Below are positions 1 to 64,000 of a DNA stretch of 64,000 bases, piece by piece (within the stretch, counting starts at the first letter, position 1; every line of letters begins with the position of its first letter). The position numbers and the translations under genes were made by a program. The notes beneath the pieces were generated by a model. It was not told where the DNA came from, ran no database searches, and saw only the letters and a program-made list of their open reading frames with translations. Where the stretch lies: assembly GCA_963513695.1 (NCBI GenBank), contig CAUPRL010000014.1, forward strand, positions 14,050-78,049, given 5' to 3'. This stretch comes from an uncultured Flavobacterium sp. (GTDB lineage Bacteria > Bacteroidota > Bacteroidia > Flavobacteriales > Flavobacteriaceae).

Positions 1-1253
1 AAAAGTGGCAAGTGCATTTCTGAAAGATTGGTGTTTTCGGCCAACCAATAATTCTCCTCCAAATTGATGTTCATCGTGTAATTGCTACTCCAAGGCGCAT
101 AAAGATGCGGATTCCAAAGTCCTTGCAAATTAGCAGGAACACCAAGAGTTCGGGAACTGCTAATGAGTAAATAACGCCCGAAATTAAAATACAAAACTTC
201 CAGATTTTTGTCTTCTTTCCCTTCTGAATAACGCAACAAACGTTCGTCGGTTGGTAAATTCGGAGCTTCTGTTTTTCCTAAATTTAAAACAACTCGGTTG
301 TAAAATTTCTGGTAATCAGCAATATGAGATTGTTTCAATTTTTCGAATGATTTCGACGAGGCTTTGTTCAAATTATCCAAAGCTATGGCTTTATCATTCA
401 ATCCCGCGGTAGCAGGATTTTTGTCGAAACCATTAAAACTAGTAGCAATGGAAACATAAATCAAAGCTTCTGTCCCGTTTTTTAATCCCAGACTCGAAGT
501 GGAACTTGTGATTGTTCCATCCGTGTTTCTAATTTTTATCAAACTCGAAAATCGTGTTCCTCTTTCATTTTCCAATAGAAATGAAGGAACAACTTCATAT
601 CCCGGATTTTCGTGAATAGGTGCCACACCATTCATTGAAAGTACCTTATCCCTAATTTCTGTTTTGAATTTTAATAAACTATTGGAATTAATATCAAAGT
701 TTAAAGCTCCTTTCTTGCTGCTGGTAAGCCGTATAATCATAATTTTATCTGGAGCAGAAACAAAGTATTCTCGGGTGAATTTCACGCCATCCATTTCATA
801 ACTCATTTTAGAAATAGCATTCGAAATATCCAATTCTCTATAATAATTAATCGCTTTTCCTTTATTGAAATTTGTAATAACTAATGTTCCCAAAGGCGAA
901 TAAGACTCCGAGTTTTTACCTTGAATCTTTTTATTTAATTCTTCGGCTAGTTTGTAGTTTTCGTTTTTTAATGCTTCTCGAATAGCTGGCAAGTTCTTAT
1001 AAGCCTCTGGATTCATATTGGCATTTACAGGTTCGCCAGACCAAAGCGTGATGTCGTTCAAATAAATCTTGTCTGAATTGACACCTCCAAAAACCGTTGC
1101 TCCCTGTTTTCCATTTCCCAAAACCAAGCTTTCTTCAAAGAACGCTGCTGGTTGTTTGTACCACAAAACATGGTCTGATTGTGCAGCAATTTTTCCACAA
1201 AAAGAGAAACAAATTATACCTAGAAATAGTCTATTGAAGAGGTTTGACTGCAT
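1..1253 (-). CDS. Glycoside hydrolase family 95 alpha-L-fucosidase, N-terminal ~417 codons (3' end runs off the left window edge)
   Basis: Absent from the ORF track because there is no stop in the window. My translation from ATG at 1253 gives MQSNLFNRLFLGIICFSFCGKIAAQSDHVLWYKQPAAFFEESLVLGNGKQGATVFGGVNSDKIYLNDITLWSGEP..., a signal peptide plus the GH95 N-terminal pattern. Codons at the window edge read EENYWLAENTNLSEMHLPL, which matches the GH95 NYW.AE..NL.E.H.PL block. Confidence 0.8.
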   Translation of the reverse strand, partial: MQSNLFNRLFLGIICFSFCGKIAAQSDHVLWYKQPAAFFEESLVLGNGKQGATVFGGVNSDKIYLNDITLWSGEPVNANMNPEAYKNLPAIREALKNENYKLAEELNKKIQGKNSESYSPLGTLVITNFNKGKAINYYRELDISNAISKMSYEMDGVKFTREYFVSAPDKIMIIRLTSSKKGALNFDINSNSLLKFKTEIRDKVLSMNGVAPIHENPGYEVVPSFLLENERGTRFSSLIKIRNTDGTITSSTSSLGLKNGTEALIYVSIATSFNGFDKNPATAGLNDKAIALDNLNKASSKSFEKLKQSHIADYQKFYNRVVLNLGKTEAPNLPTDERLLRYSEGKEDKNLEVLYFNFGRYLLISSSRTLGVPANLQGLWNPHLYAPWSSNYTMNINLEENYWLAENTNLSEMHLPL

Positions 1254-1271
1254 TCATTTATGTTTTAAAAA

Positions 1272-3221
1272 TTACTTGCTTATTTTATATTTTTCATTAG
1301 CAGTAATCATCTCCCAATCATCAGTTCTGAAAGGGGATGCAGGGAATTTTTCTTTGTTGAAAAGGTTAATTTCCGTGTCATCATCTGCCCAACCATAATG
1401 AACGGCAACTGGATTAGGAACCTTTTCAGCAGAAACTATTACCTTACTATTTTGTATAATGGCTTTTGCTGTATAAAAAACTTTATCGGCTCCAGCGATT
1501 TCAAATCCTTTCAAAACTCCATTAGAATCAGAAGTTGATAATCCAGAACCTAAATTGTCAAAAGTTAGGATGATTTGATTTCCTTTAATTTCTTGTGATT
1601 TAAAAGTTGGCCCAGAATAAACCATTTTTTTGTCATAAACGTTATTCAAAGCAATTGCTGCCAATCGTTTTCCAACATCTTGTTTATTGGTTGGATGAAT
1701 GTCTTTGGCATCGCCTATATCAGTGGTTACAGCCATTCCTGTATTAGGCAACTTCAAGGTTTCGGTTTGTGCTTCGCGAAGTTCAGCCCATTTGCTACCT
1801 TTTTCGCTATTGCCACCATATTCATCAAAAGTAGCCAATTGCACAAAATAAAAAGGAAAATCACCTTGATTCCACTTTGTTCTCCAATCGGTTATCATTA
1901 ATGGAAAAGCAATTTTATATTGTTTGGCTCTTCCAGCATTGGCTTCGCCTTGATACCACAAAACTCCCTGAAAAGCATAAGGAATCAGCGGATTTACCAT
2001 GGCATTGTACAATAATGAAGGATAACTATTGGGCGAAATAGCAATTTTTACCTGAACGACATTAAATTTCCAAAGCCCCTCGAGCGATACATTCGAATCT
2101 TTAAATTCGATTTTCAAATCGGCTGAATCACCATAAATTCCGCCACCTCCAGAGTAATCGACAATTCGGACTGCAATGACATTCGTACCTGCTTTTAAAA
2201 CGCCAGCTGGAATTTTATAAATTCTTTTTGTGTCCCAAATTTTGTTAGTTCCTACTTGAACGCCATTCACGTAGGTAATATCTTCATCATCGACTTTAGA
2301 CAAATGCAAAACAGCTTCTTTTTGGGCTTGCTCAGCAGATAAAACAATCGTTTTTCGCATCCAAACAATACCATCAATATTACCTATTTGTTGAGTTTCC
2401 CAAAGAGATGGTAGCCTAATTTCTGGCCAATGAGTATCTTGAAAATTAATTTCTTTGAATTGGTTTTCATTGGTCATCGTTACCTCAAAACCTTGTGCTT
2501 TTTTAAGATTGTCTAAGATCGAATTTTTATACGTTTCAAAAGCGGCATCCATATCTACTTGAGGGACTTCGGCTATCATCTCTTTAAATTCGGAACTATT
2601 TTCAAATGCTTCTCGGCTGGTCCAAGTTTCAACGCAAGTTCCTCCCCAAGAGGTGTTGATAATCCCTATAGGAATTTTTAATTCAGCAAATATTTTTTTG
2701 GCAAAATAGTAACCCACAGCCGTAAAATCACCCACGTTTTCTTTATTGGAAACTGCCCATTTTCCAGCTTTTAAATCTTCTTTTGGCGAACCGCTTAAGT
2801 CTTGAGCCACTCCAAAATGACGAATCATTGGATAATTGGAATCGTCGATTTCTGCTTTGGCATTCATCGTTTTATAGACTTGAAATTCCATATTCGATTG
2901 TCCGCTGCAAATCCAGACTTCACCCAACAAAACATCTTTTATGACTATTTTGTTTTTTCCTGTAATAATCAATTCAAAGGGGCCGCCTTCTTTTTCAGGA
3001 TCCAATTTCAGCATCCATTTTCCATTAGAATCGGCTGTGATGGTTTTGATTTGGTTGTTGAAACGAACTTCTATTTTTTCATTGGCATCAGCCCAACCCC
3101 AGACTGGAATTGGTTTGTTGCGTTGCAATACCATTCCATCAGAAAACAATAACGGCATTCGAACATTGGCATTGGCTAAAATGTTGAATATCAAAAAAAG
3201 GAATATTAGGATTTTTTTCAT
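1272..3221 (-). CDS. Sialate O-acetylesterase-like (DUF303/SASA-type) carbohydrate esterase, secreted
   Basis: Track ORF of 649 aa with a signal peptide. Contains the WICSGQSNMEF nucleophile block and GVLWYQGEAN block typical of this esterase family. It lies 18 nt upstream of the GH95 start. Confidence 0.85.
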   Translation of the reverse strand: MKKILIFLFLIFNILANANVRMPLLFSDGMVLQRNKPIPVWGWADANEKIEVRFNNQIKTITADSNGKWMLKLDPEKEGGPFELIITGKNKIVIKDVLLGEVWICSGQSNMEFQVYKTMNAKAEIDDSNYPMIRHFGVAQDLSGSPKEDLKAGKWAVSNKENVGDFTAVGYYFAKKIFAELKIPIGIINTSWGGTCVETWTSREAFENSSEFKEMIAEVPQVDMDAAFETYKNSILDNLKKAQGFEVTMTNENQFKEINFQDTHWPEIRLPSLWETQQIGNIDGIVWMRKTIVLSAEQAQKEAVLHLSKVDDEDITYVNGVQVGTNKIWDTKRIYKIPAGVLKAGTNVIAVRIVDYSGGGGIYGDSADLKIEFKDSNVSLEGLWKFNVVQVKIAISPNSYPSLLYNAMVNPLIPYAFQGVLWYQGEANAGRAKQYKIAFPLMITDWRTKWNQGDFPFYFVQLATFDEYGGNSEKGSKWAELREAQTETLKLPNTGMAVTTDIGDAKDIHPTNKQDVGKRLAAIALNNVYDKKMVYSGPTFKSQEIKGNQIILTFDNLGSGLSTSDSNGVLKGFEIAGADKVFYTAKAIIQNSKVIVSAEKVPNPVAVHYGWADDDTEINLFNKEKFPASPFRTDDWEMITANEKYKISK

Positions 3222-3237
3222 TTTTAAATTGTATCAA

Positions 3238-4779
3238 TTATTTCAATCCATCTAGTAAAGCATTCAAAGCTTGGCTATCGTAAACGGTATTTTTGCTTCT
3301 GTCAAATAAAGACATGGTGTTTACACCCAAATTTCCTGCATCCCAATAAAAAGGTAGCATGCCATTGGCTTTAGCTTGTTTAACCACATATTTTAAGAAA
3401 AAGGCTCTTGAATCTAGATGCAATATCAAGTCGCTGCCCGTTAAATTAGAACGTCTTATTGCTCCAAATTCACCCAAAATTACTGGAATTCCTTTATCGA
3501 CAAATTGAGTTTTCATTGATTTGAAAAGTTTATCCAAGTCGGCTTCTTCTCCCCAAGTGGCATTGTGTGCAGTATCAGTTGTGGAATGGTAATTCGCTCC
3601 CCAATAATAAAACATTTTCCCCCAATCGGCATCCTTATCCATAAGACAAAATTGATACGGTGTGTAATAATGAACTTCAACCATCATTCGGTTTGACACC
3701 TTATCGGTAGGCAATGTCAACATCAATTTATTAGTTTTATCAATATCGGTCGATGGGCCTTGAACAACTAAAGTACGATTGGCATTTTTACCACCTGTGG
3801 ATCGGACAGCATCAATAAAAGTTTGGTGATACGAGTTTAAAACTGCCATTTGTGTAGGATCATCAACATTCGGTTCATTGGCACTTGCAAAAAGTAAATG
3901 TTCATCAAAATCTCTTAAGCTAGTAGCAATTTGTTCCCAAAAGGCTTTTTGTTTGGCATTATTATCCACTTTTTTGGCTTCGGTACAATTATTTTCGAGC
4001 CAACCGCCGTCCCAGTGAATGTTGACCAATACATACATATCATTGTCAACACAATATTGAACTACTTCCTTCACTCTAGCAAGCCATTCTGCCTTGATTT
4101 GTGCCGTAGATGAATTGGCCAGATTTTGATTCCAAGAACAAGGAATTCGAATGGCGTTAAAACCATTGGCTTTAACCAAATCAATCAATGCTTTTGTGGT
4201 TTTTGGGTTGCCCCAAGCCGTTTCCCCTCCAGTTGCTTCTAATGAATTTCCAATGTTCCAACCTAATTTTATTTTTGCAGCAAGTTGGACAGCAGAACTG
4301 CTCATTCCAATGGCGTCGGCAGCAATTGGGTTTGTGTTGTAACTTGGGTACATGTCAGCCGTAGGGGGAACAATACCTGCCTGATTAATTGTAATTGTAA
4401 CATAAGCAGCCTGACTTGAACTAACTGTTAATTTTGCTGTTCGTGCAGTCGTACTTGTATTTGCTGATGCTGTAACAGAAACTGAAGTTGAACCTGAAGG
4501 CCCAGAAGTTCTACTTAATTGAATCCAACTAGAATCGGAACTACTAATTGCCCAAGCGTCAACATTGGTTGTAACAGTGATATCGGAAATACTGCCCGCA
4601 GCTATAAAATCAATTGAACTTACACTTACTGTTAGTGTTTTTACAGTTGGTTTTACAGCAGGAGTTGAGCCTGAGTCTGAACTACAAGCTAAAATTCCAA
4701 GGGAAGCCAATCCTAGAAAGGCAAAAATTAACTGGGTACTGATTCTTTTTATCATTTTCTTTTTATTTATTTTTTGCAA
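3238..4779 (-). CDS. BACON-domain lipoprotein fused to a GH5 endo-beta-1,4-glucanase (xyloglucanase-like architecture)
   Basis: Has a lipobox LGILAC-SSD and a BACON-like segment SWIQLSRTSGPSGSTSVSVTASANTSTTARTAKLTVSS. GH5 blocks are present: FASANEPN (acid/base) and PVILGEFGA (nucleophile). Confidence 0.85.
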   Translation of the reverse strand: MQKINKKKMIKRISTQLIFAFLGLASLGILACSSDSGSTPAVKPTVKTLTVSVSSIDFIAAGSISDITVTTNVDAWAISSSDSSWIQLSRTSGPSGSTSVSVTASANTSTTARTAKLTVSSSQAAYVTITINQAGIVPPTADMYPSYNTNPIAADAIGMSSSAVQLAAKIKLGWNIGNSLEATGGETAWGNPKTTKALIDLVKANGFNAIRIPCSWNQNLANSSTAQIKAEWLARVKEVVQYCVDNDMYVLVNIHWDGGWLENNCTEAKKVDNNAKQKAFWEQIATSLRDFDEHLLFASANEPNVDDPTQMAVLNSYHQTFIDAVRSTGGKNANRTLVVQGPSTDIDKTNKLMLTLPTDKVSNRMMVEVHYYTPYQFCLMDKDADWGKMFYYWGANYHSTTDTAHNATWGEEADLDKLFKSMKTQFVDKGIPVILGEFGAIRRSNLTGSDLILHLDSRAFFLKYVVKQAKANGMLPFYWDAGNLGVNTMSLFDRSKNTVYDSQALNALLDGLK

Positions 4780-4828
4780 TTTTTTTTACTATCAAAAAAT
4801 TGAATGTATTGTTAATTTTTGCTTCCAA

Positions 4829-6421
4829 TTATTGTTTAATGAAATTGTATAAATAAACATCGTTTTCATTGATACTAATCAATTTAGAAAAAGTCCCTTT
4901 AGCATCTATATTCACATTTTCTGTTTTATAAACCTCTCCGTTATTTTTTTCTTTAAGAGTATTTACTTGTTCTTTGGTCAACTGATTGGGTTTATTCATT
5001 CCCAAATAATCGGTAAAAACATCATTGGCTTTGTAACCTACTTTTCGAATTTCTAAACGATATTTTCCTTCTTGTAAGCCAGTAACTTCAATTTTTACAT
5101 TCCCTTTTGGTTTCGATGGCAAATCTTTAATGTAGTATTGCTGATTGTTTGTAGCCTCTGGCAAGGTGTATGTATAATCCCAAAACAAAACCTGAACATC
5201 TCCGTTTGCGTTTCTAGTTACCCAAGAGGAAGTATCAGTATTTTGAAGTTCAGTTTCTCCTAATTTGTTTAAAAAGGAATACGAAAAATAGGCTGATTTC
5301 TTAATTCCTTGAGTGTTTAACAATCCAAAACCGCCGTGAAAAGGCGTAAATCTTGGTCCTGGTTCTTCAAAAATATCGGTAAAAACCCAATAGGACATTG
5401 AGTTGGCAGCATTCCCCACTTGTTTGAGTTTTTGAAGAATATAAGCTGCCGAATGATAACTATCGTGAATAGGGTCGGCTGGTGTGTAGGACGAACTCCA
5501 TTCGGTGTAATGTAATTCTAAATTTGGTTTTGTTGAAGCTGCAATTTCTTTTCTGGATTGCAACACATCACCACTTACCGCACCATCGTCTTTGCTTAAA
5601 ACGGTTCCAGAGCCCCCAAATTCATCTAAAAATCCTTGCCCAACACCATAGGAATGTGTACTAACAAAATCAATTGGCACCTTATTTTTTTCACAAAAGT
5701 CTATCATCTCGCTTTCCCAAGCAGCACCTGCTGTACCTGGACCTCCCACTTTATAGGCAGGATTTACACTTTTTATACCTCTAGCAGCATAATCGTATAA
5801 TTTGAAATAGTCGGCTTGTGTACCTGTCCAAAAACCCGGAGTTAAATTGGGTTCGTTCCAAACCTCAAAATACCAAGTTTTTACTTCATCAGCTCCATAA
5901 CGTTCTGTAAAATGTTGTGTCAGGTTACGAATTAAATCCTCCCATTTTTTATAATCTTTGGGTGGAGTAACATTCCCTTTCCACCAAAAAATAGTTTGGC
6001 TACCACTGGCCAATGCCGATGGCATAAAACCTAATTCAACAAAAGGTTTCATTTTGATGCTTATTAAAAAATCGAATAAAGCATCTACATATTGGTAATT
6101 GTATTCTGGATTTCCTTTGCTGTCTTCCCGATAAACCGCCATATCATCAGTCAATAAACCGTGCATTCGAATGTATTTGAAATCGCATTCTTTCTTTACC
6201 ATAGACAATTGTTGCTGCCAATCGGCACGTAATCCTTCATTGGCACGTCCTGCGCCAACACATTCTTTGAACATAGTGTTCATTTTTCCAACTGATTTAT
6301 TATAATCAACTTTAATAATTCTGTCGGTAGAAGTCGATTTTTTAGTATTAGTATTTTGCCCAAACGTTACAATGTTGGTTAAGCAGAATAAGAGAATTAG
6401 ACCTACTATGTTTTTTTTCAT
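4829..6421 (-). CDS. GH39 family glycosidase (XynB-like beta-xylosidase fold)
   Basis: Contains CVGAGRANEGLRADWQ, FKYIRMHGLL, KTWYFEVWNEPNL (acid/base) and LHYTEWSS. These are collinear with GH39 beta-xylosidases as I remember them. Signal peptide present. Confidence 0.8.
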   Translation of the reverse strand: MKKNIVGLILLFCLTNIVTFGQNTNTKKSTSTDRIIKVDYNKSVGKMNTMFKECVGAGRANEGLRADWQQQLSMVKKECDFKYIRMHGLLTDDMAVYREDSKGNPEYNYQYVDALFDFLISIKMKPFVELGFMPSALASGSQTIFWWKGNVTPPKDYKKWEDLIRNLTQHFTERYGADEVKTWYFEVWNEPNLTPGFWTGTQADYFKLYDYAARGIKSVNPAYKVGGPGTAGAAWESEMIDFCEKNKVPIDFVSTHSYGVGQGFLDEFGGSGTVLSKDDGAVSGDVLQSRKEIAASTKPNLELHYTEWSSSYTPADPIHDSYHSAAYILQKLKQVGNAANSMSYWVFTDIFEEPGPRFTPFHGGFGLLNTQGIKKSAYFSYSFLNKLGETELQNTDTSSWVTRNANGDVQVLFWDYTYTLPEATNNQQYYIKDLPSKPKGNVKIEVTGLQEGKYRLEIRKVGYKANDVFTDYLGMNKPNQLTKEQVNTLKEKNNGEVYKTENVNIDAKGTFSKLISINENDVYLYNFIKQ

Positions 6422-6430
6422 GTTACTTAT

Positions 6431-8437
6431 TTATATTTTTTTGAATCGAATAGCAGTTCCTCCTGCTCCACCTAAATGCAATTTTAATACATCCGAAGCC
6501 TTTACCGTTTTTTTAGAAATGGCAACCGCTGATGGATTGTGTGTTTCATCCGTTCCTACAGCATCGGCATAAATCTGAGCTTCATAAGTAGCGTTGGCAT
6601 CCAAAAACGATAATTTAATTTCAAAATCTCTAGCTTTTTCGTTGGTAATACTTCCTAAATACCAATCGGCACTGTTTTGGTCTTTACGAACTGTAGTGAT
6701 GAATTCACCAATTTCTGCGTTCAAAACTTTAGTAGTTTCCCAATCTGTTGGAACATCTTTCAAGAATTGGAAAGAAGGGTTACCAGCATAATTTTCGGGC
6801 AGGTCAGCCAACATTTGAATTGGCGAATAAAAAACTACATATAAAGCCAATTGTTGAGCGGTTGTTCCGTGAATTCTTTTCCCAGGATACCCTTGTTTTA
6901 TTTCGACATCCAAAACGCCTGGGGTATAATCCATAGGGCCTGACAATAAACGGGTGAAAGGTAAAATGGTTACGTGATTTGGTGGATTCCCTTCGCTCCA
7001 CGCATTGTATTCTTGACCTCTGGCAGCTTCTCTAGCCAACATATTCGGATACGTTCTGCGTTCTCCTGTATCTTTTATTGGTTCGTGATAGAAAACAGCC
7101 AAATCATATTCGGCAGCTTTTTTCAATACATATCTGAAATAACTTACTCCAAATTGACCGTGATGCCATTCTTTCATATTCAATTTCGAACCTACATGAC
7201 CAATTTTTACGGTGTGAATTCCCAAGCGTTTGTACATCGCAAAACCTTCATCGATTTCTTTCAAATAATTAATCAAGTTGGAACCTGTTTCGTGGTATCC
7301 GATAAGCTCCACGCCTTTTTTATTTCCATACTCCACCACTTTGTCAATATCAAAATTATCGGCACATTTTGTAAAACTGAACATGTGCATATGGTTTTCG
7401 TACCAAGCTGGCGTCCAACCTTTATTCCATCCTTCAATCAACATATGATGAAATCCTTCTTTGGCCGTAAAATCTAGGTATTCAAAAGCATTTTTAGTAG
7501 TAGCACCTTGTTTTTCACTTTCCCAAAAAGTATATTTTCCGATGTGCATTCCCCACCAAATTCCTAAATATTTGTACGGTTTAAAATAATCTATCTTGCC
7601 TAATTTGTTCGGTTCGTTAAGATTTAAAATCAAATAGGAATCTATTAAATCTCCTGCATTTTCTCCTATTTGAATGGTTCTCCAAGGTGTGGTAAAAGTA
7701 TCTTTAACACGTACTTTGATTCCATCTGCCCAAGGAACTAAATCCGTTTTCAATTGAGTTCCAGTATTATTTACCAAAGTTGTACTGGCAAAATCGATTA
7801 AATTGGCTTCGTGAAAACTCAATTTCAGTCCACTTTTACTTTCGATTGTTAGAGGCGTATGCACTGTATCTAAAGTACTTACGGGGCTATCTTTGTATAG
7901 ATATTCGTAACGGTTTTCTCTGTAAGCAGGAATCCACCAAGCTTTCCCGTCCTCTTTTAGATTGAAAGTAGTTTTTTCATCCATGATAAAAATACTGTCT
8001 TTCGAAATCTGTTTTGGATAGACATATCGAAAAGCAACTCCGTCATCGAAAGCACGGAATTGAATTTCAAGTTGGCGTTTTTGCTTGTCTTTTTGTTGCA
8101 ATTTTACCACCAATTGGTTGTAGTGATTTCTAATTTTTTTCTTTTCTCCCCAAACTTGTTCCCAAGTCTCATCGAAAGTGGAATTTTCAACTTTAAGGAT
8201 TTCGAAATTTTTGCTAAAATCATCGTTATTCTTGAATAGAAAACCCATTTCAGATGGTGAAATCACTTCGGTTTTCCCGTGTGATACTGCATATATTGGA
8301 GCATTATCAACGAGCTCGAATTTTATTTTATTTTGACCGCCTGGCGAAGTCAATTCATACGATTTTGCTTTTTTTCCTTGCGCATTTCCTACAGCAATTG
8401 AAAGTAATAATGCGGGAAGAATCAGATTTTTAATCAT
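6431..8437 (-). CDS. GH97 family glycosidase (SusB-like alpha-glucosidase / alpha-galactosidase family)
   Basis: 668 aa with a signal peptide. Contains the GFHHMLIEGWNKGW and ARGQEYNAWSEG blocks characteristic of GH97. Confidence 0.8.
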   Translation of the reverse strand: MIKNLILPALLLSIAVGNAQGKKAKSYELTSPGGQNKIKFELVDNAPIYAVSHGKTEVISPSEMGFLFKNNDDFSKNFEILKVENSTFDETWEQVWGEKKKIRNHYNQLVVKLQQKDKQKRQLEIQFRAFDDGVAFRYVYPKQISKDSIFIMDEKTTFNLKEDGKAWWIPAYRENRYEYLYKDSPVSTLDTVHTPLTIESKSGLKLSFHEANLIDFASTTLVNNTGTQLKTDLVPWADGIKVRVKDTFTTPWRTIQIGENAGDLIDSYLILNLNEPNKLGKIDYFKPYKYLGIWWGMHIGKYTFWESEKQGATTKNAFEYLDFTAKEGFHHMLIEGWNKGWTPAWYENHMHMFSFTKCADNFDIDKVVEYGNKKGVELIGYHETGSNLINYLKEIDEGFAMYKRLGIHTVKIGHVGSKLNMKEWHHGQFGVSYFRYVLKKAAEYDLAVFYHEPIKDTGERRTYPNMLAREAARGQEYNAWSEGNPPNHVTILPFTRLLSGPMDYTPGVLDVEIKQGYPGKRIHGTTAQQLALYVVFYSPIQMLADLPENYAGNPSFQFLKDVPTDWETTKVLNAEIGEFITTVRKDQNSADWYLGSITNEKARDFEIKLSFLDANATYEAQIYADAVGTDETHNPSAVAISKKTVKASDVLKLHLGGAGGTAIRFKKI

Positions 8438-8486
8438 TGTTTTTGTATTTAAATTTTAAATAAATCGGTTTTCCGACTACCCTTTA

Positions 8487-10886
8487 TTATTTTATAAGTT
8501 CTGTTTTGAATGTAGTTTTCCCGTTGAATGGATTTGCATCAACTTCAAAAGAATTACCTTTTTTAGACAATGTTATCGATTGCACTTTATCTCCTTCTGG
8601 CAAGAAAACTTTTGCGGTAGCCGTTGTAGTTGCATCCGTAGCATATACTTTTAAGGTCAATTTACTCCAATCCATATCTTTTGTAGATTGTGCCAATTTG
8701 ATGTGAGGAATCGCAGAACCATTTCTTACCAAAACAATTATTGGTAAAGCACCAGCTTCAATTTTGTGCCATCCACCTTGATATACTTTTTTGGTTTGAT
8801 AATCAATCCAAGTTCCTTCTGGAAGATAAACATCTCTACCGGTAACCTCTTCGAATAAAGGAGCCACCAACATACTTGAACCAAAAAGGTATTCGTTATC
8901 AACCAACCAAGAACCTTGATCGTTTGGATATTCTAAAAACAAAGCACGCATCATTGGCAATCCTTTTTGGCTACTTTCTTTGGCTTGAGCATAAATATAC
9001 GGCATCAATTCGTAACGCATATTATCGGCATTTCTAAAGGTTTCCAATAAATCTTTGCTGTACAACCAAGGTTCGCGTGGAGGTTCGCCATGACTTCTTA
9101 CGTGAGAGGTCAACATTCCGAAAGGTGCCCAACGACGGTATAAATTCTCAGGAGATTTGGTAACAAATCCACCTACATCGTGACTCCAGAAACTGAAACC
9201 ACACAATCCTAAAGAAAGACCTCCTCTTAACTCTGCTGACATTGCACCGTTTGAAGTTTCTGCATCACCACCCCAATGCAAAGGGTAGCGTTGGCTTCCT
9301 GCCCAAGTACTTCTCGCCCAAATTAAAGTGTAGCCTTTTTCTTTTTGAGTGATTTCGGCAACAGCTTTATTGTAACGCAATGGGTATAAATTATGTTCGT
9401 AGAAACCCGTTCTTCCAGAATGATAAATTCCATCTGGCGGAGCTGCTTCTCCAAAATCCACTTTGAAAACACTCACTCCTTGATCAAATAATGTTTTCAA
9501 TTTAGCTTGGTACCAAGTCACTGTTGCTGGATTCGAAAAATCTAGAACAGCATCTTCATAAGGTAAATTTCCTTTGCGATCTCTTACAGCCAGATTTTTG
9601 TCCATTATTTCATTAAACAATGTGTTTTTTGGCGAGAAATAAGGCAATTGCCACAAGCAAACGTGGAATCCGTCGTCTTTTAAATCCGACATCATTTTTA
9701 CTGGATCATCAAAACGTTTTTTGGCAAACTCATAATTATTGCGCCAATCAACATCAAACCATCCTGTATCATAATGAATTACATCGGTTGGAATTTTATA
9801 GGCACGAAGATTTTTAGCTACTTCACGGCCTTCTTTTTCAGAAAAATAAGTGATGCGACTCATCCAGAAACCAAATGACCAAAGCGGTGGCATTGCTGCT
9901 TTTCCGGTAAGATTTGTATATTCATCTAATATTTCTTTGGGCTCACCTATAAAGTAAAACAAATCAGCTTCATCGTCTCCTATATACATTTCATTGGCAC
10001 TCCCGTAATATTTTCCAAAATCAACCGTGATTGGTGTAGAATGGTGCATAAAAACTCCGTATCCACGACTACTCATATAAAACGGAATAGGTTTGTACAT
10101 CGTTTCGTTTTGAATTCCGTTGGCATCATCTGTCCAAATAACTACTTTTTGACCACGTTTATTAAATTGGGTAAAAGATTCTCCACAACCAAATAATTTT
10201 TCGTCTGGCTCTAAACTGAAAGACGCCCCCATACTTCTTGAATAATCGCTGCTTCGTCTCACGTATGAAAAAGGTAGCGTTGGCGTGTACGTGTTTGCAA
10301 AATCAGAATTATGAAGTGTTCCTGTTAACAATTTACCTTTTTCATCATATATTTTTACGTGCCAAGGTTTGGTTTGAATTTCAACCGATCCGTGTTTGCT
10401 AGTAAATTTATAACCACCTTCTATTTTAGCATATTTCCACAATTCAGGATGATTGGGTGCAACACCGTCAACTAACATCAATGATTCTTTTTCAGGACGA
10501 AACTGTGGACCCGAAGTCATTTTGATTCTCAAAGTTCTGTCCGACACAAACTGAATTTGAAATGGTAAAACTGGTGAAGCTTCATACTCTGTTGTTGGAA
10601 ATTCATTGGCCACAACTTCTACTGGCTTCATCTCAAAATTATTGAAAGCTTGACGTGTTTTGTAATCATAACGCAAGTATTTTACAGTTCCTTTTCCGGT
10701 TTGTGGATCAAAACTCGCCAATTCATCGGCAAAGTAAAAAGTATTCAAATAATTCTCGAAATCTTTACTAATGTCTATGGGTGCGTTGAGAACATTGGCA
10801 TTTTGAATTTGAGCTGTAGCCTTTGGAACACTAAAAAGTGCCAAAAACACAGTTGAAAATAATGTTATTAACTGAGGTTTGTTCAT
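8487..10886 (-). CDS. GH31 alpha-xylosidase-like glycosidase
   Basis: 799 aa with a signal peptide. Contains FKVDFGE (nucleophile Asp block) and HWGGDAETS (acid/base block), as in YicI/Xyl31A-type enzymes. Confidence 0.85.
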   Translation of the reverse strand: MNKPQLITLFSTVFLALFSVPKATAQIQNANVLNAPIDISKDFENYLNTFYFADELASFDPQTGKGTVKYLRYDYKTRQAFNNFEMKPVEVVANEFPTTEYEASPVLPFQIQFVSDRTLRIKMTSGPQFRPEKESLMLVDGVAPNHPELWKYAKIEGGYKFTSKHGSVEIQTKPWHVKIYDEKGKLLTGTLHNSDFANTYTPTLPFSYVRRSSDYSRSMGASFSLEPDEKLFGCGESFTQFNKRGQKVVIWTDDANGIQNETMYKPIPFYMSSRGYGVFMHHSTPITVDFGKYYGSANEMYIGDDEADLFYFIGEPKEILDEYTNLTGKAAMPPLWSFGFWMSRITYFSEKEGREVAKNLRAYKIPTDVIHYDTGWFDVDWRNNYEFAKKRFDDPVKMMSDLKDDGFHVCLWQLPYFSPKNTLFNEIMDKNLAVRDRKGNLPYEDAVLDFSNPATVTWYQAKLKTLFDQGVSVFKVDFGEAAPPDGIYHSGRTGFYEHNLYPLRYNKAVAEITQKEKGYTLIWARSTWAGSQRYPLHWGGDAETSNGAMSAELRGGLSLGLCGFSFWSHDVGGFVTKSPENLYRRWAPFGMLTSHVRSHGEPPREPWLYSKDLLETFRNADNMRYELMPYIYAQAKESSQKGLPMMRALFLEYPNDQGSWLVDNEYLFGSSMLVAPLFEEVTGRDVYLPEGTWIDYQTKKVYQGGWHKIEAGALPIIVLVRNGSAIPHIKLAQSTKDMDWSKLTLKVYATDATTTATAKVFLPEGDKVQSITLSKKGNSFEVDANPFNGKTTFKTELIK

Positions 10887-10913
10887 TGTTTTGGTATTTG
10901 GATTTACATTTTT

Positions 10914-13397
10914 TTATTTAACATTTATAATTGTTGTGCTACTTTGAAGCCCGTTTGCACTCGCTGTTAATTCTAACTTTTCTGCCTTGTTTCCTGCTTG
11001 AATTACGACCAAACATTTCCCGTTAAGGGCAGTATGTTTAGTTCCTTTATACGATTCGTGACTTACTGGGTCACCACTGCAAACTCCAACAATTTTTCCA
11101 CTTCCTTTTAATGAAAATTGGATTTCATTGTTGGCATTTGGCGAAAGAACTCCTTTTTCATCGGTAATATCTACAGTTACAAAAGACAAATCGTTGCCGT
11201 CGGCTGTTATTGTATTTCGGTCGGCTGTTAATTTTAATTTACTTGGATTTTCTGCCGTTTGAATAGCTGTTTCTTTCACTATTTTTCCGTTTTTACGAGA
11301 AATAGCTTTTAGAGTTCCTGACTGAAATGGCACTCGCCACATAATGTGCAAATCGTCTCCTATTTTCTTTTTGGTTCCTAATGATTTTCCATTCAGAAAT
11401 AGTTCAACTTCTTCGGCATTATTGTAGTAGACCCAAACATCAACATTTTGACCTGATTTCCAGTTCCAATGTGGGAAAAGATGCAAAACGGTTTTGTTTG
11501 TCCATTCACTTTGATACATATAATAAACATCTTTGGGGAAACCCGCCAAATCTACAATCCCGAAATAGGAACTTACAGATGGCCATTCGTAAGGCGTTGG
11601 TTCACCTATATAATCGAAACCCGTCCAGATGTACATTCCCGCAAGGAAATCGTATTTTTTCATCACTTTCCAAGTGGCTTCGTGAGTAGAACCCCAAGGC
11701 GCTTGCACTTGGTCGTAAGCCGAAACGGTATTGCCTGGATTTCCATCGGTAAATTTTAAATCCCAGCGAACAGGCCATTTCTTAATCACATCTGAAACGG
11801 AATCGTAATAACCACGAGTTTCTAATGCCGAAGTAGTTTCGGTAGCTATAAAAGGAATTTTTGGGAAGTTTTTTTGATGGTGTTCAAAAGTTTGATGGGC
11901 ATAATTGTAACCTATAATATCCAAAGCTCCCGAAGTTGCTAACTTATTGAAATAGGTTTTAGACTTTTCAAATTGCAAAGTTACTTCATCAATATTCATA
12001 TTTACGGCTGGATTCATAGCCGCAGTCACTAATCTTGTTGTATCTAATTTTTTTACAATTGCCGCCAATTCTTTGGCAATCACTACACCTTCATCACTCC
12101 ATTGCTCTGGAATTTCGTTTCCAATACTCCACATAAATATACTTGGATGGTTGCGATCTCGAAGGATTTGATCCTGTAAATCTTTGGCGTGCCATTGATC
12201 CCAGTCGAGACTGTAATCGTATTTGGTTTTGGCTTTTTTCCACATATCGAATGCTTCGTCCATAACTATGAAACCCATTTTATCGCAAAGATCTAATAGT
12301 TCTGGAGCAGGCGGATTATGAGAAGTCCGAATACCATTGACACCCATTTCTTTTAGAATCTCTAACTGACGTTCAATCGCTCTGGTATTAATAGCCGAAC
12401 CGAGTGGTCCTAAATCATGGTGCATGCAAACTCCCTTGATTTTGACTAGTTTTCCATTTAGAATAAAACCTTTATTAAGATCAAATTTGAAATTTCTAAT
12501 TCCGAAATTGGTTTTGTATTCGTCAACAATCTTGCCTTCTACGATAATAGTTGTAACCGCAGTGTATTGTTCAGGTTTTTCTACAGACCACAAAATAGGA
12601 TTTTTAACAATAATATCTTGATTTTGGACTTGACTTGCATTTGCTGCAATAGTTATATTTTGAGTAGCCGAAGTTACTTTAGTACTATTTTTGAAAATTG
12701 AAGTTGTAACAGTAACAGTTTTTGAAGAATTATATTGGTTTTTCAAAGTGGTTTCTAAATGCACTGAAGCACTTTCTGTTGTTACTTTTGGGGTTGAAAT
12801 GTAAGTTCCCCATTGGTCAACATGCAATTTATCTGTTGTTTCTAACCACACATTCCTAAAAATTCCTGAACCTGAATACCAACGAGAGTTAGGTTGTTTT
12901 GAATTATCAACTTTCACTATTATTTCATTGACTTTATCTCCATAATTTAAATAAGGAGAAAGCTCGTATTGAAAACCAATATAACCATTTGGGCGTTTGC
13001 CAAGATAATGACCATTTATCCAAACTTCACTATTTCGATACACCCCGTCAAAAATTATTGAAGTAATTTTATCTTTATTTTCAAGGGCAACTTTAAATGT
13101 TTTTTTATACCAACCCAAACCTCCATTTAATGATCCTCCACCGTAACCTGCTGGACTTTTTTCATCAAATTCACCTTCAATACTCCAATCATGAGGAAGA
13201 TTTAAAGTTCGCCAAATTGTAGTAGTATTGATAGTATCGTTATCTTTTACCTTATCATTCAAATGAAAACTCCATCCTGTATTAAAAATAACTTTTCTAT
13301 TACTAAAGTCAGGATTATCTTTTTTGATAGTAAATGCAAAAGCTGAAATCAGACCAAATATGGCAAGTGATCTAAAAAAATAGATTTGATTTTTCAT
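10914..13397 (-). CDS. GH2 beta-galactosidase-like glycosidase, first gene of the operon visible here
   Basis: 827 aa. Contains the NHPSIFMWSIGNE acid/base block, an N-terminal sugar-binding domain (LPHDWSIEGEFD) and a C-terminal Ig-like region. Confidence 0.85.
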   Translation of the reverse strand: MKNQIYFFRSLAIFGLISAFAFTIKKDNPDFSNRKVIFNTGWSFHLNDKVKDNDTINTTTIWRTLNLPHDWSIEGEFDEKSPAGYGGGSLNGGLGWYKKTFKVALENKDKITSIIFDGVYRNSEVWINGHYLGKRPNGYIGFQYELSPYLNYGDKVNEIIVKVDNSKQPNSRWYSGSGIFRNVWLETTDKLHVDQWGTYISTPKVTTESASVHLETTLKNQYNSSKTVTVTTSIFKNSTKVTSATQNITIAANASQVQNQDIIVKNPILWSVEKPEQYTAVTTIIVEGKIVDEYKTNFGIRNFKFDLNKGFILNGKLVKIKGVCMHHDLGPLGSAINTRAIERQLEILKEMGVNGIRTSHNPPAPELLDLCDKMGFIVMDEAFDMWKKAKTKYDYSLDWDQWHAKDLQDQILRDRNHPSIFMWSIGNEIPEQWSDEGVVIAKELAAIVKKLDTTRLVTAAMNPAVNMNIDEVTLQFEKSKTYFNKLATSGALDIIGYNYAHQTFEHHQKNFPKIPFIATETTSALETRGYYDSVSDVIKKWPVRWDLKFTDGNPGNTVSAYDQVQAPWGSTHEATWKVMKKYDFLAGMYIWTGFDYIGEPTPYEWPSVSSYFGIVDLAGFPKDVYYMYQSEWTNKTVLHLFPHWNWKSGQNVDVWVYYNNAEEVELFLNGKSLGTKKKIGDDLHIMWRVPFQSGTLKAISRKNGKIVKETAIQTAENPSKLKLTADRNTITADGNDLSFVTVDITDEKGVLSPNANNEIQFSLKGSGKIVGVCSGDPVSHESYKGTKHTALNGKCLVVIQAGNKAEKLELTASANGLQSSTTIINVK

Positions 13398-13530
13398 TTT
13401 TCAATATTAATTTAATGTTGCAGATTAATACTTATCGCGTTTATGTTAGTAAAAATTATCTTATATTATTTTTAATACCAATTTATGAATAACTCGAAAT
13501 TTTATTTAACCTATTTCGATTAGTAATTTC

Positions 13531-13538
13531 CAAAATTA
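13531..13538 (-). promoter_or_regulatory. Candidate -7 promoter box for the glycosidase operon
   Basis: The plus strand reads CAAAATTA, so the minus strand reads TAATTTTG. This matches the Bacteroidota sigmaA -7 consensus TAnnTTTG. It lies 133 nt upstream of the GH2 ATG. Confidence 0.4.
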
Positions 13539-13547
13539 TAACATTAT

Positions 13548-13578
13548 TATACTTATGGTAAATATGACAACAAGTATA
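13548..13578. promoter_or_regulatory. Inverted repeat TATACTTAT-N13-ACAAGTATA, candidate operator between the divergent -7 boxes
   Basis: The arms match 8/9 and were read directly from the sequence. A third TATACTTG copy lies at 13697-13704, just upstream of the regulator gene. Confidence 0.35.
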
Positions 13579-13590
13579 CATGTTTTTTTT

Positions 13591-13598
13591 TATATTTG
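13591..13598 (+). promoter_or_regulatory. Candidate -7 promoter box for the Nudix-type regulator gene
   Basis: TATATTTG matches TAnnTTTG. Confidence 0.4.
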
Positions 13599-13748
13599 CA
13601 ATAAAATGCACAATATTTCTATATTTAATAATATATTATTTACTATTTTCATAGATTGATAATAAAATAAAAAAATTAAGCATTTATGAAAAAGAATATA
13701 CTTGATTAAATAAATTTGAAGCCAAGAAAAAAATCTAACGAGAAAACT

Positions 13749-14438
13749 ATGACACCAAGTAATCAAACCATACTGAATGAGATTTCAATTGACTGCATTA
13801 TTTTTGGCTTTAACAATGGAATTCTCGAAGTCCTATTGGTAAAACACGCTATAGGTAATAGCATTGGAGAATGGGGGCTTCCTGGAGGTTTTATCAATGA
13901 AAAAGAGGGGATTGATGCCGCCGCCCATAGGTTACTTTTGGAACTAACAGGATTAGACAATATCTTTTTGGAACAAATAAAAGCATTTGGTAACCCCAAA
14001 CGAATCCCGACAAATAGAGTGATAACAATTGGTTATTATGCCTTGATTAACAGAGAAGAATATGACGTAAAAGCTGGTCTAACAGTATCTGAAGCCAAAT
14101 GGTATAAAATTGATTCGATTCCACATTTAATATACGACCACAATGAAATTTTAGATTTTGGTTTAAAAAAATTGCAAACGCGGATTCTTAAGGCCCCAAT
14201 TGGCTTCAATTTATTACCTGAAAAATTCACATTATTACAACTCATGCATCTCTATGAAGAAATTCTGGGCAAAGAATTAGACAAATCAAACTTCCGTAGA
14301 AAAATATTGAAAATGAAATTGCTTGTTGCCCTCGACGAAAAACAACAAGATGTGTCACATCGCGCTGCCCAATTATATCAATTTGATTCCAAAATATATG
14401 CAAAACTCAGCCAAAAAGGATTTAATTTTGAGCTTTAA
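13749..14438 (+). CDS. NrtR-like transcriptional regulator (non-catalytic Nudix domain plus C-terminal winged helix)
   Basis: The Nudix box is degenerate. GGFINEKEGIDAAAHRLLLELTGL has RL and EL where catalytic RE and EE are expected. The C-terminal part (FTLLQLMHLYEEILGKELDKSNFRRKI) is wHTH-like. I prefer ATG at 13749 over the track's TTG at 13716. Confidence 0.75.
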   Translation: MTPSNQTILNEISIDCIIFGFNNGILEVLLVKHAIGNSIGEWGLPGGFINEKEGIDAAAHRLLLELTGLDNIFLEQIKAFGNPKRIPTNRVITIGYYALINREEYDVKAGLTVSEAKWYKIDSIPHLIYDHNEILDFGLKKLQTRILKAPIGFNLLPEKFTLLQLMHLYEEILGKELDKSNFRRKILKMKLLVALDEKQQDVSHRAAQLYQFDSKIYAKLSQKGFNFEL

Positions 14439-15453
14439 GTAGTATTGATTCTATAAAATCAGTTATACTTTTATCGAAATTTTTACTTCCAGATATAAAC
14501 GAACTTCGTATTGGCAAATAAAACAATTGTTTGCTTAATAATTTACCTTTCAATCGGACATAATCTTTTTCAGTAGTGATAATTACCTTGTTTTGTGACT
14601 TATTTTTTATTTCTAGTAAGTCATTTTCTGCAAAATGATGATGATCTGGAAAAACTAATTTGTCATCATTTTTACTCTGCAAATGATTGAAAAACGGTTT
14701 CGGTTTTGCAATTCCAGCCAAAAGCAATTTATTGACATTCTTGATTTCGCTAACTTTCATCGAATTATCTTCCGAATAAATGGAATTGTCATAATCAATA
14801 AAGGAGAAATACAATTGTTGATTGGCAACCAATTGTAATTGGGCCTTTATTTTATTTTGTTCGTTAAGCGAAAGATTTGCAGGACATTTTGTTACAATAA
14901 TCACATTGGCTCGTTTTACTCCGCTCCTACTTTCGCGCAAATTCCCTGTTGGCAACATAAAATCATCTGAATACAATTCGCCGTAAGAAGTCAGCAAAAT
15001 ATAAAAACCCCCTTTTACTTTTCGGTGTTGAAAAGCATCGTCTAACAAAATTATTTCAGGTTTATTAGATTGTAAAAGCAATTGCTCAATGCCATTTTTT
15101 CTGTCAGCATCAACAGCTACTTGAATGTTTTTGAATTTACTATAAAATTGGAATGGTTCATCACCAAGAATTGCTGCATTTGATGTAGAATCAGCCAAAA
15201 CAAAACCTTTAGACTGTCTTTTATAGCCTCTACTTAATGTGGCCACTTTATATTTTGGCGAAAGCAACCGAATCAAATATTCGATTTGGGGAGTTTTTCC
15301 AGTTCCACCAACGCTAAGGTTACCTACTGCAATAACAGGAACATCAAAGGAAAAGGATTTCAAAATCCCTTTATCAAAAAGAAAATTCCGAATTCCAATA
15401 ATGAATCCATACAAAATGGCAAATGGAAAGAGTATTTTTCGAACTAAATTCAT
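14422..15453 (-). CDS. lpxK: Tetraacyldisaccharide 4'-kinase
   Basis: Contains the P-loop GNLSVGGTGKTP, is 343 aa and has an N-terminal membrane anchor. Its 3' end overlaps the convergent regulator gene by 17 nt. Confidence 0.9.
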   Translation of the reverse strand: MNLVRKILFPFAILYGFIIGIRNFLFDKGILKSFSFDVPVIAVGNLSVGGTGKTPQIEYLIRLLSPKYKVATLSRGYKRQSKGFVLADSTSNAAILGDEPFQFYSKFKNIQVAVDADRKNGIEQLLLQSNKPEIILLDDAFQHRKVKGGFYILLTSYGELYSDDFMLPTGNLRESRSGVKRANVIIVTKCPANLSLNEQNKIKAQLQLVANQQLYFSFIDYDNSIYSEDNSMKVSEIKNVNKLLLAGIAKPKPFFNHLQSKNDDKLVFPDHHHFAENDLLEIKNKSQNKVIITTEKDYVRLKGKLLSKQLFYLPIRSSFISGSKNFDKSITDFIESILLKAQN

Positions 15454-15505
15454 ACTACGAAAGTATACTATTTTATCATTATAAAAAAGTTGAGTTATTA
15501 ATTCC

Positions 15506-15513
15506 TAACTTTG
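15506..15513 (+). promoter_or_regulatory. Candidate -7 promoter box
   Basis: TAACTTTG lies 59 nt upstream of the Nif3-like GTG start. Confidence 0.35.
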
Positions 15514-15572
15514 TTTATTCGAAAAAAGTAAAAATGAAATCGAAGATTCACGAACACAAAAAAAACTGAACA

Positions 15573-16670
15573 GTGAGTAAAATCAAAGAAATAATTTCCG
15601 TACTCGAAGAAATGGCACCGCTCGCCTATGCCGAAGATTTTGACAATGTAGGCTTATTGGTAGGAGATAAAAACTCGGAAGCCACAGGAGTTTTGGTTTG
15701 CCACGATGCTTTGGAAACAGTGATCGATGAAGCCATCGCCAAAAAATGCAACTTGGTAGTTTGTTTTCACCCTATTTTATTTTCGGGATTGAAGAAAATC
15801 ACGGGCAAAAACTATGTGGAACGTTCCATAATAAAAGCTATAAAAAATGATATTGCCATTTATGCCGTCCACACCGCTTTGGATAATCACCAAGAAGGCG
15901 TGAATAAAATATTTTGTGATGCTCTAAGTTTAACTAATACTAAAATCCTGATTCCGAAATCAAATTTTATTCGAAAATTAGTCACTTATACCATTCCAGA
16001 AAATGCCGAAAAATTAAGAAATGCCTTGTTTGACGCCGGAGCGGGAAATATTGGTAATTACGAAAATTGTAGTTTCAATTCGAAAGGAATTGGCACTTAT
16101 ATGGGCAACGAACACAGCAATCCCGAATTTGGAGAGCGATTTGAATTTATGGAAACTGAGGAAATCAAAATCGAAGTAACTTTCGAAAAACATTCAGAAA
16201 ACAAAATCCTAAAAGCCCTTTTCAAAAATCATGTTTACGAAGAAGTGGCCTACGAAATTTATGATTTGCAAAACAAAAATCAAAATGTTGGTTTGGGAAT
16301 GATTGGCGAATTACCAGTTCCAATGGAAGAAAAAGATTTTCTAAACTTCGTTAAAGATAAAATGCAAGCCGATGGCATTCGACACAGCACATTTTTAGGC
16401 AAACCCATAAAAAAAGTGGCAGTATTGGGCGGTTCTGGAAGTTTTGCTATAAAAAATGCCATTCAAGCCGGAGCCGATGCCTTTTTGACGGCAGATTTGA
16501 AATATCACCAATTTTATGAGGCCGAAAATCAGCTTATTTTGGCCGATATTGGTCATTTTGAAAGCGAACGCTATACAAAAAATTATATTGTTGATTTTCT
16601 TCGGAAAAAAATCCTTAATTTTGCAATCGTTTTATCAGAAGAAAATACAAACCCAGTTAAGTACTTATAG
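15573..16670 (+). CDS. Nif3-like dinuclear metal centre protein (GTP cyclohydrolase I type 2 homologue family)
   Basis: Contains AEDFDNVGLLVGD, AVHTALD and ADIGHFESE. A GTG start is forced because an in-frame TGA sits 3 nt upstream. Confidence 0.85.
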   Translation: MSKIKEIISVLEEMAPLAYAEDFDNVGLLVGDKNSEATGVLVCHDALETVIDEAIAKKCNLVVCFHPILFSGLKKITGKNYVERSIIKAIKNDIAIYAVHTALDNHQEGVNKIFCDALSLTNTKILIPKSNFIRKLVTYTIPENAEKLRNALFDAGAGNIGNYENCSFNSKGIGTYMGNEHSNPEFGERFEFMETEEIKIEVTFEKHSENKILKALFKNHVYEEVAYEIYDLQNKNQNVGLGMIGELPVPMEEKDFLNFVKDKMQADGIRHSTFLGKPIKKVAVLGGSGSFAIKNAIQAGADAFLTADLKYHQFYEAENQLILADIGHFESERYTKNYIVDFLRKKILNFAIVLSEENTNPVKYL

Positions 16671-16680
16671 ACAATAGAAT

Positions 16681-17460
16681 ATGGCGACTACAAAAGAATT
16701 GAGTGTTGAAGACAAATTAAGAGCAATTTACGATTTACAATTGATTGACTCTAGAATTGACGAAATTAGAAACGTGAGAGGTGAATTGCCTCTTGAAGTA
16801 GAAGATTTAGAAGATGAAGTTGCAGGATTGAGCACACGTTCAGAGAAATTGAAAAAAGATCTTGAAACTATTGAAGACCTTATCAAGGTAAAGAAAAACT
16901 CAATTGATGAGCACAAAGAGGCTATCAAAAGATATACAAAACAACAAGAAACAGTTCGTAACAATAGAGAATTCAACTCTTTGACTAAAGAAGTGGAATT
17001 TCAAGAATTAGAAATTCAATTGGCCGAGAAGCAAATTAAAGAAATGAAAGCTTCTATCGAGTACAAGAAAGAAATAATTGCACAATCGAAAGAACGATTA
17101 GAAGTTAAATCGAACCATTTGAAACATAAAAAATCTGAATTGGAAGATATTATGTCTGAAACAGAGAAAGAAGAAACATTCTTATCTGAAAAATCATCAG
17201 AATATAGAGCTTCAATCGAACCAAGACTTTTGGCTGCATACGACCGCATCAGATTCAGTGTTCGCAACGGATTGGCAGTTGTTTCAATCGAAAGAGGAGC
17301 GTCAGCAGGATCATTTTTCACCATTCCACCACAAACACAAGTGGAGATTGCTGCTAGAAAAAAGATCATCACTGATGAGCACTCAGGAAGAATCCTTGTT
17401 GACAGCGTTTTAGCCGAAGAAGAGAAAGAAAAAATGGAACAGCTTTTTGCTAAATTCTAA
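16681..17460 (+). CDS. COG1579-type coiled-coil protein, the usual Nif3 partner, with a degenerate zinc ribbon
   Basis: Long heptad-rich coiled coil. The C-terminus IERGASAGSFFTIPPQ...DEHSGRILV aligns to the usual C.GC...LPPQ...C..CGRIL ribbon, but all four Cys are replaced. Confidence 0.7.
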   Translation: MATTKELSVEDKLRAIYDLQLIDSRIDEIRNVRGELPLEVEDLEDEVAGLSTRSEKLKKDLETIEDLIKVKKNSIDEHKEAIKRYTKQQETVRNNREFNSLTKEVEFQELEIQLAEKQIKEMKASIEYKKEIIAQSKERLEVKSNHLKHKKSELEDIMSETEKEETFLSEKSSEYRASIEPRLLAAYDRIRFSVRNGLAVVSIERGASAGSFFTIPPQTQVEIAARKKIITDEHSGRILVDSVLAEEEKEKMEQLFAKF

Positions 17461-17468
17461 AAATATTT

Positions 17469-17533
17469 AAGTCCCGTTGCAAATCGGGACTTTTTTTATA
17501 CTATTTTAGTCCGCTTTGCGGACTTTTTTTTTA
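17469..17533 (+). terminator. Two tandem rho-independent terminators
   Basis: AAGTCCCG-ttgcaaat-CGGGACTT followed by T7, then AGTCCGC-ttt-GCGGACT followed by T9. Confidence 0.8.
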
Positions 17534-17557
17534 GCACAATAATTCACTAAATATTTC

Positions 17558-18415
17558 ATGAAAAAAACATTTTATTTTTTGTTGACAAAATCGATTGGAG
17601 GTTATATTAACCTTATAAGTTTCGTTTTTCCAAAAAAAGCAACTCAAATGGCTCATGGCTATTTTAGCGAACCTCGAAAAGGAAAATTTACTATTGATAA
17701 ACTTCCCAAGACACTAAAAGAAGCCCATTCAGAAACCATCATTAATAACGAAGATAATATTCAAACCTATATTTGGAAAGGAAATGATACTATTATTTTA
17801 TTAATCCACGGCTGGGAAAGCAATTCATCAAGGTGGAAAAAAATGTTGCCTTATTTAAAAAAATCTGGAAGCACAATAATTGCCATCGATGGACCTGCTC
17901 AAGGATTGTCAAGCGGCAAAGAATTGACAATAATTAAGTATGCCGAATTTATTGATATAGTTTCAAAAAAATACCAACCTCATTATATTATAGGTCATTC
18001 GATGGGCGGAATGACTAGTATCTATTACCAATACAAATATCAAAATCCAACTATCAAAAAAATTGTGACTTTAGGTGCTCCAAGTGACTTTACCATTATT
18101 TTAAACAACTTTACTTCTTTACTAAGCTTAAATACTAGCCTTAAAAAATCGTTAGAAAAAAAATATACTGAATTTTTGCAACAGAGTTTAGACCAAATTT
18201 CCTCTAAAGAATTCGCGTCAAAAATTGATGTAAAAGGGCTGATTGTTCACGATATAGAGGACAAAATTGTTTTATTTAAAGAGGGAGAAAAAATAGCAGC
18301 AACATGGAAAGAAGTGCAATTTATAGAAACCAAAGGCCTAGGACATAAACTCCACGATGAGGATTTGTATAAAAAAGTATCTGCTTTTTTGTTTGAAACA
18401 GATCACCAACATTAG
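17558..18415 (+). CDS. Alpha/beta-fold hydrolase
   Basis: Contains the HGWESNS oxyanion region and the GHSMGG nucleophile elbow, with a C-terminal GHKLHDED. Confidence 0.8.
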
Positions 18416-18438
18416 AAATCACAAACAAAATATTTGAT

Positions 18439-18446
18439 TACTTTTG
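18439..18446 (+). promoter_or_regulatory. Candidate -7 promoter box only 4 nt from the rluF ATG
   Basis: TACTTTTG, then caat, then ATG. Confidence 0.4.
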
Positions 18447-18450
18447 CAAT

Positions 18451-19263
18451 ATGGAAGAAAATCTAAAACGGCTAAATAAATTCATTGGAGAAACGGGATA
18501 TTGTTCGCGCCGTGAGGCCGATAAAATCATCGAAGAAGGTCGTGTAACGATCAACGGAGTCGTTCCTGAATTGGGAACCAAAGTTGGACCAGACGACGAA
18601 GTACGCATTGATGGGAAGTTAATCCGAGAGAAAAGAGAAAAACCAATTTATTTGGCTTTCAATAAACCTGTTGGCATTGAATGCACCACCAACTTGGAGG
18701 TTCGCAATAATATTGTAGATTACATCAATTATCCAACACGAATTTTCCCGATCGGCCGATTAGACAAAGCCAGTGAAGGCTTGATTTTTATGACTAATGA
18801 TGGAGATATTGTCAACAAAATTCTTCGTGCCAGAAACAATCACGAAAAAGAATATACTGTAACAGTTAACAAACTTATAACCGATCGTTTCATCGAAAAA
18901 ATGAGCAATGGCGTGCCCATTTTAGATACGGTTACTCGAAAATGTAAAGTAGAAAAAATAAGTTCGACTACTTTTAAAATCATTCTTACCCAAGGTTTAA
19001 ACCGTCAAATTCGTAGAATGTGTGAATATTTGGGTTATGAAGTTACTGCTTTGAAACGTATCAGAATTATTAATATTTCGCTTGATGTTCCTGTGGGAAG
19101 ATTTCGCGATTTGACCGATGCTGAAATCAAGGAACTCAACCAACTAATTGAACCTTCGAGCAAAACAGAAGAAGCTAGTTTACCGAAACAAGAGCCCGCA
19201 AAACGAAGAACGGAATTCATCAAAAGAAATGATCCCCGATTTAAGAAAAGAGGAGATTATTAG
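18451..19263 (+). CDS. rluF: 23S rRNA pseudouridine synthase, RluF-like (RsuA family)
   Basis: Has an S4 domain ([30 protein letters not shown]), the catalytic loop [10 protein letters not shown], and [10 protein letters not shown]. The tail is basic. Confidence 0.85.
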
Positions 19264-19322
19264 ATATAAAACAAAACCCAAAACTTTCGCCTTGGGCTAT
19301 CGACTCCTATTAAAAAACATAC

Positions 19323-22139
19323 TTAATTTAGTCTCCTTAATTTTACTCTTGTACTAAACCATAGGACGATTCCAAGTAATGAAATAAGAATCAAAAGGTT
19401 TGGTTCACTCATTCGTTGCACTTCTTCTCCAAGGTCTAATGCTTTGTTGTTCGCTAAAACTTGTTCTTGTTTCTTTTTTAAAATTGCTTTTTGAGCTTCG
19501 TTTTCGACCACTAAATAAGAAGTAACAGGCGTCATTACTTTTGAAATAAAACTATACTTTACCATATTTAGCCATTCGTTATCTGAAATTTCAGGATGTA
19601 AGGATTGAGAATACCATTTTCCTTGCATTATCAATGCCGATTGCCAATTTTTATGTTTGATTTCATTGGCGTCCAGTTTAAAAATATCCTTTTTTAAAAC
19701 AATACTTGCTTGATTATTATTATGTAAATAAAAAGTCTGGTTAGCAGTTTTATATTCCAAAACACTTTGGTTAAAAGTAAAATTAGTACTATCCTTTATT
19801 TGCTCAACTGGATTTGACACCAAAGAATGTGGTTGAAGTTCTCCACTTTGGGTAAGATCAAAAAAGAAATCACTCTCTGGAAATGCACATTTCAAGTCTG
19901 AAAAATCTTTGTCTAAAACAGCTTTTTGTATGCTATCTGTAACCACAATCAAAACAGGATATGTCGCTTTTTGTGCTTTATAGGTTTTGAATAATGCCGT
20001 TCTTACTGCTCTGTCTAAGTAGAAGCCTCCTTCAAAAATTTGCTTTTTATAGGCTTGCTTCCAATCCTCATTTAATGAAATCGTTTTTATATAACTGTTT
20101 ACAAAAGATATTTTTGCATTTTGAGCTAAATTCGGATTGCTTATTAAGGCTTTTTCAATCCTATTAATAAATTGGGGCGAATATTTTCTTTTATCTTTAG
20201 AAACATCAAGCAAAAAATGAAAATATGGCTTACGTTGAACCTTTTTTAATGACTGTTTTTGTTTGGATGACAAATAAATTACTGCATCACTTGTATTGTC
20301 ATCTTGAATAAAAGTTTCTTTATTGTTGCCGAGTTTTACTGTGTTATTATCAATTGTAAAAGTTATCGGTTCTTTATGTAAAATTTCGATTCCAGTTCTT
20401 CTAACTTCATTCTTTGCAAACGGAAAAACTCTAAAGGCGACTTTATTAGCCGTTTGGTAATATAAAATACCTGGATCTTTGTTTTCGTTTCTGATATTTG
20501 AGAAAACCCACATTGCAGTTTTTTTCTCTGCCAAAATTCCCATTTCTTTTCTCTTTCCTACAAACAAATAGTAATCGCTTATCCAAGCGCCCTCAGGCAA
20601 ATCAATGGTTGTTGCATATTCTGAAAACCAATTGTTTTCGCTAGTATTTGTGATTTCTAAATCAATCCAACTTTTCCAAGCATTCAGTTTTTTGTCAAAA
20701 GTACTCTTCGTTGCAATATTTGTAATCTTTACGTTCTCATTTTGAATCCTATCCTGATTTACTTGCAAGGAAGTTGTTCCAAAAAACACATTTTCAATAG
20801 TGTTAATTTTTGCATCCGAAACCGTTAGATTATTTAAAACTAACCAATTGAAATAGGTCGACAAATATGGAGTTTGAGTACCAAAAATAAAATCTCCGTT
20901 TCGTTCTTTTTGTTTCTTGATAGCATTGAGTGTTATTTGCAAAGAACCTTTATCAATAGCATAAGATTTTGAAAAGTTGGGGCTATACAAATAATTAAGT
21001 GTTTCGTCTAAAACAATTTTATCCTTGAGATAGGAGATGCTTATCAAAAGTGGAAGTACTAAAAACCCAAGAAAAAATGTTGCCCAAATGGCTCTTTTAG
21101 AAGAACAACTTTTTAGAAAACGAAAATCTTTAGAAAGTTCACTAATATGTAGCACAAAAAGTAGCAGTGGCGTTAACATTAAAAAACCTGTACCAATAGC
21201 AATTATTGCAACAACAGAAATAGGCAAAAAAGGAAGAAAAACAAGAAAAAAATAGAAGGTATAGGCAAATGTTATACTTCTTCCAAGGAAAAGAAATACT
21301 CTATACATTTTATTTTCAAGGTTTGGTAAACAAATAAAAACACCATTGAAAAACGCTAAGATATAAAACCAATAATTAGTAAAGTTTCCAAAAATTCCCG
21401 AGTCAATTGTTTCAAACTTATTGAATAGCAATCCGTTATTTACAGCTAAACCTATTAATGGAAGTACAATTGTAATTGGTATTTTCCACGCCAATTGGTA
21501 TTGCTGCCAAACGGCGGCCTTTTTGGTTGCAAGTACATAAACAGCTCGAATAATAAAAAACAAAAAAACCAAAGTACCAACAATAATAAAAATTAGTAAG
21601 CTGTGAATTCCAAAAATACCGCCATTGGGTTTCCAAAGTGGTAAAACAATTTGAGAAAACAAATAGCCTGATAAAGGAATAATAAATGCTATCAAAAAAT
21701 TCTTCCACGCTTGATGCTTTTTAGCGTCAGATGTAAAATGAAAAACCAATACAAATAATGAATACGCTAGCGTGGGCATCAAAAATGTGCCAACATACAC
21801 TATTATATTTCCAGACATCATCCATTGTGGAATACTACTTGGAAATATTTCATCAATGTGATAACCATATAAATAAAGGAATGGTATATAAAGCAACAAA
21901 GCTGCTACCCCATACCAAACAGATACACTTTGTTTTTTAATGGTTAGATACAAAGCGTATCCAAAATTTAGGAGTCCTAAAATACCTAAAGTCAAGCCAA
22001 AGGTTTTCCATAAATATAAATTTTCTTCATTTAATAAACTCTTTATAATATTGAATTCTCCAACAAAAAGTAAAAATAACACAACAATTGGAAGTGTGTT
22101 AATGATAAAAATCCATTTGGGATTAAGTAAGTTTTTCAT
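19323..22139 (-). CDS. MSEP-CTERM sorting-domain protein (polytopic N-terminus, VIT-like and vWA-like ectodomain); the XrtN-system substrate type
   Basis: The C-terminus RMSEPNLLILISLLGIVLWFSTRVKLRRLN is the motif, one TM helix and a basic cluster. About 10 TM segments occupy the first ~370 aa. VIT-like DLPEGAWISDYYLFVGKRKEMGILAEKKTAMWVF and vWA-like YFHFLLDVSKD are present. Confidence 0.8.
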   Translation of the reverse strand: MKNLLNPKWIFIINTLPIVVLFLLFVGEFNIIKSLLNEENLYLWKTFGLTLGILGLLNFGYALYLTIKKQSVSVWYGVAALLLYIPFLYLYGYHIDEIFPSSIPQWMMSGNIIVYVGTFLMPTLAYSLFVLVFHFTSDAKKHQAWKNFLIAFIIPLSGYLFSQIVLPLWKPNGGIFGIHSLLIFIIVGTLVFLFFIIRAVYVLATKKAAVWQQYQLAWKIPITIVLPLIGLAVNNGLLFNKFETIDSGIFGNFTNYWFYILAFFNGVFICLPNLENKMYRVFLFLGRSITFAYTFYFFLVFLPFLPISVVAIIAIGTGFLMLTPLLLFVLHISELSKDFRFLKSCSSKRAIWATFFLGFLVLPLLISISYLKDKIVLDETLNYLYSPNFSKSYAIDKGSLQITLNAIKKQKERNGDFIFGTQTPYLSTYFNWLVLNNLTVSDAKINTIENVFFGTTSLQVNQDRIQNENVKITNIATKSTFDKKLNAWKSWIDLEITNTSENNWFSEYATTIDLPEGAWISDYYLFVGKRKEMGILAEKKTAMWVFSNIRNENKDPGILYYQTANKVAFRVFPFAKNEVRRTGIEILHKEPITFTIDNNTVKLGNNKETFIQDDNTSDAVIYLSSKQKQSLKKVQRKPYFHFLLDVSKDKRKYSPQFINRIEKALISNPNLAQNAKISFVNSYIKTISLNEDWKQAYKKQIFEGGFYLDRAVRTALFKTYKAQKATYPVLIVVTDSIQKAVLDKDFSDLKCAFPESDFFFDLTQSGELQPHSLVSNPVEQIKDSTNFTFNQSVLEYKTANQTFYLHNNNQASIVLKKDIFKLDANEIKHKNWQSALIMQGKWYSQSLHPEISDNEWLNMVKYSFISKVMTPVTSYLVVENEAQKAILKKKQEQVLANNKALDLGEEVQRMSEPNLLILISLLGIVLWFSTRVKLRRLN

Positions 22140-22659
22140 ATTTAGTCTTGTTTTTTAAAAATCTTTCTAATAGGTAATACCCTAAAACCAAAAAAAATAA
22201 ATTGGTTATAATTCCAATTGCTTCGTGAATAACTAATTGGGAATTTTTAGACAAAAAAGGGGTTGCGTGATTTTGCAAAACAATGGAAGCAAATATTCTG
22301 AACGCATTCACAAAAATTGTCATAAGGTAAGCTGACACCAATGCTACAGGAATTATTAAGGCTTTACATAAAGAATTCAAAATATACTTTAAAGCCAAAA
22401 TACAAATCATAGTGAAGCATAAAAGCAAAAAATTGAAACCTGAACACGATTTTTCGATAATAACATTAAAGTTTTCGTAATAGAACCCTCTATCAGCAAA
22501 ATAAATCGATTTATAACTTGTCAATAATCCAACCAATTTGTCGGTTGGATTAAGTAAAAAAAATAAATCATTAGTATTGGCAATTGTATAACCAAATTTC
22601 AATAAGATAAAAATCACTATTGTGACCAGATAATAAAATATGTTTTTAATTGCTATCAT
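22123..22659 (-). CDS. xrtN: Minimal exosortase-family protein (XrtN-type), 178 aa
   Basis: About 5 TM helices. The ordered exosortase signature is present: Cys72 (EKSCSGFNF), Arg121 (NAFRIF) and His145 (VIHEAIG). It overlaps the substrate gene start by 17 nt. Confidence 0.7.
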   Translation of the reverse strand: MIAIKNIFYYLVTIVIFILLKFGYTIANTNDLFFLLNPTDKLVGLLTSYKSIYFADRGFYYENFNVIIEKSCSGFNFLLLCFTMICILALKYILNSLCKALIIPVALVSAYLMTIFVNAFRIFASIVLQNHATPFLSKNSQLVIHEAIGIITNLFFLVLGYYLLERFLKNKTKYEKLT

Positions 22660-22705
22660 ATGTTTTTTTTAGATACTGTATTACGTAATTTCGAAAAACT
22701 AAATA

Positions 22706-24094
22706 TTACTTTTTTTTGCTTAGCAATTCATAATACAAGGCCTTTGACAAAAAAGAGTTATTTTGATAGCGACTAATTTCTTCTTCCTTCGAAACTTCTG
22801 GATATTGTCCATCTAAATTCTTTAATTTAAAAAAGTCTCTTCTAGCTTCATCATTAAAATCCAATCTACTCAAAAACATAGGTTCCACACCTTTGTTGAC
22901 CGAAATATTGTAATTCGTAATCAAATTTCCCCAATTGACATAGCTGCATAAAAGAATCGTTCCATAAAAATACCAAACCATTTGGTTAAAAAGATAGGCA
23001 TTTGTTTTTTGCTTTGTGATTTTCGAAAAGGTGAAAAACAAACCAATAATCGCTAAAATAAGAAACGCATAAACACCTAAACGTTTGTAAGTTAATCCGA
23101 AGAAAGAAACGTACTCTGAGTTTTTAATAATGGTGCTAAGAATTAGGATTCCATTTAATAAAATCCAAATTTTAGACAACTGTTTCAAGTTTTTGGCTTT
23201 TGCATCGAAATTGAAACCTCCTTTAAAATAAAATAGTATCACACCAACGGCCATAATGATAGAAAAAATCACCGCATTGACTCTTTCGTGCGTAGCGGCA
23301 CTCAATTTTGATTTTTCGACAACTTCAAAAAATTGCTCATAATTATACGTGACAATAAAAACCAAGATTAAAACATTCAGAAGAACTAAAGTAATTTCGC
23401 CACTTCGTCTTTCAAAATCAATATCTAGAAACGAAAAAGTTCTTTGATTTCTATTGGTTGTTTTATCATTGAATTCATTATCTAAAAGCGAATTTTTCTC
23501 ATAACAAACGTCTGGAATCCAATAATTCCAAAACGTAAAGGAAAGATAAAAACCCAATAAAGAGATTAGAACGAGTTGAAAAAAATTAACATCCAAATAA
23601 TAATCCGTAAATAAAGCCGAAAAATGGTCGCTACCAAAAGCATATACGATAAAAAACAAACCGACAAATACAGTTGGAATAATGAAATAAGCAATAAACT
23701 TTTTAGCAAAATCATTCTTAATTTCTCGTTTGGGAAGCCATTGAGTAAACATCAGCATTCGACCTAAAGATGTGATTCCGTTTAGGAATGCTAACGGAAA
23801 AACCTGTACTATTTTCAGATTTGTTTCCTGAGTTTTGAATTGCAAAAAACAAACGGACATCGCCAAAGCCAAAAAAGAAACAAAATCACCATACCATGCA
23901 AATGCCAAACAAGACAAAATGGATGTGACCACTAGAACCAAATGGGACCGACTCGTAAATCGATCCTGAAAGAAGTAACAAATGATTCCCGTAAGAACTA
24001 ATCCGAAAATTGCTAGGTTAACTCCTACTGACTCATTGTAAAAAAGCAGTGTAAAAATCAAACTGCAAACAAAAATTAAATGATGTTTTTTCAT
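22706..24094 (-). CDS. Polytopic inner-membrane protein of unknown function (DUF4153/DUF4173-like by recollection)
   Basis: More than 10 hydrophobic segments. I prefer ATG at 24094 (MKKHHLIF...) over the track's TTG at 24127. Confidence 0.6.
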   Translation of the reverse strand: MKKHHLIFVCSLIFTLLFYNESVGVNLAIFGLVLTGIICYFFQDRFTSRSHLVLVVTSILSCLAFAWYGDFVSFLALAMSVCFLQFKTQETNLKIVQVFPLAFLNGITSLGRMLMFTQWLPKREIKNDFAKKFIAYFIIPTVFVGLFFIVYAFGSDHFSALFTDYYLDVNFFQLVLISLLGFYLSFTFWNYWIPDVCYEKNSLLDNEFNDKTTNRNQRTFSFLDIDFERRSGEITLVLLNVLILVFIVTYNYEQFFEVVEKSKLSAATHERVNAVIFSIIMAVGVILFYFKGGFNFDAKAKNLKQLSKIWILLNGILILSTIIKNSEYVSFFGLTYKRLGVYAFLILAIIGLFFTFSKITKQKTNAYLFNQMVWYFYGTILLCSYVNWGNLITNYNISVNKGVEPMFLSRLDFNDEARRDFFKLKNLDGQYPEVSKEEEISRYQNNSFLSKALYYELLSKKK

Positions 24095-24148
24095 AATTAA
24101 AAAATTTAAAAGTACTTTGCGCTTCAAAGTACAAGGTTAAAAAAAAGG

Positions 24149-24442
24149 TTATTTAGATTTGAATAATTTTTCCAGACTATTAAGATGCGAAACAAATGAT
24201 GCTCTACCCAAATTGGTAACTCGATACGATGTTTTTGGTTTTTTGCCAACAAATTCTTTTTTGATTTCGATATATGCGCCTTTCTCTAAGGCTGAGGAAT
24301 GACTTGCTAAATTGCCATCTGTTATATTTAATAGGGTTTTCATTTCGGTGAAATCTACCCAATCATTGACCATCAGAATAGACATAATGCCTAGTCGGAC
24401 ACGACTTTCGAAATCTTTATTTAGTTTATCAATGATTCCCAT
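24149..24442 (-). CDS. Small winged-helix transcriptional regulator (HTH_34-like)
   Basis: 97 aa. The pattern RLGIMSILMVNDWVDFTEMKTLLNITDGNLASHSSALEKGAYIEIKKEF.GKKPKTSYRVT.LG is typical of this wHTH family. Confidence 0.7.
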   Translation of the reverse strand: MGIIDKLNKDFESRVRLGIMSILMVNDWVDFTEMKTLLNITDGNLASHSSALEKGAYIEIKKEFVGKKPKTSYRVTNLGRASFVSHLNSLEKLFKSK

Positions 24443-24451
24443 TCGGAGGAT

Positions 24452-25066
24452 TTATTTATATTTTCTAAAGACTATTAAACCATACAATATATGCAATATA
24501 CCAAATCCTATAATCCAAAAAACCAAACCATAACCTAAAAAGAACAAGGAAACACAACCTAAAGCCAGTTCACAAAATCCTAAATATTTAATATCCGAAA
24601 AAGTATATTTCTCAGCATTAATCAATGCTAAGCCATAAAACAGCAAAGTGGCTGGAGCAATTAAAACATAGATTTGATGGTACAAAAGCGCCAAACAAAA
24701 TACACCGCCAACTAGTAATGGAATAGCTAAATTGAAAAGCATTTTTTTGGTAGCCGAGGTCCAAATCGGTAAATTATACTTTTTACTTTTTCGAATGGTA
24801 AAGAAGATTCCGAATGTTAGTGCGAAAAACAAAATTATCAAAGCTATTATTACCAACTCAGAAACTAAATCTACCGAATACAATTTATGCTCCCCATCGA
24901 AATAATCGAGTCCATTGATTTTAAACAATTGATACACATACAATCCGCCAATCAAAGCAGATAGACCTGCAAATACTCCTGAGAGTCCGCTTAATGAAAT
25001 AAATCGTGAAGAACGTTCCATCATAGAACGAATGTGTGATAAATCTTCTTGGTGTTTTCGATTCAT
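24452..25066 (-). CDS. Four-to-five TM membrane protein of unknown function, first gene of the cluster
   Basis: 204 aa and hydrophobic. It lies 9 nt upstream of the regulator gene. Confidence 0.6.
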   Translation of the reverse strand: MNRKHQEDLSHIRSMMERSSRFISLSGLSGVFAGLSALIGGLYVYQLFKINGLDYFDGEHKLYSVDLVSELVIIALIILFFALTFGIFFTIRKSKKYNLPIWTSATKKMLFNLAIPLLVGGVFCLALLYHQIYVLIAPATLLFYGLALINAEKYTFSDIKYLGFCELALGCVSLFFLGYGLVFWIIGFGILHILYGLIVFRKYK

Positions 25067-25086
25067 AATTAAAGTACTTTGTAATG

Positions 25087-25094
25087 CAAAGTTA
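25087..25094 (-). promoter_or_regulatory. Candidate -7 promoter box for the membrane/XrtN cluster
   Basis: The plus strand reads CAAAGTTA, so the minus strand reads TAACTTTG. It lies 20 nt from the ATG at 25066. Confidence 0.45.
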
Positions 25095-25151
25095 AATTAT
25101 ATTTTGAATTGACAAACAAATAATGAAACTATTTTTGAACTATTTTAAAAT

Positions 25152-25183
25152 AACAAAGCCTATCCGAGAGAATAGGCTTTGTT
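25152..25183 (-). terminator. folD terminator hairpin
   Basis: Perfect 12-bp stem AACAAAGCCTAT / ATAGGCTTTGTT with an 8-nt loop. An A/T-rich run follows on the minus strand. Confidence 0.65.
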
Positions 25184-25202
25184 AATAGTTATGAATGTAA
25201 AA

Positions 25203-26084
25203 TTATTTTCTGCTTCTAATTTTTCGTGCTAAAAGGGTGTTTTTTAACAACATTGCAATCGTCATCGGTCCAACTCCACCCGGAACTGGAGTGATAAAAG
25301 AAGACTTCTTACTTACCTCTGCAAAATCTACATCTCCTTTTATAACATAGCCTTTTGGGTGCGATGCGTCTTCTACTCTAGTAATTCCCACGTCGATTAC
25401 CACTACTCCATCTTTAACCATATCAGCCTTTAAAAACTCAGGAACTCCTAAAGCTGTAATAATAATATCTGCAGTTTTAGTGTATTCTTCCAAATTTTTA
25501 GTTCTACTGTGGGTCAAGGTTACTGTAGAGTCTCCAGGATATCCTTTGCGACTCATCAAGATACTCATAGGTCGACCAACAATATGACTACGGCCAATAA
25601 CTACAGTGTGCTTCCCAGATGTTTCTACTTTATATCGCTCTAACAACTCCATTATTCCAAACGGAGTTGCTGGTAAAAATGTTTCCATTTCCAAAGCCAT
25701 TTTTCCAAAATTGGCAGGGTGAAAACCATCAACATCTTTGTCGGGATCAATCGCCATTAGGATTTTTTGCTCGTCGATATGTTTGGGCAAAGGCAATTGA
25801 ACGATGTAACCATCTAAATCATCATCTTCGTTCAGTTCCTTGATTTTATCTAATAATTCTTCTTCGGAAATGTTTTCAGGTAAAGCAACCAAAGTAGATT
25901 CGAAACCAATTTGTTGACAAGAACGAACTTTGCTTCCTACATAAGTCAAACTAGCTCCGTTTGTACCAACGATTACTGCTGCTAAATGAGGCACTTTCTG
26001 CCCATCAGCTTTCATTCTTTGTACTTCGGCAGCGATTTCTATTTTAATATCCTCTGAGGTTTTTTTTCCGTCAAGTAGTTGCAT
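25203..26084 (-). CDS. folD: Bifunctional methylenetetrahydrofolate dehydrogenase / methenyl-THF cyclohydrolase
   Basis: 293 aa. Contains [28 protein letters not shown] and [10 protein letters not shown]. Confidence 0.95.
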
Positions 26085-26135
26085 TTTTTCTTTGTTTAAG
26101 AAGTTTAAGATTTAAAAGTGATTAACCTTTTAAAA

Positions 26136-27494
26136 TTATCTCATTCCTGGCATTCCACCCGGCATTCCTTTCATATTTCCCATCATCTTCATCATATTCT
26201 TTCCGCCTGGTCCTTGCATCATCTTCATCATTTTGCTCATTTGCTCAAACTGTTTCATCAACTGATTCACTTGTTCGACTTTCGTACCTGAACCTTTAGC
26301 AATTCTAGCTTTACGTTTCACATCGATTATGGCTGGTTTTGACCTTTCTTTGGGTGTCATCGAATGAATAATGGCTTCAATATGTTTGAAAGCATCGTCT
26401 TCGATTTCCACATCCTTCATCGCTTTTGAAGCTCCTGGAATCATTCCGACCAAGTCTTTCATATTACCCATTTTCTTCACTTGCTGAATTTGGGAAAGGA
26501 AATCATCAAAACCAAATTCGTTTTTGGCGATTTTCTTTTGAATTTTTCTAGCTTCTTCCTCATCATAATGTTCTTGTGCTTTTTCTACCAAAGACACAAC
26601 ATCACCCATTCCGAGGATTCTCTCCGCCATACGTTCTGGATAGAACACATCGATGGCATCCATTTTTTCTCCTGTTCCAACAAATTTGATAGGTTTATTA
26701 ACAACAGTTTTAATAGAAATGGCAGCTCCACCACGAGTATCACCGTCTAATTTTGTTAAAACTACACCATCAAAATTTAATATATCATTAAAAGCTTTGG
26801 CAGTATTTACAGCATCTTGCCCCGTCATCGAATCGACAACAAACAAGGTTTCTTGAGGATTAATCGCTTTGTGAACATTAGAAATTTCGGTCATCATCGC
26901 TTCGTCAACGGCCAAACGACCTGCGGTATCAATGATTACCACATTCAGACCTTGATGTTTTGCAAAACTAATCGCATTTTGAGCAATAATTACAGGATTA
27001 GTGTTGTCAGGTTCAGAATAAACATCCACTCCTATTGACTCTCCAACTACGTGCAATTGTTTTATAGCCGCTGGGCGATAAATATCACAAGCTACCAAAA
27101 GTGGCTTTTTGTTTTTCTTAGTTTTGAGATAATTGGCCAATTTTCCTGAAAAAGTAGTTTTACCAGAACCTTGCAATCCCGACATCAAAATAACGGTTGG
27201 GTTTCCAGAAAGATTGATTCCAGCCACATCTCCACCCATCAACTCGGTAAGTTCATCTTTGACTAATTTTACCAATAACTGTCCTGGTTGAAGCGTAGTT
27301 AATACGTTTTGACCAATGGCTTTTTCTTTTACTTTGGTGGTAAAATCTTTGGCAATTTTAAAGTTGACATCGGCATCTAATAAGGCACGACGCACTTCTT
27401 TAAGGGTTTCGGCTACGTTAACTTCGGTTATTTTTCCGTGACCTTTAAGGATGTGAAAGGCTTTGTCTAATTTATCGCTTAAATTATCGAACAT
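26136..27494 (-). CDS. ffh: Signal recognition particle protein
   Basis: Contains GLQGSGKTT, DTAGR and TKLDGD, plus the Met-rich M-domain tail. Confidence 0.95.
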   Translation of the reverse strand: MFDNLSDKLDKAFHILKGHGKITEVNVAETLKEVRRALLDADVNFKIAKDFTTKVKEKAIGQNVLTTLQPGQLLVKLVKDELTELMGGDVAGINLSGNPTVILMSGLQGSGKTTFSGKLANYLKTKKNKKPLLVACDIYRPAAIKQLHVVGESIGVDVYSEPDNTNPVIIAQNAISFAKHQGLNVVIIDTAGRLAVDEAMMTEISNVHKAINPQETLFVVDSMTGQDAVNTAKAFNDILNFDGVVLTKLDGDTRGGAAISIKTVVNKPIKFVGTGEKMDAIDVFYPERMAERILGMGDVVSLVEKAQEHYDEEEARKIQKKIAKNEFGFDDFLSQIQQVKKMGNMKDLVGMIPGASKAMKDVEIEDDAFKHIEAIIHSMTPKERSKPAIIDVKRKARIAKGSGTKVEQVNQLMKQFEQMSKMMKMMQGPGGKNMMKMMGNMKGMPGGMPGMR

Positions 27495-27517
27495 AAATTT
27501 TTAATTTTTAAGTGCCG

Positions 27518-27525
27518 CAAAATTA
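27518..27525 (-). promoter_or_regulatory. Candidate -7 promoter box for ffh
   Basis: The plus strand reads CAAAATTA, so the minus strand reads TAATTTTG. It lies 23 nt from the ATG. Confidence 0.45.
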
Positions 27526-27560
27526 AGAATTTGAACTTGAATTTGTGCTGTTTATTTTCA

Positions 27561-27594
27561 AAAAAAAGCAGCCTAATTAAAGACTGCTTTTTTA
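27561..27594 (-). terminator. Hairpin terminator flanked by A-run and T-run
   Basis: AAAAGCAG ... CTGCTTTT with flanking A7 and T6, downstream of the 153-aa lipoprotein gene. Confidence 0.6.
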
Positions 27595-27630
27595 ACTATA
27601 TAGTGAGTGTATTTTGAGAAGAAAAACTAT

Positions 27631-28092
27631 CTAATTTTTCTCAAAAGTAATATAATCTGTACCGCCACTTCCGCCACTTATGTGAACCAACTTAATTTTT
27701 GAATCCGTTTTTTCAAGAATATTCCAGTCTTCTGTAAGCTCTTCAAAATTAGGAGGTGAGGCAAATGCAATATTGAAATCTAAATCATCGCTTGGACTAT
27801 CGTCTCCACTATCATCACTTGTTACCGACCAAGTTCCTAAATAAGTATTTACCCCATTCGTCGCTGTTAAAACATTACTAGAACCAAATGTAAAATTATA
27901 CCCCGTAAAATTTGAAGTTTCAATTACACCTGAATCTTCATAAAAAGTAATCCTCCAAGTTCCTTTCTTTACAATATTTATCACTGGAGTTGGATCGACA
28001 GAATTGCTTGAGGAATTATCATTGCTACAAGAAAAAAATAAATTTAGCATAATAGCAATTACCACAACCCGTAAAACATTAAAATTTCTCAT
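27631..28092 (-). CDS. Small lipoprotein of unknown function
   Basis: Lipobox LFFSC-SND. 153 aa, Ser/Asp-rich linker, beta-rich. Confidence 0.55.
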   Translation of the reverse strand: MRNFNVLRVVVIAIMLNLFFSCSNDNSSSNSVDPTPVINIVKKGTWRITFYEDSGVIETSNFTGYNFTFGSSNVLTATNGVNTYLGTWSVTSDDSGDDSPSDDLDFNIAFASPPNFEELTEDWNILEKTDSKIKLVHISGGSGGTDYITFEKN

Positions 28093-28143
28093 TTTTATAA
28101 TTTTTAAATTTTCAATAATAACGCAATCTATAAGAATTTAGTA

Positions 28144-28151
28144 CAAAACTA
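28144..28151 (-). promoter_or_regulatory. Candidate -7 promoter box
   Basis: The plus strand reads CAAAACTA, so the minus strand reads TAGTTTTG. It lies 51 nt from the ATG at 28092. Confidence 0.35.
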
Positions 28152-28513
28152 TTTCTTTTTTGGACACGAATTAAAAACAAAATAATACATAAATCGGACA
28201 GAACATTTAAAACTAGTACGCAAAAACACGCTTGAAAAATTTGAAAGGTAGTGGACCTAAAGTTCCTCTAATAGTTTGATTGTAGTCAAGAAAAGCAATC
28301 ACAGCAACAATAAAAAATCGAATAAACTATCCAACACAATTGCAATTCTATTTCATTGAAGTTCTATATAAACTAATGTTGTAAAATTTAAAGATTAGTA
28401 TAAAAAAAACCAATTGACAAGTGTTTTTTTTAGGGAAATAATTAAAAAATTGTTGATAATAAACTCCATCGATAAAAAACTTGAAGAATTGCAATGCTTA
28501 AGATTTACTTAAC

Positions 28514-28527
28514 ATGACAATTGTCAT
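28514..28527. promoter_or_regulatory. Perfect 14-bp palindrome ATGACAATTGTCAT, candidate operator
   Basis: Read directly from the sequence. It ends 22 nt upstream of the -7 box at 28550, so it lies over the expected -33 region. Confidence 0.4.
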
Positions 28528-28549
28528 ACTTTAACAATCAGACAATCAA

Positions 28550-28557
28550 TATATTTG
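28550..28557 (+). promoter_or_regulatory. Candidate -7 promoter box for the DUF2271-like gene
   Basis: TATATTTG lies 50 nt upstream of the ATG at 28608. Confidence 0.45.
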
Positions 28558-28607
28558 ACTATAATTAATCCCCAAAAAATAATTATAAACTTAAACTAAA
28601 TTAAATC

Positions 28608-29495
28608 ATGAAGACAAAATTCTTTTCTCTAGGTTTTTTTGCTGTAGCATTATTTTTTTCAGCAAAAGTTTCATCTCAAACTGTTGGAACAATGACATAC
28701 ACATTTACAACTGTAAAAATCGGGTCTAATACCAAGCAAGTTATGGGCGTATGGGTTGAAAATGCTGCCGGTACTTTCATCAAAACAAGATTACTCTACA
28801 CAACTTCTACAAAAACTGACGATCATTTTCCAGTTCTAAGTGCAAAGAATGGAGCGACTGCCGCCAGTACAGCAGACTCGGCAGGTATGGATGTTACTTC
28901 GGGCGATAATACAGGAGCGGGACCTGGCGGTATTAATGCAGTAACTGGGGCGACTCGTTCAAGTACTACTTCTCCTGTTGCTTGGGGTTCGTATTCGGTT
29001 GCTTGGGATGGTACAAATTCTTCTTCAGTTGCAGTTGCAGATGGTATTTACAAAATTTGGGTTGAGTTGACTGCCGATGGCAATGCTGCATCCGATGCCC
29101 ATGATTTTATTAATACGGGGTATTCTTTCACAAAAGGAGCCTCAGTTTATGACACAAACATCTCTTCTCCTATTGCTAATAATACCGTTTTGACTTCAAA
29201 TAGAATTGTCTGGACACCATCGGCTTTGAGTCTTGATAGCGTATACAAAACAAAAATAGCTATCTATCCTAACCCAAGTAATGGAGTAATAAATGTGAAT
29301 TACAATGATATTCCTGTAAGCAAAATAGATGTAGTCAATGTTTTAGGGCAAGTAGTAAAATCAATAAAACTAGACACATCTTCATCAGAGACCACAGAAA
29401 GTATTGATTTGTCAGGGAATGCAAATGGACTATACATTATTAATGTTTCTACCAATGAAACTTCATCTAGTTATAAGGTAGTTTTAGATAAATAA
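28608..29495 (+). CDS. Secreted DUF2271-like protein with an ApbE-type flavinylation motif and a T9SS type-A C-terminal sorting domain
   Basis: Has a Sec signal peptide. GVWVENAAGTFIKT and VAWDGTNSSSVAVADGIYKIWVE resemble DUF2271. NAVTGATRS is a [S/T]GA[S/T] motif with T116 at nt 28953-28955. The C-terminus KIAIYPNPSNGVINV...GLYIINV...YKVVLDK is a Por secretion tail. Confidence 0.7.
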   Translation: MKTKFFSLGFFAVALFFSAKVSSQTVGTMTYTFTTVKIGSNTKQVMGVWVENAAGTFIKTRLLYTTSTKTDDHFPVLSAKNGATAASTADSAGMDVTSGDNTGAGPGGINAVTGATRSSTTSPVAWGSYSVAWDGTNSSSVAVADGIYKIWVELTADGNAASDAHDFINTGYSFTKGASVYDTNISSPIANNTVLTSNRIVWTPSALSLDSVYKTKIAIYPNPSNGVINVNYNDIPVSKIDVVNVLGQVVKSIKLDTSSSETTESIDLSGNANGLYIINVSTNETSSSYKVVLDK

Positions 29496-29549
29496 TATAT
29501 TATTACAAATAGAAAAAAAAGCATTGGTCAGTTTTGATTGATGCTTTTT

Positions 29550-30557
29550 TTATTCTCCAACCTCAGATAATATGGTTTTCAAACCAGGAGTTTCGTAAAC
29601 CTGATAATTTCCATAGCCATCGGAATAAATCAAATAGGCTTGCAATTCTGGATGTTTCTTCAAAAAAACTTTGGCTTTTTCAAGTCCCAAAACGAGGACA
29701 CCTGTTGCATAAGCGTCAGATATCATACATTTTTTAGCGAAAATTGAAACGCTTAATAAATTGTTTTTTGTGGGATATCCCGTTTTGGGATCAATATGAT
29801 GTACATATTTTACACCATCTTCCATAGTGAATCTGCGATAGTTTCCCGAAGTGGCTACAGCCATGTCCTCTAATTTAGCGATAGCTTTTAGGGAATTTAT
29901 TGTTTCTTTATTGTCGATCGGTTTTTCAATACCTATTTTCCAATTACTGCCATCTGAATTTCTGCCTTTTGCATAGACTTCTCCACCTATTTCGACGATG
30001 TATGCCGCTATACCTCTAGAATTTAAAAAATCCGAAACCACATCTACAGAATAGCCTTGGGCAAATGCGTTAAAATCCAAAGCTACTCTTGGGTCTTTTT
30101 TGATGACTTGATTTCCTTTCAATTCAATTAATTGAAAGTCAACAAAATTAAGAATACTGTCAATTTTTGATTTTTCTAACTTTTGTTTCTTACCGGGTCC
30201 AAACCCGTACGCATTTACAAGGGGATAAACGGTGGGGTCAAAAGCTCCATTAGTATTTTTCCAAACTTCCTTGGCCTTCTTAAAACACGCTTTAAAATAG
30301 TTGTCAACAATTACATTTTTATCATTAGAATTGATTCTAGAAATGATAGAATTGGGGATATAAGTGGAAACAGACAAATCGAAATTTTTAAGAATCTTTT
30401 CAATTTCTGGCTGAAAATTTCTGTTTTTAGCATCAAAATAAGTGATATGATAGGTTGTGCCCTGAGCATTTCCCTCAATTTTCATCGGTGAGGATTGACC
30501 ATAAATAGCTGCCGTAATTAGCCCTATAAATCCAAAACAAAACCTAATCTTTTCCAT
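29550..30557 (-). CDS. apbE: FAD:protein FMN transferase
   Basis: 335 aa with a signal peptide. The ApbE-family pattern includes VATSGNYRRF and ISDAYATG. Confidence 0.88.
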   Translation of the reverse strand: MEKIRFCFGFIGLITAAIYGQSSPMKIEGNAQGTTYHITYFDAKNRNFQPEIEKILKNFDLSVSTYIPNSIISRINSNDKNVIVDNYFKACFKKAKEVWKNTNGAFDPTVYPLVNAYGFGPGKKQKLEKSKIDSILNFVDFQLIELKGNQVIKKDPRVALDFNAFAQGYSVDVVSDFLNSRGIAAYIVEIGGEVYAKGRNSDGSNWKIGIEKPIDNKETINSLKAIAKLEDMAVATSGNYRRFTMEDGVKYVHHIDPKTGYPTKNNLLSVSIFAKKCMISDAYATGVLVLGLEKAKVFLKKHPELQAYLIYSDGYGNYQVYETPGLKTILSEVGE

Positions 30558-30616
30558 AATTTCTAATGAATTAGAATATGTACATTTATTTTTTCTGACA
30601 AAAAAACACGAACTCC

Positions 30617-31660
30617 CTAGTAACTTGATTCATCTAATTGTACTTTCCCATTGAAAGTTTTGTATAAAAATAAAAAATAAAAAGCTAGCAATGGTGCACC
30701 AATCAAGACAATTGTGAGCATAATTCCCAAAGATTTCTGAGAAGAAGCCGCATTATAAATAGTAATACTATACTGAGAATCAATCGTTGAAAGCAATAAA
30801 GTCGGATACAACTGAAAGGCAACCAGCATCAACAAAAAGGCCATGGTCAATGATGAAAAAACTAAGGCTAGAAAATACTTCTTTTTGGAAACCAATCGAG
30901 GCACATTGGCAACAGCTAAAAAGGACAAAACAGGCAAAACAAAAAACAAAGGATTTTCTTTGAATTTATCAGTAACTCCAGGTATAAAAATCAATGTATA
31001 CAGAGAAGTAATAGAAAAACTGGTAATAAAGAATATCATTCCTTTTTTTAATAAAAAAGTCAATCTGGCGTGCAATCTACCCTCGGTTTTTAACAATAAA
31101 AAAATACCACCTTGAGTCATAAAAATAGACAAAGTGGTGCATCCTGTCATTAGTGCATAAGGACTTAAAAAGGATAAAAATATTCCTCCGTGGTAACTAT
31201 AGTTTGCCCCTATTTCAAAACCTTGAATGACATTTCCTAAAACCACGCCCAACAAAAAAGCAATTGAGATATTGGAAACGGAATAAATAATATCCCAAGT
31301 CTTTCGCCACCATAACATTTTTTCAGCGCTCCTAAACTTGATAGCCGACGAACGTAAAACTAGCATCATCAAAAACAACATAAATGGAATATACATTGCG
31401 GATAACATGGTAGCATACATCACTGGAAATCCAGCAAACAACGCACCTCCACCAATAATTAACCAAACTTGATTGGCATCCCAAATGGGGCCAATTGCAT
31501 TAATAGCGATACGTCTGCTTTCGTCTTTCCTAAAAAATAAATGCCAAGAACCTGCGCCATAATCAAATCCTTCTAAAATAGCATAACCTGAAAACAACAA
31601 TCCAACTACTAAATACCAAAGGGTAGGGTAATCTATTCCTAAAAAAGTTTCCATAATCAC
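30617..31660 (-). CDS. cydB: Cytochrome bd ubiquinol oxidase subunit II
   Basis: 347 aa and polytopic. It starts 5 nt after cydA and has a typical CydB N-terminus (LWYLVVGLLFSGYAILEGFDYGAG). Confidence 0.9.
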   Translation of the reverse strand: MIMETFLGIDYPTLWYLVVGLLFSGYAILEGFDYGAGSWHLFFRKDESRRIAINAIGPIWDANQVWLIIGGGALFAGFPVMYATMLSAMYIPFMLFLMMLVLRSSAIKFRSAEKMLWWRKTWDIIYSVSNISIAFLLGVVLGNVIQGFEIGANYSYHGGIFLSFLSPYALMTGCTTLSIFMTQGGIFLLLKTEGRLHARLTFLLKKGMIFFITSFSITSLYTLIFIPGVTDKFKENPLFFVLPVLSFLAVANVPRLVSKKKYFLALVFSSLTMAFLLMLVAFQLYPTLLLSTIDSQYSITIYNAASSQKSLGIMLTIVLIGAPLLAFYFLFLYKTFNGKVQLDESSY

Positions 31661-31665
31661 TCCTA

Positions 31666-33015
31666 TTAAATACTTTTCAATTGATTTTGAACATCATCAT
31701 CATACGGACCATGTTTAATTTTCTTATTTAGGGAGTACAAAAACAACGCAAATAAAACCGAATAAACAAATAGAAATAAAAACAATGAAAACAAAATTTG
31801 ATTGGCAGATACTTCTTGCGAAAAGCCTTCACTAGTTCTTAAATGTCCGTAAACTATCCATGGTTGCCTCCCCATTTCAGCAGCGAACCAACCTGCTTGA
31901 TTGGCGATTTGTGGCAATAATACCGAGAAAGAAAAGATCCACATAAGCCATTTGGTGTCGAACAATCTTCCCCTCCACCACAAAAAGCAAGCATAAAATG
32001 TGAGTGCAATCAAAAACATTCCGATGGAAATCATAATGTGATAAAATTGAAATACAGCATTTACTTGACTGGGTCGGTCCTCTTTAGGGAAGGAATTCAA
32101 TCCTATAATTGGTTTTTTAAAATCTTGATGAACCAAAAAAGATAAACCACCTGGGACAGCTATGCCAGTCACTTCTTGCGTTTTATTATTCACCCAACCT
32201 GCCAGATACAAATCGGCTGGAGCTGATTTCGCATAATGTCCTTCCATAGCAGCTAATTTTGCCGGTTGATTTACCGCAACGCCGTCTGCTGAACTATGCC
32301 CAGAAAGCAATTGAGTAAAAGAAACCACGGTGGCAACTATCAATGCAATTTTGAATGCTTTTTTTGAAACTTCTATAAATATTCCTTTCCGAATATAATA
32401 GGCATGAACACTCAAAACCATAAACGCGCCCGCCAAAAAAGCGCCTTGCCATACATGGACAATGCGGTCTGCACTCGAAGGGTTAAAAACCATAGCCCAA
32501 AAATCGGTTACTTCGGCCCGTGCGGATAATCCCTCGCCTACGATATGATAGCCAGCTGGTGTTTGTTGCCAACTGTTGGCTACTACAATCCAAACTGCTG
32601 AAAACATTGACCCTAAAAAAACTCCAATTGTCGAAATAAAATGGACTCTTGGTGAGACTCTATTCCATCCAAAAATTAATATTCCCAAAAACGTACTTTC
32701 AAGTCCGAAAGCAAATAAACCTTCGGCGGCTAATGCACTGCCAAAGATATCGCCAACATATCTGGAATAAACTGCCCAGTTCGTTCCAAATTCAAATTCC
32801 ATGATAATACCTGTCGCAACCCCAATTCCGAAGGTTATAGCAAAGATTTTCAACCAAAACTTAGTTAAAATTTCATAGTGTTTGGACCCGGTTTTCAAAT
32901 ATAATCCTTCCATTATTACCATAATCAACCCTATTCCTATACTCAAAGGCGGATAAATATAATGGAATGCAATAGTGAAGACAAACTGAATTCGTGCTAA
33001 TATTTCAACGTCCAT
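31666..33015 (-). CDS. cydA: Cytochrome bd ubiquinol oxidase subunit I
   Basis: 449 aa. The N-terminus ARIQFVFTIAFHYIYPPLSIG and the block AAEMGRQPWIVYG are CydA signatures. Confidence 0.92.
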   Translation of the reverse strand: MDVEILARIQFVFTIAFHYIYPPLSIGIGLIMVIMEGLYLKTGSKHYEILTKFWLKIFAITFGIGVATGIIMEFEFGTNWAVYSRYVGDIFGSALAAEGLFAFGLESTFLGILIFGWNRVSPRVHFISTIGVFLGSMFSAVWIVVANSWQQTPAGYHIVGEGLSARAEVTDFWAMVFNPSSADRIVHVWQGAFLAGAFMVLSVHAYYIRKGIFIEVSKKAFKIALIVATVVSFTQLLSGHSSADGVAVNQPAKLAAMEGHYAKSAPADLYLAGWVNNKTQEVTGIAVPGGLSFLVHQDFKKPIIGLNSFPKEDRPSQVNAVFQFYHIMISIGMFLIALTFYACFLWWRGRLFDTKWLMWIFSFSVLLPQIANQAGWFAAEMGRQPWIVYGHLRTSEGFSQEVSANQILFSLFLFLFVYSVLFALFLYSLNKKIKHGPYDDDVQNQLKSI

Positions 33016-33055
33016 AATTTGTGTTTAAATTATATAAAATTCATCGTCCAAATAG

Positions 33056-33100
33056 TTCGCCTAAGCATCAGAGCTTGTAGCATGCTCGACTTAGTGCGAA
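33056..33100 (-). other. GC-rich three-helix hairpin in the cydA upstream region
   Basis: Pairings are TTCGC/GCGAA, CTAAG/CTTAG and GAGC/GCTC, 14 bp in total with one bulge. It lies 41-85 nt upstream of the cydA ATG and is not followed by a U-run. Confidence 0.4.
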
Positions 33101-33190
33101 AATAGTAATCTTCTAAAATGCAACATTAAAATCAAATCTTTACATGCATTTCTAGTGATCTAGCTATTGCAAGTAATAGTCACTTCCTCA

Positions 33191-33215
33191 AAAAGACTTA
33201 AAAATCTTGTCTTTT
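33191..33215 (-). terminator. Probable argS terminator
   Basis: AAAAGAC-loop-GTCTTTT; on the minus strand a T-run follows the stem. Confidence 0.5.
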
Positions 33216-33237
33216 AAAGCAATAATTAAATCAAAAA

Positions 33238-35016
33238 CTACATCCTTTCTGGAACGTCAATTCCTAACAATTGAAATGCCAAAGCTATGGTATCAGCCAC
33301 TTTTTTAGAAAGTTGCACTCTGAATATTTTTTTGTCTAAATCTTCTTCACCTAAAATTGAAACTGCTTGGTAAAAGGAATTGTATTCTCGAACCAAATCA
33401 TAAGTATAATTCGCAATCAAAGCTGGACTGTGATTTTGAGCCGCATTTTGAATCACTTCTGGAAACAATTCGAGCTGCTTTATCAATTCTTTTTCTTTTT
33501 CGTGTAAGATTGTAATGCTGCTTGGTGCAGTAAAATCGAAATTGGCTTTGCGAATAATCGACTGAATTCTAGCATAAGTATATTGAATAAACGAACCTGT
33601 ATTCCCAGCAAAATCTACTGATTCAGCTGGGTCAAAAAGGATTCGTTTTTTTGGATCGACTTTCAAAATGTAATACTTCAAAGCACCTAGTCCAATTGTT
33701 TTGTAAAGTTTTGATTTTTCTTCAACAGAATAACCGTCTAGTTTTCCTAGATCTTCTGCAATATTCTGAGCTGTATCGGTCATTTCCTGCATCAAATCAT
33801 CAGCATCTACAACAGTTCCCTCTCTAGATTTCATTTTTCCAGAAGGCAAATCGACCATCCCATAAGATAAATGATAGAGATTTTCCGACCAATCGAAACC
33901 CAATTTTTTCAAGATTAAAAACAATACTTTGAAATGGTAATCTTGCTCATTTCCTACGGTATAAACCATCCCTCCCACATCTGGAAAATCCTTCACACGC
34001 TGAATGGCTGTTCCAATATCTTGTGTCATATAAACCGCAGTTCCGTCTGAACGCAATACTATTTTTCTGTCTAAACCTTCGTCAGTCAAATCAATCCAAA
34101 CCGAACCATCAGGATCTTTTTCGAAAATACCCTTTTCTAAACCTATTTGAACTACATCTTTCCCTAACAAATAAGTATTGCTTTCGTAGTAATATTGATC
34201 GAAATCGACTCCCAAATTTTTATAAGTTGTTGCAAAACCATCATAAACCCACTGATTCATTTTTTTCCACAACGCAATTACTTCAACATCGCCAGCTTCC
34301 CATTTTAGCAGCATTTCTTGGGCTTCTAAGATGATTGGCGCTTGTTTTTTGGCCTCATCTTCGGTTTTTCCTTCGGCAATTAATTGATTGATTTCTTCTT
34401 TAAACGCTTTGTCAAAAGCAACATAATAATTCCCAACCAATTTGTCTCCTTTTAATCCGGTTGATTCTGGAGTTGCACCCTTTCCAAATTTTTTCCAAGC
34501 CAACATCGACTTGCAAATATGAATGCCTCGATCGTTGATGATTTGCGTTTTATATACTTTTTTACCTGAAGCTTTTAGAATTTCCGCAACAGAATAACCC
34601 AAAAGATTATTACGAACGTGTCCTAAATGTAAAGGTTTATTGGTGTTTGGTGAAGAATATTCAACCATTATTGCTTTTTCTTCTGGGCTGGGCGTAACAA
34701 AACCAAATTTTTCGTCTGTTCGAATTTCATTGAAAAAATTCAAATAGTATTCATCTGAAATTACTATATTCAAAAAGCCTGAAACTACATTAAAACGGCT
34801 CACTTCGGGAACATTATCGACCAAATAGTTGCCTATTTTATTTCCTAATTCAACTGGGTTGCTTTTGATGACTTTCAATAGAGGAAAAATCACCATCGTT
34901 ATATCACCTTCAAATTCCTTGCGTGTGGATTGAAATTCAACTTTATCGATAGTGATATCAAATAATGTAAAAACTGCTTTTTCTATTGAGGGCGTAAGAA
35001 TCTGTGATAAGGTCAT
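33238..35016 (-). CDS. argS: Arginine--tRNA ligase
   Basis: 592 aa. Contains SSPNTNKPLHLGHVRN (HIGH region) and a class I core plus a DALR-type C-terminal domain ending in M. Confidence 0.95.
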   Translation of the reverse strand: MTLSQILTPSIEKAVFTLFDITIDKVEFQSTRKEFEGDITMVIFPLLKVIKSNPVELGNKIGNYLVDNVPEVSRFNVVSGFLNIVISDEYYLNFFNEIRTDEKFGFVTPSPEEKAIMVEYSSPNTNKPLHLGHVRNNLLGYSVAEILKASGKKVYKTQIINDRGIHICKSMLAWKKFGKGATPESTGLKGDKLVGNYYVAFDKAFKEEINQLIAEGKTEDEAKKQAPIILEAQEMLLKWEAGDVEVIALWKKMNQWVYDGFATTYKNLGVDFDQYYYESNTYLLGKDVVQIGLEKGIFEKDPDGSVWIDLTDEGLDRKIVLRSDGTAVYMTQDIGTAIQRVKDFPDVGGMVYTVGNEQDYHFKVLFLILKKLGFDWSENLYHLSYGMVDLPSGKMKSREGTVVDADDLMQEMTDTAQNIAEDLGKLDGYSVEEKSKLYKTIGLGALKYYILKVDPKKRILFDPAESVDFAGNTGSFIQYTYARIQSIIRKANFDFTAPSSITILHEKEKELIKQLELFPEVIQNAAQNHSPALIANYTYDLVREYNSFYQAVSILGEEDLDKKIFRVQLSKKVADTIALAFQLLGIDVPERM

Positions 35017-35037
35017 TTTATATTGATTTTAAGGCTG

Positions 35038-35045
35038 CAAATATA
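35038..35045 (-). promoter_or_regulatory. Candidate -7 promoter box for argS
   Basis: The plus strand reads CAAATATA, so the minus strand reads TATATTTG. It lies 21 nt from the ATG. Confidence 0.45.
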
Positions 35046-35233
35046 AGGATTTCCGTCGAAAATTGTAGGCAGTTTTTGCTGAAATAAATAGTTATAGTTT
35101 CCGTTAATACAATTTAAAGAATACAGAAAATAGCAAATAGTAATTGTTATAAAACAAAACTTTAACGGTTTAATTTGTTTGTTTTATCGAAGAAATTATT
35201 TTTTGTACCTATAATATTATAATTTTACCCAAA

Positions 35234-38200
35234 ATGCAAAGCCCAATGAAAAATAGCCTTCTGATTATACTTTCACTTTTTTGGATTGGGTGTTTTTCGC
35301 AAACCATTACCGTAGACACAAGCACTTATACTGTTCCTCAATTAGTTACAGATGTTTTGGTTAATAAATCTTGTGTTCCTGTAAGTAACATTAGTTGGAG
35401 AACTGGAACTAATTTTGGTTCTTCGAACGGAATAGGATATTTTGAAAACACCAATCCGTTATTTCCACTTTCGAGTGGTGTAATTTTGAGTACGGGCAAT
35501 GTTGCAAATGCTCCAGGACCCAATACAATGGATCTTAATGACGGAAATGCCGCTTGGACTGGCGATGCTGATTTGGAAGCAACCTTATTAGCATCAGGAA
35601 TCAGTGTAAATTCGACAAATGCAACCGTTTTGGAATTTGACTTTGTTCCTTTATCTTCAAATTTTGACTTTCGCTTTTTATTTGCGTCTGAAGAATATGG
35701 TAATTTCCAATGCCAATTTTCAGATGCTTTTACCTTTTTGCTTACAAACAATGCGACTGGAGTGACTACAAATCTTGCCGTCGTGCCTGGTACTTCAACA
35801 CCAATATCAGTTACTACTATTAGAGATTTTATATATAATTCCTCCTGTCCATCTGTAAATTCGACTTATTTTGGAGCATTCAATGGCGGTTCTGATGCAG
35901 CAAGTTCTGCCACAAATTTCAATGGCCAAACCGTAGTAATGAGTGCATCATCAAACAGTTTGATTCCAAATACAAACTACCACATAAAATTGGTGATTGC
36001 TGACCGACAAGACAGCCAATCGGATTCTGCAATATTTTTAGGTGCCAATAGCTTCAATGTTGGGCAAGATGTTCTAGGTCCAGATTTAACTATTGCTGCA
36101 AATACAGCCATTTGTCATAACGGTTCACATACGCTTATTTCAGGATTGAATCCAGCCATCTATTCATTTGCTTGGACCTACAATGGAAACCCTATAGGAG
36201 GAAACACACCTGATTTGATTGTAACCCAACCTGGCACCTACGGACTTACTTATACGGTCATTGCAACCTCGTGCCCAGTTACCACCGATTATATCAACGT
36301 TGAATTTTATCCCCAAATTATAACGCCTGACCCTTTAAATTTGTTTAAATGCAATTCAGGACTTCCAAGTTATACTTTTGATTTGTCGATTAACACTCCA
36401 ATAGTTAGCATTCCCGGAACACAAATAAGCTATCATTCATCAGTAGCAAATGCAACTTCAAATAGTAGTCCACTTCCAACTGTTTTAACCTTTCCAACAG
36501 CTCTTTTACCTGCTCCAATATGGGTAAGAATCGAAGACACTTATTCGAAATGTTTTATTACAAAATCTTTCCAATTAGGAATAACACCTCCTCCTCTTGC
36601 CAACAAACCAGCTGACATTACGCTATGCGAAACTACACCAGGTACAAATACTGCTAATTTTAATATTGGCGGACAAACGTCGACTGTATTGGGCGGACAA
36701 TCATCAACAATTTATGATGTTTCTTACTATTCAAATGCTGCCGATGCCAATGCTGGCATGAATCCAATAAATACGTCTGCACCATTTACCTCTGGAAGTA
36801 AGACCCTTTTTGCAAGAATTCAAACTACTACCGATCCGACTTGCTTCAGCACAACCAATTTTAAAATTGTAGTCATTCCGAGACCTGTTCTAGACCAAAG
36901 AATAAATCAATTTGTTTGTGGAAGTTACACTTTACCTCCATTAGTAAACCCTGGTAATTACTATTCAGGTCCAAACCAAGGCCTTCCAATTTTGAATGCT
37001 GGAGATGTAATCACAACAGACCAAATTGTTTATCTTTTTAGTACTACATCAGGAACTCCAAGTTGCCCTATTGAAAGTAGTTTTTATGTGACCATAGTCG
37101 AACCTTTAGATGCTGACCCTACCGATTTAACAGTTTGCGACCAATATCAATTACCTACTACCCCTTTTGGTCTTCGCTATTTTTCATTGCCGGGAGGTCC
37201 GAGTGGCGGTGGAACCGAATATCCCGGAGGAACTATAATAACCACGGTTGGAACAACTACAATTTACACCTATTTTGAATCGACAGATATTGCTAATCCC
37301 TGCATTCTTGAAGGTCAATTTAACATCACTATTGATTTAACACCTATAATTGCTCCAATTGCCAATGTTTTTGAATGTAGTTCCTACAGTTTGCCACCAC
37401 TGACAGTGGGCGATTATTACACTTATGACACTGTTACAGGAATATACACGCCAGCAATTTCCCCAATAACCACGACTACCACGCTCTATGTTTTTGCAAC
37501 AAACAATTTATGCAGAACACCTAATACCGTCTTTACAGTTTACATTGGTAGCTTTGGTTTTACAGATGTTATCGAATGCGTTTCTTATACTTTGTCGCCA
37601 GCTCCTGTTGGCGAATATCGTGATGCTCCAAATGGAGGAGGAAACTTGGTACTGCCCGGACTAATTTCGAGTACCATACAAATATTTACTTATGTACCAG
37701 GAGCAGCCTGCGCAACCGATTCCTTTACCATTACCATAAATGCTCCATTTCTTACTACACCAACAAATGTCAATGCTTGCGATAGTTTCCTATTACCAAC
37801 TCAAAGTGAAGGCGGCAATTATTATAGCTTAGCTGGAGGTCCATCAACACCAGGAAATGTAGAATTGATTCCAAATAGTACCTTAACAACCACTCAAACA
37901 ATATATATTTATAAAGCATCAACAATTGTTGCGGGTTGCTACAATGAAATACCTTGGACCATTACTGTCAGCAAAAAACCAAAAATTGATTCTCGAGCCA
38001 ATGTTGACCAATGCAATTCGTATGTATTAAGTCCATTGAAAAATGGAGCCTATTTTGATGACCCAAATGGGGTGAATCCCATCCCCGCCGGAACGATGAT
38101 AAGTGCTAACAATAGAATCTATATTTATGCGGCCAACCCAAGCGACCCAAGTTGTTTTAACGAAAACTTTTTTGATATTTCCATAAATGGAGTGGAAGCC

Positions 38201-39493
38201 GATCCAATTCCAACGCAATTAGCCTATTGTGACAGCTTTACTTTTCCTCCCTTGCCAACACCAAATAATTTTTATTATGATGCCCCTGGTGGTCCATTGG
38301 GTGGAGGAAATAGTATTCCGCCAGGAACAACGGTAACAGCTGCAACAGTGCTTCCAAATTACTATATTTACTATGAAACTGGTGACCGATTGAATTGTAG
38401 TGATGAAAATCAGTTTAGCATCACTATCACGCCAAGACCAGTTGCAAATCCAGTAACACCTTTGGAAACTTGCGATACATTTGCCACAAACGACGGAATC
38501 TTTCAATTCGATTTGACTAGTTTAGCCATTAGAAATCAAGTTTTGAATGGACAAACACCCGATGCCAATTTTACATTAACTTTTTATACTTCTTTGGCTG
38601 CTGCCAATGATATAAATGCAATTCCTATTGCAAATCCTGCTACTTATCAAAATGACACTCCATTTTCTGATAGCGTTTGGATTAGAGTAGCCAACAATAC
38701 TTCGGCAGTGGCTTGTTTTGATGTTGTCGAATTAAATTTAATCGTCAATTTATTTCCAGAACCACAACTACTCGCAGAATATTTTATTTGCGAAGATCAT
38801 GAAACGGGTACTTTATTAAATCCTGCTACTTTAGATTCTGGAATATCAGGAGCCAATATTTTATTCGAATGGACATATAATGGAGCTCCATATGGTGGCA
38901 ACAGCCCTACCATTACAACAACCCAAGTTGGTGATTATGTGGTAAAAGCAACGAATATCGCAACCTTATGTTCTAAAACTGCATCAGCAAAAGTGATTAA
39001 ATATGCTCCTTATTTAGAAGTAACTTATAGCGATGCATTTGATTATCCTACTTTTATATCGGTAAATGTATTGGGTGCTGGTTCTGGAAATTATGAATAT
39101 CAATTGGATGATTTGCCTTTTCAAGACAGCAACACCTTCAATAATGTAATGCCAGGAGAACACACTACTGCTGTAAGGGACAAAAATGGCCATTGCAATC
39201 CTGCTCCAATGAAGGCTATCATCATCAACTATCCCAAATTCTTTACACCAAATGGAGATGGTTACAATGAAACCTGGAACATCAAACATTTAGCATTAAC
39301 CAACCCGAATGCGCCAATATATATTTTTGATAGATATGGAAAATTCCTGAAACAAATAAGCCCTACGAGCGAAGGTTGGAATGGCACATTCAACGGACAG
39401 CCTCTTCCTTCGACCGATTATTGGTTTACTGTAGATTATGATGAGAAAGGCAGTTCAAAAGTGTTCAAGTCACATTTTACGTTGAAGAGGTAA
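35234..39493 (+). CDS. Giant T9SS type-B (gliding-motility CTD) surface protein with a choice-of-anchor-L N-terminal domain
   Basis: Has a signal peptide. The N-terminal domain contains SGVILSTGN, ATVLEFDFVP and FLFASEEYGNF. Repeat modules fill the middle. The C-terminus FFTPNGDGYNETWNI...GWNGTFNGQPLPSTDYWF is the type-B sorting domain. Confidence 0.85.
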   Translation: MQSPMKNSLLIILSLFWIGCFSQTITVDTSTYTVPQLVTDVLVNKSCVPVSNISWRTGTNFGSSNGIGYFENTNPLFPLSSGVILSTGNVANAPGPNTMDLNDGNAAWTGDADLEATLLASGISVNSTNATVLEFDFVPLSSNFDFRFLFASEEYGNFQCQFSDAFTFLLTNNATGVTTNLAVVPGTSTPISVTTIRDFIYNSSCPSVNSTYFGAFNGGSDAASSATNFNGQTVVMSASSNSLIPNTNYHIKLVIADRQDSQSDSAIFLGANSFNVGQDVLGPDLTIAANTAICHNGSHTLISGLNPAIYSFAWTYNGNPIGGNTPDLIVTQPGTYGLTYTVIATSCPVTTDYINVEFYPQIITPDPLNLFKCNSGLPSYTFDLSINTPIVSIPGTQISYHSSVANATSNSSPLPTVLTFPTALLPAPIWVRIEDTYSKCFITKSFQLGITPPPLANKPADITLCETTPGTNTANFNIGGQTSTVLGGQSSTIYDVSYYSNAADANAGMNPINTSAPFTSGSKTLFARIQTTTDPTCFSTTNFKIVVIPRPVLDQRINQFVCGSYTLPPLVNPGNYYSGPNQGLPILNAGDVITTDQIVYLFSTTSGTPSCPIESSFYVTIVEPLDADPTDLTVCDQYQLPTTPFGLRYFSLPGGPSGGGTEYPGGTIITTVGTTTIYTYFESTDIANPCILEGQFNITIDLTPIIAPIANVFECSSYSLPPLTVGDYYTYDTVTGIYTPAISPITTTTTLYVFATNNLCRTPNTVFTVYIGSFGFTDVIECVSYTLSPAPVGEYRDAPNGGGNLVLPGLISSTIQIFTYVPGAACATDSFTITINAPFLTTPTNVNACDSFLLPTQSEGGNYYSLAGGPSTPGNVELIPNSTLTTTQTIYIYKASTIVAGCYNEIPWTITVSKKPKIDSRANVDQCNSYVLSPLKNGAYFDDPNGVNPIPAGTMISANNRIYIYAANPSDPSCFNENFFDISINGVEADPIPTQLAYCDSFTFPPLPTPNNFYYDAPGGPLGGGNSIPPGTTVTAATVLPNYYIYYETGDRLNCSDENQFSITITPRPVANPVTPLETCDTFATNDGIFQFDLTSLAIRNQVLNGQTPDANFTLTFYTSLAAANDINAIPIANPATYQNDTPFSDSVWIRVANNTSAVACFDVVELNLIVNLFPEPQLLAEYFICEDHETGTLLNPATLDSGISGANILFEWTYNGAPYGGNSPTITTTQVGDYVVKATNIATLCSKTASAKVIKYAPYLEVTYSDAFDYPTFISVNVLGAGSGNYEYQLDDLPFQDSNTFNNVMPGEHTTAVRDKNGHCNPAPMKAIIINYPKFFTPNGDGYNETWNIKHLALTNPNAPIYIFDRYGKFLKQISPTSEGWNGTFNGQPLPSTDYWFTVDYDEKGSSKVFKSHFTLKR
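36899..38440 (+). repeat. Seven tandem ~67-81-aa protein modules inside the adhesin gene
   Basis: Each module follows C.(S/Q)(Y/F).LP...G.YY..P.G......I.....IY.Y......C..E..F.ITI. The lead Cys residues are at 562, 635, 715, 782, 849, 927 and 999. Confidence 0.75.
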
Positions 39494-39499
39494 TGATTT

Positions 39500-40507
39500 T
39501 TACCACCTTATAATCACGCTTCCCCAAGTAAATCCGCTACCAAAAGCAGCCAAAACCACCAAATCTCCCGACTTAATTTTTCCTTGTTCCCAAGCTTCGG
39601 TCAAGGCAATCGGAATCGAAGCCGCGGTAGTATTTCCATATTTTTGAATATTATTGAATACTTGATCGTCTTCTAATCTAAATTTCTTTTGAATGAATTG
39701 TGAAATTCTCAAATTGGCTTGGTGTGGAACCAACATATTGATATCTGAAACCTGCAAATTATTGGTTTCTAATCCTTCGTTGATGACTTCTGCAAATCGT
39801 GAAACTGCATTTTTGAAAACAAATTGTCCATTCATATACGGAAAATAACTTTCGTCGTCCGGGTCATTTTCTGCCAAAATATCGGTTATCCAACGACCTC
39901 CCATCCCTGGTGCCATTACATACAATTCTTCGGCATGTTGCCCTTCAGAATGCAAATGTGTAGATAAAATTCCTTTTGTCACATCCTCTTCCCTAGTCAT
40001 AACCGCAGCTCCCGCTCCATCGCCAAAAATCACCGAAACACTGCGACCACGATCCGTCATATCCAATCCCGTCGATTGCACTTCAGAACCAATAATCAAA
40101 ATATTTTTATACATTCCGGTTTTAATATACTGATCAGCGATAGAAACAGCATAGACAAAACCTGAACACTGATTTCTAATATCTAAAGCGCCAACAGTAT
40201 TTAATCCCAAATCCCGTTGGACCAAAACTCCCGGACCTGGAAAATAATAATCTGGACTCAAAGTGGCAAAAATGACAAAATCGATGTCTTCTTTTGCAAT
40301 TCCGGAGCGTTCAAGGGCTATTTTAGCCGCTTTAACACCCATTGTTGTCGTAGTATCTTCGCCTGGAATGATATGTCTTCGCTCTTGAATTCCCGTTCTT
40401 TCCTGAATCCATTCATCATTCGTGTCCATTATTTTAGACAAATCATCGTTAGTAACTACATTTTCTGGGACATAATATCCTAGACCTGCTATTTTTGAAT
40501 GGTACAT
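39500..40507 (-). CDS. fabH: 3-oxoacyl-ACP synthase III
   Basis: Contains NQCSGF (Cys), VPHQANLRI (His), YGNTTAASIP (Asn) and a C-terminal GSGFTWGSVIIRW. Confidence 0.92.
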   Translation of the reverse strand: MYHSKIAGLGYYVPENVVTNDDLSKIMDTNDEWIQERTGIQERRHIIPGEDTTTTMGVKAAKIALERSGIAKEDIDFVIFATLSPDYYFPGPGVLVQRDLGLNTVGALDIRNQCSGFVYAVSIADQYIKTGMYKNILIIGSEVQSTGLDMTDRGRSVSVIFGDGAGAAVMTREEDVTKGILSTHLHSEGQHAEELYVMAPGMGGRWITDILAENDPDDESYFPYMNGQFVFKNAVSRFAEVINEGLETNNLQVSDINMLVPHQANLRISQFIQKKFRLEDDQVFNNIQKYGNTTAASIPIALTEAWEQGKIKSGDLVVLAAFGSGFTWGSVIIRW

Positions 40508-40710
40508 ATTGTGTTGTTTTAATAAAAATTGAATAGCAATTTTAAGAATACTCTAAAATCAAGTACAATGTAGCAATAATTTTGAAAGCACCAATATTTT
40601 TTACACATTTTCAATACACTTCTTTATTTTTAGTTTAAAATTTTTATAAATCTCGAACTTTGAATTTAATATCCTATTTTTGACTGAATAGCAATATCTA
40701 TTTTTTTGAT

Positions 40711-41664
40711 ATGGTAAAATCCATTTTATTTTTCTTCTTAATTTTCTCCTCAACCTACGGCCAAATCCCGGGCTGTACGGATGCGCTTGCCAAAAATTTC
40801 GATCCAAAAGCGACCAATAATGATGGAAATTGCTTGTACAATTACGCCAAAATCAAACCAGAAACAACACTGAAATTGAGTGATTCATTAGTAGAAACCT
40901 CAGGTTTGATAGCTTTCGATAATTTACTTTGGACTCACAACGACGATCACGACACCAACATTTATGGATTGGATTCTAATGGAAAAATCCAAAAAAAAAT
41001 CAAACTCGAAAAGGTAAAAAACAACGACTGGGAAGAGATTTCGCAAGACAGCTCCTATATTTACATTGGCGATTTTGGAAACAATTTTAGTGGTAATCGA
41101 ACGGATTTACATATTTTAAGAATTGAAAAACAATCTTTTCTAACCAATAAACCAATTATTGACACCATCTCCTTTTCTTATTCGAATCAAATAGATTTCA
41201 GTGCTAAAACAGGTAACATAACCGATTTTGATTGTGAAGCTTTTGTCGTTAGTCGAGACAGCATCTATTTATTTACCAAACAATGGACTCAAAACGAAAC
41301 CAGTATTTACGTTTTACCAAAGGGAGCTGGAAATCACATCGCTAAACTAAAGGAAACTATAAACGTAAAAGGATTGGTTACTGCTGCAAGTTTTCTCAAT
41401 TCTTTAAAATCAATAGTCCTTTGCGGCTACACTAGAAATGGACAGCCCTTTTTATTCCTTTTATACGATTACCAAAACTATAATTTCTCTAATGGCAATA
41501 AGCGAAAAATAGAGCTATCATTGCCTTTCCATCAAATAGAAGGCATCACAACCGAAGACGGGAAATTGTTCTATCTAACCAATGAGTCTTTCATCAGAAA
41601 GCCAATCATAAATAACCCGCAACAATTGCATTCGGTCGATTTGAGTTCGTTTTTAAGAAATTGA
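40711..41664 (+). CDS. Secreted protein of unknown function, probably beta-propeller-like
   Basis: Has a signal peptide and a two-Cys N-terminal module GCTDALAKNFDPKATNNDGNCLY. The rest resembles SdiA-regulated/phytase-like propellers (ETSGLIAF...WEEIS...IYIGDFGNN). This is a weak call. Confidence 0.5.
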   Translation: MVKSILFFFLIFSSTYGQIPGCTDALAKNFDPKATNNDGNCLYNYAKIKPETTLKLSDSLVETSGLIAFDNLLWTHNDDHDTNIYGLDSNGKIQKKIKLEKVKNNDWEEISQDSSYIYIGDFGNNFSGNRTDLHILRIEKQSFLTNKPIIDTISFSYSNQIDFSAKTGNITDFDCEAFVVSRDSIYLFTKQWTQNETSIYVLPKGAGNHIAKLKETINVKGLVTAASFLNSLKSIVLCGYTRNGQPFLFLLYDYQNYNFSNGNKRKIELSLPFHQIEGITTEDGKLFYLTNESFIRKPIINNPQQLHSVDLSSFLRN

Positions 41665-41790
41665 TTTTAATCCTCACTTTAGGCTTTCTAGGTTTAAAAA
41701 AATTGTTGAAATACACTAATTGTTGAAAATGGTGTAATAACAATAGATTTAACCTCAATATTTTAGACTATTATTTGAATGAAAAACGCC

Positions 41791-41810
41791 TGTAGTATAA
41801 TGTAGTATAA
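41791..41810. repeat. Perfect tandem duplication TGTAGTATAA x2
   Basis: Read directly from the sequence. It is intergenic, 130 nt upstream of the gene at 41940. Confidence 0.9.
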
Positions 41811-41939
41811 TACAAACAATGTACTTAAAAACGATTTTCGATAATGGCTTAATGGGAAATTGTTTAAAATTTTATTTTTAATACTTGTACATCTCTATTT
41901 TAAGAAAAACTTATTATCTTCGACCCTCAAAAAAAAGTT

Positions 41940-43790
41940 ATGAAATATCTAGTTACGACCATTTTACTTTTAGTATCAGTATTGATTTTTGCGCAAGAAG
42001 ATACTAAAACCAATTATGACAAAAAAGAAGTTTACATTGAGATGCGGGACGGAACGAAATTATTCACCGCAATTTACACTCCAAAAGATATTTCGAAAGA
42101 CAAAAAGTATCCCATTTTAATGCAACGAACTTGTTATAGTGTTGCACCTTATGGAGAAGCTAATTTTAAGAAATCATTAGGTCCAAATGCTTTCTTGCAA
42201 AAAGACAAATATATTTATGTATACCAAGACGTCAGAGGTAGGTACATGAGCGAGGGTGTTTTTACAAATATGACACCTCAGGTTACACACAAAACAAAAA
42301 AAGATATTGACGAAAGCACGGACACCTACGACACCATAGATTGGTTAATCAAAAATATTAAAAACAATACTGAAAAAGTGGGTCAATACGGAACTTCATA
42401 TCCTGGGTTTTATGCTGCAGCTGGAACCATAGCGAATCATCCCGCTTTAGTTGCTTCCTCGCCACAGGCTCCAATTTCTGATTTCTTTTTTGATGATTTT
42501 CATCACAATGGTGCTTTCTTAATGAGCTATTTTAAAATATTTCCTGTTTTTGGAATTCAAAAAACAAAAGCTGAAAATAAAGCATGGTATACAGACCAAT
42601 CTATCAAAACTATTTCTAAAGACGGGTCGATTTTTTATAATGAAATAGGTACATTAAAAGAAGGTGTAGACAAATATTATAAAAATAACTTTTTCATGCA
42701 AGAAATGGTTAGCCATCCTAGTTATGATGAATTTTGGCAATCTAGAAATTTGCTCCCTCATTTAAAAGGGATTAATCACGCCGTGATGACTGTTGGTGGT
42801 TGGTTTGATGCCGAAGACTTAGCTGGACCTTTGAATATTTACAAAACAATTGAAAAGAATAATCCGAAAGCAAAAAACACAATTGTTATGGGACCGTTTT
42901 CACACGGTGGTTGGTCTAGAGAAAACGGCAAGCACTATCATAATGATATTTATTTTGGAGATAGCATTGCTACTTACTATCAAAAAAATATTGAATACAA
43001 ATTCTTCAATCATTATTTAAAAGAAAAATCAAAAGATGCTGCAGCACTTCCCGAAGCTTTCATGTTTGATACTGGCAAAAAAGAATGGAAACAATTTGCA
43101 ACATGGCCACCAAAAGAAAGTTCAAAACTCAATTTTTATTTCAATTCTAACGGAAAATTAGCGAATGGAAAATCTACTACTAATTCATATTCTGAATATT
43201 ATAGCGACCCAAGCAAACCAGTATCAAGTAGCATTAATTATGCAGAATACAATGGAAATACCCCAAGAAATTACATGTCAGAAGACCAACGTTTTGCACT
43301 AAGCAGACCAGATGTAGTAACTTTTACAACTGATTATTTAACCGAAGACGAAACGCTTGCAGGAGAAATTATGGCAAAACTAAAAATAGCGACTACAGCA
43401 ACGGATGCCGATTTTATTGTAAAACTAATCGATATTTATCCTGCCGATGAACCGCAAAATAAGGATAAACCAAATGTGCTGTATGCTAATTATCATCAAA
43501 TGGTCAGAAGCGAAGTGATGCCGGCTCGTTTTAGAAATAGTTTCGAAAAACCAGAACCACTGACACCAGATAAAACCACCGCAGTAAATTTTAGATTACA
43601 AGATGTTTTACATACCTTTAAAAAAGGACATAAAATTCAGATACAAATTCAGAGTACGTGTTATCCGTTAATTGCGGTTAATCCTCAAAATTTTCTAGAA
43701 AATCCTTATCTAGCTAAAAAGGAAGAGTACACCAAAGCATTCATTAAAATTTTCGATGATAGTTTTGTAGAGGTTGACATCATAAAATAA
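41940..43790 (+). CDS. CocE/NonD family (S15, Xaa-Pro dipeptidyl-peptidase-like) serine hydrolase
   Basis: 616 aa with a signal peptide. Contains the GTSYPGFY nucleophile block and a C-terminal jelly-roll domain. Confidence 0.85.
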   Translation: MKYLVTTILLLVSVLIFAQEDTKTNYDKKEVYIEMRDGTKLFTAIYTPKDISKDKKYPILMQRTCYSVAPYGEANFKKSLGPNAFLQKDKYIYVYQDVRGRYMSEGVFTNMTPQVTHKTKKDIDESTDTYDTIDWLIKNIKNNTEKVGQYGTSYPGFYAAAGTIANHPALVASSPQAPISDFFFDDFHHNGAFLMSYFKIFPVFGIQKTKAENKAWYTDQSIKTISKDGSIFYNEIGTLKEGVDKYYKNNFFMQEMVSHPSYDEFWQSRNLLPHLKGINHAVMTVGGWFDAEDLAGPLNIYKTIEKNNPKAKNTIVMGPFSHGGWSRENGKHYHNDIYFGDSIATYYQKNIEYKFFNHYLKEKSKDAAALPEAFMFDTGKKEWKQFATWPPKESSKLNFYFNSNGKLANGKSTTNSYSEYYSDPSKPVSSSINYAEYNGNTPRNYMSEDQRFALSRPDVVTFTTDYLTEDETLAGEIMAKLKIATTATDADFIVKLIDIYPADEPQNKDKPNVLYANYHQMVRSEVMPARFRNSFEKPEPLTPDKTTAVNFRLQDVLHTFKKGHKIQIQIQSTCYPLIAVNPQNFLENPYLAKKEEYTKAFIKIFDDSFVEVDIIK

Positions 43791-43862
43791 GCATCAAAAA
43801 GCTGTCAGAAATGGCAGCTTTTTATTTGACATTAAAATAGTGTATCATCCCTTACAATAAAC

Positions 43863-43870
43863 TATTTTTG
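43863..43870 (+). promoter_or_regulatory. Candidate -7 promoter box
   Basis: TATTTTTG lies 17 nt upstream of the ABC-F ATG. Confidence 0.45.
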
Positions 43871-43887
43871 CATTTCTAAATAAAATT

Positions 43888-45750
43888 ATGAATTACTTAT
43901 CAGTCGAAAATATATCGAAATCCTATGGCGAACGTACGCTTTTCAAAGACATAAGCTTTGGAATCAATAAAGATCAAAAAATTGCCTTCATAGCCAAAAA
44001 CGGTTCTGGGAAAACCACCATAATGAACATCATCAATGGTTTTGATGAGCCCGACACAGGACAAGTCGTGCTTCGCAAAAGCATCCGAATGGCTTTTCTT
44101 TCGCAAGACAATAAATTGCAGGACGAACTGACGATTGAAGAAAGTATTTTCGCTTCGGACAACGAGACTCTGAAGGTGATTGAAGCCTACGAAAAAGCAT
44201 TAGAAAATCCCGAAGACGAAGAAGCCTATCAAAAAGCTTTCGACGGAATGGACCAACACAACGCTTGGGATTTCGAAACCCAATTCAAGCAAATTTTGTT
44301 CAAATTGAAGTTGGAAGATTTCAAACTGAAAGTAAAAAACCTTTCGGGTGGACAGAAAAAACGTTTGTCTCTTGCCATCATTTTGATTAATCGTCCCGAT
44401 TTATTAATTCTGGATGAACCTACGAATCACTTGGATTTGGAGATGATCGAATGGCTCGAAAGTTATTTTGCCAAAGAAAATATTACGCTGTTTATGGTGA
44501 CGCACGACCGTTTCTTCTTGGAGCGTGTTTGCAACGAAATCATCGAATTAGACAACGGAAAAATATACCAATACAAAGGAAATTATTCCTATTATTTAGA
44601 GAAAAAAGAAGAGCGAATCGCTTCCGAAAATTCGAGCGTGGACAAAGCCCAAAACTTGTTCGTCAAAGAATTAGAATGGATGCGCCGCCAACCCAAAGCG
44701 AGAACAACCAAATCGAAATCGCGTCAGGATGATTTTTATGTAATCAAGGAAAAAGCACAAAGTCGCCGACGAGAAAATAAAGTCGAACTCGAAATCAATA
44801 TGGAACGAATGGGAAGCAAGATTATCGAGCTTCACAAAATTTCCAAAAAATTCAAAGACCACGTGATTCTGGATAATTTCAGTTTCGATTTTCAACGTGG
44901 TGAACGCATTGGAATTATCGGGAAAAATGGAACCGGAAAATCAACTTTCTTAAACCTTTTGACAGGAACTATTCCTTTAGATTCTGGAAAAGTGGTCGTG
45001 GGGGAAACCATCAAAATTGGGTATTACACCCAAAGCGGAATCAACCCAAAACCGGGGCAACGTGTAATTGATGTCATCAAAGAATACGGCGAATACATTC
45101 CGTTGACGAAAGGCAGACTGATTTCGGCTTCACAATTGTTAGAGCGTTTTCTTTTTGACTCCAAAAAACAATACGATTATGTCGAAAAACTGAGCGGTGG
45201 CGAGTTGAAACGACTGTATTTGTGTACCGTTTTAATCCAAAACCCGAACTTCCTGATTCTGGATGAGCCTACGAATGATTTAGATATTGTAACCTTGAAT
45301 GTCTTGGAAAGTTTCTTGTTGGATTATCCAGGTTGTTTACTTGTAGTGTCTCACGACCGTTATTTTATGGACAAAATCGTAGATCAATTATTTGTTTTTA
45401 GAGGCCAAGGTGAAATTGAAACTTTCCCTGGCAACTACTCCGATTTTAGATCTTACGAAGACAGCGCCGATGTAGCTCAAAAAGAGGACAACAAAGCCGA
45501 AAAGAAAGACTGGAAACAAAACAATCCAACAGGAAATTTGACTTTTAACGAGCAAAAAGAATACCAGAAAATTGAACGAGAAATCAAAGATTTGGAAATC
45601 GAAAAAGCCAAAATCGAACAATTATTTTCCGAAGGAAAAGTAGTCGATGCCGATATTGAGAAAAAAGCCAAAGAACTCGAAAAAATCATTTCTAAAATTG
45701 AAGAAAAAGAAGAACGATGGTTTGAACTGAGTGCGAAGATAGAAGGTTAG
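43888..45750 (+). CDS. ABC-F family ATPase (Uup-like, no membrane domain)
   Basis: Two cassettes are present: AKNGSGKTT with LSGGQKKR, and GKNGTGKST with LSGGELKR. The C-terminal tail is a charged coiled coil. Confidence 0.9.
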   Translation: MNYLSVENISKSYGERTLFKDISFGINKDQKIAFIAKNGSGKTTIMNIINGFDEPDTGQVVLRKSIRMAFLSQDNKLQDELTIEESIFASDNETLKVIEAYEKALENPEDEEAYQKAFDGMDQHNAWDFETQFKQILFKLKLEDFKLKVKNLSGGQKKRLSLAIILINRPDLLILDEPTNHLDLEMIEWLESYFAKENITLFMVTHDRFFLERVCNEIIELDNGKIYQYKGNYSYYLEKKEERIASENSSVDKAQNLFVKELEWMRRQPKARTTKSKSRQDDFYVIKEKAQSRRRENKVELEINMERMGSKIIELHKISKKFKDHVILDNFSFDFQRGERIGIIGKNGTGKSTFLNLLTGTIPLDSGKVVVGETIKIGYYTQSGINPKPGQRVIDVIKEYGEYIPLTKGRLISASQLLERFLFDSKKQYDYVEKLSGGELKRLYLCTVLIQNPNFLILDEPTNDLDIVTLNVLESFLLDYPGCLLVVSHDRYFMDKIVDQLFVFRGQGEIETFPGNYSDFRSYEDSADVAQKEDNKAEKKDWKQNNPTGNLTFNEQKEYQKIEREIKDLEIEKAKIEQLFSEGKVVDADIEKKAKELEKIISKIEEKEERWFELSAKIEG

Positions 45751-45758
45751 AATGTCAT

Positions 45759-45780
45759 TGCGAGGACGGGCGCCATCGCA
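45759..45780 (+). other. GC-rich extragenic hairpin
   Basis: TGCGAGG-acgggcg-CCATCGCA immediately follows the ABC-F stop. It is compositionally unlike its surroundings. Confidence 0.45.
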
Positions 45781-45795
45781 TATCGATTAACGTAC

Positions 45796-45845
45796 AACCC
45801 CAACACTTTTAGTAGTAATACTGAGAATGTTGGGGTTATTTTTTA
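45796..45845 (+). terminator. Long-loop terminator hairpin
   Basis: AACCCCAACA pairs with TGTTGGGGTT (10 bp) across a 22-nt loop, followed by ATTTTTT. Confidence 0.6.
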
Positions 45846-45975
45846 AATATAAGCCCTTTGATGATTTGTAGGAAAAAAATTTATATATTTGATAGAAAAT
45901 ACAGACTTATAGTTTCTGACTTATAAAATAGTTAGCAGATATATTAACAAAAAACACCTAAAACTAATAATTACG

Positions 45976-46563
45976 ATGAAAAAAATACTTACTATCTCAT
46001 TTTTTATATTTTGTTCTTTAATTACATATTGTCAGACATTAACTTTAGAAGAATTTCAAAATCAAGCTTCTCTTTCAGGTTTACAATTTGAAATGCCAAT
46101 TGGATATAAAATAAAAGAAATAAAAGAGAATAGAGATCTACGATATTCATTTGCAATAATTAATAAAGATGAAACAATGGAAGTCCGTTATTCAATTTTT
46201 CCTTTAAAAAAACTGTTTGAGAACTATGAAAAGTCAAAAAATGATCCAAATACGATAATGATTAATCCAAACAATATGTATATGAATATAATGAGATCGA
46301 ATGTAATGAATATGACTAATGGAAAAATGGTAAATATTGGAGATTTTCCATCAATAGCGGTAAAAAAAGAATTTAATGCTGATTATGGAGGAAGTTCATT
46401 TTTTGAATTTAATTGCGAATTTGGAAAAGGATATAAATATGGTCAAGCAGTTTGTTTACACAAAAATAATGTTGCTGATGCAATTATAACTTTTATGAGT
46501 AATGATAGAAATATACATTCAGACTTAATGGATATTCCATTTCACGCTTTGACATTTAAATAA
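45976..46563 (+). CDS. Secreted hypothetical protein
   Basis: Signal peptide MKKILTISFFIFCSLITYCQ. 195 aa. No family recognised. Confidence 0.55.
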   Translation: MKKILTISFFIFCSLITYCQTLTLEEFQNQASLSGLQFEMPIGYKIKEIKENRDLRYSFAIINKDETMEVRYSIFPLKKLFENYEKSKNDPNTIMINPNNMYMNIMRSNVMNMTNGKMVNIGDFPSIAVKKEFNADYGGSSFFEFNCEFGKGYKYGQAVCLHKNNVADAIITFMSNDRNIHSDLMDIPFHALTFK

Positions 46564-46572
46564 TTCTAAAGG

Positions 46573-46600
46573 CTGGCGCAAGCGTCACGCTTGTGCCCAG
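46573..46600 (+). other. GC-rich extragenic hairpin
   Basis: CTGGCGCAAGCG-tca-CGCTTGTGC(C)CAG forms about 12 bp with one bulge. No U-run follows. Confidence 0.45.
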
Positions 46601-46627
46601 AAACAAAGTCAACAAATATCTATTAAG

Positions 46628-46656
46628 CTACAATAGCACCAAACAATTGTAGTTTT
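46628..46656 (+). terminator. Rho-independent terminator
   Basis: CTACAAT-loop-ATTGTAG followed by TTTT. Confidence 0.55.
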
Positions 46657-46727
46657 AAAAAAAACTAATTTGATTCTATCAAATGATACTATCAACAATT
46701 CAGACTTTTTTCCATACCAATTTTTAC

Positions 46728-46735
46728 TATATTTG
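46728..46735 (+). promoter_or_regulatory. Candidate -7 promoter box
   Basis: TATATTTG lies within TTTTACTATATTTGCC, 11 nt upstream of the ATG. The same 15-mer context recurs at 47721. Confidence 0.45.
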
Positions 46736-46746
46736 CCCCTCAAAAA

Positions 46747-47343
46747 ATGAAAAAACAATTATTTACCCTATTACTTCTTTCTGTTTCTTACATTAGCTTC
46801 TCTCAAAATACCAGCTATGGTATAGTTGTAGGAATGAATTATTATATGATTGAAGTGGAAGGTCCTCTATTTGCAAATTCAGGTTACGGCCCAAGTTTGG
46901 GAGCTTTTGTAGATTATAAAATCAATAATAGTTTTGGTACAAAAATTAATTTGTTGTTCAATAAAACCACCGAGGAAGATTATTATTTGTCAGATCAATA
47001 TAGCAATGCTAATCAAGTCTTTAATAAAATTGAATTAAATACGCTACAACTCGATGCACTTTTAAAATTTGATGTAAACAAAGAATATAATAAGGGATTT
47101 TATGTACTTGGAGGTTTTAAATTAACTAATATATTGAATGCAGAATCAGATATGAATCAATTTCTTATCAATGATTTTTATAAAAATATGAATTTTGGAG
47201 GCTTATTAGGTTTTGGTTTCACTTTTTTGAAAAATTTTAGTATTGAAATAATGGGAAATACTAATTTTACTAATACTCTAAATTCTGACGTGAATAAAGC
47301 AAAAAACACTGGAGGTCAAGTAAATCTGATTTTTAATATATAA
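46747..47343 (+). CDS. Small outer-membrane beta-barrel (OMP_b-brl / porin-family) protein
   Basis: Has a signal peptide, alternating amphipathic strands and a terminal aromatic (...VNLIFNI). Confidence 0.6.
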   Translation: MKKQLFTLLLLSVSYISFSQNTSYGIVVGMNYYMIEVEGPLFANSGYGPSLGAFVDYKINNSFGTKINLLFNKTTEEDYYLSDQYSNANQVFNKIELNTLQLDALLKFDVNKEYNKGFYVLGGFKLTNILNAESDMNQFLINDFYKNMNFGGLLGFGFTFLKNFSIEIMGNTNFTNTLNSDVNKAKNTGGQVNLIFNI

Positions 47344-47499
47344 TCTCCAGCTGTACAAAGTCTTCCGACTTCGTACAATTTGTACATTCCATAACAATTT
47401 TCTAGAAATCCTGTTAAAAAAATAGTTTTAAACAGTTGTTATTTTAAAGAAAAAAAACAACAAACTGTATAGTTATTTTAGGACGAATTTGCTCCCGAC

Positions 47500-47532
47500 C
47501 AAAGCCCCATCAAAGCCCCATCAAAGCCCCAT
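47500..47532. repeat. Three perfect tandem copies of the 11-mer CAAAGCCCCAT
   Basis: Read directly from the sequence. It is intergenic and GC-rich relative to its flanks. Confidence 0.9.
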
Positions 47533-47724
47533 ATAGAGTATGAAAATAGGCAATACTCCCTCTGGCAGTATTTAGCATCAAAAACTGACAAAAAAATCAC
47601 CATTTTTTTTCATCCCATTCGGTTTTTAAAATAAAATTCTGTTGGAGTATTTTCAATTCAAAACATCCGACCCAAGGTCTCCATCTTTTCGAAATAGCAC
47701 CTGCTATACCCAAACAAATTTTAC

Positions 47725-47732
47725 TATATTTG
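47725..47732 (+). promoter_or_regulatory. Candidate -7 promoter box
   Basis: TATATTTG lies 20 nt upstream of the ATG at 47753. Confidence 0.5.
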
Positions 47733-47752
47733 CCGTCAAAAAAATTAAAATA

Positions 47753-48211
47753 ATGAAACACCTCGTAACAGCCCTACTAGCCTTAACCCTTTTTATTTCG
47801 TGTACTAAAGACAATAATTCGACTGTGGATTATACCGCAAAAAACGAACAAGAAATCAAGGATTATATCGCTAAAAACAATTTAACCGCTCAACGAAGCG
47901 CTACTGGATTGTATTATGTAATTAATAATCTTGGAACCGGAACACAACCTACTGCAAATTCGAATGTAACAGTAGCCTACAAAGGGTATTTTACCGACGG
48001 AAAAATATTCGATCAAAGTAGTGCCGCAGGCATTTCATTTGGATTGAACCAAGTGATCAAAGGTTGGACAGAAGGTATTCCATATTTTAAAACCGGTGGC
48101 AACGGCATACTTTTAGTTCCTGCTCATTTAGGATACGGAAGCACTGCAAATGGCCCAATTCCAGGCGGATCGGTACTTATTTTCGATGTGAAATTGATTG
48201 CTGTCAATTAA
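47753..48211 (+). CDS. FKBP-type peptidyl-prolyl cis-trans isomerase lipoprotein
   Basis: Lipobox LFISC-TKD. FKBP core: VAYKGYFTDGKIFDQS, VIKGWTEGI and LLVPAHLGYG. The track's TTG start at 47642 would run through the promoter, so I prefer the ATG at 47753. Confidence 0.85.
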   Translation: MKHLVTALLALTLFISCTKDNNSTVDYTAKNEQEIKDYIAKNNLTAQRSATGLYYVINNLGTGTQPTANSNVTVAYKGYFTDGKIFDQSSAAGISFGLNQVIKGWTEGIPYFKTGGNGILLVPAHLGYGSTANGPIPGGSVLIFDVKLIAVN

Positions 48212-48269
48212 AAAACCCAACCCGTTTTCCTTTTTTACAAAGTTACCTAGCAAAGTAAGAAAACACATA

Positions 48270-48307
48270 AACCACAATAGTAATAAAATTCTATTGTGGT
48301 TTTTTTA
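48270..48307 (+). terminator. Rho-independent terminator
   Basis: Perfect 11-bp stem AACCACAATAG / CTATTGTGGTT with a 10-nt loop, followed by T7. Confidence 0.85.
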
Positions 48308-48461
48308 TACTTATATTCGATCGCAGTTGAATAACATTGAAATAAAGATTCTTTTATCTTAAAAACATCCAATCAAAATATATTTTTATTAGTTTTATAC
48401 CATAAAACAATTTGATTGGCGAATTCAACAAAAATACCCTGCATTTAACTTGGAGCTTCAT

Positions 48462-49730
48462 ATGAATACTAAACCTATTTTTGAAGCAAAACCTATTTGC
48501 CTATTCCTCCTGCTACTTTTGTTTTCGCAACTCACTTTCTCGCAACAAGATACAATTGCAAAAGAAAAAAAGCGCCCTTTACGCTCTATTATTGATTTGT
48601 TTACCAAAGAAGATACTCTTAAAATTAGACTGCCTAAATCAAAGTCAAAAACCAAGTTAATAGCCTTCCCAACACTAGGATACCAACCCGCAAATGGTTT
48701 CACATTAGGATTCATAAGCCAATATAGTTTTAAAGAAAAAGAAAATAATAAAATATCATTAATTTCTGGAGGAGCTTCTTACAGTTCTGAACATCAATTA
48801 CTTACATACATTAAAAACAATATGTATCTCAATGATGACCGATACTTTTTTAGTGGCGACTTTCGCTATTATATTTTCTCCCAATCTAATTTTGGTTTGG
48901 GTACCGACATCGTTCCTTGGGGAGCTGCATTTCAGGATTTCGATTACAATACCATCGAACAACCTATGGAATATCATTACTTTAAGCTACACGAAACCAT
49001 TTCGTATAATATCTTTCCCTCCTTTTTTCTGGGCGCTGGAATTCATCTCGATAGTTATACAGAAATAAAGGATAAGAATTTAGACATCGCCAATAATAAG
49101 TACACCTATCATTATACTTATTCCAAAAAATACGGCTTCAATGATACTTTTTATTTAGTCAACGGACTGAGTATGAACTTGATTTATGACACAAGAGACA
49201 ACCTGATTAACACCAATAACGGTTTGTTTTTGAACTTAAATTACCGTTATAATCCACAAGTATTCAATTACCAAAAAAAAAGTTCCACTTTATTACTTGA
49301 ATCGAGATATTTCATTCCACTAAGCAAAACAATCAAACAACACGTGCTTTGCTTTTGGGCTTATGGCCAATTCTTGGTTAGCGGAAAATTACCTTATCTC
49401 AATTTACCTGCCATAGGTTGGGACCAAAATAGCCGGAGTGGAAAAGGCTATATTCAAGGCCTTTTCAGAGGAACAAACCTAATGTACTTCGAAAGTGAAT
49501 ACCGTTTCCCAATAACCAAAAATCAGATGGTTAGCGGAACCGTTTTTGCCAACGCCACAACTACAAGCTCGGCCGACAAAAACCTCCATTTATTCGAATC
49601 GGTTCAGCCAGCCATTGGCATCGGTTTGAGAGTGTTGTTGGACAAAAACACCCTGACGAATTTTATAATAAATTATGGTATGGGACGCAAATCAGACACT
49701 TTTTATTTCAATGATGGCGAAGGATTCTAA
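48462..49730 (+). CDS. Omp85/BamA-superfamily outer-membrane barrel without recognisable POTRA domains
   Basis: LIYDTRDNLINTNNGLF is the Bac_surface_Ag hallmark. The C-terminal residue is Phe. Only about 70 aa precede the barrel. I prefer ATG at 48462 over TTG at 48450. Confidence 0.6.
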   Translation: MNTKPIFEAKPICLFLLLLLFSQLTFSQQDTIAKEKKRPLRSIIDLFTKEDTLKIRLPKSKSKTKLIAFPTLGYQPANGFTLGFISQYSFKEKENNKISLISGGASYSSEHQLLTYIKNNMYLNDDRYFFSGDFRYYIFSQSNFGLGTDIVPWGAAFQDFDYNTIEQPMEYHYFKLHETISYNIFPSFFLGAGIHLDSYTEIKDKNLDIANNKYTYHYTYSKKYGFNDTFYLVNGLSMNLIYDTRDNLINTNNGLFLNLNYRYNPQVFNYQKKSSTLLLESRYFIPLSKTIKQHVLCFWAYGQFLVSGKLPYLNLPAIGWDQNSRSGKGYIQGLFRGTNLMYFESEYRFPITKNQMVSGTVFANATTTSSADKNLHLFESVQPAIGIGLRVLLDKNTLTNFIINYGMGRKSDTFYFNDGEGF

Positions 49731-49740
49731 AACAATTTTC

Positions 49741-49832
49741 TGGGCGTGACCCTTCGTAAAAACTACGGGTCGGGCTGTACGCTCCCGCTTTTTTTGAAAA
49801 CAAAAAAGAGCTCCACTACCATCCCTCACGCA
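49741..49832. repeat. GC-rich REP-like extragenic element between convergent genes
   Basis: The ends GGCGTGA... and ...TCACGC are inverted. Internal features are a GACCC/GGGTC pairing and a T7-GAAAAC-A6 hairpin. GC content is far above the flanks. Confidence 0.5.
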
Positions 49833-49842
49833 AAACAGCATA

Positions 49843-51393
49843 CTACCAGGCAATCGGCCGGTAATCTTTCAAAAACTTCCCACACCAATGCTTTCCTGTA
49901 TTGATGCCATCAAACAACGGATCCATTACTCGTGCAGCACCATCAACAATATCTAACGGCGGTTGAAAATCTTGTTCTTCCTGTTTTCTTTTGGCTAATT
50001 CGGCTGGATCTTCGTCGGTTACCCAACCCGTATCAACTGCATTCATAAAAATGCCGTCTTTAGCCAAAGTTCCTGCGGCTGTGTGTGTCAACATATTCAA
50101 AGCCGCTTTCGCCATATTCGTATGCGGATGACGGTCTTCTTTGAAATCACGGTAAAACTTCCCTTCCATCGCCGAAACATTGATAATGTGTTTTTTGCCA
50201 GTATTGTCTTTCTTCATCACTTCCGAAAGGCGATTGCACAACACAAAGGGCGCTACCGAATTAACCAATTGTACTTCAATCATTTCGGTGGTTTCAATTT
50301 GTCCCAATTTCAATCGCCAACTGTTTACTTTTCGCAAATCGACTTGTTGCAAATCAGCATCAAGTTCCCCTTCCGGAAAAACTTCTTTTGCTACTAATGC
50401 ATTATCAAACGAATAGGGAATCTGAGACAATTTGGCGGAAGCCCGCAAACCAATTCCAGGCTCAGGTCCGTGCCAAGTTACCGGCATATTTTCATTGGTC
50501 GAAAATCCCGTTGTCAACACTTTCAATTCATCCAAACAATTAGTATGATCTAATAATAATTCTTGAGCGGATTTAGGTAAAGAAGCAATCGACCGCTCTT
50601 CGTTTTCCATTAAATGGGTATAAAAACCCGCAGGTCGTCTTACGGTTTGCGCTGCATTATTAATGAGAATATCCAATCGCCCGTATTTTTGCTCAACAAA
50701 ATTGCAGAAGATTTCCACACTCGGAATGTGTCGCAAATCCAATCCATGAATTTTCAAGCGATGTCCCCAATCCATAAAATCATCCTCCTTAGCAAAGCGC
50801 AAAGCCGAATCCACCGGAAAACGAGTCGTGGCAATAACAGTAGCTCCTCCACGCAAAAGCATCAAAGTAATATGATATCCGATTTTCAATCTAGAACCGG
50901 TAATCACAGCTATTTGCCCATTGACATCAGCTGTCTGAAACCGCTTGGCATAATTATAATCGCCACAATCGGTACACATCGTATCGTAAAAATGATGCAT
51001 TTTGGTAAACTCCGTTTTGCACACATAACACTTTCTTGGCGTTTCGAATTCCCTTTGCTCTTTGTGTTCCAAATCGTGCGAAGCCAATAACTTTGGAGCT
51101 ACAAAAATACTTGCTTCTCTTGCCGAACGAATTCCCGTTTCTTTGCGAGCCGTTCGGTCTTTCTTTTCCTGTTTGCGTTTGGCTACTGCTTTGCCGTCTT
51201 TCTTTCTCTTTGCCAACTCCGCTCTGTCAGGACGTGAAAATTGCCCAGCAGCTTTGATTAAAGCGGTTCGTTGTTCCTTTGGAATCTCGAATATTTGATC
51301 AGTGTCTGTATTTAATTGTGCCAAAATAGCGATACATCGGTCAATCTCTTCCGAGCTTATAGCGTTATTTTTCTCTATTGTTGAAGTTTTCAT
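49843..51393 (-). CDS. Atypical SDR-family oxidoreductase with an N-terminal basic region and a Cys4-type finger
   Basis: Contains the Rossmann [11 protein letters not shown], plus LINNAAQ and NVSAMEG...MAKAAL. Upstream lies [31 protein letters not shown] prefer ATG at 51393 over TTG at 51459. Confidence 0.75.
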
Positions 51394-51603
51394 CCTAAAA
51401 AAATCTTGTTCTAAATTCCAAGAGCGCAAATATAGTTTTAAATTTTGGGTACTATTCAATTTAGTATTTTAATAAAAGTTGTCTCAGGAAGATTCGCAAA
51501 CTAATCCCACAGTAGCGCCAAGTTTAGTTTTTAGTTTTCTAAAATTTAAATAATCTCTGTGTATCTTCGCATTTTCTATGTGAATCTTTGCGATATAATC
51601 TTT

Positions 51604-52410
51604 ATGCTATTCCAAATCAAATCCTATCTTAAATTCCTTTGGTATTCCAAAAACGAACACGCTGTGCATTCGCCTTTTGTGTTTAATTTGTTGACCAAAT
51701 GTGTTTATGACAAGAAAGCAAAACAGGACTTGAGCGGTAGCGAACAGGCGAAGCAATATCAAGTCTTAAAAAACTATCGAAATTCGCTTTTAGAAAATAG
51801 AAACACCATTGCAGTAACCGATTTTGGTGCGGGTTCCAAAGTTTTTAAATCAAATACTAGACAAATTAACAAGATTGCCAAAACTGCTGGGATTTCTCCA
51901 AAAAGAGCCGAATTATTGTTCCGAATCACGAATTATTTTCAACCAAAAAGAATTTTAGAATTAGGAACTTCTTTAGGATTGGCCACTTCTGCTTTAACTT
52001 TAGGAAACCCTAAAGCTAAAATTACGACATTGGAAGGCTGTCCTAATACAATGGCAATTGCAAAAAATCAATTGCAATTATTCAATTTTGAAAATGTGGA
52101 ATGTGTCACAACCGAATTTTCAGCATACTTTTCCACTTCCCACTTCCCACTTCCCACTACAGACCTCATTTATTTCGACGGCAACCATTCGAAAAACGCT
52201 ACTTTAGAGTATTTCGAGCTATTATTACCAACAATTGGCAATGATACGCTTTGGATTTTCGATGACATTCATTGGTCTACGGAAATGGAAGAAGCGTGGG
52301 AAATCATAAAAAACCATCCAAAAGTAACCGTAACTATCGACGCCTTTCAATGGGGATTGGTTTTCTTTAGAAGAGAACAGCCCAAAGAACATTTTGTAAT
52401 TCGAGTTTAA
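51604..52410 (+). CDS. Class I SAM-dependent (O-)methyltransferase
   Basis: Contains motif I ILELGTSLGLAT and an acidic loop IYFDGNH. I prefer ATG at 51604 over GTG at 51559. Confidence 0.75.
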   Translation: MLFQIKSYLKFLWYSKNEHAVHSPFVFNLLTKCVYDKKAKQDLSGSEQAKQYQVLKNYRNSLLENRNTIAVTDFGAGSKVFKSNTRQINKIAKTAGISPKRAELLFRITNYFQPKRILELGTSLGLATSALTLGNPKAKITTLEGCPNTMAIAKNQLQLFNFENVECVTTEFSAYFSTSHFPLPTTDLIYFDGNHSKNATLEYFELLLPTIGNDTLWIFDDIHWSTEMEEAWEIIKNHPKVTVTIDAFQWGLVFFRREQPKEHFVIRV

Positions 52411-52523
52411 TTTAAACACAAAGAACACAAAGATTTTCGCTAGGCTTCCAAAGGTTTCAAAATAATACAACTTGATTTTTTTATTGATAAGAAAATTGTA
52501 ACAATTTATAAAAACCAAACACT

Positions 52524-52531
52524 TATATTTG
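52524..52531 (+). promoter_or_regulatory. Candidate -7 promoter box
   Basis: TATATTTG lies 43 nt upstream of the ATG at 52575. Confidence 0.4.
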
Positions 52532-52574
52532 AAATTACTTTTCGTACTTTTAAAATCGCAAATAGGATATTCAA

Positions 52575-53258
52575 ATGAAGCCACTAATAAAAATATCAAA
52601 CATCAAACGAGATTTTGCTCTTGGAAACGAAATCGTTTATGTGTTAAAAGGAATTGATTTAGAAATAAAAAAAGGCGAGTATGTTGCTTTAATGGGACCA
52701 TCAGGTTCTGGAAAATCAACTTTGATGAACCTTTTAGGGTGTCTAGACACGCCTACTTCTGGAACTTACATTCTTAACGGCAAAGATGTAAGCCAGATGC
52801 AAGATGATGAATTGGCCGACATTCGGAACAAAGAAATTGGTTTTATTTTTCAAACCTTTAACCTTTTGCCTCGAACCACAGCGTTAGACAATGTAGCTTT
52901 GCCCATGATTTATGCAGGACATTCCAAATCGGAACGAACTACTCGTGCCACCGAGGTACTAAAACAAGTGAATCTTGCGGATAGAATGGACCATCAACCC
53001 AACCAACTTTCGGGAGGTCAACGCCAGCGTGTTGCTATTGCCAGAGCTTTGGTCAACAAGCCTTCGATTATTCTTGCCGATGAACCTACAGGAAACTTAG
53101 ACAGTAAAACTTCCGAAGAAATTATGGCGCTTTTAGAAGAAATTCACCAAAACGGCAACACCATAATTGTAGTAACCCACGAAGAAGACATAGCTGCTCA
53201 CGCCAAAAGAATCATCAGAATGCGTGACGGAATGATCGAAAGTGACAATGTAAAATAA
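52575..53258 (+). CDS. ABC transporter ATP-binding protein (MacB/LolD-type), with no adjacent permease gene
   Basis: Contains [28 protein letters not shown] and VTHE. Confidence 0.9.
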
Positions 53259-53327
53259 TTTTAGAAGTCAGAAATTAGAAATACGAAGTTTATTGTAAAA
53301 CTTCTAACCTCTTTTTTTTCCTTAACT

Positions 53328-53354
53328 TCTAATTTCTAACCTCTAATTTCTAAC
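53328..53354. repeat. Direct repeat TCTAATTTCTAAC x2 (14-nt period), forming the right arm of a 20-bp inverted repeat
   Basis: The left arm TTAGAAGTCAGAAATTAGAA (53261-53280) pairs 18/20 with TTCTAATTTCTAACCTCTAA (53327-53346). Confidence 0.8.
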
Positions 53355-53359
53355 TTCAA

Positions 53360-53929
53360 ATGAAAATCTACACTAAAACCGGAGATAAAGGTACCACAGC
53401 ACTTTTTGGCGGAACACGCGTTCCTAAAGACCACATTCGCATCGAAAGTTACGGCACTGTGGACGAATTGAATTCCTACATTGGACTGATTCGTGACCAA
53501 GAAATAGCTTTGCATTACAAAAATATACTTATCGAAATTCAAGACCGATTGTTTACCGTTGGCGCCATTTTGGCCACTCCACCCGAAAAAGAAGTAATGA
53601 AAAACGGTGAATTGCGTTTGCAAAAATTAGGAATCGTAGAAACCGACATCGAATTACTCGAAAACGAAATCGACTCGATGGAAGAAGCACTTCCTCCAAT
53701 GACTCATTTCGTTTTACCCGGAGGACATACCACTGTGTCATATTGTCATATTGCCCGTTGTGTTTGCCGTCGTGCAGAACGACTTGCAGTTCATTTAGAC
53801 CATAACGAACCCATTCCTGTAATTGTTATCATGTACTTAAACCGACTTTCTGACTATCTTTTTGTCTTGGCACGAAAGTTGTCATTTGACCTGAAAGCGG
53901 AAGAAACAAAATGGATTCCGAGGAAATAG
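53360..53929 (+). CDS. PduO-type ATP:cob(I)alamin adenosyltransferase
   Basis: Has the hallmark N-terminus MKIYTKTGDKGTTALFGG. 189 aa. Confidence 0.9.
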   Translation: MKIYTKTGDKGTTALFGGTRVPKDHIRIESYGTVDELNSYIGLIRDQEIALHYKNILIEIQDRLFTVGAILATPPEKEVMKNGELRLQKLGIVETDIELLENEIDSMEEALPPMTHFVLPGGHTTVSYCHIARCVCRRAERLAVHLDHNEPIPVIVIMYLNRLSDYLFVLARKLSFDLKAEETKWIPRK

Positions 53930-54061
53930 CATTCAGTTTACAGTGGTCAGTTCGCAGTGAAAAACTGAACACTGAACACCTAATACTGACCACTAAAAAA
54001 GACGTTCTTAACTTTACTAAAAAATAAATAGTTTTTTACTTGTATTTTTCAGTAAAAAAAT

Positions 54062-54069
54062 TATTTTTG
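54062..54069 (+). promoter_or_regulatory. Candidate -7 promoter box
   Basis: TATTTTTG lies 22 nt upstream of the ATG at 54092. Confidence 0.45.
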
Positions 54070-54091
54070 CACAAAACTAAACAGACATAAG

Positions 54092-54313
54092 ATGTATTGG
54101 ACATTAGAATTAGCATCCTACCTAAGTGATGCGCCGTGGCCTGCTAACAAAGACGAACTTATCGACTATGCTATTAGAGCTGGAGCTCCATTAGAAGTAG
54201 TAGAAAACCTACAGTCAATAGAAGACGAAGGGGAAATATATGAGTCAATGGAAGAAATTTGGCCAGATTATCCTACTGACGAAGATTATCTTTGGAATGA
54301 GGACGAATATTAA
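54092..54313 (+). CDS. DUF2795-family small acidic protein
   Basis: 73 aa. The pattern ELASYLSDAPWPANKDELIDYAIRAGAPLEVVENLQ is present. Confidence 0.75.
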   Translation: MYWTLELASYLSDAPWPANKDELIDYAIRAGAPLEVVENLQSIEDEGEIYESMEEIWPDYPTDEDYLWNEDEY

Positions 54314-54330
54314 AAAAAATATCCCAAGAA

Positions 54331-54357
54331 AAAGTCTCGTATGAGGCTTTTTTTTTG
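54331..54357 (+). terminator. Rho-independent terminator
   Basis: AAAGTCTC-gtat-GAGGCTTT followed by T-run. Confidence 0.75.
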
Positions 54358-54442
54358 GTTAAATTTGCTCACTCTAATTAGTGAGTAACAGTAAATAAAT
54401 CAATTAAAAACAATCATTACAATTGCTATTTGAAATAATTTC

Positions 54443-54470
54443 AATTCGTAATTCGTAATTCGTAATTCGT
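54443..54470. repeat. Heptamer AATTCGT x4 ending 8 nt before the secA ATG
   Basis: Read directly from the sequence; the tandem copies are perfect. Confidence 0.9.
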
Positions 54471-54478
54471 AAATAAAA

Positions 54479-57400
54479 ATGAGTTTCATAAACAGCATTA
54501 TCAAAGCCTTTGTAGGAGATAAATCTCAAAAAGATGTCAAAGCTTTGCAACCTTATTTAGCCAAAATTAAAACTTTCGAAAGTGCTTTAGCAGCATTATC
54601 TAATGATGAATTGAGAGCTAGAACCACTTTTTTTAAAGACAAAATAAAACAAGCAAGAGCTGATAAAGACTCAAAAATCGCTTCGCTTAAACAAGAAGCA
54701 GAAAGCATAGAGGACATTGACAAAAGAGAAGATATCTATGTAGCCATCGATGCTTTAGAAAAAGAGGCTTACGAAATTTCAGAAAAAACCTTGATGGAAA
54801 TTCTTCCTGAAGCCTTTGCTGTGGTTAAAGAGACTGCCAAACGATTCAAAGAAAATACCGAAATAAAAGTAATCGCAACTCCTCAAGACAGGGAACTTTC
54901 GGCTACTAAAACGTATATTACCCTTGATGGAGATAACGCAATTTGGTCCAATTCCTGGAATGCCGCTGGAAAGCAAATCACCTGGGATATGATTCACTAT
55001 GACGTCCAATTGATTGGTGGAATGGTGTTGCACGAAGGTAAAATTGCCGAAATGCAAACTGGGGAAGGAAAAACATTAGTAGCCACTTTGCCTATTTACT
55101 TGAATGCTTTAACTGGAAACGGAGTGCATTTAGTAACCGTAAATGATTACTTAGCCAAACGTGATAGCACTTGGAAAGCACCTCTTTTTGAATTTCATGG
55201 CCTGACTGTAGATTGCATCGACAACCACCAACCCAATTCCGAAGGAAGAAAAAAAGCCTACAATGCCGACATTACTTATGGTACAAATAACGAATTTGGT
55301 TTCGATTATTTGAGAGACAATATGGCGCATTCGCCAGACGATTTAGTGCAACGCAAACACAATTATGCGATTGTCGACGAGGTCGATTCGGTTTTGATTG
55401 ATGACGCTAGAACGCCATTAATTATTTCTGGTCCAGTTCCGGAAGGTGATCGTCACGAATTCAATGAGTTGAAACCAAAAATCGAAAACTTGGTGGCGCT
55501 TCAACGTCAATTGGCAAATGGATTTCTTTCAGAATCCAAAAAATTAATCAAAGAAGGCAATACTAAAGATGGTGGTTTCTTATTATTGAGAGCCCACCGA
55601 AGTTTGCCAAAAAACAAAGCCTTAATCAAGTTTTTGAGTGAAGAAGGAATCAAACAATTGCTTCAAAAAACCGAAAACCAATATATGCAAGACAACAATC
55701 GCGAAATGCCTAAAGTGGACGAAGCCTTGTATTTTGTGATTGAAGAAAAAAACAATCAAGTAGAATTGACTGATAATGGAATTAAATTCCTTTCAGGTGA
55801 TACCGATAGTAATTTCTTCGTTTTACCAGACATTGGAACTGAAATTGCCATTATCGAAAAGAAAAATCTTGAGAAAGATAAAGAAGCTGAAGAAAAGGAA
55901 AAATTATTCCAAGATTTCGGTGTAAAAAGCGAACGTATTCATACTTTGACACAATTGCTTAAAGCCTACACGCTTTTCGAAAAAGATGTCGAATATGTAA
56001 TAATGGACAACAAAATTCTGATTGTCGATGAGCAAACTGGTCGTATTATGGACGGTCGTCGTTATTCTGACGGTTTACACCAAGCCATTGAAGCCAAAGA
56101 AAGTGTGAAAATCGAAGATGCAACTCAAACTTTTGCTACAGTAACCCTTCAAAATTATTTCAGAATGTACAGCAAATTAGCAGGTATGACTGGAACTGCT
56201 GTTACTGAAGCTGGTGAGTTATGGCAAATCTACAAATTGGATGTGGTAGAAATTCCTACCAACCGACCAATGGTTCGTAAAGACAAAGAAGATTTTATTT
56301 ATAAAACTACTCGCGAAAAATTCAATGCCGTAATCGAAGATGTAACTGAATTATCGAATGCCGGAAGACCGGTTTTAATTGGTACAACTTCTGTAGAGAT
56401 TTCGGAATTATTGAGCCGAATGCTAAAAATGCGTGGCATAACCCACAATGTTTTGAATGCGAAAATGCACAAACAAGAAGCTCAAATTGTGGAAGAAGCG
56501 GGTAAACCTGGTGTCGTAACTATCGCTACCAATATGGCTGGTCGTGGAACGGATATTAAACTTTCTGCCGAAGTGAAAGCTGCTGGAGGTTTAGCTATCG
56601 TTGGTACCGAACGTCACGATTCACGTCGTGTAGACCGTCAGTTGCGTGGTCGTGCAGGTCGTCAAGGAGATCCGGGAAGTTCTCAATTCTATGTTTCGCT
56701 TGAAGATAACTTGATGCGTTTATTTGGTTCCGAAAGAGTGGCCAAAGTAATGGACAGAATGGGATTGCAAGAAGGTGAAGTAATCCAACATTCGATGATG
56801 ACCAAATCTATCGAAAGAGCACAGAAAAAAGTCGAAGAAAACAACTTTGGAGTTCGTAAACGTTTGTTAGAATATGATGACGTTATGAATGCACAACGTG
56901 AAGTAGTTTACAAACGCCGTCGCCACGCTTTGCACGGAGAACGTTTGAAACTCGATATCACCAATATGTTGTATGATACTTGCGATTTAATCGTGACTGA
57001 CAATAAAGCGACCAATGATTTCAAGAATTTTGAATTCGAATTGATTCGTTATTTCTCTATCACTTCCCCGGTTTCTGAAAGTGATTTCAGTAAATTAACC
57101 GAAATCGAATTGACTGGAAAAGTGTACAAAGCGGCTATGACTTTTTATACCGAAAAAACAGAACGCAGCGCTAGAGAAGCATTTCCAATTATCAGCAATG
57201 TGTATTTAGATAAAAATAACCAATTCGAACGCATTATTGTTCCATTTACCGATGGAATAAAATCGTTAAATGTGGTAACTGATTTGAAAAAAGCATATGA
57301 AACCAACGGAAATCAGCTGGTTGCCGATTTTGAGAAAAACATCACTTTGGCTATTGTAGATGAAGCTTGGAAAAAGCATTTACGCAAAATGGACGAATTG

Positions 57401-57820
57401 AAACAATCGGTTCAGTTAGCAGTTCACGAACAAAAAGACCCTTTACTTATCTATAAATTCGAAGCCTACAATTTGTTTAGTTCGATGTTGAATGGGGTGA
57501 ACAAAGAAGTGATTTCATTCTTATTCAAAGGTGATTTACCGCAACAAGCGGCCGCTCCAATTCAAGAAGCGAAAGAAGTTCGCCAGAAAGAAAAGTACAC
57601 CGAAAGTAAAGACGAAATTGTAAGCAGCGAAAACGCCAATCGTGAAGCAGGACAAACACAACAACGTCAGGTTACAGAAACCATTGTTCGTGATCAACCG
57701 AAAATCAATCGCAACGATACGGTAAAAATCCAAAACGTTGCTAATGGACAAATACAAGAAATGAAATACAAAAAAGCCGAAAGCTTAATCGCAAACGGAA
57801 CTTGGGTTTTAGTTCATTAA
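54479..57820 (+). CDS. secA: Preprotein translocase ATPase
   Basis: 1113 aa. Contains [14 protein letters not shown] and the DEAD-like [21 protein letters not shown], plus [12 protein letters not shown]. Confidence 0.97.
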
Positions 57821-57844
57821 TAAAACATTATAAATTTCATATCA

Positions 57845-57877
57845 ATCCTCAATTACGAAAGTAGTTGGGGATTTTTA
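57845..57877 (+). terminator. secA terminator
   Basis: 12-bp stem ATCCTCAATTAC / GTAGTTGGGGAT (two G-U pairs) with a GAAA loop, followed by T5. Confidence 0.8.
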
Positions 57878-57954
57878 TATTAAGTTATTAAGGAACTTAT
57901 TTTTATTTTTTTCTGTTTTTTTTAAACAAGACAAATTTGTCTTATTTAAAATAC

Positions 57955-57962
57955 TATTTTTG
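57955..57962 (+). promoter_or_regulatory. Candidate -7 promoter box for the unlisted ORF
   Basis: TATTTTTG lies 20 nt upstream of the CTG at 57983. This is the same spacing class as at ffh, argS, the FKBP gene and the DUF2795 gene. Confidence 0.45.
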
Positions 57963-57982
57963 CGTTTCTAAACCAAAATAGT

Positions 57983-58360
57983 CTGAAACAGTTTTTTGTC
58001 ATAGTACTTTCTGCTATTCTATTACTCCCGTCTTTTGGGAATATCATTCTATTTACTAAGTTTAAAATCCAGCAAGACGAAATTGCCAAAACAATTTGTA
58101 TTCAGAGAAAAATAGCTAATAACAGCTGTAACGGGCGTTGTGAACTTCGTAAGACCTTAAAGCAATTTGATGAGAACGAACGAAAAATGAATACTATTTT
58201 GAAAGAAAAATTGGAGCTCATTTATATCAAACCCATTTTTGGAAATAAATTAGCCCAAACTTTCAAATCCTATTCTTCTCAATTATTAGTTTTCCATTCG
58301 ACTGAAAAACCAATTTCGATAAGTAAATCTAACTTTCGACCTCCCACCTATTTTATATAA
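57983..58360 (+). CDS. Unlisted 125-codon ORF: N-terminally anchored small protein with a C-x9-C-x3-C motif; no ATG/GTG/TTG start available (CTG proposed)
   Basis: My translation is (L/M)KQFFVIVLSAILLLPSFGNIILFTKFKIQQDEIAKTICIQRKIANNSCNGRCELRKTLKQFDENERKMNTILKEKLELIYIKPIFGNKLAQTFKSYSSQLLVFHSTEKPISISKSNFRPPTYFI*. An in-frame TAA sits at 57947. The only upstream in-frame near-cognate codons are ATT at 57956 and CTG at 57983. Confidence 0.5.
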   Translation: MKQFFVIVLSAILLLPSFGNIILFTKFKIQQDEIAKTICIQRKIANNSCNGRCELRKTLKQFDENERKMNTILKEKLELIYIKPIFGNKLAQTFKSYSSQLLVFHSTEKPISISKSNFRPPTYFI

Positions 58361-58399
58361 ATTTTTAATTCTCTTTTCAATTCTTTTTGAAAAGCCATT

Positions 58400-58424
58400 T
58401 TTCATTGGCTTAAAGCCAATGAAA
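58400..58424. promoter_or_regulatory. Perfect inverted repeat TTTCATTGGC-ttaaa-GCCAATGAAA
   Basis: Read directly from the sequence. It lies 40 nt after the small ORF stop and 33 nt before the receptor ATG. No U-run follows. Confidence 0.45.
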
Positions 58425-58457
58425 TACTTGTTATTATTCTAAATTTATATAAACAAA

Positions 58458-60641
58458 ATGAAAAAAATATTTCTTACCCTATTGATATTAGGGCAAGTCG
58501 CCATTGCGCAAAACAATTCTAAGAAAAAAAATACTAAAGCTGTTCAAGACAGTACGAAAGTCGAAAATTTACAAGAAGTATTTGTAACTGCCAATCGTTC
58601 AGCCTCATTACGTAAAGAAACTCCAGTGGCTGTCAGCAAATTGACTGCAAAAACAATTGACGAAACCAAAGCGGTTGCAGCTTATGAAATCATCAACAAA
58701 ACTCCGGGAGTATTGATGGTGAATCTAGGTAATGAACAACACTCTATGTCCATTCGCCAACCAATGACTACCAACGCTTATTATTTGTATTTGGAAGATG
58801 GTTTGCCTATTCGACCAATGGGAATTTTCAACCACAATGCCTTATTGGAAATCAACCAATTCAATCTTCAAAGTATTGAGGTATTAAAAGGCCCTGCTTC
58901 CTCTTTATACGGTCCTGAAGCCGTTGGTGGAACCATCAATTTAATCTCGCTTAAACCTTCGATCAATCCCGAATTAAAAATTGGAATGCAGGCTGATCAA
59001 TGGGGTTACAAACGAATCCAAGCTTCTGCTGGAGCTACTATTGGTAAAATCGGTTTTCATATTGCAGGAATTTCGAGTTTACAAGAAAACGGCTGGATGA
59101 CTTTTTCTGATTACAATAAAGACAATATCAATGCGCGAATTGATTACAACATCAACTCAAAAACCCGATTAATCAGTAATACAATGTGGGGAAAATACTA
59201 TTCTGATATGAGCGGAAGTGTGAATGAAGCCGCTTTTTACAACAGAACCTACAAGAGTACAACTGATTTCACGTATAGAAAATCCGATGCCTTGAGAACA
59301 AGATTGACCTTGGAACACGACTGGAATGGTAACGCTTCAAGTTACATCACTGCCTATTTTAGAGACAACAAATTGGGACAAAATCCATCTTACGGAATCC
59401 GATGGAGTCCTACGGTAAACCCAACATCAGCAAAGGGAGAAGTAAATTCCAACAACTTCAAAAGTTATGGTGCTATCGCGCAACACACTCAAAAATTTGA
59501 TTTTTTAAACACCAAAATCGTTGGTGGAGCACTGTATGATTATTCTCCTGTAACCTATTGGGCTTATCTACTTGAAATGAAAGCTTATCTTAATCCGGGA
59601 TCGCCAGGAAAACAAACCGTGGATCATTATGAAATCACTGCCGAACGTCAAGATGTAAAACTATCCAACTATACAGCCGATATTTTCAATACTGCTGGTT
59701 ACGCACAAGTGAGCATCAACCCATTGGAAAAATTGATTGTAACCGCAGGAGCACGTTATGACAATTTGAAAGTCAATTACAACAATGCTATCGACAGTTC
59801 TACTGGAACAAAAATATACGACAAACCTACTTTTAAATTTGGTGCTAACTACAATCCGGTTCAATTTACCGGAATTTATGCCAATTATGCCCAAGGATTT
59901 GCTCCTCCAGGAATCACTTCGATTTTTAGAGCTAAACCTGGAACAGGCGGAACTACAGGTAAACCAGCTCAGTTTTATTACAACCTCGAACCGGCAACAT
60001 TCAATAATTACGAAATTGGTGGTTGGTTAGCTTTAATGGGAGGAAAATTAAACTTCGATTATGCTGTGTATTATATGGATGGTAAAAACGAATTGTTAAG
60101 TGTTCGTTTGCCTGACAACTCAACCGATTACCGTTCTGTTGGAGAAACTAGACACAAGGGAGTGGAATTTGGCGGAAATTACAAACTACTTTCCAACCAA
60201 ATAAACATCCGCTTTGGAGGTACTGTTTCTGAACATACTTATATCGATTTCAAGGTTTCAGATTATCCAACAGATGTTTTGAAAAATCTGGACGGAAAAG
60301 AAATGCCACAAGCTCCAAGATGGTCAGGAAATTCCGAAATCAGTTATTACCCAAATTGGTTGCCTAAATTCAGAACTTCTGTCGAATGGCAATCGGTGGG
60401 AAGTTATTACCAAGACCAAATCAACACCATTAAATATGCTGGTTACGACATTTTCAATTTCCGAGCTGGTTACGAATGGAAAGGGATTGAAATCTATGGA
60501 AACATCATTAACATTACCGACAAATTATATGCTTACAACGTTTCGAGAGGAAATTTAAGCAGCTCGCAACCCACTTATACGGCTGCTGCACCAAGAACAT
60601 TTTTGGTAGGCTTACAATATAATTTTTCATTAAGCAAATAA
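58458..60641 (+). CDS. TonB-dependent outer-membrane receptor (siderophore-receptor size class)
   Basis: 727 aa with a signal peptide. Plug region: EVFVTANRSASLRKETPVAVS, IEVLKGPASSLYGPEAVGGTINL. The C-terminal barrel ends in GLQYNF. Confidence 0.9.
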   Translation: MKKIFLTLLILGQVAIAQNNSKKKNTKAVQDSTKVENLQEVFVTANRSASLRKETPVAVSKLTAKTIDETKAVAAYEIINKTPGVLMVNLGNEQHSMSIRQPMTTNAYYLYLEDGLPIRPMGIFNHNALLEINQFNLQSIEVLKGPASSLYGPEAVGGTINLISLKPSINPELKIGMQADQWGYKRIQASAGATIGKIGFHIAGISSLQENGWMTFSDYNKDNINARIDYNINSKTRLISNTMWGKYYSDMSGSVNEAAFYNRTYKSTTDFTYRKSDALRTRLTLEHDWNGNASSYITAYFRDNKLGQNPSYGIRWSPTVNPTSAKGEVNSNNFKSYGAIAQHTQKFDFLNTKIVGGALYDYSPVTYWAYLLEMKAYLNPGSPGKQTVDHYEITAERQDVKLSNYTADIFNTAGYAQVSINPLEKLIVTAGARYDNLKVNYNNAIDSSTGTKIYDKPTFKFGANYNPVQFTGIYANYAQGFAPPGITSIFRAKPGTGGTTGKPAQFYYNLEPATFNNYEIGGWLALMGGKLNFDYAVYYMDGKNELLSVRLPDNSTDYRSVGETRHKGVEFGGNYKLLSNQINIRFGGTVSEHTYIDFKVSDYPTDVLKNLDGKEMPQAPRWSGNSEISYYPNWLPKFRTSVEWQSVGSYYQDQINTIKYAGYDIFNFRAGYEWKGIEIYGNIINITDKLYAYNVSRGNLSSSQPTYTAAAPRTFLVGLQYNFSLSK

Positions 60642-60705
60642 CTATTTTATTCTACCCTTTCAGAGTTTTGAACTCTGAAAGGGTTATATAATACAAAAAG
60701 AAAAA

Positions 60706-62307
60706 ATGAACAACACACCAAAAGAAGTCAACTCTTCAAAAAAGAAGGATTCCAAGTTCGTTAAAAAAATCAAGCAAAAAATATATGCTTGGCATCGTAT
60801 TATTGGAATTATTACCATAATTCCGGTTATTTTCTGGACCTTGTCGGGATTAATGCATCCGTTTATGGCGCATTTTTTCAAACCTACTATTGCAAATGAA
60901 TTTCTAGTAGCAAAACCAATTGACAAATCCCAATTGACGCTTTCCATTCAGGACGTTTTGCAAAAAAATAAGATAGCCAAGTTCAAGAATTTCAGAATTG
61001 TTTCCTTTGACAATTCGACTTATTATCAAGTAAAAACCACGAAAGACGAACTGGTATATTTCAATGCTTTGGATGCCAAGAAACTGGAAAATGGAGACCA
61101 AAAGTACGCTCATTGGCTTTCCCGTTATTTTTTGGATGACCAAAAAAGCACCATTGTCAAAACCGAAATTCTAACCGAATTCACTTCACAATACAAATAC
61201 GTTAACCGCTATTTGCCCGTTTACAAAACCACCTTCAATCGCCCTGATACAATGGAAGTGTATGTAGAAACGTCATCGAGCAAGCTGGCCACATTTAACC
61301 CAAAATCGAGACAAGCTTTTATCTGGTTTTTCGACACTTTCCACAATTGGGCTTTCATCGATTGGATTAGCAACAACAGCATTCGCATTGTCGTAATGTT
61401 TTTGTTTCTTTCCATCATCTTTTTTTCTGCCATAAGCGGAATTGTAATCTATGGTCTGTTTTGGAAACAATTCAGAAAAACGGATAGTTTGAATCCAAAA
61501 AAAGGAGTCCGAAAATACCACCGTCAAATAGGAATCTGGGTTTCATTGTTTACTTTAACCTTTGCATTTAGCGGTGCTTATCACGCTACTACAAAATGGG
61601 AACCTTATACCTTGGACAAAATGGCGTTTGAACCTGTTTTTGAAACCAAAGACATCCAAACACCAAACAACGCTCTTGCAGTAGATTGGAGCCGAATGGA
61701 AAATACTAGCATCATCACCTTAAATGACAGTATCTATTATCAATGCCAATTGGCTTTAGCCAAAAACAAAAAATACAACAAACCCAAAAAGGATTCAAAA
61801 TCCAAATGGGGCAAAAAAGAAAATCCAAAATCGGAAATCCTTTATGTCAATGCAGCGACAAACAAAGTTGTTCCAAACCTTGATGTGGAATACGCCAAAT
61901 TCCTGGCTTACTATTTCAGTGATGGAGGTCCAAAAGCTGCTTGTTGCGAAATGGATGACGTTACAACAGAAAAAACAAGTTTAGAAGAAGCCAAATTATT
62001 AGAAACCAAAGTTTTGACAGAATTCAATAGTAGAGAATATGGCTTTGTCAACAAACGTTTGCCAGTTATAAAATTGGCTTTTGACACACCCGAAAACACA
62101 ACTTACTTTATTGAAACTGCCACTTCAAGACTGGCTTCAGTAACTGAAAAATCGGATATAATCGAGGGCTATTCTTTTGCCATTTTCCACAAATTTCTAT
62201 TTATGGATTGGGCGGGCAAAAACATACGCGATTTGACAATGGTTTTGGCTGCTTTGGTCGTTTTAATAGTCAGCCTTTTGGGTTTAATTCTGTTTTTAAA
62301 AAAATAA
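60706..62307 (+). CDS. PepSY-associated TM-helix protein (PiuB/FoxB-like putative periplasmic-face reductase)
   Basis: Four TM helices each carry a conserved-looking His: WHRIIG...LMHPFMAHF, FHNWAFIDW, YHRQIG...AYHAT and FHKFLFMDW. There are two internally duplicated PepSY-like ectodomains. Confidence 0.8.
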   Translation: MNNTPKEVNSSKKKDSKFVKKIKQKIYAWHRIIGIITIIPVIFWTLSGLMHPFMAHFFKPTIANEFLVAKPIDKSQLTLSIQDVLQKNKIAKFKNFRIVSFDNSTYYQVKTTKDELVYFNALDAKKLENGDQKYAHWLSRYFLDDQKSTIVKTEILTEFTSQYKYVNRYLPVYKTTFNRPDTMEVYVETSSSKLATFNPKSRQAFIWFFDTFHNWAFIDWISNNSIRIVVMFLFLSIIFFSAISGIVIYGLFWKQFRKTDSLNPKKGVRKYHRQIGIWVSLFTLTFAFSGAYHATTKWEPYTLDKMAFEPVFETKDIQTPNNALAVDWSRMENTSIITLNDSIYYQCQLALAKNKKYNKPKKDSKSKWGKKENPKSEILYVNAATNKVVPNLDVEYAKFLAYYFSDGGPKAACCEMDDVTTEKTSLEEAKLLETKVLTEFNSREYGFVNKRLPVIKLAFDTPENTTYFIETATSRLASVTEKSDIIEGYSFAIFHKFLFMDWAGKNIRDLTMVLAALVVLIVSLLGLILFLKK

Positions 62308-62328
62308 CAAATCCATCATTAAAAACTA

Positions 62329-62360
62329 ATCCTCAACTAGCAAAAAGTTGAGGATTTTTT
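62329..62360 (+). terminator. Rho-independent terminator
   Basis: ATCCTCAACT-agcaaaa-AGTTGAGGAT followed by T5. Confidence 0.85.
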
Positions 62361-62465
62361 GTATAAATCAAAATATGAAAAAATCCTAAAACGTTTCTCT
62401 AATGAAAAATATTCGTTATATTTACTTGATTAAAAACTAAGAAAATTAACTTAAAATATATCAAT

Positions 62466-62585
62466 TATGGCAAAGAGTCAAGACGCAAAAAAAAACGTAA
62501 AAAAAGAACCTCTTAAAACCGCAAAGGAAAAAAAAGAGGAAAAAAGAGAAAAGAAAAACAGTCCGAAAAGAGATTAATGCTCTAA
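62466..62585 (+). CDS. Possible 39-aa highly basic small protein
   Basis: My translation is MAKSQDAKKNVKKEPLKTGKGKKRGKKRKEKQSEKRLML*. It sits between two strong terminators. The sequence is A-rich, so a chance ORF cannot be excluded. Confidence 0.3.
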
Positions 62586-62590
62586 ATCAA

Positions 62591-62627
62591 AAACCCTCGT
62601 TTAGTGATAAACGAGGGTTTCTTTTTT
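62591..62627. terminator. Bidirectional terminator
   Basis: AAACCCTCGT-ttagtgataa-ACGAGGGTTT is flanked by A-run and T-run. It serves the small ORF (+) and pepD (-). Confidence 0.8.
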
Positions 62628-62641
62628 AAATCAAATGAAGA

Positions 62642-64000
62642 TTACTTCACAGGAATATTCTCCAAAATCTCCAATACAAATTTCCAGAATTTCTGTGAAG
62701 ATTTAATCGAGGCTCTTTCGTCTGGCGAATGCGCTCCTTGAATCGTTGGCCCAAAAGAAATCATATCCATACCAGGATAATTCGTTCCCAAAATTCCACA
62801 TTCTAAACCTGCATGACAAGCCACTACTTTTGGCTTTTCATTATTTTGCTTTTCATAGATTTTAACCAATAAATCCAATATTTCAGATTTCACATTAGGC
62901 GTCCAACCTGGATAAGAACCCGCCAAATTCACTTCGCAACCACACAATTCAAAAGCAGAACGCAAGGCATTTGCCAAATCAAATTTGGATGTTTCTACCG
63001 AAGAACGCGTCAAGCAACTGATCAAAATTTCACCATCTTTAATAATAACTCTAGCAATATTGTTTGAGGTTTCAACCAAATCTTCCATATCGGCAGACAT
63101 ACGGTAAACACCATTGTGAGCAGTATAAATCGAGCGGAGAATTCCTTCTTGAACCCCTAAATCCATTACTTTTTTTGGTAAATCGCATTTCGCGATTTCG
63201 ATTGTCAAGTTGGGTTCTGTAGTTTTATATTCAGTTTTGATGTCGTTGATGATTTCCTGCATATCAAAAATATACGCTTCGTCATACATTCCTGCAACAA
63301 TCACTTTGGCAACACTTTCTCGCGGAATCGCATTGCGCAAACTTCCACCATTGATTTCGGAAACTTGAAGTCCAAAATTTTCGAAAGCATCAAACAACAA
63401 ACGGTTCATAATTTTGTTGGCATTACCCAAACCTTTATGAATATCCATTCCTGAATGTCCTCCATTTAAGCCTTTCACGGTAATCGTGTACCCTACAGAA
63501 TCCTCCGGACTCTCCTCTTCCTGATAACTTCTAGTTGCAGTAACATCGATTCCTCCGGCGCATCCAATGTCGATTTCGTCATCTTCTTCGGTATCTAAAT
63601 TCAAAAGAATTTCACCTTTCAGAATTCCGCCTTTTAGATTCAAAGCACCCGTCATTCCGGTTTCTTCATCGATAGTAAACAAAGCTTCAATTGCTGGATG
63701 TTTAATTTCTTTGGATTCCAAAACGGCCATAATCATCGCAACTCCCAAACCGTTATCAGCGCCAAGAGTGGTTCCGCGAGCACGAACCCAGTCACCATCG
63801 ACATACATATCAATTCCTTGTTTGTCGAAATCAAAAATGGTATCTGCATTTTTTTGATGCACCATATCCAAATGCCCTTGTAGCACAATGGGTTTGCGAT
63901 TTTCCATTCCAGCTGTGGCAGGTTTGCGGATAATCACGTTACGGATTTCATCTTCAAAAGTTTCCAATCCTAATGAATTTCCAAAGTTTTTCATAAATTC
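62642..64000 (-). CDS. pepD: Aminoacyl-histidine dipeptidase (M20C, PepD-like); 5' end beyond the right window edge
   Basis: Contains LQGHLDMVHQKN, FTIDEETGMTGA and GPTIQGAHSPDE. The frame stays open upstream of the track's Met (EFMKNFG...), and known PepD proteins have about 30 more N-terminal residues. Confidence 0.85.
   Translation of the reverse strand, partial: EFMKNFGNSLGLETFEDEIRNVIIRKPATAGMENRKPIVLQGHLDMVHQKNADTIFDFDKQGIDMYVDGDWVRARGTTLGADNGLGVAMIMAVLESKEIKHPAIEALFTIDEETGMTGALNLKGGILKGEILLNLDTEEDDEIDIGCAGGIDVTATRSYQEEESPEDSVGYTITVKGLNGGHSGMDIHKGLGNANKIMNRLLFDAFENFGLQVSEINGGSLRNAIPRESVAKVIVAGMYDEAYIFDMQEIINDIKTEYKTTEPNLTIEIAKCDLPKKVMDLGVQEGILRSIYTAHNGVYRMSADMEDLVETSNNIARVIIKDGEILISCLTRSSVETSKFDLANALRSAFELCGCEVNLAGSYPGWTPNVKSEILDLLVKIYEKQNNEKPKVVACHAGLECGILGTNYPGMDMISFGPTIQGAHSPDERASIKSSQKFWKFVLEILENIPVK

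Follow-up and report, generated by a model that had tools for sequence, protein, structure and literature searches.

An exosortase K/MSEP-CTERM gene pair behind a conserved regulator trio in an uncultured Flavobacterium

Introduction

Which of the five genes that follow folD in an uncultured Flavobacterium sp. belong to the exosortase system encoded at the end of the row? An earlier note on this DNA had placed all five behind a single promoter, as perhaps one functional unit, with an XrtN-type enzyme and its substrate at the end. We analyzed the locus within a stretch of 64,000 nucleotides (the window) and come to a smaller answer that we regard as probable, namely that an exosortase K (XrtK) and an MSEP-CTERM protein form a dedicated sorting pair, a self-sufficient module that is inserted here behind a conserved regulator trio.

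Results and Discussion

From upstream to downstream the locus contains the following features:

25152..25183, minus strand: hairpin following folD, 12-bp stem, 8-nt loop, then ATTTT (read directly from the sequence)
25071..25116, minus strand: P1/O1, with the -33 TTTG (25113-25116), the -7 box TAACTTTG (25087-25094) and an overlapping element (25071-25092)
24452..25066, minus strand: 204-aa membrane protein, first gene of the trio (ORF)
24149..24442, minus strand: 97-aa winged-helix (wHTH) regulator, HTH_34, PF13601 (ORF and Pfam)
24109..24132, minus strand: P2/O2, second ACTTTG-N5-CAAAGTACTTT copy (element scan, position conserved across classes)
22706..24094, minus strand: polytopic membrane protein of the DUF4153 family, 462 aa when read from the conserved ATG (PF13687, 103.2 bits)
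22660..22705, minus strand: DUF4153-xrtK gap of 46 nt, holding the palindrome ATTACGTAAT
22123..22659, minus strand: xrtK, 178-aa minimal exosortase K (TIGR04287, TIGR04178, PF09721)
19323..22139, minus strand: MSEP-CTERM protein, 938 aa (TIGR04286)
19323..19415, minus strand: MSEP-CTERM sorting signal (read from the ORF; orthologue conservation)
19275..19298, minus strand: terminator-like hairpin that separates the stop codons of MSEP and of convergent rluF (19263; terminator scan)

The five ORFs run from 25066-24452, 24442-24149, 24127/24094-22706, 22659-22123 and 22139-19323, all on the minus strand, and the last two overlap by 17 nt. Gaps of 9 nt between the 204-aa and wHTH genes and of 46 nt between DUF4153 and xrtK agree with the earlier reading. 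The gap between the wHTH gene and DUF4153 had been given as 21 nt, which assumes the mechanical ORF start at TTG 24127 inside the conserved promoter/operator-like element P2/O2; as ATGAAAAAACA is conserved after this element in the locus comparison, we place the start at ATG 24094, leading to 462 aa and a gap of 54 nt. The hairpin at 25152..25183 is likely the folD terminator and the upstream edge of the locus, and it is conserved in locus L001. In the consensus terminator scan this hairpin was skipped, being one T short. At the other end we take the hairpin at 19275..19298 as the end of the transcription unit; equivalent bidirectional hairpins are present in the empty sites of relatives.

The 178-aa protein is an exosortase K and not, as first labelled, of the XrtN type. 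In the profile search it reached 151.7 bits with TIGR04287 (exosortase K, cutoff 55) and also passed the general exosortase models TIGR04178 (30.1 bits, cutoff 23) and PF09721 (30.4 bits, cutoff 25.7), whereas no XrtN enzyme model matched it at E ≤ 0.01. The catalytic signature already seen in the earlier note, Cys72 (codon 22444-22446), Arg121 (22297-22299) and His145 (22225-22227), is invariant in an alignment of 20 diverse homologues. The match to PF09721 covers only positions 150-252 of the 254-position profile: XrtK is without the N-terminal half of typical exosortases and keeps the catalytic core alone. Its length is similar to the 163 positions of TIGR04287, and its structure model has a pLDDT of 72. 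With XrtA/PEP-CTERM and the archaeosortase ArtA/PGF-CTERM the pair shares the Cys/Arg/His signature and a tripartite signal in which the motif lies directly against the TM helix, but XrtA and ArtA are larger, have many substrates and often lie within EPS loci, whereas XrtK has one adjacent substrate that is itself a polytopic membrane protein.

The 938-aa protein matched TIGR04286 (MSEP-CTERM) with 936 bits at a cutoff of 150. Its N-terminal TM bundle, counted before as about ten helices, comprises nine by hydropathy, to which one C-terminal segment is added; the polytopic domain spans aa 1 to about 370, and a VIT-like beta-sandwich (aa about 470-603, nt 20331-20732) and a vWA-like alpha/beta domain (aa about 632-770, nt 19830-20246) lie behind it. 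At the sequence level these domains, also proposed before, find partial agreement, with a VIT Pfam score of 24.3 just under the gathering score of 26.5 and no vWA match in the Pfam profile search; both assignments rest partly on the top structural match of the ectodomain, ITIH1 (PDB 6FPY/6FPZ; E about 1e-6, about 400 columns), which has the same tandem of VIT and vWA. ITIH1 is eukaryotic and secreted and shows about 10% sequence identity, whereas the window protein is anchored at both ends and has an incomplete MIDAS; the full-length model of the latter is poor (pLDDT 49) and of low confidence overall. In the MIDAS region, described earlier as degenerate, D645-V-S-K-D649 is indeed present, with D645 and S647 invariant and the third MIDAS position not. 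As the motif is incomplete, classical metal-dependent ligand binding is doubtful. The tail, ending ...QRMSEPNLLILISLLGIVLWFSTRVKLRRLN, consists of R909-M-S-E-P913, a TM helix (914-928), the basic cluster RVKLRRLN and the stop codon, and this layout of M-x-[E/G]-P, TM helix and basic tail is kept in 71/71 complete orthologues (M 71/71, E 70/71, P 71/71).

In 78-79 of 80 species loci the two genes lie side by side on the same strand, and the 17-nt overlap, known from the earlier note, recurs in 64 of 79 loci, which suggests translational coupling. Among the other ORFs within 10 kb of any XrtK no second such tail was found, nor does the 64-kb window contain another genuine MSEP-type tail; the earlier note had expected none in the whole genome. 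Together with the equivalog-level models these results support the proposal of a dedicated one-enzyme, one-substrate exosortase system. The pairing itself is already catalogued (TIGR04287 and TIGR04286) and defined by bioinformatics, as was stated before, and the searched literature held no experimental work on XrtK or MSEP-CTERM. In adjacency, tail and distribution among the Bacteroidota nothing sets the window pair apart from its family. Like XrtK, XrtN comes from the Bacteroidota and has a dedicated target with a VIT domain, and the VIT regions are homologous (TIGR04477 'sorted_by_XrtN', 48.9 bits over residues 493-585, cutoff 250). Exosortase F (XrtF) from Flavobacterium johnsoniae, likewise from the Bacteroidota and accompanied by a dedicated partner gene, is the only such exosortase with a phenotype, affecting surface colonisation and biofilm (PMC10936215); it belongs to a different subfamily with a different partner and gives no direct information on XrtK.

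The three upstream genes are an autonomous, separately conserved regulator locus. The 204-aa protein (about 5 TM by hydropathy) matched no Pfam or NCBIfam family in the profile search and has more than 580 relatives in metagenome contigs, the 97-aa regulator (96.3 bits with PF13601, cutoff 27) is encoded directly after it in 43/43 metagenome loci, and the DUF4153 protein has about 9 TM by hydropathy. At none of the 43 assessable metagenome loci with a 204-aa homologue does XrtK or MSEP stand beside the trio. The two genes of the pair, for their part, form a module that is complete in itself and mobile between bacteria: the trio is absent beside it in 37/55 assessable loci, and in other genomes it occurs as a discrete 3.4-kb unit, with DNA 80-92% identical across orders and phyla, in unrelated contexts. 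In related genomes, other than the window, this unit takes the form of a separate cassette of the integron type, whose attC-like sites covary. Like integron cassettes it is bounded by G|TT, and the R''-like ...AAC box in the site at its 3' end pairs with the opening bases of the unit; like attC, this site is imperfectly palindromic and shows compensatory changes, and as in CALIN arrays co-oriented sites follow mostly ORFan genes. Compared with attC, the sites fall into discrete length classes of about 52, 124 or 181 nt and have asymmetric spacers. Within 10 kb of the cassette-form pair there is no canonical integron integrase, and the sole recombinase found nearby scores under the IntI cutoffs and seems to be without the IntI insert; Bacteroidetes integrons have been reported to be very rare (PMC9024848).

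In the window the pair has inserted, as a 3.4-kb unit, into a variable intergenic site between DUF4153 and rluF, as this site is empty in close relatives; others carry different genes there, namely CorA, a beta-propeller protein, or a histidine kinase together with a LytTR regulator. Because of these unrelated genes the adjacency of pair and trio in the window lineage could be incidental, the pair sitting in a generic variable site with its own promoter in the 46-nt gap. In agreement with this, the window MSEP clade nests beside the mobile cassette clade in the tree, and the sequence past the MSEP stop has a weak likeness to the R'' end of the cassette (10/14 bases at the expected position). 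We nevertheless consider a purely incidental neighbourhood unlikely, since the placement downstream of the trio recurs in deep unrelated lineages far beyond chance for one locus per genome (same order in 18/55 assessable loci from several classes of Bacteroidota; rearranged yet together in Halpernia). Moreover, the 46-nt gap shows no TAnnTTTG box, and the terminator scan found no terminator between DUF4153 and xrtK, unlike in relatives with unrelated inserts, which retain one after DUF4153. The linkage and the missing terminator make co-transcription and co-regulation of pair and trio plausible but facultative.

The single -7 box that had been assigned to all five genes, TAACTTTG, does lie just past the folD hairpin, with TTTG 18 nt upstream, but it is not alone: the 22-nt element ACTTTG-N5-CAAAGTACTTT has two exact copies, at 25071-25092 and 24109-24130 (0 mismatches, chance expectation 0.22 in the window). 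Among the pair loci the element is confined to the 20 trio-linked ones, it is also found in most metagenome trio loci, and the P2/O2 copy keeps its position across classes. This copy includes a -7-like box, while no -33 TTTG can be clearly made out for it in the window. Its inverted 8-bp arms (GTACTTTG/CAAAGTAC) and the T-run after them appeared terminator-like in the scan; the copy is promoter/operator-like and possibly also a weak terminator. Read-through from it into xrtK could be low, and xrtK might have an unrecognised promoter of its own. The ACTTTG-N5-CAAAGT palindrome is probably the binding site of the wHTH protein, the candidate binder of both copies. Another palindrome, ATTACGTAAT at 22680-22689, is present before xrtK as noted earlier, but we rejected it as a special site, as it is one of 86 perfect 10-bp palindromes in the window, a chance level, and is missing from the closest relative.

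That regulator and extra membrane proteins are integral to an XrtN-type sorting system of five genes behind one promoter is in accordance with the co-orientation, the short gaps throughout, the 18 trio-linked loci and the arrangement in Halpernia. The enzyme is however XrtK, the elements number two, the site is empty in close relatives, and trio and pair are each found without the other (43/43 and 37/55), the pair moving alone as a cassette. Thus, the linkage of the five genes is real in part of the loci, but their functional unity is improbable.

Still more doubtful is that the tail serves as an uncleaved second anchor and XrtK as a non-proteolytic partner (insertase, chaperone or regulator). 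The searched literature shows no cleaved exosortase K substrate and the typical N-terminal half is missing, but the triad is strictly invariant even in divergent sequences, the conservation of M, E and P argues for a recognised, processed site, and equivalent Cys/Arg/His residues are required in ArtA according to the account in bioRxiv 10.1101/2023.06.07.544157. Least likely of all is an anti-phage or envelope-surveillance conflict system travelling as integron-type cargo, as many defence cassettes do, with a vWA/VIT sensor triggered by proteolysis, which would fit the circulation in mostly ORFan arrays and the spread over orders and phyla, but none of the five proteins had a meaningful match among the PADLOC defence models, no effector domain is recognisable, and deep lineages appear to inherit the pair vertically with a housekeeping-like regulator locus.

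Conclusion

From the family membership, the invariant triad, the conserved tail, the strict adjacency and the 17-nt overlap we infer how a dedicated XrtK/MSEP-CTERM pair might work. The 938-aa protein would insert N-in with about nine TM helices, exposing the VIT and vWA-like ectodomain to the periplasm, with the C-terminal TM helix as its second anchor; the MSEP motif would lie on the outer side of the membrane, the basic cluster being cytoplasmic. By analogy to ArtA and the sortases, XrtK would cut at the MSEP motif inside the membrane via Cys72, Arg121 and His145 and so remove the C-terminal anchor; an acceptor, either lipid or glycan, may then receive the C-terminus thus formed. As no terminator lies upstream of xrtK, the pair is probably read through from P2, the second conserved element of the independent trio module, and binding of the wHTH protein would bring it facultatively under the control of this regulator. 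ITIH precursors are cleaved near their C-terminus and the new C-terminal residue is then esterified to a glycosaminoglycan, a striking functional parallel to sortase-like transfer that is a lead rather than a test. New here are the context of the pair, which is inserted behind the wHTH trio, and the fact that in other genomes it takes the form of a cassette.

Results and Discussion

An exosortase K with a single predicted substrate

Five co-oriented ORFs on the minus strand make up the region under study, all of them at the positions described before, including the 17-nt overlap between the last two and the gaps of 9 and 46 nt.

Genes of the region, in order of transcription
25066-24452, minus strand: gene of a 204-aa membrane protein, first of the five co-oriented ORFs
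24442-24149, minus strand: gene of a 97-aa HTH_34 winged-helix (wHTH) protein
24127 or 24094 to 22706, minus strand: gene of a polytopic membrane protein (DUF4153)
22659-22123, minus strand: xrtK, encoding the 178-aa exosortase K (XrtK)
22139-19323, minus strand: gene of the 938-aa MSEP-CTERM protein

The 178-aa protein matched the exosortase K model TIGR04287 with 151.7 bits (cutoff 55) over model positions 1-162 of 163 and the general exosortase/archaeosortase signature TIGR04178 with 30.1 bits (cutoff 23), and it also lies above the threshold of Pfam PF09721. The label "XrtN-type" used in the earlier note is therefore wrong, as no XrtN model matched at E <= 0.01; the XrtN-target model TIGR04477 reached 48.9 of the 250 bits needed on the 938-aa protein, in its VIT segment only. 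The ordered Cys72/Arg121/His145 signature was borne out: none of the three residues varies among 20 homologues of 50-85% identity. Flavobacterium nackdongense has the nearest named relative of the enzyme (85% identity), and DNA of the window was detected in freshwater metagenomes. A PDB sequence search returned no relatives of XrtK or the MSEP-CTERM protein, and the predicted XrtK structure, a compact helical core with a pLDDT of 72, had no fold match among solved structures. No defence family was found by PADLOC among the proteins tested, and in the literature searched there was no mention of XrtK or MSEP-CTERM and no experimental report of activity.

The 938-aa product matched the MSEP-CTERM model TIGR04286 with 936.1 bits (cutoff 150, residues 2-931 covered) and ends in ...QRMSEPNLLILISLLGIVLWFSTRVKLRRLN. 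The tripartite sorting signal proposed before, a motif followed by a TM helix and a basic cluster, is indeed present as RMSEP, NLLILISLLGIVLWF and RVKLRRLN, and this tail is the sole genuine one within the 64-kb window. We collected 80 XrtK loci, each from the genome of a different species, and found the MSEP-CTERM gene directly after xrtK on the same strand in 78-79 of them, as in the window, with an identical 17-nt overlap in 64/79. All complete orthologues (71/71) end in M-x-[E/G]-P followed by a TM segment and basic residues, with the consensus TQR-MSEP-SL, and no second tail of this kind was detected in any other ORF within 10 kb of the XrtK loci. The adjacency, the conserved tails and the lack of a second tail within this distance give good support to the idea of a dedicated one-enzyme, one-substrate system.

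Hydropathy analysis of the MSEP-CTERM protein gave nine N-terminal TM segments and one at the C-terminus, which fits a predicted N-in topology with residues ~370-909 in the periplasm. For the full-length protein AlphaFold gave a poor model (pLDDT 49), with a beta-sandwich (~470-603) and an alpha/beta domain (~632-770) as its moderately confident parts. Its top structural matches in the PDB were those of inter-alpha-inhibitor heavy chain 1 (ITIH1; 6FPY/6FPZ, E ~1e-6, ~400 columns), the archetypal VIT and vWA tandem. The VIT-like part suggested before scored just below the Pfam gathering score (PF08487, 24.3 bits vs 26.5), and it has fold support from the ITIH1 match as well as precomputed PF08487 matches on some orthologues. 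The vWA-like part found no counterpart among VWA sequence models at E <= 0.01 and resembles the vWA domains of ITIH1 and CMG2 at the fold level only, in a model of moderate local confidence. Its MIDAS is incomplete, in line with the degenerate look noticed before: compared with a complete DxSxS...T...D motif it reads D645-x-S647-x-D/N, with D645 and S647 invariant and D or N in the third position.

The pair also occurs independently of the upstream genes

The earlier note had read all five genes as one operon behind a single promoter. Neighbours of the XrtK loci were clustered without bias, and the only recurrent neighbours of the xrtK-MSEP pair were the three upstream genes (the trio), in part of the loci. 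Of 55 XrtK loci that could be assessed, 18 are linked to the trio and 16 are flanked by attC-like sites as described below, while 21 show neither and none shows both; the pair thus stands without the trio in 37/55. For the reciprocal test 80 metagenome loci were retrieved via the 204-aa protein, 43 of them assessable with at least 6.5 kb downstream. The wHTH gene was present in 43/43 and DUF4153 in 34/43, and XrtK or MSEP in none (0/43). Linkage of all five genes is therefore not conserved, and together with a second promoter/operator-like element at 24109-24130 this speaks against a five-gene single operon. The finding itself is real and at the family level already catalogued; the earlier note was off by one letter and over-extended it to five genes.

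The linkage between trio and pair is nevertheless genuine at depth. The order trio, zero to three genes, XrtK and MSEP was found in Pedobacter, Crocinitomicaceae, Jejuia/Algibacter, Halpernia, Chitinophagaceae, Cytophagales and Marinifilum/Labilibaculum, and the trio-linked lineages form long, deep branches in the MSEP tree. In Halpernia humi (9366-15324 of the compared locus) the order is 204-aa gene, XrtK, MSEP, wHTH and DUF4153, so that the pair is placed between the first two trio genes with all five still together. The cultured relatives F. alvei, F. nackdongense and F. succinicans share the layout of the window. The 204-aa membrane protein was assigned to no family, and the literature searched held no functional work on DUF4153.

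Concerning the promoters, the -7 box TAACTTTG is located at 25087-25094 as reported, with TTTG 18 nt upstream and preceded by a 12-bp hairpin after folD. It is not the only one: the 22-bp element ACTTTG-N5-CAAAGTACTTT occurs on the minus strand at 25071-25092 and again at 24109-24130 with zero mismatches (chance expectation 0.22), and it overlaps a box of the -7 type, whose consensus in Bacteroidota is TAnnTTTG. Two promoter/operator-like elements thus replace the single promoter assumed for all five genes. Within the 80 XrtK loci the element is confined to 20 trio-linked ones, usually with one copy before the 204-aa gene and one after the wHTH gene; it is also found in most metagenome trio loci and is conserved across several Bacteroidota classes. 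From this sequence conservation we infer that it is a candidate palindromic operator of the wHTH regulator, overlapping two promoters. As the conserved element occupies 24109-24130, the start codon of DUF4153 would be the conserved ATG in position 24094 (462 aa) and not the TTG at 24127. A scan between DUF4153 and xrtK in the window revealed no terminator, so that the pair is probably read from the second copy of the element (P2), a reading kept tentative because P2 in the window is also terminator-like and has no clear -33 box. A third operator-like match (10519-10540) falls within a coding ORF and was judged to be due to chance. The same applies to the palindrome ATTACGTAAT at 22680-22689, which had been pointed out in the gap before xrtK and was rejected as a regulatory site: the window contains 86 perfect palindromes of 10 bp, this one included, and the closest relative lacks it. 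A Flavo-1 RNA (Rfam RF01705, 45.3 bits vs a gathering score of 42) at 49764-49836 on the minus strand is unrelated to the pair.

Among the metagenome loci are close relatives of the window that share its ffh-folD-trio-rluF synteny. Five of these have the stop codons of DUF4153 and rluF only 38-57 nt apart with one hairpin in between, and in others the site is filled by CorA, a histidine kinase with a LytTR regulator, a beta-propeller protein or a 229-aa ORFan. As the site is empty or differently filled in relatives, the pair in the window represents a 3.44-kb insertion at a variable site that lies downstream of the trio, itself autonomous. Unrelated inserts at the DUF4153-rluF site were seen in the close Flavobacterium loci L083, L084, L087, L090 and L092, making it a local hot spot of gene flux.

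A mobile two-gene cassette in related genomes

At the unlinked loci, XrtK and MSEP alone occupy a segment of ~3.4 kb whose DNA is 80-92% identical between different orders and phyla (92% for Draconibacterium vs Lutibacter, 83% for Balneola vs Flavobacterium), with identity dropping sharply at each end. The 5' boundary G|TTACCACAC is located ~24 nt ahead of the start codon, and the 3' end 1-6 nt past the stop codon carries the inverted copy GTGTGGTAAC, beyond which an imperfect palindrome follows that closes with RRAMC-GTT. Both ends covary, as GTTACCAGCC occurs with GGCTGGTAAC, GTTGCC with GGCAAC and GTTAGCAG with CTGCTAAC. When the first 7 informative bases of the XrtK cassettes (7 loci) were compared with the R''-like box, complementarity was 6.6/7 to their own downstream site vs 1.0/7 to the physically adjacent one; seven short unrelated cassettes gave 5.6/7 vs 2.6/7, the latter equal to random pairing (2.6/7).

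The attC-like sites were analyzed with a profile of the ~124-nt site class (iterated nhmmer) and explicit pair counting. Co-oriented arrays were found, with six sites in L033, four in L025 and three each in L018 and L071. Compensatory changes were present in 18/18 stem pairs (24 sites), and 76% of alignment cells were paired vs 52% in shuffles. The covariation score of 0.558 compares with 0.193 in shuffles, none of which (0/500) reached it, and with 0.07-0.17 in slid controls. The neighbouring ORFs are mostly without family, and Rfam has no model for these sites. Three other approaches were dropped, namely a hand-written attC scanner (AAC...GTT, ungapped arm complementarity) that missed even known sites, AAC/GTT closure in minimum-energy folds, for which three base pairs are too weak, and a fixed-structure covariance model from trimmed half-sites, as the sites use two pairing registers.

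Sites of ~52, 124 or 181 nt with G|TT, between mostly ORFan genes, occur in Flavobacteriales, Marinilabiliales, Chitinophagales, Cytophagales and Balneola; arrays span, among others, L033:8820-18720, L025:659-5811, L018:4627-15593 and L071:1-11279. Complete genomes with such arrays are those of Flavobacterium sp. NRK F7 (NZ_JAMXLB010000001.1, ~3.64-3.66 Mb) and Draconibacterium (OY781971.1, ~0.556-0.577 Mb). An alignment of the sites in L004-L071 (A5) has an invariant A in column 22 of the 5' arm opposite a nearly invariant C in column 112 of the 3' arm. This A/C mismatch, conserved inside an otherwise covarying stem, recalls the structural features from which the strand polarity of attC sites arises.

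Contigs of 3.38-3.50 kb, nearly the length of the cassette, were present in dozens of assemblies. The eight Logan contigs inspected (L161-L168, 3.41-3.49 kb) encode a 100%-identical MSEP-CTERM protein, differ in their upstream flanks and break within the repeated site core, a pattern consistent with a single cassette occupying several contexts in each sample. Free circular cassettes were not detected among the 3.4-kb Logan contigs.

The copies in related genomes hence show a structured attC-like site, a 5' end that pairs with their own R'' and co-oriented arrays. For the window copy a 3' attC-like site with a 5' G|TT boundary was not found, and the ~124-nt profile matched neither the window nor any of the trio-linked loci. 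Right after the MSEP stop codon (19299-19322) the window reads GTATGTTTTTTAAT, which agrees with the cassette R'' box GTATGTGTGGTAAC in 10/14 positions at the expected place, and locus L001 has CGTATTACCATAT upstream of xrtK where the cassette has CGTTACCACACAT. Both may be eroded remnants of cassette ends, although the signal is weak.

In structure the XrtK-MSEP units of related genomes equal integron gene cassettes, but no canonical integron integrase was found within 10 kb. Our recombinase search (regex, Pfam, NCBIfam and tblastn) covered 80 loci with 10-kb flanks and yielded only one sub-threshold Xer/IntI-like gene, in L018, with no relatives in the other loci. It scored 185.6 vs 265 on TIGR02249, in two stretches, and 206.6 vs 220 on NF040815, and appears to skip the IntI-specific insert; a complete integron, with an IntI containing this insert next to attI and Pc, was thus not found. 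The gene (L018:19540-20500, minus strand) encodes a tyrosine recombinase (Phage_integrase and SAM_4) with its best match, below cutoff, to the XerA/integron-integrase model. It is cut off by the end of the locus and possibly frameshifted, lies convergent with and downstream of the cassette array and has an attC-like motif after its stop codon. A divergent ORF heading the L033 array was ruled out as integrase, as it is AnmK. Integrons are very rare in Bacteroidetes according to IntegronFinder 2.0 (PMC9024848), and the literature searched contained no paper joining "exosortase" and "integron".

In our judgement the chances are evenly balanced that many Bacteroidota (Flavobacteriales, Marinilabiliales, Cytophagales, Chitinophagales) and Balneolales carry apparently undescribed integron-like cassette arrays, with structured attC-like sites of ~52/124/181 nt recombining at G|TT and no canonical IntI nearby, of which XrtK-MSEP is a 3.4-kb two-gene cassette.

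Possible mechanism and significance

In most exosortase systems a large enzyme serves dozens of substrates, and the genes are embedded in polysaccharide loci. XrtK-MSEP, with a 178-aa enzyme and one adjacent substrate, is the smallest version and therefore a good model for exosortase chemistry in general, namely the exact cleavage site, a possible transfer of the new C-terminus and its acceptor. The sole experimental phenotype for a Bacteroidota exosortase is that of XrtF and not of XrtK (PMC10936215). By analogy to ArtA and the sortases (summarised in bioRxiv 10.1101/2023.06.07.544157), XrtK would cleave at MSEP within the membrane. Cleavage could merely free the C-terminus of the ectodomain, which would still be tethered by the N-terminal polytopic domain, or the new C-terminus could be transferred to an acceptor. 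Inter-alpha-inhibitor (ITIH) heavy chains combine VIT and vWA, an architecture that the MSEP-CTERM ectodomain resembles, and their C-termini are cleaved and then esterified to a glycan. This parallel may serve as a lead only, offering a concrete hypothesis for the acceptor.

Conclusion

In summary the autonomy and mobility of the pair, its insertion history in this lineage and the conserved dual candidate operator of the neighbouring module are the new results. The comparative data show the pair moving between distant hosts on its own, which implies that it does not require further dedicated partners, and the 3.4-kb fragment should therefore suffice if the pair is to be expressed heterologously and examined by C-terminal mass spectrometry. 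To the wHTH/membrane-protein module, very widespread and uncharacterised, the 22-bp element offers a candidate operator that is ready to use. If the cassette interpretation is true, the pair would form a module for the maturation of an envelope protein that is fully self-sufficient and works in very different hosts, and the attC-like arrays would bear on the spread of integron-type gene capture in Bacteroidota.

Follow-up and report, generated by a model that had tools for sequence, protein, structure and literature searches.

Organization of the locus

The window, that is, the whole 64-kb stretch of Flavobacterium DNA that was analysed, harbours at 28608-29495(+) an open reading frame (ORF) of 295 amino acids that encodes a DUF2271-like protein. 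Its surroundings contain the following features:

27631..28092 (-): gene of a 153-aa lipoprotein with no Pfam family, divergent neighbour of the flavoprotein gene
28514..28527 (no strand): perfect 14-bp palindrome ATGACAATTGTCAT, candidate operator, 94 nt upstream of the start codon
28550..28557 (+): TATATTTG, match to the Bacteroidetes-type -7 box TAnnTTTG, a consensus valid for Flavobacteria; putative promoter, some 51-58 nt before the ATG
28608..28679 (+): Sec signal peptide, residues 1-24, MKTKFFSLGFFAVALFFSAKVSSQ (sequence inspection; layout conserved across homologues)
28677..29243 (+): divergent DUF2271-type domain, a beta-sandwich, residues about 24-212 (profile homology and AlphaFold)
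28917..28937 (+): 7-residue insertion AGPGGIN, residues 104-110, in the loop directly before the motif (window copy only)
28944..28955 (+): T113-G114-A115-T116, predicted ApbE flavinylation site (motif conservation)
29262..29492 (+): type-A type IX secretion system (T9SS) C-terminal sorting domain (CTD), residues 219-295 (PF18962, TIGR04183, structural match)
29514..29551 (no strand): bidirectional intrinsic-terminator hairpin between the convergent genes, with A- and T-run flanks (RNA fold)
29550..30557 (-): apbE, FAD:protein FMN transferase, with N-terminal signal sequence (PF02424, E 1.4e-81)
30617..33015 (-): cydB and cydA, the cytochrome bd oxidase genes, which precede apbE in the same orientation (PF02322, PF01654)

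The 295-aa ORF with its coordinates, the Sec signal peptide, the convergent apbE at 54 nt and the 59-nt gap between cydB and apbE had all been named in a preliminary description of this DNA, and each was confirmed. The signal peptide exhibits an n/h/c layout with no lipobox Cys, as judged by inspection and by conservation among orthologues, and forms an N-terminal helix in the AlphaFold model. No FMN riboswitch or other RNA element was found in 27900-30800.

A divergent DUF2271-type domain with a T9SS sorting domain

The two segments reported to resemble DUF2271 were found, GVWVENAAGTFIKT at residues 47-60 and VAWDGTNSSSVAVADGIYKIWVE at residues 131-153. For the window protein taken alone, however, the assignment did not hold: PF10029 scored 17.8 bits (E 0.0029), below its gathering cutoff of 27.3 bits, in a partial match of residues 108-154 to profile positions 63-102. 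It stood at the level of family and profile, as PF10029 was matched by all 27 of the 27 aligned homologues at E ≤ 0.1 (best E 1.9e-11). A profile search with the N-domain retrieved 2,394 clusters (50% identity), with relatives at E 1e-27 to 1e-41. Of ten short relatives that have no CTD, nine scored above the PF10029 cutoff, over profile positions of about 13-125 of 136, and most subfamily members scored under it. These matches support, at family level only, the placement of the N-domain in a divergent DUF2271 subfamily. Its AlphaFold model is all-beta and of moderate confidence only, with a pLDDT below 50 in the motif loop.

The C-terminus was recognised by both T9SS models, PF18962 (Por_Secre_tail; E 1.4e-13, residues 219-292 of 295) and TIGR04183 (type A; E 1.6e-11), and its predicted structure overlays the CTDs of T9SS cargo bound in the SprA translocon (TM 0.77-0.83, with 8glk_D at 0.83), in line with the type-A CTD described earlier. 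Such a CTD is carried by 91 of the 98 genes from 80 loci, and by at least 101 of 149 representative clusters. A type-B (CHU_C) T9SS cargo gene is located at 35234-39493, 6 kb from the flavoprotein gene; no T9SS core genes were identified within the 64-kb window. A T9SS in this organism is thus supported indirectly, by the CHU_C cargo gene and by its placement in the genus Flavobacterium.

Conservation of the flavinylation motif

Codons 113-116 read ACT GGG GCG ACT, thus encoding the T-G-A-T that had been placed at nt 28944-28955. Three residues (A111, G114 and T116) are invariant in the family alignment, and the final Thr of the motif was found in 63 of 63 non-redundant homologues. The motif, with the consensus N-x-[VT]-D-A-x-[ST]-G-[ASTPN]-T, is retained in 90 of the 98 genes from 80 loci across Bacteroidota and, among the 149 top representative clusters, in 120; it is still conserved at 26-31% identity. 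The alignment of orthologues that had been suggested as a check revealed a conserved motif that co-occurs with the T9SS CTD in most members. Flavinylation at the same [S/T]GA[S/T] site has been demonstrated experimentally for one proteobacterial DUF2271 (PMC8238504), and in the window protein FMN would, as predicted from the motif, be attached at Thr116.

In the clade of the window protein, the usual Asp ahead of the motif (D-A-x-T-G-A-T) is replaced by Asn or Gly, being Asn in the window copy. Moreover, the AGPGGIN insertion, located in a region of low model confidence, is missing from all 288-aa orthologues. Because of this loss of Asp and the unique 7-aa insertion, recognition of the window copy by ApbE could be impaired.

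Association with apbE and cydAB

The apbE product matches PF02424 over its full length (274 bits versus a cutoff of 25.6; profile positions 2-266 of 266), yet its score against NF007774 (188.7; E 1.3e-55) is below the equivalog cutoff of 498; it is thus a member of the family and not an equivalog of the E. coli-type ApbE. By inspection its N-terminus is hydrophobic. It is predicted to be the modifying enzyme of the adjoining flavoprotein. The hairpin in the convergent spacer folds at -16.9 kcal/mol on the plus strand (z = -4.64) and at -10.2 kcal/mol on the minus strand (z = -3.41).

Among the relatives, apbE is positioned within 600 nt of the DUF2271+CTD gene in 35 of 80 loci, and is not nearby in about half of the loci having adequate flanks. 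The two genes converge in 28 loci and diverge in 5; in 4 Bacteroidales loci apbE follows downstream in the same direction, with gaps of 4-6 nt in three of the four. The adjacency, whose conservation the preliminary description had proposed to check, is therefore conserved in three orientations and across orders of Bacteroidota. ApbE is also required by other flavoproteins (Nqr), so adjacency by itself is no proof of a functional link.

Upstream of apbE, cydB (30617-31660(-); PF02322, E 7e-87) and cydA (31666-33015(-); PF01654, E 2e-159) were identified. The cydB-apbE spacer is free of significant structure (z = 0.10), and since it holds no terminator, as had been stated, co-transcription of cydB and apbE is plausible in the window. 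The tie to the respiratory chain that had been drawn from such a transcript fared less well: cydAB adjacency was found in only 3 of 82 loci (the window, F. nackdongense (L001) and a contig designated L085), all from one Flavobacterium sub-lineage. The adjacency looks incidental, and cydAB is probably not part of the flavoprotein system. Nor was the suggested link to PepSY modules recovered, as the sole PepSY_TM gene of the window is located 30-31 kb away (60706-62307) and none was found near the other 84 loci. The association of the 153-aa lipoprotein with the flavoprotein gene is loose, with homologues no more than 10 kb from DUF2271+CTD genes in L001, L018, L026, L033 and L041.

Operons of the relatives and the reduced locus of the window

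The usual setting of the relatives is an operon that encodes an OB protein, a DUF5777 barrel, a cytochrome c lipoprotein, YceI and the DUF2271+CTD protein, the last gene in most of them, with apbE convergent. Unbiased clustering of neighbours ranked the same families at the top: ApbE (34 loci), cytochrome c (27), DUF5777 (27), YceI (22) and OB (20). The small cytochrome c protein carries CxxCH and a lipobox. A search for DUF5777 returned more than 6,100 matches, the best 120 of which reach down to 67% identity. Furthermore, ECF-sigma/FecR/TonB-receptor modules are located upstream of relatives in 7-8 loci, and in 11 Bacteroidales-type loci multihaem cytochromes, NapC-like proteins and 16-19-haem/cytochrome b561 fusions are encoded beside the gene. 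These cytochrome-rich neighbourhoods point to an undescribed electron path to the cell exterior. The preliminary description had proposed extracellular electron transfer or an iron-related role, which gains support from the cytochrome c, barrel, YceI, FecR/TonB and multihaem neighbourhoods of the relatives.

The window contains only the flavoprotein gene and apbE; the OB, DUF5777, cytochrome c and YceI genes are absent from the 64 kb, in which no porin-cytochrome conduit (outer-membrane barrel plus multihaem cytochromes) was found either. The preliminary description had overlooked this reduced state. With the four partner genes absent, the electron route across the outer membrane is unaccounted for in the window. 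The full partner operon is present in L085, which is 97% identical to the window; its partner genes sit exactly where the window has ffh and the 153-aa lipoprotein gene, and homology between the two breaks at about 28489. The two flavoproteins differ by 13 substitutions, eight of them within the signal peptide, and are 100% identical in the CTD; pN/pS is 0.24 for this gene and 0-0.10 for neighbouring genes. The same reduced locus is found in F. nackdongense, at 55% protein identity and with motif and CTD intact. This conservation, together with the pN/pS of 0.24, suggests that the reduced locus is maintained.

Putative promoter and candidate operator

The exact pattern ATGAYAWWTRTCAT occurs once in the 64-kb window, at the palindrome itself. 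In 1.31 Mb of related loci a relaxed form of the palindrome occurs 22 times; 14 of these occurrences are located 24-136 nt upstream of window-type DUF2271+CTD genes (in Flavobacterium, Gaetbulibacter and Yeosuana), and none was found upstream of the OB-DUF5777-cytochrome c-YceI operon. The -7 consensus TAnnTTTG applies to Flavobacteria (PMC5609570). A sigma-70 promoter scan is uninformative for Bacteroidetes promoters. Of 10 upstream regions inspected, 8 (all except L008 and L009) have a TAnnTTTG box between -51 and -72, and in each of these the box follows the palindrome by about 35 nt.

Two candidate regulators were considered and rejected. The palindrome looks Fur-like, yet it does not match the Fur box of Riemerella (Flavobacteriales), ATTTAGAATTATTCTAAAT, and the spacing of its half-sites differs from that of the classical 19-bp box; a paper on iron in F. 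psychrophilum gives no Fur box. An HTH_34 gene at 24149-24442 shows synteny in no loci beyond the window, L001 and L086; the remaining loci with the operator lack it.

Proposed function and alternative explanations

The domains, the conservation of motif and gene neighbourhood, and the candidate operator are features observed in the sequences. The window protein is interpreted, with a probability of roughly 0.6 and on comparative sequence evidence, as an ApbE-flavinylated, T9SS-exported extracytoplasmic redox carrier of the DUF2271 class. The flavinylation, secretion, direction of electron flow and acceptor that we infer would be as follows. The protein would be exported into the periplasm by Sec; there the periplasmic ApbE encoded by the neighbouring gene would couple FMN covalently to Thr116; and the T9SS would recognise the type-A CTD and carry the protein, already folded and loaded with flavin, through the outer membrane, to be anchored on the surface or released. 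The T9SS accepts folded periplasmic cargo, and with signal peptides on both proteins this topology is feasible. The order of events, periplasmic flavinylation followed by T9SS display, had been proposed in the preliminary description, and the support it has gained is comparative only, from the conservation of motif, CTD and apbE.

Outside the cell, the flavin would hand electrons to extracellular acceptors, most plausibly to ferric iron in Flavobacterium, where this would serve iron acquisition; in anaerobic Bacteroidales the protein would belong to a respiratory chain for extracellular electron transfer. In the relatives, the likely electron route would comprise the membrane-anchored OB-fold protein, the DUF5777 outer-membrane barrel, the small monohaem cytochrome c lipoprotein and the YceI-type lipid/quinone-binding protein. 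The window holds a reduced version, with a putative promoter of its own and the conserved palindrome as candidate operator. More tentatively, the family may constitute an electron outlet on the outer surface of Bacteroidota, in which a T9SS-delivered flavinylated DUF2271 protein is the terminal centre, fed in aerobic Flavobacteriia by the DUF5777 outer-membrane barrel, the small cytochrome c lipoprotein and YceI, and in anaerobic Bacteroidales by CbcL-like and MtrC-like multihaem cytochromes; the window gene would then be a separately regulated stand-alone paralogue.

The protein could also be flavinylated and exported but do something other than deliver electrons to iron or minerals, as an accessory of a surface redox enzyme, an oxygen or peroxide scavenger or a surface flavin carrier, with the co-location of cytochrome bd reflecting a shared low-oxygen or stress response. 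Such a role would suit the position of apbE after cydAB with no terminator in the window, F. nackdongense and L085, as well as the absence of the partner conduit genes from the window; in addition, the operator of the gene itself is unlike the Riemerella Fur box, so that iron regulation is not demonstrated. We consider it unlikely, as cydAB adjacency is limited to 3 of 82 loci, the dominant neighbours (cytochromes, barrel and FecR/TonB-receptor modules) fit electron export and iron better, and domain searches found no fused catalytic domain in the 270-300-aa forms.

That the protein is instead a common Ig-like surface protein of the T9SS that carries no flavin (an adhesin or structural coat protein of FlgD_ig type), with TGAT a structural loop and apbE an inherited gene order, is improbable. 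FlgD_ig (PF13860) did score above its own cutoff (32.3 versus 27 bits) when DUF2271 scored below; searches with two models of the N-domain returned generic beta-sandwich matches only, with neither a specific PDB match nor a solved DUF2271-like structure; and that profile region is also matched by many giant T9SS proteins in which the motif is missing. The PF13860 match, however, spans 44 residues that overlap the DUF2271 match, the FlgD equivalog NF005176 scored 20.6 against a cutoff of 230, and PDB FlgD matches were at E 0.004-0.2; the match probably reflects a shared beta-hairpin, and the window protein is probably not a FlgD. The invariance of G114 and T116 down to 31% identity, with the motif in 90 of 98 genes, is beyond the needs of a loop, inherited synteny cannot account for apbE in three orientations and in different orders of Bacteroidota, and nine of ten CTD-less relatives exceed the DUF2271 cutoff over most of the profile.

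Least probable is a functionless leftover, decaying in the window genome after its electron supply was lost with the OB-DUF5777-cytochrome-YceI genes: L085 keeps the four partner genes where the window has ffh and the lipoprotein gene, the window copy has a unique insertion by the motif and a raised pN/pS, and the adjacent apbE of L086 has shrunk to an 89-aa fragment, but nothing is disrupted in the ORF, motif, CTD, promoter box, operator or terminator, the CTD is identical to that of L085, pN/pS is well under 1, the reduced arrangement in F. nackdongense at 55% identity implies long-term selection, and the partner genes could sit elsewhere in the genome.

Comparison with known systems

ApbE flavinylation is familiar as a periplasmic or cell-wall modification, and the T9SS is familiar for hydrolases, adhesins and gliding proteins; a cargo flavinylated in the periplasm and then exported, as in the redox-carrier interpretation, would join the two fields. 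In the literature searched, no report linking flavinylation or ApbE with the T9SS was found. If the interpretation is true, the protein offers a testable candidate for the reduction of extracellular iron or other acceptors by abundant environmental and gut Bacteroidota. The partner set (DUF5777, small cytochrome c lipoprotein, YceI and OB protein) provides a functional context for uncharacterised families, and the conserved candidate operator a handle on the regulation of window-type genes.

Ordinary T9SS type-A cargo (F. johnsoniae NucA/RemA, PDB 8glk/8gl6; P. gingivalis HBP35, 5y1a) resembles the window protein in the sequence and predicted structure of the CTD and in the Sec signal. Known cargo, however, consists of hydrolases, adhesins and haem-binding proteins, and the literature searched yielded none to which a flavin is covalently bound.

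Porin-cytochrome conduits include Shewanella MtrCAB and Geobacter Pcc, which operate with inner-membrane quinol oxidoreductases such as CbcL. The relatives share with them an outer-membrane barrel gene, periplasmic c-type cytochromes and a predicted surface-exposed redox protein in one neighbourhood and, in Bacteroidales, multihaem/cytochrome b561 fusions and MtrC/MtrF-like domains. They differ in that the predicted outermost part is a flavoprotein rather than a decahaem cytochrome and would be delivered by the T9SS rather than the T2SS, that DUF5777 (about 290 aa) falls far short of MtrB-type barrels in size, and that such partners are found only in related loci, none being in the window.

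Proteobacterial DUF2271 proteins (for example, Amantichitinum ursilacus WP_053936890.1) are ApbE substrates in PepSY-like/DUF4198 clusters (Meheust et al. 2021, PMC8238504). The likeness extends to the domain family (by transitive profile homology), the [S/T]GA[S/T] motif with a terminal Thr, the Sec signal and a clustered apbE. The canonical form, however, is a periplasmic domain of about 135 aa without a secretion tail, whereas the window subfamily carries the T9SS type-A CTD and is partnered by DUF5777, cytochrome c, YceI and OB or by multihaem cytochromes, not by PepSY-like/DUF4198 proteins. A table of that survey includes at least one Flavobacterium cluster, with a different apbE accompanied by VKG_Carbox and NDH-2 (PMC8238504). 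Since the survey used Pfam annotation and the family of 2,394 clusters scores mostly under the DUF2271 cutoff, it probably under-counted the family.

In Listeria monocytogenes, PplA is a surface flavinylated lipoprotein that acts with the ApbE-like FmnB in flavin-based extracellular electron transfer (PMC8238504, PMC11334425). PplA has FMN_bind domains and a lipid anchor in a monoderm, whereas the window protein is of DUF2271 type and would need the T9SS to pass an outer membrane; homologues of Ndh2, DmkA and EetAB are not linked to DUF2271+CTD loci. Both are small extracytoplasmic proteins, with FMN that is (or, here, would be) attached by an ApbE-type enzyme encoded nearby, and each would be the outermost protein-bound redox centre. 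The window protein, if the redox-carrier interpretation is true, would thus be a counterpart of the PplA surface flavoprotein in diderm Bacteroidota.

Predicted flavoprotein gene, its neighbours and its sorting domain

The features of the locus are as follows.

28608-29495 (+), flavoprotein ORF, 295 aa
28944-28955 (+), T-G-A-T motif, codons 113-116
29550-30557 (-), apbE, convergent with the flavoprotein gene across a gap of 54 nt
before apbE on the same strand (-), cydB and cydA, with a cydB-apbE spacer of 59 nt

The ORF, its coordinates, the T-G-A-T position, the convergent apbE and the cydB spacing were all recovered as in the preliminary description, and the assignments of ApbE, CydB and CydA are unambiguous (profile matches, E 1e-81 to 1e-159). 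The proposed type-A T9SS sorting domain (CTD) was confirmed as the C-terminal 75 residues (PF18962, E 1.4e-13; TIGR04183, E 1.6e-11), and in the AlphaFold model it superposes with CTDs of cargo in complex with the SprA translocon (8glk_D, TM 0.83). RNA folding revealed a strong bidirectional hairpin in the convergent flavoprotein-apbE spacer (z = -4.6). The 59-nt cydB-apbE spacer yielded no structure by the same procedure (z = 0.1), in line with the earlier reading that no terminator lies there, and thus read-through from cydAB into apbE is plausible in the window.

A second T9SS cargo is encoded close to the locus (35234-39493 (+), 1,419 aa, with a C-terminal CHU_C (type-B) signal); its orthologues bear Choice_anch_L and FIDD annotations. 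Elsewhere in the window, six consecutive glycoside-hydrolase/esterase genes at 1272-13397 (-), encoding a SASA esterase, GH5 with BACON, GH39, GH97, GH31 and GH2, look like part of a polysaccharide-utilisation region.

Identity of the N-domain

Assignment of the N-domain to DUF2271 held for the family as a whole, but not for the window protein alone, which scored 17.8 bits against PF10029 (cutoff 27.3) over residues 108-154 only. PF10029 was matched by 27 of 27 aligned family members (best E 1.9e-11), and its cutoff was passed, across most of the profile, by 9 of 10 short CTD-less relatives tested; thus, judged by profile matches, the N-domain is a divergent DUF2271 subfamily. FlgD_ig exceeded its own cutoff in the window protein on the same 44 residues as the DUF2271 match, yet an FlgD identity is improbable, the FlgD equivalog model scoring 20.6 against a cutoff of 230; the FlgD_ig match would reflect a shared beta-hairpin.

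With the isolated N-domain as query, 67 homologues were retrieved, every one Flavobacterium-like and every one with a CTD. The trimmed domain, run exhaustively as a profile, matched 2,394 clusters (50% identity level), of which 865 had E <= 1e-10. A fold search for solved structures like the N-domain returned nothing beyond a generic beta-sandwich. Three cluster representatives, P0068 (955 aa), P0098 (572 aa) and P0112 (1080 aa), carry two to three DUF2271-type domains with a DA[IV]TGAT motif in each, and these DUF2271-class proteins may be flavinylated at several sites; giant profile matches of 1,200-3,300 aa have the Ig-like hairpin only, without the flavinylation motif.

Conservation of the flavinylation motif

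In an alignment reaching down to 31% identity, A111, G114 and T116 (the predicted FMN site) are invariant and R117 nearly so, and the terminal Thr is kept in 63 of 63 non-redundant homologues. Co-occurrence of motif and CTD, which the preliminary description had proposed to check, was found to be widespread: among 98 genes from 80 loci across Bacteroidota, [ST]-G-x-[ST] stands at the aligned site in 90 (consensus, N-x-[VT]-D-A-x-[ST]-G-[ASTPN]-T) and the CTD is present in 91, while among the best 149 representative clusters the motif occurs in 120 and a C-terminal CTD in at least 101. For one proteobacterial DUF2271 protein, flavinylation of this site by ApbE was experimentally shown by Meheust et al. 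(PMC8238504). As caveats, the window copy has Asn replacing the Asp before the motif, and a unique seven-residue insertion, AGPGGIN, directly upstream of it.

Gene neighbourhood across Bacteroidota

A scan of a genome collection, annotated with HMMs from the sequences in hand, gave 77 loci in Flavobacterium, Gaetbulibacter, Yeosuana, Crocinitomicaceae, Prolixibacteraceae, Paludibacter, many Bacteroidales MAGs, Cloacimonadota and one Myxococcales bin. The adjacency of apbE seen in the window proved to be conserved: apbE lies within 600 nt of the gene for the DUF2271-type domain plus CTD (DUF2271+CTD) in 35 of 80 loci; of the 54 loci flanked by 3 kb or more on each side, 24 have it there. It is convergent in 28 loci, divergent in 5 and co-directional downstream in 4 (all Bacteroidales; gaps of 4-6 nt in three). 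The recurrence of these three independent arrangements argues for a functional link rather than inherited gene order. The suggested link to cydAB did not generalize, as cydA is nearby only in the window, in F. nackdongense and in L085, a metagenome contig.

Families recurring within 6 kb of the DUF2271+CTD gene, ranked by unbiased clustering of every ORF in that span
ApbE, 34 loci
Protein of ~113 aa, 27 loci
DUF5777, 27 loci
YceI, 22 loci
tRNA_anti-like OB protein, 20 loci
PAS histidine kinase, 14 loci
TonB-dependent receptor, 8 loci
ECF sigma, 7 loci
FecR, 7 loci

The ~113-aa neighbour is a lipoprotein with one CxxCH and weak cytochrome c Pfam matches, and the canonical order in Flavobacteriaceae is OB, DUF5777, cytochrome c, YceI and DUF2271+CTD (the main operon), then convergent apbE. 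From the lipobox Cys onwards these cytochrome c lipoproteins (for example L006 1836-2180) conserve C-[ED]-S-[NS]-T-Y-x-E; in Bacteroidota lipoproteins, acidic residues following this Cys can signal surface export, so the cytochrome too might be exposed at the surface. Directly before the main operon, several Flavobacterium loci encode two further small proteins with two CxxCH each (~153 aa and 220-455 aa; L002 1897-2358, L008 3311-3772, L012 and L024, (-), upstream of the OB gene), further c-type cytochromes in this neighbourhood.

In eleven Bacteroidales-type loci (L040, L052, L054, L058, L059, L061, L062, L076, L077, L079 and L080), multihaem cytochromes adjoin the DUF2271+CTD gene. Among these are a NapC/NirT-like protein with 6 haems, c554/MtrC-like proteins with 4, and c7/c3 arrays of 16-19 haems fused with a cytochrome b561 membrane domain, the last being the architecture of Geobacter CbcL. 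The loci have the look of complete extracellular electron-transfer clusters. L061 harbours three consecutive DUF2271+CTD genes, one of 781 aa. One 3.2-kb contig assigned to a Klebsiella pneumoniae MAG (L009, CALPPA020000297.1) has a Flavobacterium-type DUF2271+CTD gene with the operator described below, and is almost certainly mis-binned.

The reduced locus in the window

By tblastn over the whole 64-kb window, none of the four partner genes (OB, DUF5777, cytochrome c and YceI) was found. In the nearest relative, L085, whose DNA is 97.1% identical to window 28489 to 34000, the four genes directly precede the 288-aa orthologue, after which come apbE-cydB-cydA-argS as in the window.

window 28461-28489, breakpoint of homology with L085, ~25 nt upstream of the operator
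L085 1446-3667, four-gene block

The block is a presence/absence polymorphism between the two. It is replaced by ffh in the window, in F. nackdongense and in L086, an 80%-identical relative, and a 153-aa lipoprotein gene lies between ffh and the flavoprotein gene in the first two. Since F. nackdongense, another species, shares the window version, repeated exchange or loss of the block within Flavobacterium is suggested. F. alvei carries the main operon with its own paralogue as well as, beyond apbE, a window-type paralogue.

Differences between the flavoprotein genes of the window and L085 concentrate in the signal peptide and in the loop that precedes the motif; their CTDs are identical, and pN/pS is 0.24 versus 0-0.10 for the neighbours. 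That the reduced arrangement is kept intact in F. nackdongense at 55% protein identity argues in favour of function. In L086, apbE beside the flavoprotein gene is an 89-aa fragment (10990-11259) and cydAB is absent; this genome must use another apbE or have lost the modification. The 153-aa lipoprotein (window 27631-28092 (-)) has no Pfam family; in L018, L026, L033 and L041, homologues of it are encoded at most 10 kb from DUF2271+CTD genes and from ECF-sigma/FecR/TonB-receptor modules.

A candidate operator

28514-28527, candidate operator ATGACAATTGTCAT (operator written ATGAYAWWTRTCAT), perfect palindrome 94 nt upstream of the ATG
~35 nt downstream of the palindrome, Bacteroidetes-type -7 box TATATTTG

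The palindrome has a single exact match in the 64-kb window. A relaxed pattern occurs 22 times in 1.31 Mb of loci; 14 of these matches, from four genera, stand before window-type paralogues at a distance of 24-136 nt, and none of the 22 precedes the main operon. Where apbE and the flavoprotein gene diverge, the palindrome occupies the space between them. Regulation by Fur was discarded, the palindrome being without match to the Riemerella Fur box, and the operator-bearing loci yielded no candidate for a co-travelling regulator gene.

Proposed route and comparison with known systems

From the domains, motif, neighbourhoods and palindrome observed here, we infer a route in which the flavoprotein would be exported by Sec into the periplasm, where ApbE would transfer FMN to Thr116; T9SS cargo folds in the periplasm, and the folded flavoprotein would then be exported by the T9SS to act as the outermost redox carrier. 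The core proposal of the preliminary description, a predicted flavinylated and T9SS-exported protein, stands. For Flavobacteriia, the ECF-sigma/FecR/TonB-receptor modules, together with the precedent in Proteobacteria, suggest ferric-iron reduction; for anaerobic Bacteroidales, the adjoining multihaem cytochromes suggest respiratory electron export. This broader cluster context gives the family more interest than does the window's single reduced locus.

In the literature searched, no paper linked flavinylation or ApbE with T9SS and none mentioned DUF5777; among the covered rows of the supplementary table of the 2021 survey by Meheust et al., the one Flavobacterium cluster is that of a different apbE. 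PepSY_TM proteins are the membrane class to which DUF2271 is tied in Proteobacteria. At 58458-62307 the window encodes a TonB-dependent receptor and, after it, a PepSY_TM protein, which is 30 kb from the flavoprotein gene, and no such linkage occurs in any other locus examined, so the association with PepSY-type modules mentioned in the preliminary description finds no support here. Among known kinds, the periplasmic DUF2271 of PepSY-like clusters comes closest, with domain and motif in common with the window subfamily; the latter differs in its T9SS tail, its different partners and its lack of a PepSY link. The window protein would work in the manner of the surface flavoprotein PplA of Listeria and would take a position like that of MtrC, yet it is of neither family.
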